Shown here piece after piece: positions 1 through 64,000 of a stretch of DNA of 64,000 nucleotides. The first letter of the stretch is position 1. The number at the start of each line of letters is the position of its first letter. Made by a program: the position numbers and the translations under genes. Origin of the DNA: Camelus ferus (taxonomy: Eukaryota); the NCBI RefSeq assembly GCF_009834535.1, contig NC_045696.1, positions 78,556,001 to 78,620,000 of the forward strand. Reading direction: 5' to 3'. The notes below the pieces were generated by a model. It did no database searches. It saw only the letters and a program-made list of their open reading frames with translations, and was not told where the DNA came from.

Positions 1-439
1 TATATTATTCCCTATTTTATAGACAATCAAGATGAATGATGAATTGAGCTGTTTAAATAATTTAATAAAATCACATCTTGATATTTACCAGTCATCTTTG
101 GATGTACAGTGCCTTAAAGTTCTGTCATGACTTCTAATAGGATATATTAAATACTTACAAGTATGACAAAGCAACCACATTTTGATTCAGTTATCTAACT
201 GAATTTTTTGAAGGTGAGGGTTAGACTGAAGATCTTTCTTTTTATATAAGATCAAGGATCCATATTAATATTTTATGCATGAAAAAGTACAGTAGCAGTT
301 GATGACCAAGAAATATTGATTAGTTGATGTGAGTAGCATCAATAATGAAAAGCCTTCTTCTCGCTCTGACTTTAGAACTTCCTTTCCTAACATTTGAGTT
401 TTTCTAAACTGGATTTTTCTGAATTCCAAATAATAAAAA

Positions 440-1050
440 TTCAATTCAATTCAATTCAGCAGTCATTTACTGAACACCTATTATGTGCAAAGCATTGGAT
501 GATGCAGAGTCTTGTGGAGGGTACTAAGGCAAGACAGAGAAGCTGTCCCTTCGCCATGCCCCTACCTCCACGGAGTTTGTAATTAATTAGGGCAGTGCTT
601 TCCAAGCTGTAATATGCATTGCAATCCCCCAGGGTTCTTGGTCTGGGATGTAGCCTGTCATTCTGCGTTTCTAACAAGCTCCCTGGTGATGTCCATACTG
701 CTGATTAACAGACTAACAGACTATACTGGAGAAGCAAGGGATTTAGAGGCTGAAAGATGTAGTAATTAAAAAGGAGAATGGGAGAAGCTCCATGAGAGGC
801 AGAAGAGGAAAAGATTGCTCCAACTAGAAAAGAAGGTGGAAATGGGGAACTGAAAGGAGTTCATGGGATACCTGGTATTCTTATGGATCCTGCCAGCTGA
901 GGACTATCTTCATGAACAGAGATAACAGAACAAGGGCAATCCAGGCACAGGGAAAAACTAACAAAAATATCAAGGCAGAGGGGGCAGAAAATGCAGCATG
1001 TTCAGAGGGAATACTAAATAATATGGACAAGCAGAATGTGCAGTTCACAA
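440..1050 (-). mobile_element. L2 LINE remnant (3' end), interrupted by MER5A
   Basis: attcaattcagcagtcatttactgaacacctattatgtgcaaagca resembles the antisense L2 3' terminus; purine-rich continuation; boundaries approximate. Confidence 0.6.
591..740. mobile_element. MER5A-like hAT-Charlie MITE
   Basis: cagtgctttccaagct...ctgcgtttctaacaagctccctggtgatg...actggagaagca resembles the MER5A consensus. Confidence 0.75.
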
Positions 1051-1797
1051 GGGGAAATAAGATAAGTTCATAATCAGCAAAAAAATAAATATTATGCTTA
1101 CGGTTTTCATTATTTGTGTTAATAATCATATCAAATCTATCATTGCCCTGCCACTTAAAGTCTTCATGTGTTATCCTCGGGTGTTCTTATAACAATTTGG
1201 TGACATAGATTTTTCCCGTTGTTGATGTTGTAACCCATTGATAAATGATTCTGAAGAGAGCATGTTAATTGTCTTCACATAAGGTTAAACAGTTACAGTG
1301 CTGGATTCAAACTCCAAAATAATTTTGTGTCCCACAAAACACTGTCTCCAGGAACCATTTATAGAGTAAGAAAAAAAACAACATATTTTAATTTAGAATA
1401 ATAGTCCAGGAGCAAAGTACTTTTCTTCCCCTAAGATTTACTTTATCACAATGGCCAGGTGACAAAAAAACCTCTAGTCTTTTTTTCTAACTTAATGGAA
1501 ATTCACCTAATATCTCACTGTTAAACATGATAGACCTTGTTGGTTTGTGTCAGGCTCCTTACAAAGATAAGAAAATAAAGTCACATTCATAGTTTTCAAA
1601 GAATTTTGATCAAGAGTGTGCACTGAATTTTAAAAACCCACACATTTACTCAACATATGGCTGCCCAGGTACCATCTGCAAATTATACAACACAATCTTG
1701 AAAGGTACCCTGTCTTCAATGAACTGCTATAGTAGTCTTAGAAAGTATAAAAAGCAGTAACATTGCTTAATTTTCTTATTTTACTTAAATAATACAG

Positions 1798-1817
1798 GAA
1801 AAAACTTATTAATCTAG
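1798..1817 (+). pseudogene. 20-nt micro-exon remnant (phase 2->1, KKLINL) of putative peptide-precursor paralog
   Basis: ttttcttattttacttaaataatacag|GAAAAAACTTATTAATCTAG|gtaagg; shares AATCYAG|gtaa end with micro-exons at 43842 and 52515. Confidence 0.4.
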
Positions 1818-3542
1818 GTAAGGATGTTTGAAAAAATGGGAAAAGTCCAAATATTTCAAAGAAATTCAATTGTATTCAGTATGACTGCAAGCAGTTAAAA
1901 GTAGCTTAAAAAACTTAAATTCAGTTTTATAATGAGGTTAACAAACACCCAAAAAACAATTTCAGTGATTATGTGAGCTTCACTTATGAATGGCAGTTAG
2001 ATATTTGTAAACTAATAGTTTGCAAGGGCTTATGGATTATGGCTTATGGCTACTTATTCTTTTAAAATTTTTGAACAACCATTCAGTTGTGTTTAAACAG
2101 TTAATCTGTAATTTCTGTCTAATAGGTAAAGGTAGTATTTATCAGTTACCTCACCTGACTGTCCACAAATTTTAAAAGCATAAAGAATGTGGATTCTATA
2201 ACTTTATAAGTAAGACCATTTATAATTTCAAGATCTTATTATTAGAGAGAAAAATGTGAATCTAATTTATACAAAGAATTTTGTGTATGAAGAGGGTGTG
2301 TGATTTTAACATTAAAATTATTGGCAGAAATGGCAAACCTCTTTTAATAAATACCTGCATCTGAGAGAAAAAGAAAAAATTGAAGCCTCTGTATTCCCTA
2401 AATGTAATGCATTGAAACCTAATAAAAATTAAATTAAAAATTGAAATGAGTATCAATGTTTCTTTGAAAACTCTCCCTAATACAATCTTAAAAAAACGAA
2501 GCTATTTTAAACAATGCAGGCTTTGAACACTCTATAGCTCTGAAAAAAATGGATTCTCATTTTCACTTTAAATTGCATGCACAGTGTGATGAATATTAGT
2601 TTCTAGTGTTAAAGCAAGATTAAAATTTGTCAAGTTGAACGAACATTTTCTTTTGTAAAAGTTTCTTACAGTCTTCTTTTTCTTTTCTTTTATACTACCA
2701 AGCCAAAGTTCAGAAAATAGTAAATGGCTCAAAAATGTTAAAAAGAAATATATTTAATTACACACAAACACACACATACAATCTGTATCTACCTATCTAT
2801 ATCAGAAGCTCTATCCATCTATTTATCAATACATATAAATCATAATTGTATTAGGGAACTAAGGTTTGTAGAATATCTGGTACTTCTCCACATTTTTCAG
2901 TTTTTTTTCCCTTCTTAACTTTTCCTGACATTTTTATTATATACAATTTTGAAATAAAATTACTAAACCTAGAGAAAATAGTGTGGTTATAATAGATTCA
3001 ATTTTTGCATTCTTACCTCTAGTTAAATTTCCATTTACTTTGAACTTTTAATTTAAGTGGACAATTGGGCTTCTTTTTGAGTCTAACACCAAGTAAGCAT
3101 GCCAGAATAAGTAGAATATATAAAATAACTGAAATTTAATATATGTTTTTTATATTTGTTTTTACCACGATAAAATATAGACTGTTAAGATATAAAATGA
3201 CTTATCACATCTATACACTATAAAATACAAAAAAACCACCCATGATTAAGACATATATATCATGAGCCTACTTGTTAAATCTCTGATATCGCTGAAGGTA
3301 CTTATCCTATTAACTGCACTTTCCCCTTGACATTGTAAGAGTCAACTCAATGAATAAATACTTTGCACCATGCACAGTATTATGCTGTACTGAGATTATT
3401 GATGGTGCTTCTAATTTTGACCAAAAAAAAAATCAATAAACTGATGCTGAGAGATTTAAATGGTATACACCCTCACATAGGAGTATACCCAATTACCAAA
3501 TAATGATTGTCTTAATTTTAGAACTGAAACATCTTACTACAG

Positions 3543-3760
3543 GCTACATCTAATAATGAAGAGAACAACAACGGGGAGGAGCTATTTTTAGAAGGAACTG
3601 AAGAACTATTGCATGATAGATGGAAAGCATTCTGAAGCGCCAATGCCTGACAAATCCTCTTGCTAATATGCATGGAATTCTTGTGTTCTGTAATAGGAGA
3701 GCTTATTCAAAAGCAACTTGGTTAGATGTCCGATATTTCTTTATAAGCTATGAAAGTTAA
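3543..3760 (+). pseudogene. Putative terminal exon remnant: acidic spacer plus KR-QC(x14)CN-RR peptide, one frameshift
   Basis: cttactacag acceptor; ATSNNEENNNGEELFLEGTEELLHDR, then in a shifted frame MESILKR-QCLTNPLANMHGILVFCN-RRAYSK...* (TAA 3758-3760). Confidence 0.35.
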
Positions 3761-4239
3761 TTATAGGCAACATTGAAAATTTAAATTAATCATTAATTTT
3801 TAAATGAGGAAAATCAATTTAATAGTCTACTATGATATACAAAATATAATCATATTGTTGATACTGTGGAAAGATAGTTAAATTTTCATATAAAAATAAT
3901 GTTTGGGTTCATCTTGGACTGGCTGGCTACAATTCTTGTTAAGTTTCTAAGGAAGAAAAAGGAATTAATTAAAGGACATCTAAATTTACATCACATAAAG
4001 TAATTATGTTCTTCTTAATCATCAACAGAATTGTAAAAATTTGTCCTAAATTTGTATATGTATCAAGGTGTGCGTGTGTGTGTGCAAGTGCGCGTGTGTG
4101 TGTTACACATGGAAACCGCTGATAATGATTAACTGACTATGGGTAGCTACTGGCATCGAAAAGGAATCTAGCAGTCACTGAGATCTTTGTCCAGGGACTG
4201 GTTCTCCTTGAGCCGCAGTTTTAATTTTCTGCAAGATGG

Positions 4240-4570
4240 TCTGGCCCTTGCTGACCTCTCTTGTCTCTCCTTGCTTCCCCTCGTCTCTCAGGACCCACCC
4301 ACTCAGCATACCCTCAGTCCCTCAGTGCCTCCTACTCAGTCTGTACTCTTCACCTGGAATACACTTTCCTCTTTTTCTCATTTAGGTAAATCCTACCCAT
4401 CCTTTGGATTACAGAGAAACTGTCTCTCCCCTCTATTGTTTGTGTGATTTTATCTGATTAATATTAGTATTCCTATTAGAATGTAAGGGTAGATATGTGA
4501 GCTCTGTATTTTTCCTAATACACACACCATCTAGCCTTGGCATTTTAAAAACATTTTATCAATGAATGAA
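4240..4570 (+). mobile_element. L2 remnant
   Basis: Pyrimidine-rich L2-like body ending aatgaatgaat. Confidence 0.6.
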
Positions 4571-6009
4571 TAATATGTTTGCACAGTTTCTCACATCTTT
4601 TTTTTAATCTCATGATCAAAATTCATGTAATGTCATCATCTTATTCTCCAAGTAGCATGTCACTGTGTGCACTTTAAGTCTTTAGGGCAGCAATTTTGCA
4701 CCAAATATCCAAAAGCAGACATTGCCAGTTGAGCTTAGACTTCTAAATTTAAAATCAAATAAGGAAAATAAAATAAACTGTAATAATGACACATTTCTCA
4801 CAGGATGGTGGTCAAGTACATTGTAAAACTATAATGTTTGGGTGAAATCAGGAGCCCATTCTGAAGTATCTGTTTTCAGACAACTGTCAAAAGACACAAA
4901 CAAAACAATAAAAATAAAAAATAAATGCAGTTACAGTAGTGCCCTTGTGAATGGGAGTGAGTGTCATTTTGACAAGAGACATTGGAGCACAGCTGGGGAA
5001 AGAAACAAGAGAAGACACAGGGCAAAAGATCCTCACAAATGATAGCTACCACAGAGCACTCCAAATCCACAAGTTTACCTACCATCTGGGGGCTTGAATT
5101 CAAAAAGGAAATAGATTGCCTTTCAAATGTTCAGGTGCCTTCCAATGGGAAATTAACCTTAAGGCTAAATATATATTGCCGATGATGTAATCAAAGTGTA
5201 TTTAAATTTACTGAGAAGAAACAAAAACAAGTTTCAATAACACTTTGAAATATTGTAAATGGAATTGCTATGAAGTAGTTTTTAATTATGAACTAAAATT
5301 TTGACATTATCGCTCAGTAGGAAATATATGGTTATCTTCCAAAGTCTTCAGTGTGCTTCAAGAAAGAGATATTTTGGAAATAAACAAAAATACATCATCA
5401 ATATTATGAAGACAAATGATTTGCCAATGACATGCTTTGAAGACTGAGCACTCTCAATCTTCATGCATTCCAAAGATGAGAATCACTATTCCAAGTACAT
5501 ATTTTATCAAACTATTTTGGGCAACCAGGAAGCACTAAGAGACTGTAACTTTTCCCAAAATAAAATTCTAATCATATGCTAGGAATATACTGTATTTTAG
5601 ATAAATTAACAAAACATAGGTACCCATGGAACTCAAGAGATGGCAGCTTTTCAACTCTGACAGCTTGACTGGTTCAACAATTATGTTAGAGTGGTTACAG
5701 ATGTAAATTTGTCAGGGTGCCTATAATAAAAATTTTTGAGGATTAACTAAATGACAGCTTGGTCATCAACTATTTTAAAAATATTATTAGATTATGCAGC
5801 ATTGTGCCAATCCTACATTCAAACTTACTGAATTCAGTGCTCCATTCATTTAAGACCTGACAAAGTCCTTTCCCCTATACCACAGCTGCCTGGAGGAAAC
5901 TTAAACACAAGCAGATTGGACAAGAAGCACTACCAGAATAAGGGCTCTTTTTTCCAAGACAGAATGACTTCCACTTGATAAGAGTGCAAACTCTCAAATT
6001 ACTTATGCT

Positions 6010-6200
6010 CTTAGAGTTTCATACAGCTTGTTTAATCCTCACATCAACCACATGAGGGAATAGTCATTATTATCCCCACTTTAAATATACAGAAATTGAG
6101 GCTTAGACAGATCAAGTGACTTTCCCAATCTAACTAGTAAATAAAAAAAACAAGCACAGACAAGTATAGAGTCTATCTGCATCCAAAGTTCGCACATACT
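6010..6200 (-). mobile_element. MIR SINE
   Basis: tttaatcctcacatcaacc...attatccccacttt...agaaattgaggcttaga MIR core. Confidence 0.7.
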
Positions 6201-6366
6201 TAGAAAAAATTCCTATGACATGTTGACAAAAATAAAACCTTATGGAAACAACACAGAGAAGTATAAAGCATAGCTAGCCTTCCTGACCCCTTCCTGTCCT
6301 ACCACCTTTAAGTAACCACTGTAAACAGTCCTCTGTATCCTCCTATGCCTTTTTATGTTAACATAT

Positions 6367-8589
6367 TTTTTACTGAAGTATAGTTTATTTACAATTTAGT
6401 ATTAGATTCAGGTATGCAACATAGTGGTTTGATATTTTTATAGATTATACTCCATTTAAAGTTATTATAAAAATTATGTTCCCTGCACTGTATATCATAT
6501 CCTTGTTTTCTTATTTATTTTATACGTAGTAGCCTGTACCTCTTAAGTACCTTCCCCTATCTTTTCTCTCCCCCTCCCCTTCTCTAAGCTGGTAACCAAA
6601 AGTTTGTTCTCTATATCTATGAATCTGTTTCTGGTTTGTTATATCCATTTGTTTTATTTTTAGATTCCTCATATAAGTGAAAACAGACAATATTTGCCTT
6701 TCTCTGTCTGACTTATTTCACTAAGTATAATACCCTCCAGGTTCATCGATGTTGTTGTAAATGGCAAAATTTTCATTCTTTTTATGGCTGAGTAATATTC
6801 CATTGTATACATAATATGCTACAGTTTACTTACCCATTCATCTGCTCATGGACACGTGGGTTGCTTCCATATCTTGGCTAGCGTAAATAATGCTGCTATG
6901 ATCATTGGGATGCATATGTCTTTTCTAATTAGTGTTTTCATTTTCTTCAAATATATACCTAGGAGTGAAACTGCCAAATCATAGTAGTTCTATTTTTCAT
7001 TTTTTGAGGAACCTCCATAATTTTTTCCAGAGTTGCTGTACTGATTTATATCTCCACCAACAGTGCATGAATGTTCCCTTTTCTCCACCTCTTGCCAACA
7101 TTTATTATTTGTTGTTGTTATTTTTGACTATAGCAATTATGACAGGTGTGAGGCAATATCTCACTGTAGTTTTGATTTGCATTTCACTGATATGTAGTGA
7201 TGTTGAGCATCTTTTAAAATGCTTGTTGGCCATCTATGTTTTCTTTGAAAAAAAAGTCTACTCCGGTCTTCTTGCCAATTTTTAAATCAGATTGTTTGCT
7301 ATTCTTATATTGAGTCACATGAGCTGTTTATATATTTTGGATATTAACACCTTATTAGATATCATTTAAATACCTTCTCCCATTTAGTAGGTTGTGTTTT
7401 CATTCTGTTGATGGTTTCTTTTGCTGTGCAAAAGCTTTTAAGGTTAAATAGGTCCCATTTGTTTATTTTTGCTTTTGTTTCCCTTGCCTGAGGTAACAGA
7501 TCCAAAAAATAATTGCTAAGACTTATGTAAAAGAGTTTTGCCTATATTTTCTCCTAGGAATTTTATGGTTTCTGATTTTATGTTTAGTCTTTAATCCATT
7601 TTGAGTTTATTTTTGTATATGGTGTGAGAAAATGTTCTGATTTCATTCTTTTACACGTTATATCCAGTTTTCCCAACATCACTTATTAGAGAGGTTATCT
7701 TTTCCTCATCATTTATTTTTGCCTTATTTGTCGTAGATTAATCGGCCATATGGGTGCTCTATTCTGTTCCTTTGATCTGTGTGGCTTTTTTGTGCCAGAA
7801 TCCTGACTGTTTTGATTACAGTAGTACAGCCTGAAGTCAGGGAGCATGATACCTCTAGCTTTGTTCTTTTTTCTAAAGATTGCTTTGGCTATTCGGGTCT
7901 TTTATGGTTCAATACAAATTTAAGGATTATTTGTTCTAGTTCTGACAAACTGTCATGTGTATTTTGATAGGACTGCATTAAATCCATAGATTGCTTTGGG
8001 TACTATGAACATTTTAACAGTATTAATTAATTCAATCCATGAACATAGGAAATCTTTCATTTACCTGTATCATCTTTAGTAATGGTGCAGGCTGTGAGGG
8101 CGCACCTGGGTAGTCCTGGCAAGCTGATCCTCCAGAGCCCCAGGCAATTTTCAATCTGCTGCCTCTGCTCTGTGTGCCCACTTTTTAAGAGCAAAGTCTG
8201 GGCTTCTTACAGCTCTATGGTAATTCCTACTGGTTTTTAAACCAGCTAAGAGGGCTCATCTTCCCAGTGTTGGACCCCAGAGCTGGAATGTCTAATAGCT
8301 GGCTCAAACCCCTTGTTCTTCAGGGAGGATCCTTGAGTCTTTGATATCCTTCTCTTCTTCTTTGTCCTCTGTTAGGGGTGTGGGTCCCAACCAGATTGCT
8401 TCTCCTCCCTTCCTATCAAATCTCATATGGATCTTTCTTTACAGCCTTGTTTGTAGAAGAGCTGTTCTGCTGGTCCCTGAGATGATTTCAGTGAGAGTCA
8501 CCTTATACATAACTATAGTTTTGAAGTGTTCATGAGGGAAGGTGAGCCCAGGGTCCTCCTTCCCTGCCATATTGATCTTTCCTCCTCCC
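6367..8589 (-). mobile_element. L1 LINE: 3'UTR and ORF2 3' end (6367-~8078) joined to a 5'UTR piece (~8080-8589)
   Basis: Antisense L1 3' end (ttttactgaagtatagtttatttacaat) and ORF2-like sequence; right end reads gggaggaggaaagatcaatatggcag on the minus strand, like an L1 5' start. Confidence 0.85.
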
Positions 8590-8759
8590 ATGCTTTTCTT
8601 AAATCTCAAAAATGAGATGTCATCTTCATCATTTGGGACTGATTTTAATTTAAGTAAAGCTTGTCTTCATAGCAATTAAGAAATATAGCAAGTCTTCATA
8701 GCAATTAAGCATCTATAATTAGTCCCATAATTTTCTCTTCTTTAACAATATTGTAAACT

Positions 8760-10800
8760 AAACTTTGTGATTCTGGACCATTTGTGTAAAATTTGTTTTT
8801 AAGTGTTTCATAAATTTTTCCATTATTATGAATGAGATTTTTATTTTCAATTTTAATTTTTAAAGGTTCATTATGGTAAAAAAAAAAAAAGTATGGATTT
8901 TTGAATATTTTTACCTGAATCTATTTACTTTACTTATTTACTTGCTCTAACTGATTTTTAGTTATCCAGGCATGCCAATTAAATCATCTGCAAATAACAA
9001 TTCTGTCTCTTCTTCTCCATTGTCAGTATCACATATTTTGTATGTATGTATGGTGATTGCGTTAGCAACAACCTAAAAAGTAGTGTTGAATAATTAATGG
9101 TTGAGCTTCATATTTTGGTCCTCCCATTATAATGGTAAATACTTTAGCTATAGGGGAAAAAATGAACGTTAAATTTTTAGAAAAAGTCTTTGTCATATTT
9201 AGGTAGTTTCTCTTAATGTATTTTGCACTTAGATTTTCAAATTCTAGTATATGTGCAAAAAGAACAAAAATGTGTCAATACATTTTATAAAATACTTTCC
9301 AACTTCTGTAAGTAAATTCACATGTGTTCTGTACTGTAATTTGATGTTATAATAGATTATACTACTGCATTTCTAAAATTTTAAAATTTTCCATTACAAA
9401 CTTATCTCTCCATTATTGGAAAATGCCCTACTAGACATATAATTAGTTCAATATCTTTTGGCATGGTAACATTTTATTTATATAGAATTTAGAAAATCTG
9501 CAGTTTCTCTGAATTTTAAACTTATTGTTATAGAAATATCTTATAATCTCATAATTATTCATAAATCTTCTGTAGTATGGTTTTTGCTCCTTTTATATCT
9601 TGAGTTTCTATTTTTAATATGTGTCTTTTTTTTAATGGGCTTATCATTTTCTGATTTAATATGTTCAAAGAACCAAGTTTGGTTTATTAATCATTGCTAT
9701 ACATTTAGTTCTATGTCATGTACTTTACTTTCATCTTTAACAATTATATTGTACTTTAAAATTTATATTAGCTTATCATTAATTAGAATGTTTAGATTAC
9801 TATATTCAGCCTTTAAAAAAATAAATATATAAGGCAATGTATTTTCTCTTAGTAAAGCTTCAGCTGTATCCATTGCAAAATATTTTATATTGCAAATTAC
9901 TCTCTAATCCCAGAGCTATTTAGAAAAGTGTTTTGCTACTTTGTTTTCCCTAAAGTGGATAAAACATTTTTGGGTGGTATCAGTTTTTTGTTGTTTTTTT
10001 TTTTTTTTGGTTTGGTTTTTGTTTGTTTATTTGCTATTTTTTTTTTTTTTGCTTTTGGTATGTTGATTTTATTAAATTCTAAAAAGCAAATGTTACCTAT
10101 CAAATATATTATTTTTAGAATTTTTTCTTTTTGGCCAAAGACCATATTTTGTAAAGATTTGAGACATAATAGAAGAATGCTGATATATGTCTATATGTTT
10201 ATATGGTATATTCAATTCTACAAAGCTGAATATAAATACAAAAATACCCCAAAAGTCATGTATTATATTTTATTTTCTGTTTTTAGTTTATTACTCTCAT
10301 TACCAGTGATTCATGTCAAGCCAATATATAAATATCATATTTTTTCTCTATGGTGATAAAATTAGACATACATTTGTTTTAAAATTTATACTCTTACTTA
10401 TTTGCAGGGATTTATTCTGTATCTGTTAAAAAAGATCATAATACACACAGTTTTCTACATTTTGATCTTTTTACTCAAAAATACTGCAGGGACCACTCCA
10501 ATATTAATAATTGTACCCATATTTCATGTTTTTGTGGCTATATAATACCACATGATGCAGTATATTAATTTATTCTTCCATTCTTTTCTATTGAGAGCCA
10601 TTTACTTTGTTCCAATATTTTGCCAAACACTGCCAAAATAACCATCAGTATTAATATATGCTACATATTAATAAATTTAATGTCTTATCTTCTATGGAAT
10701 AGAGTTTCTGAGATGGGGTTGTGAGGCAAAAGTTTATGTATTTTTAATTTTAATAATTTTGCCAGAATGTTCCTTCCAGAGCTGTTACACTGCTAGCACT
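8760..10800 (-). mobile_element. Old degenerate L1 (L1M-type) fragments
   Basis: T-rich antisense L1-like motifs (tcatctgcaaataacaa; atttttaattttaataattttgccag); boundaries approximate. Confidence 0.5.
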
Positions 10801-11990
10801 GCTGGGTGACAGTATACTTTCTCCACTTCATTGTCCATGCTATTCTATCTTCAAAGAAAATTCTCCCCTACAGAGTCACATAACTTCCCCCTTACTTTAC
10901 TCAGTTTCTGTGAAATTTCCCCTCACCAGAGGGATCTTCTCTTAAAAATTTATTATGCCTACTCATTTACTTTCCCAGTTATTCTCTATCACCTCACCTG
11001 CTTTATTTTTCATTGCACTTACCATGATCTGATATGTGTTTATTAATTTATTTTCTGTGTCCCCTCCTACATCACCTTCTCCATTACATAAGAGAGGATT
11101 CTGTAATAACTAAAAGAAGTCTCGGAGCATTAATTCAGATCAAGTCCTAGGTCTCAGGTTCCCAGGGTCACTCCATGTTGTTCCTTTACCTCATGGTCCA
11201 GGAAGGTTACTCAATTCCTAGGGCAACACTCTCCAACAGAAATACAATGTGGGATACAAATGTGATTTACATATATAATTTAAAATTGGAATTATCAGGT
11301 ACAGAATATAACTAAGTATGTTTAATGTGTGTATTGAAATAAAAGGGATCAAAAATCTATTATGAATCAGTTTATTTGCAAAAGGATCAAATAGAAATTC
11401 TAGAATTAAAAATACAATAATTTAATTTAAAACTCCATAAGTTTCAACAGAAGTTTAGACAAAGATGAAGCGGGAAGCAGTGAAAAAGAAAATCTACATG
11501 AAGAAATTATCCACAGTGCAGCATAGAGAAAGAAGATGGAAAATGGGGAAGGGAAATTAAGACAAAAAAGATGAAGAGAGAAAGTTAAAAGTTCTATTGG
11601 AGTGACAGATGGAGAAGAGAGAATAGAACACAGGCAATATTAGAAGCAAGGAATGGGAATTTTTCAGAACTGATCAAAGATATCAACCAAAGATTTGTGA
11701 AATTCAATAAAGTCTAAACAGAATAAATAAATAAAAATTCATATCTATGCAGAGCATAGTAAATCTGAACAACAGCAAAGAGAAGTAAATTATCTGAAAA
11801 GCAATCAAAGAGAAAAGTAGCTAATTTTCACATATATAACAAAGTGACAGCTCACTTTGCAGGAGCATCAAAAGTTGACCAGTGTCTGTGATACACAAAC
11901 AGAAAATAATTGTCAACTTAAGAATTATGACAAGCAAAATTTACTAGAGATAAAGAGGGTTTATACACTAACAAAAAGTACAATCCACAA

Positions 11991-13145
11991 TTCTAGGTCT
12001 TTTGTGGTTCCATATAAATTTTATTATGATTTGTTCTAGTTCAGCGAAATATGTCCTGGGTAATTTGATAGGGATTGCATTAAATCTGTAGATTGCCTTG
12101 GGCAGTATGACCATTTTAACAATATTGATTCTTCCAATTCAGGAGCATGGGATATCTTTCCATTTTTTTAAGTCCTTTTTAATTTCCTTAATCAGTGTTT
12201 TACAGTTTTCCATGTATAAGTCTTTCACCTCCTTGGTTAGATTTATTCCTAGGTATTTTCTTACTTTGGGTGCTATTTTAAAGGGGATTGTTTCTTTACT
12301 TTCTTTTTCTGTTGATTCATCATTAGCATAAAGAAATGCAACTGATTTTTGAACGTTAATCTTATAACCTGCTACCTTGCTGGATTCTTCGATTAGTTTT
12401 AGTAGTTTTTGTGTGGACCTTTTAGGGTTTTCTATATATAGTATCACGTCATCTGCATATAGTGACACTTTTACCTCTTTTCCAATTTGGATCCCTTTTA
12501 TTTCTCTCTCTTGCCTGATTGCTGTGGCTAGGACTTCCAAGACTATGTTGAATAGGCGTGGTGACAGTGAGCAGCCTTGTCTTGTCCCAGATTTTAGTGG
12601 AAAGCTTTTGAGTTTTTCACTGTTGAGTATTATGCTGGCTGTAGGTTTGTCATATATCTTTTATTATGTGGTATATTTATACAATGGAATACTATTCAGC
12701 CATAAAAAACAACATAATGCCATTTGCAGCAACATGGATGTCCCTGGAGAATGTCATTCTAAGTGAAGTAAGCCAGAAAGAGAAAGAAAAAAACATATGA
12801 GATCGCTAATATGTCAAATCTAAACAAAAAAAAGAACATAAATACAAAACAGAAACAGAATCATAGACATAGAATGCAAACTTGTGGTTGTCAAGGGAGA
12901 GGGGTGGGAAGGGATAGACTGGGAGTTCAAAATCTGTAGATACTGACAGGCATATGTGGAATAGATAAACAAGATTATACTGTATAGCACAGGGAAATAA
13001 ATACAAGATCTTGTAGTAGCTCACAGCGAAAAAAATGTGACAATGAATATATGTATGTTCATGTATAACTGAAAAATTGTGCTCTACACTGGAATTGGAC
13101 ACAACATTGTAAAATGACTATAACTCAATAAAAAAAAGTTTAAAT
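11991..13145 (+). mobile_element. Young 5'-inverted L1 (ORF2 RT segment inverted 11991-~12666; sense 3'UTR and A-tail ~12666-13145) with 18-bp TSD
   Basis: ORF 12139-12540(-) is L1 ORF2 RT ([13 protein letters not shown]); TSD aaaaagtacaatccacaa at 11973-11990 and 13146-13163. Confidence 0.92.
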
Positions 13146-13582
13146 AAAAAGTACAATCCACAAAGGAGATATAATTCTCAACATCTATGTACCTACTGAT
13201 ATAACTTAGCCCACCAACAATAACCCAATGGCAAATGAACAAAAGATCTGCACAAATGTTTCACACAAGAGGAAATGGCTAAGGAAGATAAGCATAATGG
13301 AAAGGTACTCAACCTTTTCAAGACTAGAAAAATGCAAATAAAAATAAAGTACTGGCAAAAATGGAAACACCCTTTATATTCAATAGTGGCAAGAACATGG
13401 AACACTCATAATACTACTGATATGGAATGTAAACTTGTACAATCAGTTTGGAAGAAAACTGACAACTTATATGTAAAGTTGAATGCAAGTATAAAGTATA
13501 ACTTAGCAATTTAGCACAATTTTTCAGATGGTAATTTCAAGAAGTTATATGCCTTGAAGACTTGTTACATCTATTTACCAAG

Positions 13583-13745
13583 AATAGCTCTGGAAGTGTG
13601 TTCCATGAACTGGCATTTTGGTATCACCCAAAAACTAGTTGGAAATGCAAAATCTCAGATCCCACTTCCGACCTACTAAATCAAAATCTCAGGGGGTGGG
13701 CACAGGAACCTGACTTTTACCAAGCTATTGTTTGAGAAGCACTTC
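13583..13745. mobile_element. MER5A
   Basis: gttggaaatgcaaaatctcagatcccacttccgacctactaaatcaaaatctcagggggtggg...tttgagaagcact. Confidence 0.8.
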
Positions 13746-13758
13746 AGTGAAAGACATA

Positions 13759-14418
13759 CAATCTATCCTCATTATTCATGGATTTTGTGTTTGTGAATTC
13801 ACTTACTTTCTAAAATGTTATCTGTATCTTGCTGTGTTTTTGTTGTCATTCAAAGATATATGTATGTGCAGAGTGGTGAAAAATGTAGAGCAGCCTATGT
13901 GCACATCCTACCCTACCCCCCCAGCTGAGGTTGAACAAAGAGACCCTCTGCATCTTGTTTAGGCTCTCATACTATAAACAAGTCTCCTCTCTTTGGTCTA
14001 TGTAGCGCCACACATTTTGCATTTTTGTGCTTTTTGTTTGTGAGTGATTTTGCTTTCCATAAGGGCCACCACATGTAGTGCTGAATTGCTGTCTAGTGTT
14101 CCTATGTGCAAGAAGCTGTCATGTGCTTTATGGAGAAAATGCATGTGTTAATAAGCTTCAATAAGTCATAAGTTAGAATGCTGTTACCCATGAGTTCAAT
14201 GTTAGTGAATCAACACTCTACATTACATAAGGTGACTTTAAACAGAAGCACACATAAAACAAGGTTATATATTGATTGATTGAGGAAAATGTGACCAGAG
14301 GCTCCCAGGAACCTAACCTTGTATTTCACCTAGAGGCAATGAGTTAGTGTTGGTTAATTGAGTATTCTAGTCAACTTTATAAAACATAACAACCAACATG
14401 AATAATGAGAGCTGACTG
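13759..14418. mobile_element. MER82-like TcMar-Tigger DNA transposon with TA TSD
   Basis: Imperfect TIRs caatctatcctcattattc / gaataatgagagctgactg flanked by TA; internal aaacagaagcacacataaaacaaggtta...accagaggctcccaggaacctaac. Confidence 0.8.
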
Positions 14419-16341
14419 TATATAAGCACTGCCTATATTAGAAATAGGAAAGAAAAGAAATCCAAAAAATTACAAAAGATAAAAACCAAATGCCATCAAC
14501 AGAATAATAAGTAATTCAATGATACATTCACATGATGAAATATAATTTAGCTGTGAAAATAATAATTAATACACATAACATAATGCAGGCAATGTATAAT
14601 TATATTAAGACTATGATATGAATGACAAACTGATATAATATTGAATAGAAAAATAGTCCCAAGAAAGGAAATTCAACATTGGATCACAAAGACCAAGAGC
14701 ATGCAAAACTAAAGAATATATTGTTTAAGGACACAAAGAAATGTGTCAAACCATGAGAGTTAAAAGCAAAGAAATGATAAACACCAATTTCAGGACAGAG
14801 TTACTGCATGACTAGGGTAAGACAGAGAAATATGCTGGAAGAGAAGTATCTACATAGATGAAAGCTGAATAGTGGGTACAAAGGTATTATAAACACAGGA
14901 AAAAAAGAAAGAATGGATGGACGGACAGATAGCATAAAAAGCCCATATGACAAATGATGACTGAATCAAAATCAAGAATTCTGATGAATCTAACTACATA
15001 TGCCAGAGTTTATAAAAAGTAATGGCAATGTTAACTTCTTAAATTTGATTCACTTTTAGTTTTCGTAAATATTTTTCTATAATGACTTGATAAAAAATTT
15101 AAAATTGAGATACAAAAATCTCAAAGCATTTTGTTTAGAATGCAAATGTGAGAATTATGAACTTGGGGTGAAATGCTGACTTGTAAATACTTTACTGAAA
15201 GATAATAACATAAATAAAGATTAATATCATTAAAGAATAATATGTTTATCTTGTGATTTACAGTTTATAAGGCTCTTCGACATATATTGCCTCGTTTAAT
15301 CTACTTTTAGGCGTTTTTTATAGACAAAGAAAAGATCTTTAAGAGGTTAAAAAATTCAAAGTACAAAAATCTAGAGCTTCAGATTTCAAATCTAGTGGTC
15401 TTTCAATTATATAACTGCAGTTATTATAGTCTTTAGTATCTATGTATGTGTCTGTAATAGTTTACAAAACACTTTGGGGTACATGTTTTAAAAACTGATT
15501 TTATATGACCTAATAATATAAAGCCTGCATAAGATGAATACTGGCTATGACAAAGCCAGAAGTAATATATGTAAATTGTTCATATAAAATTGTAGTAATT
15601 CACAAGGTCATTATTTTCCCCATCCAATGACTACAGTCTTACCACAATGAAACCACCACTGTTCCCACTATTATACTTTCTCTTTTCCAATATTTTTAAA
15701 TCATCAAAAATTTCATTAGCCATGGGAACTTCAACTGAGTGAAGAGCACTTGAAGAGATCTTCACAACTGGTCAATTACTGAGAGTGAACTTTCAACTGT
15801 AAGTGTTTCATATGTGGTCTAAATCTAAGATCAGCTTTAAAAACCAAAGTGGCTATCAACTTGATCAAATAATTAGCACACACTTATCTAGTCCATCTTA
15901 ATGCAAATACATTGCTTTGAAGACATTCAGCATGACCAGACAATTGCAATTCAATAATATTAAAGGAAATTTAAATTTCTGTCTGAATTAAAATCAGCAA
16001 ACTAGAGAGTAAAGAGCCATCTAATATTTTTCATTTCTTCTTTTTCTAGGAGGTTGTCTGTGGACACTTGAATTTACTGTGCTAAATAATATTGTTCTAA
16101 GTAAGAGCCTCTGTAAATTGCTGAAAACATTGGAACACAAAATGAAACTCAGTAGATTTACTGAAAATATTTTTTTTCCTTCACTTAACATAGTTATACA
16201 ATGTGTCAATTATCTAGTCACTTAGAATGCTCGGGAAGAAAGAAACAACTTTCTCTATAGAGAATCAGTTGGCTTTCATAATACTCAGAGAATATTTGCA
16301 AAATAGCACCGCTACAGCTGCAAGGTTAAATCCATTAATTT

Positions 16342-16492
16342 ATTGGGAACAGAACAGGCTGTTCTGGTTGGCTGTTGCAAAAATTGCTTTTTGCACTTGT
16401 CTTTTCCACCATCAAGTATTTGCTGCGAGCACACAATTACTGCAGCAAAGCCTATGTTGCCAAGAGAGGAACCTTATTTAACATGGAAAGTG
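16342..16492 (+). CDS. Putative peptide-precursor exon A: frameshifted signal-peptide remnant; intact frame from ATG 16454 (MLPREEPYLTWKV), phase-0 donor
   Basis: Donor AAAGTG|gtgagc; 92-nt intron to exon B; upstream hydrophobic WLLQKLLFALVFSTI lies in another frame and starts at ATT 16342. Confidence 0.55.
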
Positions 16493-16584
16493 GTGAGCAC
16501 TTCACTTTCTGAAAATGAAAAAAAATTAATCTTGAAAAGCTTCCTAATTAACATTTATTTTTTCTTTCACCAGTTGTTTCATAG

Positions 16585-16673
16585 GATCAAGTAGACGATG
16601 GCAATTCAGATGAGGTTAACCAGATGAACCCATTTCTGCAGCTGCTCTGGAGTGCAAATGTCATTCCTAAGCG
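16585..16673 (+). CDS. Exon B (89 nt, phase 0->2): DQVDDGNSDEVNQMNPFLQLLWSANVIPK(R)
   Basis: tttttctttcaccagttgtttcatag|GAT...AAGCG|gtctgt; open and in frame with exons A and C. Confidence 0.6.
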
Positions 16674-17979
16674 GTCTGTCTTCCTAAGTAGAAATAATCT
16701 CAAAACTTCCTTAGGTATTTTTCCCCTAAAGACTAATTTAAAAATAGAACACTTATTCCCAAAAGTCACTAAATGTACAAACCATCCCTTGAAGTTCACA
16801 TTAGATACTCAAAAGCTACCGTGTAAGAAAGGTATAGCAAATTCACAGCATTTTTATGAATTCCTAGCAAAACTCATTAAAACAAGAAAGGAGTAGACCA
16901 AAACCTAAATCACATCTTGAAAATGAACTGCATTCAGCCAAATATTGATAATGCATATAACCTATAATATAAGTAGGCTGAGAAACTTTTTCCTGCCCAG
17001 GACTACTAAATCACAGGAAAAAAACATTAATGAGAACACTCACTTTTTTTTTTAATTTGAGAATTCATAAAATGTTGACTTTGTTAAAAAGGAATGAAGT
17101 CATTTATAAACATAAATAATAACATACATTGATGTATTACATTCAGGTCATGGAGTAAATTTGGAGGTGAGAGGAGAAAGTCAGACAAAATAGCGTAGAC
17201 AACAAAAGTGAGTGAAAGTAGAGAGGAAGTAAAAAGGGAGAGATAAATGAAATGCGAAAAAACAAACCCTTGTTCTGTATCAGCCCAAACATTTGCCTCC
17301 TCCTATACATCCTGGGTCCCAGTAGAAAGGCAGATAAGTTACTTAAAGGGAAGACTTTGAGTTTTTCTATATAAAGCAAATATTCAAAAATATTTTCAGT
17401 ATTATGTTGGCAATTCTTTAAAAGTACAAAAGCCACATAAATATACTGGGGGATGGGAGGGTAGTTGGGTAAGAGTGAGACATTTTCCCTTGAAACAAAG
17501 ACATTCATTGCTACAATATTTGTACATTTTCAGTACCAACAATACAAAGCATTTTTGAGCCTTGGTTTGGAATGCCATCTTTCTACCTTTTTAAGTTGCC
17601 AACTTTCTATTATTCCTTCAAGGCCCAAGTCAAATATATTCGCACCCATGAAGCTAACCCAGATCCCCAAAGTCTAAATTAAATGTTTCTTCTTCCAAAT
17701 TCCCATAATATTTATTTTTATTTCTATTATGAAATTGAAATTGTATTACAGTTAAACAGTGAGTTTCTTGAAGGAAGATGATGTCATTTACCTAGGTGCC
17801 CCAACACTTTGAACAATTCCTTATATAGTGTGGGCATGTAAAACATATTTGGTGATCTATGCTCCAAATTCCTCCAGCAGAAAGTATTCTATTTAACTAA
17901 TTGTCATATGTCAAAATATCTCCTTATCTTTCATGAAAAAAATAAAAATCCACACACCAGTGACTTAGACTGACCATCT

Positions 17980-18180
17980 GGTATAGGGATAGGGAGTTAA
18001 GAGGTACAAACTATTACATATAAAACAAGCTGTAAGGATATATTGTACAACACAGTGAACACAGCCAATATTTTATGATAACTATAGATGGAGCATAACT
18101 TTTAAAAACTGTGAATCACTGTATTGTATACCTCTAACATATAATATTGTACATTAACCATACTTCAAGTTTTAAAAAAT
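17980..18180 (+). mobile_element. Short L1 3'UTR fragment (cetartiodactyl type)
   Basis: gaggtacaaactattacatataaaacaagctgtaaggatatattgtacaacacag...aaccatacttcaa. Confidence 0.8.
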
Positions 18181-18199
18181 GGCCTCCCTGACACAAAAA

Positions 18200-18980
18200 A
18201 TTAAATTTCAAAAGATGTGCAAAAACATATAAAAAGTTGATCAATGTTATTAGGCATCAAGAAAAAAAAATAACTATTCAGCTAAGATTAAAAATTCTGA
18301 AAACAAGTGTTTACAAGAACTGTTGTGACTGGGACTATCATATATTGTTGAGGAGTACGTAAATTGGAACACCCACTTTGGAACACTTGCTGGTGTCTGC
18401 TAAAGCTGAAAATATGCATATTATATAACCTAGAATTTGCACTCTAGGTGTATATCCTGCAACACTCATGAAAATACTCACTAAAAGATATGTGTACAAA
18501 TATCCAGAGCAATATTTTTCACAGAAACAATCTGATGGCTGTCAGTAAGATGAATAAACGATATATTCTTTCAATGTAATATTATACAGTAATGAAAACA
18601 AATGAACTATTGATCCAGAAGAAATATCAATGAGTCTCAGAAACATAGCTTTGAATGAAAAAAGCTGGACACAAAAAACACATACTATATGGTTCATTTT
18701 TATAATGTTCAGTAAAGGCCAAATCTAATCTATGATGTTAGAAATCAGGATGATGGCCACATTTGGGAAGAATGGAGGGTATCTGGAGTAATGATAATAT
18801 TCTACTTTCTGACTTTTCTGATGGGTGGAGAATTCATGGTGCAACTTTTACTCTGAAAAAAAAAAAGATCAATTTCTACTCTGAAAGAAAAAACCTCTGA
18901 AAAAATTAACATTTTTAATTGCCACTTTTTCTATATATATATGTCAAAATTCAATAAAATGCTTAATTTTTTTAAAAAAG
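18200..18980 (+). mobile_element. Old L1ME/MD-type 3' region
   Basis: aaattggaacacccactttggaa; aatctaatctatgatgttagaaatcaggat. Confidence 0.7.
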
Positions 18981-19109
18981 TTAATTTTCTGTCTATAAAA
19001 GCAGAATATATGTGGCAATTCAGATAATAATTTATATACTTTCTCATTAATTGCAAAAGAGTGTAGGAAAGACATATAAATTCCTTGCATAGTGTTGCTT
19101 ATCAAAATA

Positions 19110-19300
19110 CAGAATATTAGAGTCTGAAGGAGCCATAGAAATTATCTGCCCCAAATTCAAGAGTGGGAACTAAAAGAAAAGATATAGGAAAGAAACTGAG
19201 GCCCAAAGGGGTTATCTTTCCTAAAACCAGTCGTTAGCTAGATACAGAGCTAAAGCAAGAACGTAGATTCCTGCTTCCATGTCTAACGAGTTCCCTCTAC
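19110..19300 (-). mobile_element. MIR remnant
   Basis: agaaactgaggcccaaagggg MIR core. Confidence 0.55.
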
Positions 19301-20431
19301 CTTGGAAATTCAGAATTATCCTTTCATAACCACAGGGCTGTTTGTTTTTATTTTTTATTGTTAGCAGAAAATCTCTACATTAACTCATAATAATTCCAAG
19401 GAAAATCCTTTTCCCTTAATTTGTGGATCAACCAGTTTTAATTTCCTTTTTCCTTCCCAAGTCTGCAGAGAAGTGCTGCATAAATGTTTCAGGCAGGGAT
19501 ACAATTTCCACAAGACTGAGCTTAGAGTCTACCTTGAAATGAAAAATGGTGCTGATATTTAGAAAATGAAAAATAGTGAGCTATCCTTGTGGCTCAGCAA
19601 CCGAACGTTCCACTATGGCACAAGTTGCTTGCTATGCTGTAAGTTTTTCCATCGTAAGTTCTGAAAGACAGAATGAAGACCTGAGGGGCTTTGTTGGTTC
19701 CAGTGATCTATCAAGTAACTACAGGAGCTGAAAAATTTGCATCGTTGGGCATGTATAATGCCAGATACATTCAACCCAGTGAGACAGTAAATCAATATCC
19801 CCCTTAAATTATGAGACAAAGCATCAAGTGCAGGGCAAAGTACCTGCCAGAGATACTAGCACCAAACAGAATTATCATCCAACCCAAATATCAGAAACTG
19901 AACATTAAGACCATTAAAATGGCCACTGTGACACACTGAATGTACAACATGCAAAACATATGCAGGTATACACATTTAAAACCACATACAGTATTTAGCT
20001 GATGATGCCAAAAAAAGGCACTGTATTTTAACATAATGTTTAAAATAAAGTATTTATGATCATATCAATTAAAGCTAGTTATTTTAAAAAAATCATTAAT
20101 TTCCTGTTGGTATGAGACTATGCTTCCAAAAATCCCATAAAAAGATTCTTATAGCTTGTGATTTATGTACTGACAAAGTCTTAGAGTCAACATGAGACTA
20201 TTTGCTTAACCACAATCTGCCTATATTATGTGCAATATGTCGTGGCTACAGGAATATGTAATGGAAGACTATAAATTTTTTTTACAATAAAATAATTTAG
20301 AGGTCTAAAGAAGATGCATCATTTTATTAATCACTTAAACTTATATATTGCATATATTTTTTCATTTAATTAAAACTATTTTTGATTTTATAATATTTTC
20401 TAAGCAGTTGTATAGCTTTTCCTTGTCATAG

Positions 20432-20481
20432 GTCAGAGGCGTTGGCAGAATTGCAGTTGGCCAAGAAATACAGTGAATATG
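20432..20481 (+). CDS. Exon C (50 nt, phase 2->1): (R)SEALAELQLAKKYSEY
   Basis: cttttccttgtcatag|GTCAGAG...GAATATG|gtatgc; completes the KR codon pair begun in exon B. Confidence 0.6.
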
Positions 20482-21639
20482 GTATGCTAAAGTCTATTAC
20501 TTTTCAGTATTATTTTCACAACTGGATGAATTTTGTCTTCCAAACACACACATCTATAAAGATTTAAATCCATTTCATCTTATTTGTTCTTCAAAAGGAC
20601 TTTGGGACAACTTCAATGGGAAAACATGGTTTTCTCCAATGATGCAATACTCTATTTAGAAAGACATTTTCACTTTTTCAAAGTAAATTTATAACAGCTG
20701 TTTTTAAAGGCACCTGAATATATTTTTTAAATAATAGTAATTTACATTAAAATGATACTTTGTAAGCAATTATTATTATATTATCTAATGTTAAAATTTG
20801 CTATAGAAAAGCAACTACATAATAGCAATATGGCTTTCCATCAAAACTTCTCTTGCAGCACTATATGAGTGAAATCTATGTAAACATATGGATGTCAGTA
20901 CATAACAAATACAGAGTCATGTATAAGATTACGAATATTGTAGCATGAAGAATTTCAAGGGGTACCACTTACTTCCTAGTTTCTATGAATGGCCTAACTG
21001 TAATAATGAGACCATACTCAACATGGCCATATATAAACATCATAGCAAATAATTTAAATGCAATAAGAATGACATAGCCATGCTAAATTTTCCAGAAAGG
21101 GAATTTCTGCACATTTAGCATAAAACTGGTATTTTCTGATTGTTTTTGTGTGGACCAGCTCATCATAATAAATGTTTTCATTTATCTATTCCCAATTTTT
21201 CTTTCAACAGGATTGCTTTTATTAACTCCAGTCAAGTTCTCTTGACTCACTTATCTCACTTTTGGGGCAAATATTCCTTTGCAACTCAGTGGGCCTCAGG
21301 ACATAAACACATTTCTGCAAAATAATTGATATTTTTAATAACCATGAGTCAGCTAGAAAAGGTTAAATTATTTTTTAAGCTTTCTGATTAATAAGGAAAG
21401 TAACTTTGTTATAAAGTTGTTCAAAGTTTTCTCCTATGGGTCCTCCTAAAGAAAAAAACTATAATTTAGATTATATCCTTAATAACATTTTTATGATAAA
21501 TATAGAAGCAAATTTCATACTTCTTATATTCCTCATTTCAAGCTGAGATAATAAGACCTAGGAGTTCAGTAAAAGTGTTTCTAAAAGAACATAGCTTTAT
21601 CTGAGCTAAAGCTTTAAATAATATTAACTATAAAATAAT

Positions 21640-21790
21640 AATCACAACTGACAGCACATACTGAGTGTTTAGTATATATAAAGTACTATGCTAGAAGCTT
21701 TAGATAAATTAACTTCTTTAATCTTCAAAATAACTCTGGAATTTTAAAAAAATTTTCATCCCCATAGTAGAGATGAAGACACTGAGGGTT
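21640..21790 (-). mobile_element. MIR remnant
   Basis: ttcatccccatagtagagatgaagacactgagg. Confidence 0.6.
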
Positions 21791-22039
21791 GCTCTGCGAC
21801 TGAGCAACAGCCTGTGTCATACTAATCGTTATGTCTTTGTTACCTACCCACTTGGGGGAGAAGCAGTACAAACATCGTCAAGAGACGCCAGGCTACTTGT
21901 GGGGACTTCACATGCCCCCAACATTTATATATATCCCGTCTAAGCTGGGTTCCTCCTGATTCTGCCACCACAGTGAAGAGCTACTAATTGGAAAGGGTTC
22001 TGTTTCTCCAATGTGTCAGTTAAGAAAAAAGTTTAAATC

Positions 22040-23295
22040 ATTTTCCCAGAGATGTACAGATGGACATCAGACAGGTGAAAAGGTGCTCAACATTACTAGT
22101 CATCAGGAAAATGCAAATCAAAACCACAATGGGATATCACTTCATATCTGTCAGAATGGCTATCATCAAAGAGATAACAAATAACAAGCGCTGGCCAGGA
22201 TGTGGAGAAAAGGGAACCCTTGTGCACTGCTGGCGGGAAGGTAAATTGGTACAGTCACTATGGAAAACAGTATGGAGATTCCTCAAAAAATTAAAAAATA
22301 GAACTACCATATGATCAGGCAATTCCATTCCTGGGCATCCAAAGAAAACACAAACACTAATTTGAAAAGACATATGCACCCTTATGTTCATTGTAGTATT
22401 ATTCACAATAGCCAAGATACAGAAGCAACCCAAGTGTGCATCCATAGATGGATGGAAAATGAAGATGGCGTATATTCATACATTCATATATATTATTCAG
22501 CCATAAAAATAATAAAATCTTGCCATTTATGACAACATGGATGAACCTAGAGGGTTTCATGCTAAGTGAAATAAGTTAGAGAAAATACTATATGATTTCA
22601 GTTATATGCGGAATCTAAAAAACAAAACACATGAACAAACACAACAAAACAGGAACAGAGTTATAGACACAGAGAACAAACAGATAGTTGCCAGAGGGGA
22701 GGAAGATAGGGGGAGGAGAGAAATAGTTGAGGGAGACTATGAAGTACAAGCTTCCAATTGCAAAATAAAGGAGTCACCCATATAAAATGCAGAGTGTGGA
22801 GCCTATACTCAATAGTTGTATGTTTGTATGGTGACAGAGGGTAAGTACAATTATTATGGTGGTCACTTTGAAATGTATAGAAATATCGAATTACTATGTT
22901 GTATACTAGGAACAAACAAACAAACTCATAGAAAAAGATCACATTTGTGGCTACCAGAGGTGAGGGCGGCAGGAGAGGAAGGGAGTCAAAATGTCCAAAC
23001 TTCCAGGTATAAGATAAATAAGTATTAGGGATGTAATGTACAACATGATAAATATAAACAACACTGCTAAATTTTATATATGAAAGTTTAAGACAGTAAA
23101 TCCTAAGAGTTCTTATCACAAGGAAAAACATTTTTTTCTACTTCTTTAAGTCTGTATATATATGAAATGATGGGTGTTCACTAACCTTATTGTGGTAATC
23201 ATTTTATAATATATGTAAGTTAAATCATTATGCTGTACACCTTAAAGTTATACAATGCTGTATGTCACTTGTATCTCAATAAAACTGGGAAAAGA
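22040..23295 (+). mobile_element. L1 ORF2 3' end and 3'UTR (composite of two 3'UTR pieces)
   Basis: ORF 22060 ([10 protein letters not shown]...[11 protein letters not shown]) is the L1 ORF2 C-terminus; ends tatctcaataaaactggg. Confidence 0.9.
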
Positions 23296-23610
23296 TCATT
23301 GAAAGTATTTTGTGATTTTATTAACACAGACTAATCCTTATAAAGCAAAAAAAAAAAAAAAAAATTTAAAAAGAAAAATTTAAATCAGCACCAAAACCCC
23401 TGAAATAGTAATAAACTGCATATCCTTTAAATAATTGTCCTTTAATATTAATTATAAAAATAACCTGTTCACAAAAGTTAGCCAATTAAGAGTTAAGTTG
23501 TAATATGTTTCAATAATGCAATATAATATTCTGTTCTATTGATGAAAAATCAAGTGAGTGGACTCTGGGGTTGACATTAAAGACTTTTAATCTATACCCA
23601 TCCTGAACAG

Positions 23611-23670
23611 ATGTCACGCAAGGAAATAATGATGGAGAAGGCCAAGATTTTCCTCAGCAAATAATTATAG
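23611..23670 (+). CDS. Exon D (60 nt, phase 1->1): (D)VTQGNNDGEGQDFPQQIII
   Basis: cccatcctgaacag|ATGTC...ATTATAG|gtaagt (consensus donor); open in the frame inherited from exon C. Confidence 0.6.
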
Positions 23671-24839
23671 GTAAGTTACAACTACAAACAAATGAACAAT
23701 TTAGGTACCAAATACCTTAATGAAGCTAAATCTTTTCATTTAAGCATACTTAATTGAGACCGAGACCTCCATGCATGTAAAGGCTACAATTTTCCCCATC
23801 AAACAACCATCAATAATGATACACCAATTTTGCCCTGCCCATAACTGTTTCAATATTGATTTTCCTGACAACTCTAAATAATGCTTTCCTATTAATAACT
23901 CAAAAGAAATTAGAGGCTCAAACATAATATTTCTTTTAAGATAGCCAATTATATTTGCAAAAAGGTCCCTGGGACAAAGGCTTTTTATTTTACACAGATT
24001 ATTATTGCCCTTGCTCCAAAAATGAATATGCTTTCTTGGCCCTGATAATAAGGCAAAAATTATATTTCTCTTGCTTATTAAAAATATAATGTGTTTTCTT
24101 ATTAATTGAACTGTGCTGAGGCAAATGACTATTCATTTCAGAATAATTTCTTATGATGAAGGCAGAAAGAATTAAAAATATCCAGTAATTATCTTTTAAA
24201 ATTACATATGATAAATCATTCTTTCATGTCCTCAGAGATGCAGCATATTGTTAAAGTGAGAATAAAGAGCTTTTCTAACTAATATTCAGAACCTATCTAC
24301 ACACTGTTAACAAATATTATGATTTTTGAACAAATCACTTTATATCTTGGTGACAACTTTCTGTTTTTAATGAATATAAATAAGAACAACTTTCTAATGC
24401 AAAAAATAACCAATCATAAAATATCTTAAAATTCTGTAAGAAAAAATAAACTTAATGCATCTATTAACATTGAATAAGTTAAACTTATTCAGTGATAATT
24501 GCATTCTGTCAGTCAAAAAGAATAGCAAAAACCATTGAAGAATTCCAGGCACCTATTAGCTCAATTAATTTCACAAATGTAATCATTTAAATAAACTTTC
24601 CATCTGTTAATATTTTTGAAAATAATTAAATTTTTCTATTATAAATATATACTTAAATATAAAACTGGAAATATTCTAGAAAAGAAGCTACCTATTACAT
24701 TTCTTATGTTCTACAACATACAGCTGGCATTCTTCTAGCATTTTTTAAGTGAAAATGTTTATTATATTCTGTATGTCCAGCTACTTAACATTCATTTCAA
24801 AATCCTGTCTCAAAGAACATAAACTGAATACAAACTGTT

Positions 24840-25545
24840 TCAAACAGAACTCCAGAGGTAAACAGAGGACACACCAAAAGGAGATGAGGGCAGAATAAGG
24901 AAACCCACAGTGCAGCACACAAGGACTATAGACAATAGGAAGCCCTCGAGTCTTAAAGGGGTCAAGGAGAGTGGGTAGTATTACCGGAATCTAGTTAATA
25001 ATGGGAGCTGTTAATGATACTATATATAGAAAACTCTAAAGGCTCCACACAAAAACTACTAGAGCTGAGAAAAGAATTCAGCAAGGCAGGAGGATACAAG
25101 ATTAATAGACAGAAATCAATTGCATTTCTTTACACTAACAATGAAATATCGGAAAAGGAAGTAAAGAAGCAATCCCTTTTAAGATCACATCTAAAAAAAT
25201 AAAATACTTAGGAATGAATCTCACCAAGGAAGGGAAAGACTTATTTGTGGAGAACTACAAAACACTAACAAAAGAAATTAAAGGTGACTTAAAGAGATGG
25301 AAAGATATCCCATGTTCTTGGATTGGAAGAATTAATATTCTTAAAATGGCCATACTACTCCAAGCAATCTACAGATTTAATGTGATCCCTATCAAATTAC
25401 CTAGGACATTTTTCACAGAACTAGAACAAATAATCCTAAAATTTATATGGAATCATAAAAGACCCAGAATTGCTAAAGAAATACTAAGGAAAAAGAACAA
25501 AATTGGAGGCATATCCCTCCCAGACTTCAGACTACACTACTGCAA
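24840..25545 (+). mobile_element. Young L1 fragment: probable 5'UTR piece fused to an ORF2 segment, no 3'UTR or A-tail
   Basis: ORFs 25014 and 25214 are L1 ORF2 (MILYIEN...[14 protein letters not shown]...PDFRLHY); L1 similarity stops at ~25540. Confidence 0.85.
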
Positions 25546-25860
25546 CTCATATTAAATTATATGAATTATTCTATTTTTTAATTTACATCAAGGTTACATT
25601 ATAATCAATTTTTATTAAAAGTTATTGAGATTTTAATAATTTAATTTGACAGAGTATTCAGTCATATTCAGTCAACAGAGAATACACCTTGATTATTTGC
25701 TGTTTATCAAAGCATGTCATCATTAACTTCTCACTGTGTAATATTTACAGAATTTTCTTTAGTATCATATGAGATAAGTTCAGAATCATCTTTGATAGGA
25801 TACCTACTGAGATTTATCTAGCTTAAGGTGGCACTATAAAATAAATACAATGATTCTCTA

Positions 25861-25887
25861 ACAACAACAACAACAACAACAACAACA
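25861..25887. repeat. (AAC)n microsatellite
   Basis: Direct reading. Confidence 0.95.
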
Positions 25888-26675
25888 AAACATCTTAAAT
25901 GACTATTGTAACTATTCTAAATATTTATACAGGAATCTAAAAACTTAGCTTTTGTAAGTTACATTACATTTGTTAGCTACCTTATTTTACAATGTCTTTA
26001 TAGATACTGTGAATTCCTTTTATATCCCATCACTTTCAGATTTCAAAAAATAATACGCATGCAGTCAATCAATGCAGTAGTAATTTTGGTCAAAAATAAA
26101 GTGAAGATAGAATCATAAAATAAGTAATTATACTATAAGGCTCATGAACTGGTCCTGGAATCAATTCAAAAAGTAAGAAGTCTCAATCAAAAAGATTTGA
26201 GCCATAGGAACAATAATGGAATAGAGGAGCAGCTTCTCAATTTGAGTCTTTTAAAGGAAAACTCTTGTTTAGATGCACATTTTTGACATACTTACTAAAA
26301 TATTAGGATTTTTTTTTTGCTATATCTCATATATTTGATGGGGTTCTTCTAGTTATTTCTTAAGAATAATTATAGCACTTGAGAAAAAGAAACCTCTCTA
26401 GCAGTGCCAAGTTAGCACTTTCCAATTCATTACCAGACAACAAGATTCTTAATTAATTTTAGGATGGTCATTGATTTAACTATCATAATCTCTGATTAAT
26501 CTTGATTTAAAAAATCAGGAAATAACAAATAGCTTTGAAAAGGTAAATGCTCTTTATACATTTTTACTTCTGCTTGTGAAATTTTCTCTTATTGCGATAA
26601 TAGTTATTGGGCATCCATGTCTACTAACTTTACAGAAACTGTGCCACTGACTAAGACATTGACGATGTTTTACAG

Positions 26676-26773
26676 TTTATCAAAAGTATGGCAGAGAATA
26701 CTGCAAAAGAAATGGTTTGAACATTTTTTCCTCTTCTGCATGCCAAAGGGAATTTGGCCAAAGACATAAATGA
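26676..26773 (+). CDS. Candidate terminal exon E (phase 1): (V)YQKYGREYCKRNGLNIFSSSACQREFGQRHK*
   Basis: cactgac branch-like site ~25 nt upstream, tgttttacag acceptor, open to TGA 26771-26773, AATAAA at 26855 and 27001; an alternative acceptor at 26635 is also open. Confidence 0.4.
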
Positions 26774-27499
26774 TATAAACTACAAATTTAACACAAAAAG
26801 TAAACCATCTCATTACTAAATATTATGACATACCATGAGAGGAAGTTAAGGTTAAATAAATCTTCAGATAATCTGTAGCTGCTTTCCTGGAAATAAGTGA
26901 GACAAAAAAATGTTTGGGTGTGTTCAACGAATTTCTCAGACTCAAAGCAGCTCAGAATTCTAGTTATCAATGAAATCAAGTAGAAGTAGTGGAAAAGAAA
27001 AATAAAACATGGCTTTTATTTAGAGATCTTATAATTATAAATCAATATCTTCTCAATATTAATATCTCAACTTATAATTTGAATGTTTTGCTAATGACAT
27101 TGAAGGCATTCCAGCATCTGTTTTCAAATATTTGTCAAACATTCGTTCAATACTTCTCTAAACTCTAGTTCAAGTTCCACTCTGCAATGTCCATACATAT
27201 GAATGCTCTTATTGATTCAAGATTCAGCTCAGACACTGCCTCCCCCACGAAATCTAGTGCCACTGCTAAGAAAATCACTTTCTGTCCTGAAATCACAGAA
27301 CACTCTCTCACCACTTAACATACTATACTTTACGTATTCTCTTCTACAAAATTGTGAACTTATGGAGGACAGAAATCGTTGCATTTATTCCACTCCAATT
27401 CCTGTCCTAATGACTTTAAAATACAGACAAAAACATGGAAATGAGGAATAATAGCTCCAAAATGATAAACAGAATACATAAATAAAATAAATGAAAGAA

Positions 27500-28860
27500 G
27501 CACTTGTTTACTTTTATTACATATGCCATTCTATTGTGTGAATGTACAATAATTTATTTATCCCTTCTACTTTGGATGAATGTTTGGGTTGTTTCTAATT
27601 TAGGGCTATTACAAATAATGCTGATTGAATTTGGGGGCTAATATGCATGTTGGAATTTAGGTATGTGTATGTTCGTACATAGTAGATGTCACCAAATTGT
27701 TTTTATTAATTTACATATTCATCATCAGTGTATGAGAGTTCTGGTTGCTCCACATCCAAACCATTTTTTTATTATCAGTATTTAAACTGTAATCATCATG
27801 GTGGATGTATAGTGGTATTTCAATGTGTTTTTTATTTTCATTGCCTTGATAACTAACGCAAATGAGTACTTTATTAATTCATTACTATTTGAATACTATA
27901 CTCTGTAAACTGCCTGTTCAAATATTTTGCTCATTTTTAATTGGATTGTTATTTTACATTTTGACTTGCAGAAATGCTTTATATTTGCTATATTCACATC
28001 CTTTGTGGACTATGTGTATTTTAAATCTCTTCTCAAATTCTCTCATTTTCCTTCTCACTCTCTTGATGATGTCTTTTGATTTACAAAGTTTTTAATTGAG
28101 TGCAGTAATTTTTTTTCACTTTATGGTTGATGTTTTCTGTGTCCTCTTTAAGAAACCTTTGTCAGTCATAGAATCATAAAAATATCCCCTTCTGGCATTG
28201 CAGTAGCTACAAAAAATCTCCAACTCTGTGGATCATAATTAACCGGCAACCAGCAGCTGTTGTACTCTGAAATTTATCACCATATCCAGAGATGCCATAT
28301 TTCCCATAGTCTACTGCCAGCTAATGACTGAGTATGGCAGGGATACTAAAGCAGGCCTGCTTCTGGGAGGTGTGAGACTGCTCTGATGGGTGGATTTGAC
28401 TAGAGAACTGTTATCAACCTGCTTAACTTTCTTAGAACCACACTGCAGTCTAATACTTTCTCATCCAACTCTTCTTCCTTCTCTCCTCTGAACAGGTAAG
28501 ACCAGTATTACAGTCTGATAACTCTTCCTGCCTCCCCTGCATACTTATCTATTTTCCCTCTAAAGTATTTCTACTAATAACTCTTTTGTACGTCTAATCT
28601 CATTTTAGAGTGTTTCTCAACTGACCCATAGTTATCTTCTAGAATTTTTGCCATTTTAAAATTCACATTTAGATCTATAATCCATCTAGAACTGATTTTT
28701 GTGTATGGTGTAGGGAGGGGACAAGATTAATTTTTCCTATAAGGCTATGCAGTTGATTTGGCCTTCTTTATGGAAAAAGCTATCCATTGTCTACTGATTT
28801 TCAGTTGTCTTCCATAAATCAAAGGTCTTTAGGTATGTGGGTATTTCTGGAGTCACTGTC
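27500..28860 (-). mobile_element. Old L1 (antisense) interrupted by an LTR
   Basis: tgtatgagagttctggttgctccacatc; tagatctataatccatctagaactgatttttgtgtatggtg. Confidence 0.8.
28195..28630 (+). mobile_element. LTR16-like ERVL solo LTR
   Basis: ccagctaatgactgagtatggcagggatactaaagcaggcc...ctaataactcttttgtacgtctaatctcatt. Confidence 0.65.
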
Positions 28861-28861
28861 C

Positions 28862-29200
28862 ACATCAACATGGATGAAACAACGTGGATGAAATAAGCCA
28901 GAAATAAAAGAGTTTACACATAATTTAATTTATATAAAGTTACAAAACAAGCAGAACAAATCTATGACGTTGGAAGTCAGGACAGTGGTTACCTTTAGGA
29001 AGGCTAGTGACAGGGATGGTACAGAAGGGGCTTCCTGGGTGCTGATAATACACTGTTTCTTGGTTTGGGTGGTGGATTACATGTTGTATTCATTTTGGGA
29101 AATTTCATGGAGATGTAAACATATGATTTGTTTGTTTTTCCATATATATGTGTGTTATAGTTTAAGAAATAATTTCAGTTTAAGAAATAATTTCAGTTTA
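28862..29200 (+). mobile_element. L1 3'UTR fragment
   Basis: aacatggatgaa...aatctatgacgttggaagtcaggacagtggttacctt. Confidence 0.75.
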
Positions 29201-32200
29201 AAATTTCATTTAAAAATAAAGGCAGCAGAAGGAGCCATTAATTCAAACATTTAATAGGCAGAGATTAGAAAATAGAATATGTTCTTTGCATATGATTTGA
29301 AGGACATGAAAACCTAATTTTAGAAAGAAGCACAAACAGGAGGTTAGTAGAAAATGTTTCTCTGAGCTCTGTCCCTTTGTTAACCACATGATATTTTATA
29401 AATCACTTAACATTATCAGTGTCCCAGTTTTTTTCTCTCAAACAATAGGAGTAATAAGGCCTAACTTATTGCTTTAATTAAAAAAACAAACGAGAAAGCA
29501 TTTACATAACCAGATTTTAAAGAATGCTATACAAATGCAAAGAAATATTAGTATATACTCGAAAACTATTTTTCAGCTTTCTTTCAATGGCCATATGCAG
29601 TACCAACTTTACTACAAGTTGCATATATCCAACCAAGGATTTATTTTGCCCCTCAGATAGACTCTCAAATAAATTAAGTTGTCCCCTGAATTTATTAATT
29701 TTCTAAAGGCCAATAGCTTAGATGCAGCTAAAACAGGCATTAAGTAGCAATTGTGTTGGTTTCCAAGGAGCTTAATTACATGCACTGATAAAAAATGGAG
29801 CAGAAAGGTTTTGGTTCAATGATACCACATGGGCATACCAAATTTCATACAAAATAATTTAAAAATCATATTCTAAATGGTAGCACAATTCTAAAGAAAT
29901 AAAACGGTATAAAAACAGGGCCAAAAGTTACATGAGATAGAAGGGCACTGTTTGTTTCTTTGTTTATTTGTTTTCCTGAAGAAGATAATGGAATACCGAA
30001 GACTTTACTAAAAGAACCAGATCAGTTGTTCTCCCCATAAGGATGACATAAGTGAATGCAGCCAAATGCAGAAAAAAATTTTTTAAAAGACTTAGGCTAA
30101 ACATAATAAATTATTTTTAGATGGAACTACTTTCATATGACAGCATACAACAATCAGTCAATGGCTAGATATGAAAAGGAAAACATAACTTCATTTAAGC
30201 TTGGTGTGTTAAGGCATTTCTGCTTATATCTTCCCACATTTTGCCTCATTAGTTTCCTCTATAAATAACCAAGACTCTTTACCCACATGTCTTATAACAT
30301 AAATTCTTTCTTTAGCAATAGCTTGGCTGCGATGGTCATGACTACCCATTGGTGGCTATAATCATACTGAAAAGGAAAACAAGTTTCTTAAGAGAAATTC
30401 CACACCTTCAAAGCTGATTTTTACCTGGTATCTTCTCCTGAGCACTAGTTCTAGGAGATGTTGATGCAGCTATTGGAAGAAAAGGGGCCAATGGTCAAAT
30501 AATGTGGGAAAACACTGGGTTAAACTAAATTCAAAGGCTTAACAGTGGGCATACTTCAATCTTTAAAGACTCTTTAAAGAGTTTTTAATATGCTTACATA
30601 AGCTACGAATTTCCAAGAGAGGAAACAGGTAGGTACACAGTGTTTTGCACTTATTTGATCACTTTTTCAGGGAGCATCTTAAAGAATATTGTTTAAGAAA
30701 CAATACTATAGCCATTCAAAGGCCCTCACAGCAATTTAAAAGACAAGGATACACACACACACACACACAGGTTCTTATCAGTAGAAGGTACCTTTGGATT
30801 AATGTTATACCCCCCCTCCCAATCCCTGGACCATATTCCATCCCCATCAGAAGGTTCAGTTCATTGCCACAGGGTGAAGAAAAGAAAAGTTTTAAAATGC
30901 TTGGTATCATAGCTGTTATTACTGACTGGATTCTTACATTGAACCAATTATCTTTATCAGAGAGGATTTATAAATTTTCCTACATTTATGTGCTTTATAA
31001 CATAGCTCTAATTCTCAGAAAATGTGCAAGAAATGCTTTTTGTATATAAGATAGAAATGGATAATGTCTTGTCAGAGATAAAGTGTTATTAATATTTAGT
31101 CTAAAACAATGTCCTATTTATGCCAAAAAGATATGAGAAACAGGAACCCTAGGTCTCAACTTCAGCTCCCACGTGAACTTACTCTGTCACTTGAGAAAAC
31201 TGAACCAGTTTATTTATACTCCACTCAACCATCTGTGTGTGCATGTCTGAAGGTGTTTGTGGATGGCGTATTTCTTTCTCTCTGCTATTCTTTCTGTCTG
31301 TCCCTCTAGCCTATTTCCACTGAGAATGTAACGGTTCTCAAAACAAAAGATATATGTGATCTCTTAGGATATTGAAAATAAGACTCAAATAATCAAAGCA
31401 ATCAGAAACCATAAAAGAATGGAGCTCTTCTATATGCCTGGTATGCATATGTATGTAATTGAAAGGCATATAAATATAAAGGTTATATATTTATATCTTT
31501 ATATACAAGGACACATACACAAACATATATATATAAAATAAAGACTTAAGAAAAGTACAAGTACGCCAATCTAGTTACTAAGACTATATATATCATGTTA
31601 GGCTCTCAACTCTCTGATAGAAGGCCAACAGAGAAATATGCCCACAGGCTTTCATTATTGCACTCAGTACAATTCATCAAATGATACAACACCTCTCTCT
31701 TCCCCTCCTTCCCTCCCTCAATCTCACTCTATATATACACACACACTTATATATATAAGTGTGTAGGTGATCTCTACAGATGTAATTGTTGTAGGAGTTA
31801 AATCTGTTATATATTTTATATATATATTATATATTTTATACTTTCATATTTTCAAAGAACAAATACATATTTGGATAAAGTACATGTGTGAAAGTCTACT
31901 GTGGCAACAAAAATGAAAAAAATATTAAAAGTGTGGTTAGAAAATACACAGATTCTGAAAATCCAGGTTGTTATTAAGTACTAATGTTCAATCTAGTAGT
32001 GTTTTATATGCCTACGAACAAGATTGTACTATACTAGAAACCTTTTTTTTTTTTAAATAAGGTAACATTTTTATTTTAAGTTTACCTATTTGAGGAAGAG
32101 TTGTAGGATCGTGAGATACATGTAAGAATAAATTTTTGTTTACTGACACATGTGAGTCTCCACACTCACATAACACCCTTTAACCTTTGTGTAAAATGGT

Positions 32201-32239
32201 CTATGATTTTACACAGGAAACACGATTTGCAAATGTTAC

Positions 32240-32275
32240 CTTCCCTATGCAGCTTTCCATTTTTGCTTCCAACAC
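32240..32275 (-). other. Candidate 36-nt cassette exon of a minus-strand host transcript
   Basis: cttctataaacag|GTGTTGGAAGCAAAAATGGAAAGCTGCATAGGGAAG|gtaaca; open as VLEAKMESCIGK (phase 0) or VGSKNGKLHRE (phase 1). Confidence 0.3.
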
Positions 32276-33744
32276 CTGTTTATAGAAGTGTATTGATGAC
32301 TAGAATGCTTTGGACTGAGACTTGAGGCAAAATACTATGCGATACTCTTCCTTGCACTACAGTGTCAGGTATGTGACTGGCATGCAACACATAGTTGAGC
32401 AAATGAAAGAATAAACGGTCTATCAAGGAAATCACGTGACAAAGACTGTCACTAAATCCTCCTTTAGTTACAAAGCTGGGCCAGTCGTAGAGAAAGGGAT
32501 TTAGAGCAATACCTCTACCACTGTACACTTACAGCCATATGAATAATCAGGTTCCCCACACACACTCATTCCACTTAAGAATGAAGGATATGTCACAAGT
32601 TCTAAATTGACAGCAACATCAACCCTTAGATTTGTCTCACTTAGTCTACTTTTTTCAACTTTTGAATTAGATGCCAACATTTAAAACAAAGGCATTTCAC
32701 ATAAAATTTGGATTTTGAGCTTCTCTTAGGAAATCAAATGTCTGGCAACTCTGTCCCCAGTCTTGCTTAAGACAATACAGTTACACCCAGGAACTGTTGC
32801 TCCCTCCAGACAGGGCATGTGCTTTCCAGTAACCACATCCCTCCCAGGTGTCTAGTATTCAATCGGCTCCACCCATTTCTGTTCACTGTGGAGCAACTGC
32901 AAGCATCTGATTTTGTAAACTTTGCCATGCACAAACCAGTTTTAATAATGAGTCCAAGTCTCAATTTTGATAATTACTACCAGTGCAACCTTGAGCAAGT
33001 AATTTATCCTCATGGAGTCTCAATTTCATCACCTATAAAACTGTGAAAGTAATCCCATGCCACATCACATGATGACTTTGGGAAGGAAATGAAATTATAT
33101 GTGATAAGGCTTTGTGAACTGCAGAGGCCATATGTATATACATTATTCTTTTTATTTTTTATTAAAATTCTAATAAGCAAAATGTGATCATCTTTGAACT
33201 ATAACATATTCTTAAACAAAATTTAAAGCCCTTAGATTAATAGGTAGGAAAAGAAATTACAAATGTTAACAGTGACTTAGATGTACAATTAAAAACGTGT
33301 GAATATTAGAATTCAGAGACTATGTCATCAGACTTGGCATTATTTTTGTCCAATCCATTTGTACTAAAATAGTTTAATCAAATGTAATGTTATTCAAGAA
33401 AAAATAAGGTCAAATTACATTATTAAAATAAAGATATAAAGCAGACAGGATATGTAATATTTTCATTAATTATTACCAGCTTATCTATACAATAAATATT
33501 TGCTTTTAACATAAAGTAGTAATAATATATCTTAAACACATTTAATGTTAAAGTGTCATAAACAAAAGCAACTATGCTCAAAGTAATAGTATAATAAAAA
33601 TTATAGAATTCAAATCTAAATATCACTGTTACTCAACATTTTACAGTAAAAAAGTCTTAATTTTAAATCTATTCTAATACGTTTGACTGCTATTGTTTTT
33701 GTTTCAAGTTCTCCCTTGAATACAGATGTGTATGTGTATTCAAT

Positions 33745-34040
33745 TTTTTTTATTTTTATTGAAGTATAGTTGATTTACAATGTTGTGTTAGCTTCACGTG
33801 TACAGCGAAGTGATTCAATTGTGTGTGCATCTGTGTGTCTGTATGTATATGTATACATATACCTATACATACATATATATATATACACACACACACACAC
33901 TTATTTGTATTCTTTCCCATTGTAGGGAATTACAAGATATTGAATATAGTTCCCTGTGCTGTACAGTAGGTCCTTGTTGTTTATCTGTTTTACATATAGT
34001 AGTTTGTTTTCTGTTTGTGAGTCTATTTCTATTTTGTAAT
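33745..34040 (-). mobile_element. Short L1 3' end with internal (TA)/(CA) repeat
   Basis: tttattgaagtatagttgatttacaatgttgtgttag...atatagttccctgtgctgtacagtaggtccttgttg. Confidence 0.85.
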
Positions 34041-34649
34041 GTGTATTTGATTTTTTAAATTGGAACTTTCTATTTCTGAAGAAATTTTCAAAAAATCATT
34101 CCTATTCACAGCATATAGGTGAAATTCCAATTGTTTGCTTTCCTCCTTCACAATTTTCATCCCTTATTCATTGACCTTGTTTCTCTTACCTAATTGGTTA
34201 CCCAGTTTTGAACCCTTAGTATCTTGTGCTAAACATGTTTGATATTGTACACCTATTGCCATAAACATATGCAAAAATACTCTGCTGTCATATATTAATA
34301 TATTTCTATGCAAAAAATAGATTTCCCTTTGGCCAATTTTTTCATTACTGAATACATAAATATCACTGAGGTGTCTCATTTACTTAATGGACTTTATTAA
34401 CTTGATCAAAATCCACTGCTAGAGTGAACCCTTTAATTTCATATAACAACAAATCTCTCACACTTTTTCCTCTGGATCCCTACCAAGTTTTGGTAAGCAT
34501 GATCATACCTTCAACAATATGTGACTTTTAGATATAAAAAGGGTGCTTTTCATATTCTCCATAGTGTACTATGACATATTCCTATTAGATGTAGCATTAA
34601 AAACTAGTGAATATTAGAATGTAAGCAGTTTATTGTTATGTTTATCTTT

Positions 34650-34900
34650 GTTAGCCATAATAATTACCATGTATTGGGTGCCTATCCTGAGCAGGGCTTT
34701 CTTTACATATTAAGTCACTGAATCCCTGCCATAATCCTATACATATCATAACATATTGTAATATTACTTTACAACCAAGGAAAGTGAAGCTAAAGAAACG
34801 CTAACTAACTTGATCACTGCCTCACAGCCCATTTTAAGCGAATGGCAGAGACAGAATTACAACCCAAATCTTTTCAGATCCCAAAGCCCCAAATGCTTTC
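34650..34900 (-). mobile_element. MIR
   Basis: ttttacaaccaaggaaagtgaagctaaaga...ggcagagacagaattacaacccaaatct. Confidence 0.6.
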
Positions 34901-35737
34901 CAAGCAATTGCTTTTCAAGCTATTTTCATTGTCCTCAGGGATGAATAAACTCTCTAAAACTGATAATAGTCAGAGATCCTTATAGAAATAGTAGATACTG
35001 AAAAAAATCTCTAAAGATTTATGAGCCCATTTTGAAGGCAGTATAAATTATGTGAGTTGAAATAAAACCCATAAAGATAGCAGGATTCAATGATTGATAT
35101 GTATGCGCTTCATTATCATTATTTACAAGTAAGATATGCTACAACCTAATGTATAAATTTCTCAATTCATTTATTTAACAAAAATAGGAAGGAGTAATTA
35201 TTTTTACAAAGAGAACCACTTTTTACTTAAATGTTTTCTGCCTGGTACATTCTTATAGTGACAATTTGAATCCCATTTTGTAAATTAAATCCAAAAATTA
35301 TGTTGATTTTATTTGCTGTATTTGCTCTTCGATGCAGTTTGTAGATCATTTTATTTATGAATTAAGAAACACAATGTTTATCTATACTCAAGCATGTAAC
35401 ATTTGTTAGTCTTAAATATCATTTTTTTAAGAAATATATAGTGCTTACACAAAAGTGTAAAGTAGTAACATTTTTCAGGACTATACATTCTATAAGAACA
35501 CAGATTCTGAAATCCAAACCTAAAAGCCTGAGATGTAAGGTTGGTCCTGATATTTTGTTTCTCCTTTTAAGCCTATACATTCCAGTTTAATCCAAGGTTT
35601 GTAACCAAGAGAAAGTATACATTTTAGAAATAAATATCTATATGATTCAGCTTATTTATATTTATTCATTGGATCATTGATCCATTCATTCTTCATTCAC
35701 TTATATATATATACATATATATACTACATCTTCATTC

Positions 35738-35738
<1 letters not shown>

Positions 35739-35764
<26 letters not shown>
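35739..35764. repeat. (TA)n microsatellite
   Basis: Direct reading. Confidence 0.95.
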
Positions 35765-35774
<10 letters not shown>

Positions 35775-36499
35775 TATAAATTCTATTTGCCACCGAAAAT
35801 GATTTGTGATTCCAGATTCCTTAAATCCTCATGTTAATAGGCATTCAGGCAATCAGGTTGCTAATACTAAAAGTAGCTATGGAGACTGAATATTAAATTT
35901 GTCTCTTAGCCTCCTTGTAGCCAACAGAAAACAAAAAAGACAATGATGCTGACTTCTTTGCAGCTGTAACTATCTCTTCAGCTTGCCAGGATAATTGAAA
36001 ATATTTTTCAGATTACTGTAACTGTTTGAACATTAGGAAATTTTTTAGAGTTATTGATGATTACATACAAAACATACATGCAGATCATATTTAATGATAC
36101 ATAGGTAACATTTAAAGGTTATCAGGAGAAGCAGTCAACATTAACACAAAAATGCTGCCACAAATGTGTTGGCTTTGAAAGTGTTCTAATTTAATAGTGA
36201 TGGGTTAAATTCACCTCTATTTGTTTCAGAATTATATTTGACTCCCAGTCAGTGCCCCAGACTAAATTATTACACTTTGGGTTTACAACCACATAAATAT
36301 GCTGCATCTGAGTGAAGATAAGCCAACAATAACTAACTACTTATTAGTTTTTAGCCTTTGTGATATGTTTAGTTTGTAGCAAACATCATACATACCAGGG
36401 TTTTAGTGGAAAAGAATACAAGAGAATCAAAAGGTAGTTTCTGCCAAAGAGTTGATAAGCTATTGGGAAGGTAAGAATACTAGGTTCACCTAGTAGATG

Positions 36500-37130
36500 C
36501 ATTGCTAGTAGGAAAATAAAATGGTTTAGCTGATGTGGAAATAGCATGGTAGTTCCTCTAAAAATTAAATATAGAGTTACCATATGAACCAGCAATTCCA
36601 CTTCTAAGTATATACCCAAAAGAATTGAAAGCAGGTGCTCAAACAGATATTTGTATGCCAATGCCATAGGAGCACTATTCACAATATCCAAGAGCTAGAA
36701 ACAACCCAAATGCCATCATTAGATAAACAAAATGTGGTATATAGAGTAATAACAGAATATTATTTAACCTTAAAAAGTAACAAAATTCTGACATATGTTA
36801 CAGTGTGGATGACTTTTGAAGGCAATATGCTAAGTGAAATAAGCCAGACACAAAAGGACAAATAGTGTGCAATTATATTTAAATGAGGGACACAGAAAAT
36901 TAATAGAGACAGAAAATAGATGGCTTTTGCCAGGAGTTGGAGGAAGAAGGGAAATAGAAATTCTTGCTCAAAAATTTCAGTTTTGGGAAATGAAAAAGAT
37001 CGGGAAATGGATGTTGGTGGTGGCATAGTAATGTGAAAGTATTTAATGTCACTGAAATACATACCAAAAAATAGTTAAAATGGCAAATTTTAAGTCATGT
37101 ACATTTTTACAATTTAAAAAGAAATAAAAA
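36500..37130 (+). mobile_element. L1MB-like 3' end
   Basis: atagagttaccatatgaaccagcaattccacttcta...atgctaagtgaaataagccagacacaaaaggacaaata. Confidence 0.85.
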
Positions 37131-38317
37131 ATAATACTTGGCTTACTCTTCTAATGTATTTTCTTTTTTTGCTCGTATTAATTTTCATTCATCTTTCACT
37201 AGCTTTGAAAATATCACTTAATTATTAATGTATTCTTTCAGCCAGACCATAGCAAAACCAAAAAGGAAGTTCCTATCTTCTATTTTCTATTGTATTTCTA
37301 TCTCTATTTCACAATACCCCATGACATAATATAGCAGTGGTTCTCAAACCTGACCTTACTCAAAACCAGAGCCTAAGGCCACACTAGAATTACAGAACGG
37401 AAATTTTTGAAGGGTCCTACCCAAGAATTTTTTTAACTTCCCATTAATTCTGATTATAAACCTCATCTGTAACCATTTCAGTATTTTACTTGGTGTGTGT
37501 GGTCTCATTAAGAAATAAACATATTTATGAATTGGAACGTTTCTAAGACTCCTTCCCATACTAACATAACATGAAACTTGCATTGTCTTTCGTCCATTAT
37601 CTAGACTCTCATAGTTAGCAAAAAGAAATAATACATTCATTCTCTACTTATGGCCTTTATAAAAACAGCATGGTTCCGAAAGTCTAATAATCTCCATTGA
37701 GCCATAAAATTTAATGGCAATATCATTATGAATCCATCCTAAACTGTAATTCCCTTTAATATATACATGAATTATATATTCCAGTCACAGTTTATAAGGT
37801 TGAAATTTGCTTAGTCAGGCTGATATTGGAAAATACACTTATTTAACACATGATGGCCTTACCAGAAAATATGTCTAGATTGACCCACGATCTTCTAATA
37901 TGTATGTGAAAAAAGAAACCTTATAAAAAACAAATTATCTTCAAAAGTTCTAGAGTACATTAGAAAGCTGTCTTTCTAAAGGGAAAATATTACCTCACAT
38001 GGGCATAGACTCTGAAGTTTTTTCTCCTCCAGACTCATTTTCCAAATAAACATTAAATGAATTTTCTTAATGCACAACTCTAAGCAAGTAACTCTTGTAA
38101 TTAAAACAACATGAACAAAAAGTGCCAATTCTTTAGGCCTTTTGCCTGTTAATACAATACCCAAGTTCCTTAGCCTAGTATTAAGTTTACTAAAATCCAA
38201 CCCCAAATATTTTAGGGACCGCCTTAGCCACAGTTTCAATGGTCTATTACAACAAAGTCAAAATGACAAGATAAAAAGATTGAAATGGGTTTTACTCATC
38301 ACTTACTCCTTCTTTAG

Positions 38318-38632
38318 GTGGTTCTCAGCCAAGCCCAGATTGCCCCTGCACTCTTCATAACTGTTGCCCGACACGGGGGTTCTTTACCTATGTGAACTTG
38401 GCCCTGGAGCTGAAGCCTGCTCCCTCTTCAATCAGGTAACAACCAAGGACTGCCCTTGCTTTATAATCCAGCCTCTGGGAGAATAGCAGGGTGTGAAACA
38501 AGGCACTCTCATCCTTCCATTATTGTTCTAGTGGCAGAGGAAGTGGTCGCATCAGGACAGCCAGTCACAATGTTTATCTCAAGTCTCCTTTCACCTCTTT
38601 TAGAAATGCAGTCTAAAAACATAATTCTTAAA
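38318..38632 (+). pseudogene. Degenerate paralog of exons A and B (exon 38318-38435, 96-nt intron, exon 38532-~38632)
   Basis: ccttctttag|...AATCAG|gtaaca; ttgttctag|; SPLLEMQSKNIILK aligns with exon B NPFLQLLWSANVIPK; frameshifts and a GC at the expected donor. Confidence 0.45.
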
Positions 38633-41264
38633 GCAAGCATAAATTTTAAACCAAGAATTACTTTCAACAGAGAATTTATAGGTGATGTTTGTAGACATGT
38701 ATCTTACGTTTGAGAAGAGGCACAAATATCTTAGGAAACCATGCTTAAAAACAACAGATTAATAGTCATAGTTTTAAAATTCCTAGCTGCATCCCATGAG
38801 AGAGAAAAATCACTCTATAGCGTGTCAGGATCCTCTTCAGGGATACGCCTGAGATCTCTTATAGTATCAACTAACCTTCCCCAAAGTTGTTCACACTATT
38901 CCTCTTGAGCTACAGTCACTGTGGACTAGTAGATGTTTCTTCTTAAACAGACTTACACCTTCCCAACTGCACACTTACACGCACATTCTATTTTCTGCCT
39001 AGACCTCCTTCACTGCTTTCTCTACCTAGTGACATGTCCCTCCTGTGAAGAACCTCCCCAGTCTCTTGACCTTCCTGGTACTTTCTTTGGCTCTTCCTAC
39101 TGGAACTGAGCACCCTATCTTTAAATTCTTATTGCATTTTATTAATGCCTCTTTTTGAGCTACTTAAGCATATTCTTCTGTCCACCAAAGAAGTTTGAAT
39201 ACAGATTGAATGTCCTTTATCAGATTTTAAAATTTGAGTGAGTTTATACTTAATGGCAGTAGAAATCTTGTATCATTTGTCTTTGCTTAATCCATTCCAA
39301 TATCCCATCAGTCATTTTGGTCAATAAATAAATGAATATTAGAAAATGTTTACCATCTAAGAAGCTAATTAAGAATCTAAGTGGATCTCTTTGGTTAAAA
39401 ATAAAACAAAACTGTATCATGAACTAATATGGTGGTAAGCATAAATCTAATGCATTTTCATAAACTGAGCTAAAGAGAAGTCTCTGCTGTCTGAAACAGA
39501 ATAAAAGAAATACAGAATCTTTCCAATCCTGGTTCAGTCTTCTATCCATGTATTCTTTATTATGTATTCTGCTTGCTCTAACTGCTGTTAGGTTCAAGTT
39601 CTACAATCATTAGGCCTCCTATGACTTCACTGTTGTATCTAAATAGCAGTATGATATTGCAAACTTTAGATACCAAGCACTTGGGATTGCCTTTTTATTT
39701 TGATTATGCATGCTTCATAACAGTATCTCCAAAAAGCAGTTCACAGTAAGGAAACAAAATCATTGGATAGCAGAGTTCTGTTATTTCAAAGTCAACACTG
39801 TGTGCTCATTCTCTGTTTTTCCCTCCTCAAATCATGTCGGTTTCTATGATTATCTTAATTGTCTATTTGCTTTCTTGTGTACTGTTCCTCTTTAACAATA
39901 TCTACCCAGCTATCCCACGGACACTAGAACATAATCTCTACGAAAGCAGAAAATCTACTCTGTGGACTGAAAACGGTGTCTGGCATCACAAGAATCACTG
40001 CATAAATCTTGAATGAGTGAACAGTATCATTAATTAACACTTTCCCTTCTAAAAATTATATTTTCAAGACAACGAAATATGTTTATTCTGGAGTCACAAA
40101 ATATAAACGCTTTTTATTGAAACAAGCAATTCAGACAACAAGCAATCTGAAAATGGTTCTTAGCCCAGGGAAGAGGAGGAGGATACACAAGGAGCTTGTA
40201 GTATACACTGCAGGAGATCCTGATTTAGGGAGTCTAGATTATGGGCTGGATGCAGTATCTCTCAGTGTAAATTTTTTAATAGCTCCTCGTTAAGTGATTT
40301 TTTGTCAGAATTCAAACCCAGAGCCCAAGCTCTCAACAGTTGAATGCCTTCCTCTATACACCAAATTATCCCAAGTCTTAAGTCTCCCACTAGCAGCAAG
40401 AAAGGCCAGGCCCTCCTATACCTTGGGGCCATATGCAAAGACCAGCGCACATAAACTCAGAGGCCTGGCCCTGGCATGAGGAAACAAAGGCAAGAGATAC
40501 TCTGAGGGCCAGACACCCTGGCTGAGTTGACTCTTTCCCAGTTCCCCTGGGGTCCTGGTCCTGAATGGAGTCCTGGGACAAGCACCCCCTTGGCTTGGCT
40601 TGGCCAGCTAGTCCTAATCATCAAGGTTAAGTGGGGAGGGGAGAGCCGCAGCCCATTCTATCAGGCTCCTCTGGGTGGAGGCAGACCACCCCTTGCAGCT
40701 TCACACTCACTGATCAGGCCTTTATAAAAATAATCCAGGGGCTCTACCCATTAAGAGATATCATAGACAGCAGGTGCTAAATTCCACAGATGCATTCTGC
40801 CAGGACTCCCTGGGATCACATAGCTGTCCAGGATAGAAGACCCTGTAAATCCTTCCTCTGAAGCAGTGCTAAAGAGGACTCAATTCTCCCTTTTCTGACT
40901 GGGTACCATGCAGGGCAGTTAAAGGCAGGGACTAAGAACAGGGATTTGGAAGACAAGACATTGCTCACGTGATACTGATGGGCACCCATGATGGAGAAGT
41001 GCTCCAGGGCCTTTGACCTTTTGACATTTCTAGACTAAATCAGACTGTATACCAACCTCTCTTCCTACTGACACTTTTTTTAAAGTTACAAGTAGCAAGC
41101 CAACCTGAGAAGAGTTTACAAAATGACAGTCTGAGAGGTGAACAGGGAAGTTACCTACCTATACTTCAGGACTTCTAAACACCAGCTAACATATATTCAA
41201 GTTGAAAAAGAAATAATGCAAATTGTCTAATTAATAAAGAACATGCTCAAGTATTTTTACATAG

Positions 41265-41270
41265 ATGATG
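41265..41270 (+). other. Candidate 6-nt micro-exon ATGATG
   Basis: gtatttttacatag|ATGATG|gtaagt. Confidence 0.25.
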
Positions 41271-43019
41271 GTAAGTGTCAAATTAAAATGATTTTAGGTT
41301 CCACTGATTACAATTAATGGTGATATTAATAAGAAATTACATTATTTGTACCAATAAAATTTATGATAGAAAGCTGAGATGAAAATTTTAAAATATACAA
41401 GAAGGTACATAATTTTTAAAAATTATTTTAGGGGAAACATGTACACCGCTGGGTCATAGTTTGATTTCTAATTTTACTGTACCATATGGAAAGTTCTGTA
41501 ATATAAAAGTCAATAATATACATTTATTATATCATGCATGTGAACAATGTTAAAAATTAAAATTGTCAAGAATTAGTGTACACTGTGATGCCCCATAAAC
41601 TTAATTAAGCAAACCAGAAAATAAATGATGAAAATTTTTAATTGCCAAAGGAGCTGTCAAAACTTCCAAAGTTGATTAGGTCAAAGTGTTAGGTGTTTGA
41701 AGAACTACTGGAAAAAGGTACAGGGCTCCTTATCAGGGAAGAGACAAGAAAAGGTAAAAAGAGTAATCATAAGAACCATAAAAATTAGAGAAATCTGAAG
41801 CCATTAAAGTAAGGACAAATATTGCCACCTATTTAAAAAGTACAGGAAGACATGGCTGTATTAGAGCAAAGGGCAAAAACAGATATTTGATAATTATATC
41901 AACTCCAAAAACTCCAAAAGAAGCAAAATGGACAAAGGAGAAAAAACCATGTTTGTTTAATGAAGCAAAAAACAGTGAAATGTATTTTTATCAAGAATGA
42001 ATAAACTGTCCCTCCCTAAATGTTATTAGAAAATTCGTTCATATGGAACAAATTCCTTCACCAATATTTCTGAATATTATGTTAATATGCAAAAGCATAT
42101 TTTTATAGTTACCTTTATTATGTTGGTAATTTGATAGTCTTACACAGTCTCCCTAATTGATTATACTCATACTGTTAACATAATATTATCATCTTTCTAA
42201 AAAGCCTGATATTCCTTCAGAAATGTCTCCTAGTGCCATGGTTGTATTTCAGTTCATGTCATTTTTTGGGCAGAAATGCCTTTTACTTTTGTCCTTCATC
42301 TCTGACTCCCATTTCCAGCCTCAATTCAGATGCATCACTCTTTTAATCTTCCTTGAAAACCCCACCCAGACTTAGAGTCCTTTGTCTTAGAGTTCCTTAC
42401 ATGTACCTCTGTTATATGAATAATGAAGCACTATATTATAAAATTGTTCTCTACTAAATTATTTCTTAACAACAGGAAAAAAACATTTCTTATTCTTTTT
42501 ATTATTGCCATGGCCTACCAAACACCTTGAAATAAACTGGACATTCCATAATGACCTACTGAATGAAGGCCATGCAGGAAGGACCTAAAATCCTGCCATT
42601 GTGATTCAAATCATGCAATAAGCTTATACTGTATATTTTAATAAGCAAAACCAGAGCAAATATTTTTTATTTAAATTTCATGCTCATGAAAATAAAAGGC
42701 AGCCTGTTTGAAGGTGTGAAATTTAATCATCACTCTGTTACTACATTATTTGAAACGTAACAATACATTAATAGGTATTTTATTGATACTTATTTATCTT
42801 AAAGAAATAGAAGTACTTTGACTGTTTGGTAATTTTACAAATCTACCCATTTTGATTGTTTTGACACACTACTCATAAGAGAATCACCAAGATTAAACAC
42901 TTATATGTACAAAAGAGTACTGATATTTGGAAATGATATATCTAAGATAATTTGCAACAAGCCATATTATTTGATCTGAAAAAATAAAAATAGCATTAGT
43001 AAAGGAAATAAAACAATAC

Positions 43020-44000
43020 TCAGTTTTATTAAATCCTGAAATAAATACATATATATGTACATACATATGTGTATGTGTATATTTTTGTAAATCAAAACTG
43101 ATATCAAAGTTAAGATGTAGTTTTGTATTTTAACATGGCAGTATATTGTCATATACTAATCTTATAAAATATTCCTTAAAAATTGTTTAAGATCCATATA
43201 TGGATATGCTGTAAATTATTTAATTGTTCTCTATCCTTGGAAATTCATTACAAATATATTCTTCAATGTACATTATATATACATTTTGTGTACTTTTCTG
43301 ATTATTTAGGCTAAGAGAAACTGGCTTTTTTTTCTTACCATTTGTGTGTTTCTTTCAGATTTTTTTTTCATAAAAACAAAACTGCCTTCAAAATAACATT
43401 TGCATTTCAATGTTTTGTTGTTTTTTGGTCATGGTATTTATATATTGTGGACAGTAAAAGGAATAATTTGAAATTTTGGCTATTACAACACAGAAACTTA
43501 AGGCAATAAAATTCTGAGGCTCTTGTTTAGATCATTCTGTCTATGCTGTTCACTCATTCAGATCTCATATGAAAATGTCATCAACAGGTAAAGTCTTCCT
43601 AAAGAGACTACAAAGTATAATGTTTCTTGGTAAATAATAGCAACATTAACATCAAAATGTAACAGTGTTTTTAATAAACTGCCTAATTTCAAATAACCTA
43701 TTTAATTTAAAATAACCCTACTTAATGGCTAATAACTTATAAAATTAAATAAGTAGGTAGTGCTAAAAAAAAGTTTGAATAACTACTCAGAAGGCACTTT
43801 TCAAAGCTGAAGAAGGAAGCAAATATCATTTTGCATTGTAGAAGCTGCAATCTAGGTAACATTTAATTACTCTGAAATTAACAGTTTAGGTTTATGACAT
43901 AGGATCAGTGCAGTCCATTCTTCACATTATGTCAATGATTTTACATCAGGTCTTCAAAATGGACTGCCATGAAATAAAACATGCATTGGACTTAAAAGAC
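43020..44000 (+). repeat. Old direct segmental duplication, copy 1 (partner ~51780-52680), containing exon-like remnants at 43562-43629 and 43842-43855
   Basis: Shared blocks tttcttacca, ttggtcatggtat, ggacagtaaaa, aattctgagg, tagatcattct, atatgaaaat, cttaatggctaata, tctgaaattaaca, taggtttatgac, atcagtgcag. Confidence 0.9.
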
Positions 44001-45019
44001 CATTGTACACAAAAGAATTAATACAGAAATTTTCAAATGTTTGTATGTTCAAAAGATTAATGATTCTTGGGAAATATGTATGATACAACAATTTGCAACC
44101 AGGTAATATTTTTGTCAACATTATTTAAAATATCAAAATAGTACTAACAGAGGAAATAAAATACAGATTAATTTTATAAAATCCTGGTAATTAAAAACTT
44201 GAAAAGTGATTAAAATCCCAAATAAATCCAGAAAATAACACTGTGTGATCCTGTAACAATCTGAAACACTGTTATAAATACTCTCAAATATATGTTCACA
44301 TCACATCAAAAAACAGTAAAATTATTTTAAAAAGGAATGAAAAATAGAAAAAGTAAGACTCAATCATCTATAAAAATTTACCATTCAAAATAAAGAAATT
44401 AAAAAGTGAAGAGCACAAGTAATTTCATTTTCTATATATTGGCTTACCTTTGGTTATTATTTTATAGACGAAAGTAACGAGCACCTTGTGAAAAAGGAGT
44501 TTTGCAGTTACGATGAGAAAAATGTCATGACTACCAGCCAAAAGCAAGAAAAGAATGAATAATATTACAAATAAGTATATTTGAGGGTAGAACATATTCA
44601 ATAGTGGACTTCTCATATATCAAAAGTATAATGGTTCAACTGAGTAGAAGTGTATTTTTAAAATACTAGCACTCAGGCCCGAACTCCATCAACCAAGACT
44701 ATTACTGTGCATAACAGCACACAACTTTACAACTCTGCTCTCTTATATTTACCAGATGGTATTTTAAAACTGGACAGAATTCTGACACAAAAGATTTGTG
44801 CAGGTGGAGGCTTAATATACAGCCTTCAAATAGAACATTATCTTCTGGGAACATAAACTATGATTTAAAAAATTCAAAGGAAGAGAGGGACCAGGAAAGA
44901 ACATTAATATTTCCTGGGTGCCTTCTATAATAGTTATAGAAACTGGAACACTTATTCTTAAAACTCAACAGCTAAACACCTATTTATTTTGAAACTTAAG
45001 ATCTTTAAATCATGTGTAA

Positions 45020-45250
45020 ATAGTAAGTATTTATTTGCTGGCACCAAAATATAAGGTCCAGATCATTACATTCATTATTTAACTTAATTCTCTCAGCAAC
45101 TCAGTTACGTTGGTATGACTATTTGCATTTTCCAGGAAAGGAAATTGAATCCCAGGACATTAGGTAATTTATCCAGAATCACACTAGTAGATAGTTCAGT
45201 CAAACACATCATTCTGGCTCCAAGTCTGTGCTTTTATAATGCACCCTACT
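45020..45250 (-). mobile_element. MIR
   Basis: cttaattctctcagcaactc...gcattttccaggaaaggaaattgaatcccag. Confidence 0.55.
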
Positions 45251-46169
45251 GTCTACCATATGGTGAGGCGTGCACTTGGCAAGACTCTTCATTTAATGAT
45301 GAATGATGACCACAGTCTCAAAGGAAACACTTTTCTGGTGTGCATAACATCAGGATTTAGTAACCAATCACCTCACATCAAGTTTCCACCTCTAGTCTTT
45401 CACTGAGGAAACCCTGGCTTCAGAGGGAAAGACAGCTGATCCCAAAGTAATTTGCCTCTAAAAGGAAGTAGTCTATTACCTTGCCTTAAATAATGCAGCA
45501 TTCAGTTATTCCTTCCTGCCAGAGTGACAGTTTAAGCACAATGCATTAAAAAAAACTGTTTTCTCCTGTTCTAGCTGTCTGTTATTTAATGCCTCATACA
45601 CCACTTGTCTGGAAGTGATGGATAAATATTTGAAGGGAAAGATGCATCATTCTGAATGCTCCATGAAATTCAAGACGGATAAAAGTCAATGTTTCAGGCT
45701 CATCTACTTTTAGCTTTCTCCCTATAATATGGTAAAAACAACCTTTAAATGTTTCAAAAGACTCTTGTAGTTAAAAAACAACAATAACAACAACAACAAA
45801 AAAACCCCAAAAAAAAACAACTTTATCAGTTTCTGTATCAATTTTTAAGGTACAATTTTTATTCTAGTATTTAAGGATTTTTTTAATCTGAGGAAAAATA
45901 AATGTATTTGAAACAATTAAGTTGTCTTTCTGACAAGATTTTGAGAATATGACTTATTTTTTGGATCATGTTTTCACATAACAAAAAGAGAAGCAACCAA
46001 ACAGTACTATCAACACTGTCACACGTTATTTTTAACGAGTAAAACCACAAACTTCACATCAAAAATCTTTTCTTAAAACCAAGATGAATTTATTTATAGC
46101 AATAATACTTGCAAACACTCATTAAACACTACTGTACTTTGAGCCAACAACTGTGCAAAGATATTTTAC

Positions 46170-46520
46170 CTAAAATACCACATTTACTGGGATAGTTCTT
46201 CCCCCTGATACCCAGTGGCTCTCCCTTACCTCCTTAAGTACTTGCTTAAAATTATCTCAAAGAAGCTTTCCCTTATCACCTTAATTAAAATTGCAAACTT
46301 TCTTTCCCAGTAATCTCTATTGTATTTCCTTCATGTTATTTTTTTTTCCTGTAGCATTTATCACTATCAGGTAGAGTATATATTTTACAAATGTATTTGT
46401 TTATTGCCTATCTCTCCAACTGTGAATGTAATCACCATCAGAGCACAAATACTGTAATTATTTGTTTGTGAATTATTTATACGTATTTTCTTCAGTGCAG
46501 TAGCCCCAGTGTGTATGATA
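46170..46520 (+). mobile_element. L2 remnant
   Basis: gtagcatttatcactatc...tctctccaactgtgaatgtaatcaccatcagagca. Confidence 0.6.
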
Positions 46521-49500
46521 ATGGTTGGCCCAGGGTTGCTACCAAAGATTATTAATTTAATGAAGGTGTTTAGTCTTTGCAAACAACCCTTTGTGATATT
46601 TTTTTACCCATTTATTGAAAAAACTAAGGCTGAAAAGACAAAGTGACCTATTGAGTCATAAAGCAAGCCACTACTCAGGCAGGTTTGTGGATTCTCAAGT
46701 TCTATTCACTAGACTGCTTCTAGAAAACGGAATTATCCAAACCAAAGTTTGTCTATTTGTTCTACAGGTTTGTACATCTTTGAATAAATTATGAACGTGC
46801 CTAGAAGTGATACCTTTTAAATACCCTTCATGACTGAGTCCTCTTTCAGAAGGTCATTCACTCTGGATGAGCAGGTAGCTTTGGAAGGGACATAAATGGG
46901 CTATGAGGGAGGACAGGGATCAGCTCAGACCATCTGTATCAACCCTGGAAATCAATGTGTTGACAGATGTCACAGCCTGTTTTCCCTCATAACCAGTAAC
47001 CTGAATGTCATGAAGCATTTGCTGAGACAAGAAAATGAATTATACACAAAAGTTAAGCATACGTAAGGACTTTATTTGAAAAGAAAAACATAGTGAAAAA
47101 CTACAGATACATGAAATATCTGTACCTCACACAATACTTAATATATATTGCAGAATGAATGTGTGTATTAAGTCCTGTGTATTTTATTTTTTCATCTTTC
47201 TCTAGCCCATTTTGAAAATAAAATCAAGTAATTCAATTTCTCATTACACACACCACATTTATACACTTGTATTCTTTTTTATTTTTTCCTGCTTTTAAAC
47301 AACAATCAGGGCCACAAGCAAAGATTAGGCAGCATTTGAGGAACCTGATGAGGAGAATGTATTTTGCTACTGCCAGAACAGAGACAAGATAGTCAAATTC
47401 AGAAAGTAACGACTTCAAAGAAAGTATCTTGGCTGTAAGGAATGGGTGAAAGAAGCCATAATCGTCTGGCTGCCCCCACTTTTAGTACTGACCATTTTCT
47501 TCTCACCAGTCCCCTGGACCAGAGTGACAGTTATGGTAGGGGTTGTAAGGCTGGAATTGTAAAGCTCAACAGAACTGAGTAACTTTCTAGAAAGACAGTT
47601 TGCCTGAACTATTCTGTCTATTCTTTTGTCTACAAATGCTTCTAATGCAGTAAAGAATATGTAACCAAAAGAAACAGAAAGAATCTGACCAATAGAGAAT
47701 GTTAACAGAATGCGGGGAATGCATGGGAAGTGAGAACAGTTACTCTTTGGACTCTATTAGTCACACCAAAGAACATCGTGCCACGGTGAGCAATTCTGGT
47801 GAACGTAAGCAGAATCAAAAATAAACCAAAACCTTCTGAAAGTGAAAGAAAGTGAAATGAATCATTTCTTTATCCAGGGAATCTGAAAATCATGTAGCTG
47901 GACTCAAGAAAGTTCTACCAGAGAGACTCATTTAGCTTTATGAGCTGGCAGATCCTACCTGAAATCCAAGGGACCTGATTATAAATATGTAACAGAAGAA
48001 CACCCCAAAGGTAAGCTGTAATTTCCAATATTGGTTGTAACTCACCACCAGTTTTCTGTTTAACAAGTTCTTTAGTAAACAGAGCTACTGTAGTAATTAA
48101 CATAATAATTTATGTCCAACCCCAACTCCTCCAACTGACATGTTTCTTTAACATTAACTTTGGAATAAGTGAAAATCTTGCTAACTGTAGTGGCTAAGAC
48201 TATCAAAAAGGGATACAGGCTGAAAAAGGAACAGCGATTCCTGATCCAAATGTTGGTAGATTTACTTCCACTCCTATCCTTTTGAAAATGGAAGATATCA
48301 GGAAAAGTGGGGATATATTTTTAAGCATACACATATGACAAATTTATGCAGAAATGATATTACCTTTTAAATGAGTTGGAAACTTAGAACGCTTAAATTT
48401 TTCTAAAATTTATTTTAAGATTAAATGAGTGATGGTAAAAACGTATGGCCCAGGTTTTCTCCAGAAAAGAGAACCAATGAGCTCTTATGTACTCCAATTA
48501 AAGAGCGATCTTTCACATCTTCTCAAAAAGGCAAAATACCTACTAAATACCTAAGCAGTGACATCAGGGCAAGACACTACATGATTAATAATGAAAGTCA
48601 TACGTTAATGGTATTTTAAATAATATTTTATTTTAACTAACAAAATGAAAAATTACAATAATATTTGTGTTTCAGAAATATGTAGTTTGATTTTTAAATG
48701 AGTAAGCATTATCTATATAATACATTATGCTTCATTTACACTACAGTAAAAGCTAATTAAAAAGCAATCACTATGCCATAATATATTTAAAAGTTGCCTG
48801 AAATGGTATATTATATTGAAATATTTGGAGTGACATTCATCACATTCCTCATGCATAACATGATACTAATAATTATCCTTTCAACTTTAGAATTCCTGAG
48901 CTAATCAGTCACTTCGTGGTGCAGGGTACAATTGCTCATTTTCTTGCCCACTTAACAAGAACGATATGCTTATTTGAACACTGGCTTTGCATGGATAGGA
49001 CTCACACTGTCTCTGTAATATGTGCAGATGTAAGTGGGTAAGAAGGGAACGCTGAACCCCCTCAACACAAGCCCAGTAGAGATGAGGGACAGTCCCTGCA
49101 GAAGGGAGCTACCCTGCTGAATACAAAAAAGTATCACAGTGTCCAGTTTAGGATCTTCTGCAAGATGATTATTTTTAATACTTACCCTTTAGTACAAGTA
49201 TATTATAAATATACTACAGTATAAAATCACAAGTTCTAAAGTATTATTATCATAGAATTCACTTTCACATTCTTCATACATGGTTTGCCAATTGAAAGAG
49301 TACTTCTGATAACGCCCTAAAGAATTACTGAGAATTAAATAGAAAAAGCCCCAAAAGTCAAAGGAAATGCTTAAACCAATGATTAAGCTATTTATTTTTC
49401 TCTATTCTAAAACAGTGGTGCTGCCTTCCAAACATAAACTGGTCTTAGCACTTGTTCAGCCGTCACCTTAAGGGGATGGTAACTGAAAGTCATACTCCAC

Positions 49501-50749
49501 TAATTAATCAGCTGCAGACTCATTTAGGAACCCCAAAACAACTATTCTCTGTTTCTAATCTTTCCTTCCACAGCAAAGAAGGCCCACTTGTTAAATATAA
49601 ACATAACTGCCCCATAAGTAATATTATTGCCTCAGCTGTATGTTCATTTATTTCTGTGATAAGAATAATGTATGTAGTGCACCCAAAAGTAGTTGATTAA
49701 CTAAAGACGGTTGCCTTTTAAGGTTTTTTGCAAAAAAAAATTTTTTATTTAGAAGGATTTAACACAGTTTAAGAATAATTAGGTATGTAATCCTATCTGT
49801 CTTGTCTTTTTTTCTTCGTCCCCAACCATGCAGATATTTTAAGACCAACTATTAGAAATTTTACAAATGCATATAGAAAGAAAAGAACAAATGAATCATC
49901 GCCTCCCTACACATATCCTTACAAAGTTCTAGGATTATGGTACATAGAAGCCAAAACAGAACCAATTAGGCAGTGAAGAGAACCAATATGCTTAAAGAGA
50001 ATATCATTGAATGAGAATGAGGGAGATGGGCACCAAGAATTCTGTATAATGCACAATATAACATGGATAACTTTTGGAAATAATGTAATAGTGCTACAAA
50101 ATGTTAGAAGAGGAATCAATAATAGCTCTGTCACCATGAACCTTTGTTCATACTTTGACAAACCAAAATGCAAGGACCATTTGGGAATCCAGATTTTAAT
50201 TCAACCTCTGCAAGTAACTCAAAATATCTCGATTAAGCCATTTAACTTTTTTGGGTCTCAGTTTTCCTATATGTAAAATGAAGAGCTAGAAATAGACAAT
50301 CTTTCAGATCATTTTCAACTTTAATAATTGATGACAATATCTTCAAATACTTAACAAATGAAGTTTTCTTTTCTCACAGGGATGAAAAGAGAAAACTTTT
50401 CTTTGCAAACTTTCTTGAAATAATTTATGTGTCACTTCATTATTGCAACATCCTATCACAATACAGATATCTATCTGATATGTTCATACTTGTTAAATTG
50501 CACGTAAAAAAAAGATGACCTCAATTCTGAGAACCCTGAGGTCAGAGACCAACCATGAACCATGAGTATCTAGTGCTGAGCAGGCTCTTAATAAAGTGAC
50601 ATTGCATGAAAAAAAGAGCGAGAGTAAAAGATGGACATTAATAGTTCTGTGAATAAATGAATCACCTTTGTTAACTATTCACATTTGAACAAACTGGATT
50701 TATCTTAATTATCAATTACACAGAGAAATTATATATGATAAAATACATG

Positions 50750-51620
50750 CTTCAGCTCAGCTTATCAGGGATAAGACCATTATTCAACAATTAGTATCAA
50801 GAATTCTCAATGCCAACTGGAAAATAAAAGCAAAAAGTAGAACTTTTCATTTCTTTATCTACTCATTTCAGCATAATAAATTCCGAAAAGATAAAAAAAA
50901 ATTAAAGACATTAAAACTTTAAATACTAGAATAAGTTAATAAGTATTTTGTATACTCGTTGGTGATAGAGACCCCTCTAAACCTGTTTGATAATTACAAA
51001 AATATTTAATTACCATGACACATTTAACTACTTTAAGAAATTGTAATGATGTGCAGTAAAAGGTTACTATAAATAAGGCTTTAAAAATTAAAAGTGGAAA
51101 ATAAAAAGGGAGAAAAAAAACTTGAGAGGAAGTTTCTTATAAACAAAGATCTCTTGTAAATCAATAGGTTAAAACCCAACATACTAAAAGAAAATTAGGT
51201 AAAGACATAAATAGGTAAGTTATAAAAATTCTGGTCAGTTAATTAAATACAGTATAATATCATTACCATATCCAAAGAATGGAATGAAAATGGGATTTGC
51301 TACCATATCAGGCAGGTGAAGATGAAACACTTTACTATGTTAAGAATTACTGAAGGCATGGAAAAATCATACACAGTTGATAGAATTTTCTGGAAGACAG
51401 TGTGGTATGTTCAAACTTAAAGCTGACTTTAGCCTTTGACCCAAAATTCCATTATCAAATCTTTTCTTAAAAAGTAATCTCACAGTGAAATATCCATCAA
51501 AGGGAACTGGATAGTAATTAGAGAAATATCCAGTGTAATACATGATCACCATTTTGATCAGACTACAGAAATAAATTCTATAGTTGTATATAAGTTTAGG
51601 GTTATCTAGTAGTACTCTGC
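50750..51620 (+). mobile_element. Old L1ME-type fragment
   Basis: ttattcaacaatt; agcctttgacccaaaattcca; aaatatccatcaaaggg. Confidence 0.6.
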
Positions 51621-51779
51621 AAATATTTTTAACTAACCACATTAAATATTTTTATTCTGTCATTTTATATTTAAATGTATTTTAATTATAGAAACTTTGA
51701 AAAATACATAAAAGCATAATTGATAATAATTTAACCTCTGTTCCATAAATTAAATATATTATACTGTGGGGAAGAGCCT

Positions 51780-52680
51780 TCCAGTCTACTTCAAATAAAG
51801 TGTGTGTGTGTTCACTGGGGTGTGTGTTTTTCTATTTCTATAAACCACAATTACAATTAGCTCTATGTGTAGTTCTGTAACATTTTCCAACATAGCATGT
51901 TTTACAAGTATAAGTACATTTCAGTGAACAATATGTAAGCATCTTTGTGTGCATTTTGCTATTTATTTACCATAAAAACTTGTTCCTAATATTTAAAATA
52001 CTTTTTCAAATCTGACTTACAACTTGAAATTTTTCTTACCACTTGAAGTTTTTTTCAGGTTAGTTTTGTTTTGTGAAAACAAAATGCCTCCAAAAGGAAA
52101 AAAAATAATACCAATTGTTCAATACTTTATGGGCTTTTGGTATTGGTCATGGTATAAATACCACGGACAGTAAAAAGGAATTTTCTGAAATTTTAGCTTA
52201 CAGTCATTAAACCAAAGAAGCTTGTAACAATGTAATTCTGAGGATATTATCTAGATCATTCTATCTGTGAATATTTACTACCTCAGAATCGATATGAAAA
52301 TCTTACCAACAGAGAAAGACTGTCTGAAGAAAATGCAGAACATAGTGTTCCTAGGTAAACAACAGCAACGTGAACACCAAGATGTAACAGTATTTTGAAT
52401 AAACTGCTTCATTTCAAATAATCCTCCTTAATGGCTAATAGCCTCAAAATGTCTAAGTGACTGTAACAAGGCAATTTCAAAGATACATATGACTGTTACA
52501 ATTCTGCCTTTTAGAGATCCCAATCCAGGTAACTATTAATCATTCTGAAATTAACATGTTAGGTTTATGACGTAGAATCAGTGCAGCCGATCTCCACATG
52601 ATGCCAATGACCATAGACCTGATGCTCAAAATGGAGATCACTGTCATAGAATGAAACACACACTGGACTTAGAAGAACAA
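51780..52680 (+). repeat. Old direct segmental duplication, copy 2, containing ATG 52084 and exon-like 52287-52354 and 52515-52528
   Basis: Colinear with 43020-44000; both copies keep 68-nt and 14-nt AG...GT units. Confidence 0.9.
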
Positions 52681-52770
52681 AATTTATATGCCAATTCTAA
52701 AATGATCTGTGGCTCCTTGAGCAGTTCTTATTTCTCCTCCAACTTTAAAAAAATTATAAACTTACAGAAG

Positions 52771-52773
<3 letters not shown>

Positions 52774-52838
<65 letters not shown>
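52774..52838. repeat. (ATT)n microsatellite, ~21 units
   Basis: Direct reading; source of the poly-Tyr in ORF 52651. Confidence 0.97.
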
Positions 52839-52842
<4 letters not shown>

Positions 52843-53549
52843 GAGGGAATGAGATATTATATGCATAAGTGAATCATTAGTTGTAAACTTTTTAACAAAT
52901 ATAAAATATTTTCAAAGATCTTGAAATAAGATAGCTACTTCCTGAAATTTCAAACTATAAGTAAAATGTTAGCATATGTGAATTTTTTTCTAATTTTCAT
53001 TATTATATGTTAAATAGAACACTAAGGTAAATTTACTACTAAATAGGATCATCCTATTTTCCAAGTAAATTTGGATGGGTTGCATTTTATAAAGTTTTAT
53101 ATAAAGTAATTTGGCTCTTATTTACATTTTAGGTGAAGAGTTTGAATCGCTTGTTATAAAAATCCATTCAGATCTCTGAAAACAGTCATAAAATGGATGT
53201 AAGAATGTTAAAAGTTAAAATATTGTTAGTTTCTAATAACAACAGCATCAAAAAATACTCAAGAAGTTGGCTAGAGATTTAGAAATGAGAGCAATTTAAA
53301 GAAACACAACAGATGCTATATGATACCTTAGAATTGAAACACTGAAGCTTTCATATTTATTCAACAAATGATGACAGTAACCTTGCACATCCAGTCCTAT
53401 TTTACCCTCTCAAAGCCAAGAAATCAGATATCATTATACTCAGCTTAGCAGTGAAGAAATAAAGGCTCATATTAAATGAGCACTATTTAGAGCTCATGTG
53501 AGAAACCATGAGTTGCCCATCCTCTTCATTCTGAGAGAATCTTTTAACA

Positions 53550-53965
53550 AGACCTTGTTAATTACAGCAATGCAGGTGCCCAGCTAAAAAGGCAACATTT
53601 TCCAGATTAGTTTGGCCATGTCACTAAATTACAGCTAAAGAAATGTAACAATTTGTTGTATAGAATCTTCAGGAAACATCATCTAAAGGCACAGACAGCT
53701 GTCACATGCTTTTTCTTGTTCTTTTTCCCCTCCTTCCTTCTTTCTTCCTCCAGTCTGAGTATGATGGTCAGAACTTCAGTACCATCTTGAACCAGGATGA
53801 GATCTTGACAATCTCATGCCATGGATGGGGAAGCCAAAAGCTGAATCCTAATGAAATCATGAAGCCACCTTCCCAGATGAAGATGACAACTTTCCAAACC
53901 TTTTTTATAACAGAGAAAAAAATCAACTCCTGTTCTGTATATTTTATTAGTGACTCTTACTAGCA
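53550..53965. mobile_element. MLT1-type (ERVL-MaLR) LTR remnant
   Basis: gtgcccagctaaaaaggcaacattttccag...tggccatgtcactaa...cagtaccatcttgaacca. Confidence 0.65.
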
Positions 53966-53979
53966 GTCAAATGTGACTG

Positions 53980-54190
53980 ATCAAGCTTATTGTATACAAG
54001 GCTATCTCTGCCCTAAGTGTTTTACCTATATTGTCTCATTAACTTCTTCATACAATGTTCCTTTATAGTTGTGGGAACTAAAGCTCAGTGAGGTTAAGTA
54101 ACAGGCTTAAGATCATATTATAAATAAACAGCAGAAATAAGAGTTGAGTCCAGATCTTCTCTTAATCAAAATGACCTTTTCAACAATGCC
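53980..54190 (-). mobile_element. MIR
   Basis: ggaactaaagctcagtgaggttaagtaac. Confidence 0.7.
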
Positions 54191-55167
54191 ACTCTATCTT
54201 ATACACATGCATATACAGACCTTACGTGTAAGCATGTATTTCATGAATACTGTTTTCTCCTCCGTATGTTCTCCCTGATGATTCATTCATGCTCTCTCAT
54301 CCTTCACTCCCTCACTTGGTGATATGAAAAGCATAGTTAAGTCTTAGCTCTGAGATAATGGGAGCAAGTCCCAGTGGTAATCTCTCCAATCTTGCAGAAA
54401 ATGATTCAACTGTTATTGATTCTCTTTTTTTTTTCCTTGAAAGCAAACTTGTGCAATAAAAATTCTCCCTCTTGTCAACAAATCCTCTTAGCATCACATA
54501 ATCATCTTTTCCTGAAAAAGTAGCTAGGGGAACATTGCTTGCAATTTCAACATGCTCCAGGAGTCAAATTACTAGCAAAGTTTTTGGCAATTTTGAACTA
54601 GACAGAGGAAACTAGGAGAGTATAGACATCGGACTGTCAAATACAGCTCTGCCTCCAATTTACAGTTATTTTCCTATGAGATGTCTACCTATCCACTGAG
54701 GTGCTATAATCATATATTCTTAAGGTGACAGCATAATATGCTCTTGTTATTCAGTACACTTCAGTTTGCCTAAGGTAAAAAGACAGTAGCATAAAGTGTC
54801 CAAAATATGCCATCTTCAAGTTAATAAGATTGATAGCCCATTATGTTTCTATTACTTAGACAAAAGCCAAATCATGTAATTAGTTCACTAAAAGAAAAGC
54901 ATTTTGACCTATTTACTAAAAATCTTTTATAATTTGAATTCAGATTAACTATTATCCAGCAGCCACTCAAGTTCATTTAAATGAGATTTATTTAAATACC
55001 TTTGTGAGAAAAACATGCAAGTATTTCTGCATCCCCAATTGGATATCGCTTTCATTATCAACAGACTCATTTTGATCTCCTGAATCCTGAGTTCCTACAA
55101 GAGTTCCCTAGTTGAACTATGTCTGGTTCTTCAAATTACTCTGATGAAAATTTAAAACTGCGATAGG

Positions 55168-55445
55168 CCAGAGATTCCTAAATTTGTTCTGTTTATGGTG
55201 TTCTTAATAATGTTCTAATAGTATTCTAGGCCAAAAGAAATACTGAATAGTTCTATTTATTAAGTGGGTAGGTCTAAACACCACAAGAAGTATTTATGTC
55301 CTATTAATTTTGTAACCATTTGAAAAAAATACAGACAAACTGAAAGTAGTTCACGATCTCCAATAGATGTTGCTGTGTATTTAAATATTTTGCAGCAACC
55401 CTGTGCATTTGCTGCAGCACCTGGGGTGACCACTTTTTGGTATCT
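55168..55445. mobile_element. hAT-Charlie DNA transposon remnant
   Basis: ctaggccaaaagaaatactgaatagttctatttattaagtgggtaggtctaaaca...aagtatttatgtccta. Confidence 0.6.
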
Positions 55446-55469
55446 ATTGTCTTAGGCACTGTTAATATT

Positions 55470-55870
55470 GCATTTAATTTGTCTGTAAGCATTGCAAGGG
55501 CAGGGACTGGACTCCTTAATGTTTGCATTCCCAGAGCCTTACACAACATCTGGCCCATAGTAGGTGTCAATTAATATTTGTCGAATGAAAAAGGATGAAT
55601 ATGGACCAATGACCAAGGGGACTAACTTACTTAATTAAAATGGTTTTCTGTGTATGGGCGCTTTTTAATACACGGTGATGACACAGCTCAGTGACAGAGA
55701 ATATGAGCCCTATCACTTTTTCAGATATATGATTGTGCTCTCATTTGTGAAATGAGGATAATAATAACATCAATTTCATAGGACTCACAAGAGAGTTACG
55801 TTAGAAATACATAGTTCACCAAGTGTGCTACACGGTATACACTAAGCATTTTGTAAATAGTGCTGTCACT
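55470..55870 (+). mobile_element. L2 3' end followed by MIR
   Basis: catctggcccatagtaggtgtcaattaatatttgtcgaatgaa; ctcatttgtgaaatgaggataataata. Confidence 0.65.
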
Positions 55871-58800
55871 ATTTCGCTATTTTATGCTTTAGGGCATGGA
55901 TAGGAAAATACTCAACTATGGAAAGGATGGGAATAAATAAGAGAATAAAACCTAAAAATATTAAGAAGATTGTCAGGGAAATAGGTATTTTTAAAAAACA
56001 ATCAGTAGTTACATACAGAATAAGAAAGAACAGTTACCATTTGCTTGGTAAACATATTCCAAAGAAAAAGCTCTTTGTGGTCAGACTCAGAAAGCTGCAG
56101 TGTGACAGAAATTTACCATCTGCCACAAGTGAGACAAACTCAAATCCCTTCATTTCATAACTTGAAATTGAAGACAAAAAGCATCTCTTATTTCTAATCA
56201 GATTCCTAATTACAGACAAGCAGGCTAGCACCCCTGTTGTATAAGGGGCTGCCAGTATTTCCATTATCAGTTCCCATTTTCAGGGCTTATTACTAAAGCA
56301 CACGCTCCAGGGAGATTGTTGGCATAGAGGATCTCAGCATGGAAGAGAACATGTTTTACAAAATTTGGCTTCAACTCTTCAGCTGAAAATACAAATAGAT
56401 AGAAAGGCAACAATGAAAAGTCAAGAAAACCCAGGGTGCTGGGATTGGAAAGGGTGTTCAAGCTAATTTAAAATGTAATGTATAAATGAAAATCCTGCTC
56501 AGACCATTTAAAGAGAAATTACATAGTTGAATTCAAACAATATCACCAAACATCCATAATGAGACAGTAGAAGCAATATGATCTACCCATCCATGTCACA
56601 TTACTAAATGCTGGCATTAATCTAATTTCAGTATCTATGAGGAATTGCTTCTGCTTCAATCTTGGCCATAGTGTTGAAAATAGTAGCATTTGTCCTCATT
56701 GCGAACCATTTCAGCATTAATTTCTTTAAAGAATTGGACTCAGATTCCATTATTCATTAGTAAGCTTTGTCATATGCAGTGAATGGTTAATGGACCTATT
56801 TTAGTTTCTTAAATATCCTTTGCTTTGACTTTAGTTTTACTAACAGGTGTTAGCTTTTAAAACTGTTTTTAGTACTAGAGGTTGATATAATTACTTAAGC
56901 CAACATGCACTATTCTTTTAATAGTTGTTCTTATAACTAAAATAATCCTTACAAAAATTAAGTCTCAATGTAGATGAGACCAGAAAAGAAATTTTTTGAA
57001 GAATTATTCTGAAGACCTTCAAGTTGTTTTTGAACTTATTTTTGGTTGTGATCACCAAATAAAGCAGAAGCTATAAAGAAAACTTTAAAAGTTTTGGCTC
57101 CAAAAAAGACAGGAAGACATCATTCTTCTTTAGCTTATAACCCTGCAGAATCCTTTATGTGTTTCTTGATTCCTTTCAGTAGATCAACCCAAGGTTGAGT
57201 CCTGAGCTTTGCTGGTTCATATAGTCCTTGGGGCAGGAAATAACTGCTTTAACTCAGAAGACTTTCATTCTAGGTTCTGTTGTGTTACAGTAAACAAAAA
57301 TCTTATTTATGTCTGGGATACCTAATTAAGCAGAGTGAATAAAAAAATTTTAAAGCCTTAGTGGATGGAGATCATGGTGAGTTGATAGAATTTAATACTT
57401 TGATACTTAACTCATACTTTTATTTTTGCCACCAGTACAGCATCACTGAATTTATGAGAGTCTTTATTCAACCTTCTCGCTAGGAAATATAGCAATTTAC
57501 TAAAAGTGGACAAGCAATTTATGGAACAAATTTTAAAATGGATAATGAAAGCATGGAATTATGGGGCAGTACTGACCTCAGGAAGTCATTTTTGTATATA
57601 CCCTTCAAGAAATGGCTATACCTAAACCATCCATGCTGAGTTACTATCTATTACATTCCTAAAAGGCATCCAGAAAAAAAAATTAAAACCTCTTAGATAG
57701 CCAGTTCTGGATGTAATGCTATCAAGAATTTCTTCTTTGTGTCTAAACCAGTTTCTTCCTTTTACAATGTAAGATGCTTTTCTCTTCTTTGAACCTCAGC
57801 GAAGATGGAGTCTAGCTAGTCATGACCCTTTTCAGAGGACAAATCCACATATCATACATTCCCCCTTTAGAGACTGTATAAGCTAGATACAGGCTTGAAA
57901 GTATATAAACACAGTTATACTAATTTATTTTTAAATTGTATCAAAAAGAAGATTGGTCCATTCTCCACCAAGTCGATAAATGATCCTTGGCAAATAAGCC
58001 CTGATTCTTGCGTCTGCTAAGTTAGTAGCTTTTTATGCAGAACTAAAGATGCCTGCTTCATTTAACCCTTCTAGGAAGGGTTATCTATGATAGACACCAG
58101 GATCTACAACTAGAAGGAAGAACTGCTCTGTAGATGTAAGCCTAATTAATAATGTCAGGATGATCTCTTTTGGACTCTGATCAATTCCATTATTTACATA
58201 CAGTTTGTTTTTGTTACTTCCCAAAATTGGAAGCAATGCTGTGCTACATAAAAATCCTTTCCAGTAAAGAAGCATTTTACTGTAAGAAAACTACCATACA
58301 GTTTTGTACATTAAATTGTATAATTTGTCCGCAAATGTCCAAGTTTTTCTCTCCCCATATAAAATCATAATTAAAAAGAGAACTATAATGAGAATCCAAT
58401 GACTAAATTTATGATTTATATTTTCCTTCAGTGTTCTTCTTAAGGTACACAAATAGCACAGAGCTTGGCCCCCAGACATATTTTTAAAATGGTAAGTGAA
58501 TTATTTCTGTAAGTATGGAAAAATATTCTGAGTTAGATAAAATTTGAACCACATTTTGTCAATCAAATTTACTTTCTCAATAAGCTAAAGTAACAGATTA
58601 AAAGCCTCTGCCACTGGATTTAATGATTTAAGGCAGAAATTCTGTCTTACTCATCTTTGTATTACTGGGCCTTTGCAGAATATTTGGTATCCCCCAAAAG
58701 TTGAATGACTAAATGAAATTAAAAATTCCAAATTGTATCAGTTGAATTACTTACCTACTGGATACTGAGATCATGCAAGCTTACTATTTTTCACACTGAG

Positions 58801-61800
58801 TATTGATATTTAATGAGTACTAAGACTACATCGTCGGTGTATGTAAGTATATGAATTAAACGTACAAAAATCTAAATGTGAGTATATTGAAATTTTAAGG
58901 TTCCATACAAGCAATCAAGAATACTAGGACACAAAAACAAAAAATTGCATAGTCTTGTATTACAGAGAACACTTAACTGTTGCTGGGATCCACTTTTCCA
59001 TCCTAGGAGTAACTGGAACTTACTGCATAGGCTTTGTTAGTGGGAGGCTTACCAGTATGAACTTTTTTGGCAGTCCCCAAATTCTTATACAGCGGATGTG
59101 GAAACTTATGTGATTTTGTCATCAGATTTAATACCCAGCCAGTGCGTCCTCTAGAAAGGAATAGTTTTCAATTTCACTAGAATTATACACATACTTCTTG
59201 GTACCAGAAATTACAATTTCCAGTTTAAATTCAGGATGATTTTGAATGAATGATCCCAAAACACCAAAGAAATACTCTGAGATGATATATAAACAGTCAG
59301 CCATCCTTTAGGGCCTGTACAAAAAAATGTGCCTTGCTATTCCTAATTAAATAACAATAAGGTACAATGTTATAAAAGTCTTCACTCCAATCTACTTCCA
59401 ACTTCACTTTAAAGCACCCTATGATTTATATGTTCTGCTGCTATCTTAAGTGTGATCAGAAGTATATGGGTAAATTCCTTAGTGAAAAGCTGTGTTAATG
59501 TTAATGTTCATTTTATATTTCCCATCAGATTTATTACATCTTTAAAAAAGCATGTTCTCCTCTACACTTTCAACATCAAGTACCATGTTATATACCCTGT
59601 GGGAACTCCATAAATACTCTGAAACTCACATCTGGGTTTGGGAGTTCAAATTAGGTACTCTTTGCATGGAAACTCCCTTGTATTCATGTATAATTTACAG
59701 TATGTTATTACACAGTTGATATAAGTACAACAAACTGTTTAGATTTACTTCTGTGCCTTGGGGTTAAACTTCCACAGAACATTTTCAATGTACTGTATAA
59801 GATTTTAGTTTCATTGTTCTAGAGCTTTTTTATAGTTTGACTTAATAAAATAAGAACTATGGATTTGTTTTTACAGTTATTTAGCAAATTTTAAGTGTCT
59901 CATACATATTAGGCATTTCCCTTCACTTTAAAATGTACATTTAATATCCTAGTGCGGATCCCAAATGTGGTTAACAGTAAGAGAGAGACAGAGATAAAGA
60001 CAGAGAGAGAGAGATGGAGAGAGGCAGCAGGAGGACAAGAGGGGGAGAGAGGAAGACATCATATACAAAAGCCAGTTACACTAAGTAGTGCAAGCTTTGC
60101 TAATATAATCAATGATACAGGTCCCTAAGAAAAGTAAACATGATTTTCTTGCAATTTTTTCCTTGGGCTTATAAGAAGATTAAAAATCTTCCTTAACTCC
60201 TCAAAAGACATTCTTTGAATCCTTTCGGTTGTGGTGCTACTTCTCTGTAACTGTTTCCTGCTTTCCCTCACTCTTCCAATCCATTTTTGTTAACAGAAGT
60301 AGTGGAGGGAGGAAAATCATCTCTATCAATTGCTGGTACAACTAACATTTCAAAGTGAACCACAGGCAGAAAAGCTGGGGCAGAAAGATGTGTGGGATGC
60401 TGTGTAAACCATCGCTAGATGATGGATTTTTAGTAACTGAAAGAAAGGCAGATCAGACTCAGTTCCCAGGCTCTCTAAAAAGGAAGGGTACATATTTTAT
60501 TCTTTAAAGTCACCTAATAGCTTCTTAACTAATGTGCAGCTGGACCTATGAGCAAGCCTTTTCTGGTCTACTTTCTGATTCATCAAAACCTTCTTTTCTC
60601 CTACAATAATAAAGTAATTTTCCTTGCTCTAGGGAAACTTTGCCTTAAGAATAGCCTACAGCAGGAAATAGTCACCTGTATGAGGTAAATGCACTATTAC
60701 ACAGCACTAAGTTATTTGTAAGATTACTGCTTTTAAATCTCTAGTTGTTACCTATGTAGTCTGAAGAGCTAATGAATTTCATGCTAGAGAACAGTTTATC
60801 AAAGCACAAAATGTCCCCAATCCAGCTGAATAAAATTCATCCTCATCCTTAGAACATTAACCCCTCAAAGAGTTTGATGCTCTAGGACAGACAACATTAA
60901 TGATTCCTCATATACAACTGAGAATGTGCTTTACCCTCTGCTAGAGATCTAAAAGCTTTGGGGACTGGAGCACAACTTAATTTCCAAATCTATACAATCA
61001 CTAACATCTGCAAAAATGTGCTCAGAAATCATACCAAAACGTCCTCATTTTACTGAAGTGCTATTAGGCATAATATATCCAATGAGGCATTATAAGAGGT
61101 TATTATGTTACATTACAAGGGCTTAGACTTTTTTGAAAAAATGGAATACTACAAAGATTTGCCTTTCCTACGTGCAATTTCTTTTAAAAACTGAGTTCTT
61201 AAAAGTTAAAAATTCAATTTCTAAACTTCTATCAAAATTAATGTTCAACCTTGTAAACACTTCTGTCCTTATTTGTCCTCATCAAAGATGTACTCCATCA
61301 TTGAGAATGCCCAGTGATTACACGTATAAATTAAAGCTGCCTGCACATGGAGTACCAAGGTTTCCATTGGCTTTTCAAGTCAAATTCAAGGTATATGTTG
61401 ACAAAAGTGGTCTTTGTAACACCTAGTGAAGGATTATCACAAATACCTTTCTGTGGAGGGAAAAGTAAAAGAATACGAGAGTTTAATAAAATGCATAAAT
61501 ATAATAAGAAATAGCTTAAGGGAACTTACCAATCATTTAAAGGAGAAAACAATCTGAAGATATATTTTCCCCATATATTGAAAATAATCAGATATCAGTA
61601 TCTCCAATACCTGATTTTGTTTAAGAAATTAAAGAAGACATATTTTTAAAAATTTACTTAAACATATTAGGAAATGTGTAGCTTTCATTAACGCACATAC
61701 ACTTAAATGTAGACAGTTACTCAGAGACACACCCTTCTTATGTTTATGTCTTTTGTGCCAAGAGCCTATGAATAGTCATGTGTTGTGAAAAAAGCATCAA

Positions 61801-61929
61801 TAACTTCACCATCTAGAAAGTCAGTTTTCTCCTAGTTAGGTACATATTTGCAGTCTAATTTAGAGTAAATAACTGCTAAAAAAAAAAAAACCTGCTATGA
61901 AATAAATGTTGTCTCACCTATTATAGCTA

Positions 61930-62400
61930 TCAACCTTGTAGCCACTCTGCTAAAACTATGAGACCTAGTACCTGTCGATGAGTGAAAGCACTCAGTCGAG
62001 CAATCCACAACTGGAGAGGATTAGCTTATAACTGCTGCCACTATCAGCAAAACAGCAAGAAGTAGACAGTTCATTTTACAGAAACTTAATGGAGTGTATG
62101 GCTCTCGCTGCTTAATACAAGCACTGTCAAGGCATCTAAGCAAAAAGTCTCAGCTGTCACCACAGACAGGCTGAGGAGAATTATTTGTCACAGTAGACTA
62201 GATAAAGCACCATTAGAACGGCGCATGGTGCCGCTACCATACGTCTCCATATTGTAGCCAGAGACAACATGCTTATGGTTGCCACAGACATATGACAAAG
62301 GCACGTCCTCAAAAGACTTTCATCACATAATAGATATGAGAGTTTAACATTATGTCCTTAGCATTTCAAAGGTGACAGCAGCCCAAGAAGGGTTGATAAT
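61930..62400. promoter_or_regulatory. Candidate enhancer (non-repeat, relatively CpG-retaining)
   Basis: X-box-like GTAGCCAGAGACAAC (62254-62268), GTTGCC (62278), several CTGTCA/TGACAG motifs, clustered CpGs. Confidence 0.35.
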
Positions 62401-63159
62401 ATCTTTATAAGTATATACATTTACTTATGAATCCACATATTTATTTTATATTTTATGAAGAAGTTACCCACACACAAATACACACTCACACAGACATTCC
62501 CACACATATAACCTAGCAATATCTGTGAGTCAACTTTTTGGATAATTTTTTCTATGCAAATCTAAGAGCCTTTGATTTGACTATTAAGAACATATATACA
62601 AATTACTACTGAAAACCTGAAAAATTAAAAAAAATGCATATCATGAACAAATTATATATTCTCATCATCTTCTTTATCAGGACACATGAGAATATATATA
62701 TTTGCCTAACTGGTAAAAAAAATCAAACTATCACTTGAGATTACCAATTATAATAAGTTTCTGATACCAAGATAAATTATAGTTTCTTTGGCTATGCAGA
62801 AATCCACCACTTTCACTTGAAAATAAGTCCTGTATATATAATTTAGCACAGCCCTAATTAAGCAACAATTTCTACAGAAATGTGGTTTCAGAGGGAGAAA
62901 ACAAAAATAAAAGTCTCTGCTTAAAAATTGATGCAAAGGATAAAAATAAATAATGCACTTAAATCTAATTTCACTAAATCAAAGTATGTAACTAAATATT
63001 TTTAAAATAGGGGCTTGTAATTAATTTCTACTTAAATATCCTTCTATGTTTCTTTTAATTTATTAGGATTTTAATCTGAATAATACTTACAAATGGCTAC
63101 TCATAAAATTAGATAAGTAACCGTTTCAGAAATAAATACAGACCATTATTTCCACTTCT

Positions 63160-63705
63160 AGTCATTCGTTCACTCATTCAACCTACATACTAAAAGCTAA
63201 CTAAGTGATAGGTATTTAGCCACTGGGGATTAATCTGAGGGATAAAGAGAGTGAGACATGGATCATTTTCTCAAATAGCTTATAACACAGAGATGAAATA
63301 TGCACACAAATAAATATAACATAGGAGAGAAGGTGCCACGAGAGGAAACCTTCCATTGTTAAGACAGCTGGAAGCCAGGACAGATCAAGTCTGTCCAGAA
63401 AATGAGCAGTGGTGGAAAAGGGGATCCCCAACCACAGCATTCAATGGGACACTCTTCTAAGTCCTGAAGTTAAAATAAGTGAGTGAATATCTCATATTAC
63501 AAAATCAGAACACACTAATTGCAACAATTATGATCCCAAAGACTTCGCGAGTGAATCCCTTCTATCCCATTTATTGAGAACTAAAAATGATAGAGTTTTA
63601 AGCTAAGGAAGGATATGATCAGATTTGCATTTTAAATGTCTCACTCTGCTGCAGTGTGGAGATGGAAATGAGAGAGGAAAAAGATTGTATATAGAAAGAC
63701 TCCCT
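63160..63705 (-). mobile_element. L2 remnant
   Basis: cattcgttcactcattcaac; tatgatcagatttgcattttaaatgtctcactctgctgcagtgtggaga. Confidence 0.7.
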
Positions 63706-63709
63706 AGAA

Positions 63710-64000
63710 GGTACAGAGAAGAGAGTGAACGGAATAGGCCTGAGACTGCTATCCTCACAACGGCCTGTTGGCCAGGTTGGCCCTTGGTTGGCATCTGGAA
63801 ACTTTGATTTCAAGAGTTTGCTGGCATCACCTGATAAGAATATGTAGCTGCGCCTAACCTATTTGTGGAAACAATAAAGTTTATGCTGAACACCTGATTT
63901 TCTTCTAAGAGACCAGAATCTTGGATGTGTCTGACAAAGAGTGTGTATGTGGTTCATTTCCAATAAAAACCCTGGGCATTGATCTCCAGTGAGCTTCTCT
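63710..64000 (+). mobile_element. MER68-like ERVL LTR (runs off the window end)
   Basis: taggcctgagactgctatcctc...ggttggcccttggttggcatctggaaac...tttatgctgaacacctg...caataaaaaccctgggca. Confidence 0.75.

Follow-up and report, generated by a model that had tools for sequence, protein, structure and literature searches.

Two diverged, directly oriented copies of one segment, lying about 8.7 kb apart, most likely record a single ancient duplication event at this locus, in AT-rich mammalian DNA that appears to be non-coding, and the exon-like AG..GT units that they carry appear to be passengers; we place the probability of this reading at roughly 0.65. The copies, B' (copy 1) and B (copy 2), form part of a present order A-B'-A'-X-B along the window, by which we mean the whole 64-kb stretch of DNA analyzed. 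This order is a directly oriented DUP-NML-DUP layout. Because the signals resembling exons are faint and have enjoyed no particular conservation, an ordinary duplication scar is the most likely explanation.

Layout and extent of the duplication

The segments and the left joint are as follows, in order along the window.

42901..43048, plus strand: segment A, the left bracket of copy 1 (blastn E 8.7e-8; 108/142 identical, K2P 0.290)
43039..43067, plus strand: left joint A/B', with AAATAAA at 43039 and then a TA/TG microsatellite; placed to about 20 nt
43049..44039, plus strand: segment B' (copy 1), 991 bp, with homology firm from 43329 and weak from 43068
44041..44198, plus strand: segment A', the second copy of the bracketing repeat, beginning 1-2 nt past the end of the B'/B homology
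44199..51799, no strand assigned: segment X, a 7.6-kb single-copy spacer that has only its self match in the window at E<=1e-3
51800..52704, plus strand: segment B (copy 2), roughly 905 bp in length and the putative template

The earlier note had described an ancient direct duplication, and both the two colinear copies and their age were borne out. Self-comparison of the window by blastn paired 43329-44002 with 52030-52679 (E 8e-53, 66.6% over 710 columns including gaps), and nhmmer within the 64-kb window paired 43329-44038 with 52030-52703 (E 3.6e-65). Between 43329-44039 and 52030-52704, 488 of 638 aligned columns (76.5%) were identical, a MAFFT alignment of the two copies gave 71.5% identity over 660 columns, and the K2P distance between B' and B was 0.287. 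The unevenness of identity along the alignment was not significant (P 0.10). The proposed extent of about 0.9 kb is firm from 43329/52030; beyond that point a weaker homology reaches left to about 43050/51800. This longer extent is supported yet weak: the extension 43068-43255 versus 51821-52011 scored higher than any of 100 controls from real sequence or any of 100 shuffles. With a query begun past the microsatellite, three scoring schemes let 0, 6, and 0 of 600 controls match its score. No third copy was detected in the 64-kb window by nhmmer at E<=0.5, apart from one match at E 0.22. Segment X contains a 7SK-derived copy.

A second direct repeat of 148/158 bp, absent from the earlier note, brackets copy 1 at 42901-43048 and 44041-44198. 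The A/A' alignment scored 109, compared with control maxima of 50 and 37. At the right joint, the B'/B homology ends at 44039/52704 and the A/A' homology begins at 42901/44041. The K2P distances of the two repeats are nearly equal (0.287 for B'/B versus 0.290 for A/A'), and their identities (488/638 versus 108/142) do not differ by Fisher's test (p 0.91), a coarse comparison given that A has only 142 columns. No A-like flank was found upstream of B (score reached by 25 of 100 controls), nor an A'-like flank downstream of it (7 of 100 controls). The 7-nt word AAATAAA at the left joint is common to the start of B (51793); a shared word of 7 nt was reached by 9% of 3575 control pairs, and the microhomology at this joint is thus not significant. 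It shrinks to 5 nt when A' is used instead, and the right joint has only 4 nt.

Exon-like units and their conservation

The exon-like units of the two copies are listed below with splice-site scores, which come from rough self-made weight matrices and rank sites within the window only.

43359..43453, plus strand: counterpart in copy 1 of the first exon-like unit, 95 nt, without an ATG and differing by 16 nt in length from copy 2
52059..52169, plus strand: copy-2 form of the first exon-like unit, 111 nt, with ATG 52084 (A at -3) and a conserved, weak donor at 52170 (-2.6)
43562..43629, plus strand: 68-nt AG..GT unit of copy 1, with one stop in the frame first proposed and a second frame open
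52287..52354, plus strand: 68-nt AG..GT unit of copy 2 (acceptor -0.1, donor 1.9), 46/68 identical to copy 1
43842..43855, plus strand: 14-nt AG..GT unit of copy 1
52515..52528, plus strand: 14-nt AG..GT unit of copy 2 (acceptor 1.1, donor 5.1), 8/14 identical to copy 1

Of the features named previously, ATG 52084, CTG 43382, the 68-nt and 14-nt units of both copies, and the quoted peptides are present in the sequence. The further claim that the duplication preserves these splice-like units failed on the comparison of identity inside and outside the putative exons, which the earlier note had itself proposed. The three units were 68-77% identical versus 77-81% for the surrounding DNA across six alignment settings, and the units were never the more conserved class; this lack of excess conservation is what the earlier note had said would count against it. 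For the 68-nt and 14-nt units together, 54 of 82 positions were identical versus about 77% around them (p 0.025-0.10 for lower conservation than the flanks); a first estimate of p 0.01 for units below flanks was alignment-dependent (p 0.015-0.34). The G+C content of the units is slightly elevated, and G+C has the higher mutation rate here. Among 68-column windows, 13% have an identity as low as that of the 68-nt unit. The numbers of conserved AG (19/35) and GT (11/29) dinucleotides were within the range of other dinucleotides.

The splice signals were similarly modest. The copy-2 acceptor at 52058 (score 4.0) is present, but GTTAGT directly after it reaches an equally good donor score (4.5). 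The score level of the 68-nt acceptor (-0.1) is reached by 6.3 AG sites per kb, and copy 1 has a donor-like site at 43588, inside its 68-nt unit, that is absent from copy 2.

With respect to reading frames, the frame set by ATG 52084 translates as MPPKGKKIIPIV..., and the hydrophobic peptide CSILYGLLVLVMV lies outside that frame. Two conserved donors, 52152 and 52170, were tried from this ATG; the first produces a stop at the joint and the second leads into the other frame, so that neither reaches the NRYENL frame first proposed. The observation that another frame is open in both 68-nt units stands, but 30% of neutral pairs would show as much if openness in any one of three frames is accepted.

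Several other coding interpretations were rejected. For a minus-strand exon, the best-scoring conserved donor lies at 52039/43338 (4.2/4.5), but the nearest conserved acceptor above zero in both copies is at least about 285 nt away, and stops interrupt that interval in the six-frame translation. A single long pseudogene reading frame (receptor, transposase) is interrupted by stops in 12 of 12 frames, and its best Pfam match (E 0.046) falls below the curated cut-off. YENL/YENV could suggest an immune-receptor tyrosine-motif tail, but its frame has no connection to the ATG, and a search of proteins 73-2000 residues long found no candidate with three shared words. A duplicated terminal exon at 44468 versus 53134, alike by eye, had a score reached by 50 of 100 controls and by 16% of 500 controls.

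The case for an unannotated gene

The best surviving alternative, which we consider rather unlikely, is that segment B holds real plus-strand exons of an unannotated spliced gene (111 + 68 + 14 nt, phases 2-2-1-0) encoding a fast-evolving, ~60-residue microprotein from ATG 52084 or giving a non-coding transcript, with copy 1 as its dead duplicate; the duplication geometry would be unchanged. In copy 2, the spliced 193-nt chain has a single open frame, which is both the frame of the ATG and the frame open in both 68-nt units, and the copy-1 chain has 2-3 stops in every frame; 6.7% of random 193-nt stretches from the window are open in some frame. The dN/dS ratio over the 68-nt and 14-nt units is also lowest in the ATG frame (0.24, versus 0.64 and 0.93 in the other frames). 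However, the excess of synonymous change falls short of significance (P 0.08-0.16, or 0.35-0.39 as the best of three frames), and the low ratio is due to a high pS (0.64), pN (0.27) being no lower than the flank divergence of about 0.23. Fast-evolving exons could likewise yield units less conserved than their flanks.

The three acceptors and two donors first proposed are the only conserved plus-strand sites that score about zero or more in both copies, and CTTAC, presumably a branch-point-like element, lies 20-21 nt upstream of the first acceptor in both. These signals have to be set against a first donor of only -2.6 and a 68-nt acceptor of only -0.1. When thresholds were fitted to the sites, 3-4% of neutral simulations produced two such units by chance; looser thresholds raised this to 29-62%. 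An open-frame chain of three units appeared in 0-0.7% of simulations with fitted thresholds and in 2-10% with loose ones (700 runs for each setting). The simulations were run without indels, and both the thresholds and the donor were chosen after inspection of the data.

Searches for relatives point away from a gene. A phmmer search gave 0 matches against 1.84 billion representatives, in libraries whose mammalian coverage was without a positive control, although a simulated orthologue was found in 28-29 of 30 trials at 70% identity (10-24 of 30 at 60%). No Pfam family was matched at the curated cut-off by the six frames of either copy, and no host gene emerged, as none of the 30 long ORFs and 128 exon-like ORFs of the window reached that cut-off. 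The minus-strand ORF 54315-54563 gave 301 candidates with no match among them and no PDB match. A mixed three-peptide profile likewise gave 61 candidates and no match, but dilution of the profile limits the weight of this result. For the 37-residue frame, the ESM Atlas offered a best value of 0.87 in unnamed clusters (recognition 1178) and no lead, and a metagenome pattern scan with 0 matches is uninformative because the L1 control also gave 0.

Two RNA-Seq runs from one study contain 0.59-0.62 of the words of the region (9.9 kb), but a share near 0.6 over that length also fits intronic RNA or DNA carry-over and is uninformative on splicing; other runs with small shares (0.16, 0.06) carry no weight. 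A more specific version of this alternative is less probable still. According to it, copy 2 may contain three fast-evolving exons encoding a microprotein of ~60 residues from ATG 52084, basic at its start and including an aromatic stretch, and a single skip-and-return event some 70 million years ago may have left 8.7 kb upstream a dead copy in which the ancestral state of the gene survives as a fossil.

Origin of the duplication and comparison with known rearrangements

For the favored duplication scar, an ancestral order A-X-B would have become the present A-B'-A'-X-B by one of two routes. In the one-step route, a replication fork would have copied A, jumped forward by ~7.6 kb to the start of B, and, after copying B, returned to where A begins and continued, a template switch with two jumps. 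In the two-step route, an 8.66-kb head-to-tail tandem duplication would have been followed by deletion of the 7.6-kb X from the first copy. Both routes yield an identical sequence, and we favor the one-step route at about 55:45; it is indistinguishable from duplication with later deletion because neither joint has microhomology beyond chance (9% of controls equal that of the left joint). Both copies would then have drifted without visible constraint. At a neutral rate near 2e-9 per site per year, K of 0.29 would date the duplication to about 65-75 million years ago.

L1-mediated insertion with a long target-site duplication is a known process, and copy 1 might be an L1-type, RNA-mediated insertion of an unspliced B transcript, A/A' being an unusually long target-site duplication. 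The geometry is that of an insertion with a 150-bp target duplication, the insert being bracketed by a direct repeat of that approximate length, but we regard this origin as improbable. By eye, both joints lack a poly(A) or poly(T) tail and the ends of A lack a cut site of the TTTT/AA type, the L1 endonuclease consensus, signals that 0.29 substitutions per site could have erased. Furthermore, self-comparisons revealed no L1 piece or L1 end next to B', the template is just 8.7 kb distant and has the orientation of the insert, and the microsatellite at the left joint also occurs at the start of B and therefore came with the template. Independent insertion of one old dispersed repeat at both places is very improbable: its age would fit, because two L1-like fragments in the window are equally diverged (K2P 0.281), but it cannot account for the 150-bp repeat of the same age around copy 1 only, the 12 frames match no transposase or reverse-transcriptase family, no third copy occurs in the 64 kb, and terminal inverted repeats are not common to the copies (of four end pairs, three score no higher than controls do, and the remaining one exceeds the 95% bound, at 29 versus 22, only in copy 2).

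Tandem duplication of an exon or gene with decay of one copy is also a known process. The locus resembles it in having exon-like units in both copies, with copy 2 open and copy 1 broken, but differs in having no host gene, homologue, or excess unit conservation.

The duplication scar has its closest parallel in human PLP1 rearrangements, for which the sections of the report used here describe DUP-NML-DUP arrangements in direct orientation formed by two template switches (PMC6902434). As in those structures, two duplicated segments (A and B) accompany a single-copy X within the window, the joints A/B' and B'/A' match, A' starts at 44041 where B' ends at 44039, and both duplications are of the same age. 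The PLP1 cases covered in those sections are recent, disease-causing, and often large, with single-copy intervals from ~2 kb to megabases and, in some, paired Alu or LINE elements where the segments join (PMC6902434), whereas the segments described here are 0.15 kb and 1 kb, fixed, ~29% diverged, and joined without a recognized repeat. The FoSTeS/MMBIR model involves serial template switches with short microhomology at the joints and copies in direct orientation (PMC2583991). The 7-nt word shared at the left joint resembles this model, but it lies within chance expectation and the right joint adds nothing beyond chance.

The locus would thus represent a very old, very small, and fixed example of a rearrangement geometry known in human disease, of little importance as it stands. 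It suggests that a long "target-site duplication" can arise without a visible retroelement. If the three-exon frame were true, the locus would hold a small mammalian gene that is new and carries its own fossil paralogue, useful for dating and for tests of fast evolution.

The duplication, its flanking repeat and their setting

Comparison of the window with itself by blastn recovered the two-copy direct duplication described in the earlier note, pairing 43329-44002 with 52030-52679 (E 8e-53). By nhmmer, 43329-44038 was paired with 52030-52703 (E 3.6e-65), and no third copy was found within the window. The copies are identical in 488 of 638 aligned columns (K2P 0.287); a MAFFT alignment of the same copies gave 71.5% identity and a distance of 0.37, so the copy distance depends on the alignment. 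Of the longer extent previously assigned to them, a weaker extension, pairing 43068-43255 with 51821-52011, stands up to controls. With this extension, copy 1 measures 991 bp and copy 2 approximately 905 bp; no homology was found further up- and downstream, where the scores were equalled by 7/100 and 14/100 controls. A 19-nt tandem repeat is present in copy 1 only (43673-43726), and a (TTA)23 run lies approximately 70 nt beyond the end of copy 2 (52773-52842), with no counterpart at copy 1.

A second direct repeat, absent from the earlier note, brackets copy 1, giving the present order A-B'-A'-X-B:

42901-43048, first unit of the bracketing direct repeat (A)
43049-44039, copy 1 (B')
44041-44198, second unit of the bracketing direct repeat (A')
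44199-51799, single-copy spacer of 7.6 kb (X)
51800-52704, copy 2, the inferred template (B)

A and A' match with a score of 109, compared to control maxima of 50 and 37, and are identical at 108 of 142 positions (K2P 0.290), a divergence indistinguishable from that between the two copies (p 0.91). Similar flanks were not detected around copy 2 in comparison with controls. At the right joint, copy homology ends at 44039/52704 and A' begins at 44041. At the left joint, the end of A (43048) and the first position showing homology to copy 2 (43068) are separated by a TA/TG microsatellite, which is matched by a similar tract where copy 2 begins. The unit A'-X-B spans 8,664 bp, in agreement with the spacing of 8.7 kb reported earlier. 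X also contains a full-length, diverged 7SK-derived copy (46699-46994, minus strand; Rfam RF00100, 63.3 bits, E 5e-14), which is probably a processed pseudogene.

The surrounding sequence is AT-rich mammalian DNA (G+C 28-39% per 2 kb). Several fragments, regarded as L1-like from their ORF2-like frames, were found by blastn of the window against itself at 6514-7235, 11988-12446, 22058-22769, 25015-25545, and 36498-36868 (mutual identity 67-82%). Two pairs of these fragments served as the age scale; the duplication is similar in age to one of them (K2P 0.281). On an assumed neutral rate, it would be about 65-75 million years old. Between 0.98 and 0.99 of the words of 43000-52900 were present in fourteen runs from three organisms (~2,000 million letters; DNA, recorded or guessed, or of unknown kind). 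Because eight rows of this comparison are marked as possible sources of the sequence, these shares mainly show that the sequence is not confined to a single assembly.

Origin of the segment order

The order A-B'-A'-X-B corresponds to the directly oriented DUP-NML-DUP pattern of the PLP1 rearrangements described in PMC6902434, which involve two template switches: the first passes over an interval that stays single-copy, and the second resumes copying where the first segment begins. The route proposed for such events is FoSTeS, with microhomology of short length (PMC2583991). Here, one switch would skip X and a second would go back to the start of A. The left joint has a 7-nt word in common, as much as in 9% of control pairs (5 nt with A' instead), and the right joint has 4 nt. 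The same sequence would result if the whole 8.66-kb unit had been duplicated in tandem and the first copy had later lost X; the one-step origin is slightly favored, since such a deletion would have to take 88% of the unit yet spare both ends. Less likely is an L1-type insertion of copy 1 that produced a long target duplication, since the joints show neither a tail nor a cut site nor an L1 end.

Splice-like units and reading frames in the copies

The splice-like units were confirmed in both copies:

43359-43453 and 52059-52169, plus strand, first unit in copy 1 and copy 2
43562-43629 and 52287-52354, plus strand, 68-nt unit
43842-43855 and 52515-52528, plus strand, 14-nt unit

The claim that they are preserved did not hold, as their identity is 68-77% versus 77-81% in the flanks and under six alignment settings they were never more conserved. 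Among conserved plus-strand AG/GT pairs, a score of approximately zero or more in both copies is reached only by the previously named sites (three acceptors, two donors), which speaks for real exons of some kind. However, the sites score low (6.3 sites per kb do as well as the 68-nt acceptor of copy 2), conserved AG (19/35) and GT (11/29) are not above other dinucleotides, and three conserved sites of comparable score lie on the minus strand, the best donor among them. That donor (52039/43338, minus strand; scores 4.2/4.5) overlaps the branch-point-like CTTAC of the plus strand, and therefore one motif serves both strand readings. Two conserved units arose in 3-4% of neutral simulations when the thresholds were fitted to the sites seen here, and in 29% and 62% when they were relaxed; these rates carry no correction for the earlier note having picked this duplication from many windows. 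Real exons of any kind are unlikely.

The hydrophobic stretch and the NRYENL frame of the earlier note are both out of frame with the ATG at 52084. From this ATG, the frame is closed by a stop codon at the splice joint via donor 52152, whereas via the conserved donor 52170 it enters the second frame open in both 68-nt units and stays open through the end of the 14-nt unit. The resulting 193-nt chain of copy 2 (52059-52169, 52287-52354, and 52515-52528) is open only in this combined frame, and every frame of the copy 1 chain is interrupted by two or three stops. With 700 simulations per setting, conserved chains of three units that keep a frame open appeared in 0-0.7% under fitted thresholds and in 2-10% under loose thresholds. 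The dN/dS of 0.24 in this frame (permutation P 0.08-0.16) is low solely because synonymous sites differ much (pS 0.64); pN (0.27) is not below the flanking divergence. Relatives of the second frame were not found by phmmer among 1.84 billion representatives, a library whose mammalian coverage had no positive control; a simulated orthologue was detected in 28-29 of 30 trials at 70% identity and in 10-24 of 30 at 60%. The NRYENL frame yielded zero candidates among proteins of 73-2000 residues. RNA runs containing words of the region exist, and word share cannot show splicing. A host gene was not found, with the curated Pfam cut-off reached by 0/30 long ORFs and 0/128 exon-like ORFs of the window. 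A coding microprotein in copy 2 is less likely than exons in general, though it keeps a small probability.

Other exon-like units in the window

Further units were recorded elsewhere:

2155-2360, minus strand, high-scoring splice unit without an open frame
17001-17166, plus strand, high-scoring splice unit without an open frame
20432-20481, plus strand, 50-nt unit open in two frames, its acceptor strong (7.6)
32253-32368, plus strand, high-scoring splice unit without an open frame
44468-44559, plus strand, acceptor and 30-codon frame ending in a stop, with CTTAC before the acceptor as in both copies
47878-48010, plus strand, 133-nt unit in X upstream of copy 2 (acceptor 5.2, donor 7.2), no open frame
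54316-54511, minus strand, 196-nt unit that scores decently at its splice sites (4.8, 4.2) and contains an open frame
60633-60684, plus strand, high-scoring splice unit with a 16-codon frame

The 20432-20481 peptide had no match as part of a diluted three-peptide profile search, and 54316-54511 had no relatives in Pfam, PDB, or the sequence database. The 44468-44559 unit did not resemble the copies or 53134 significantly in comparison with controls, and had no Pfam match. If copy 2 did belong to an unannotated gene, the 47878-48010 unit might be one of its non-coding exons. The units at 2155-2360, 17001-17166, 32253-32368, and 60633-60684 illustrate how frequent high-scoring splice units are in this window. 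The exon reading is unsupported by conservation or homology; the duplication itself is real, old, local, and of a tidy, known geometry.
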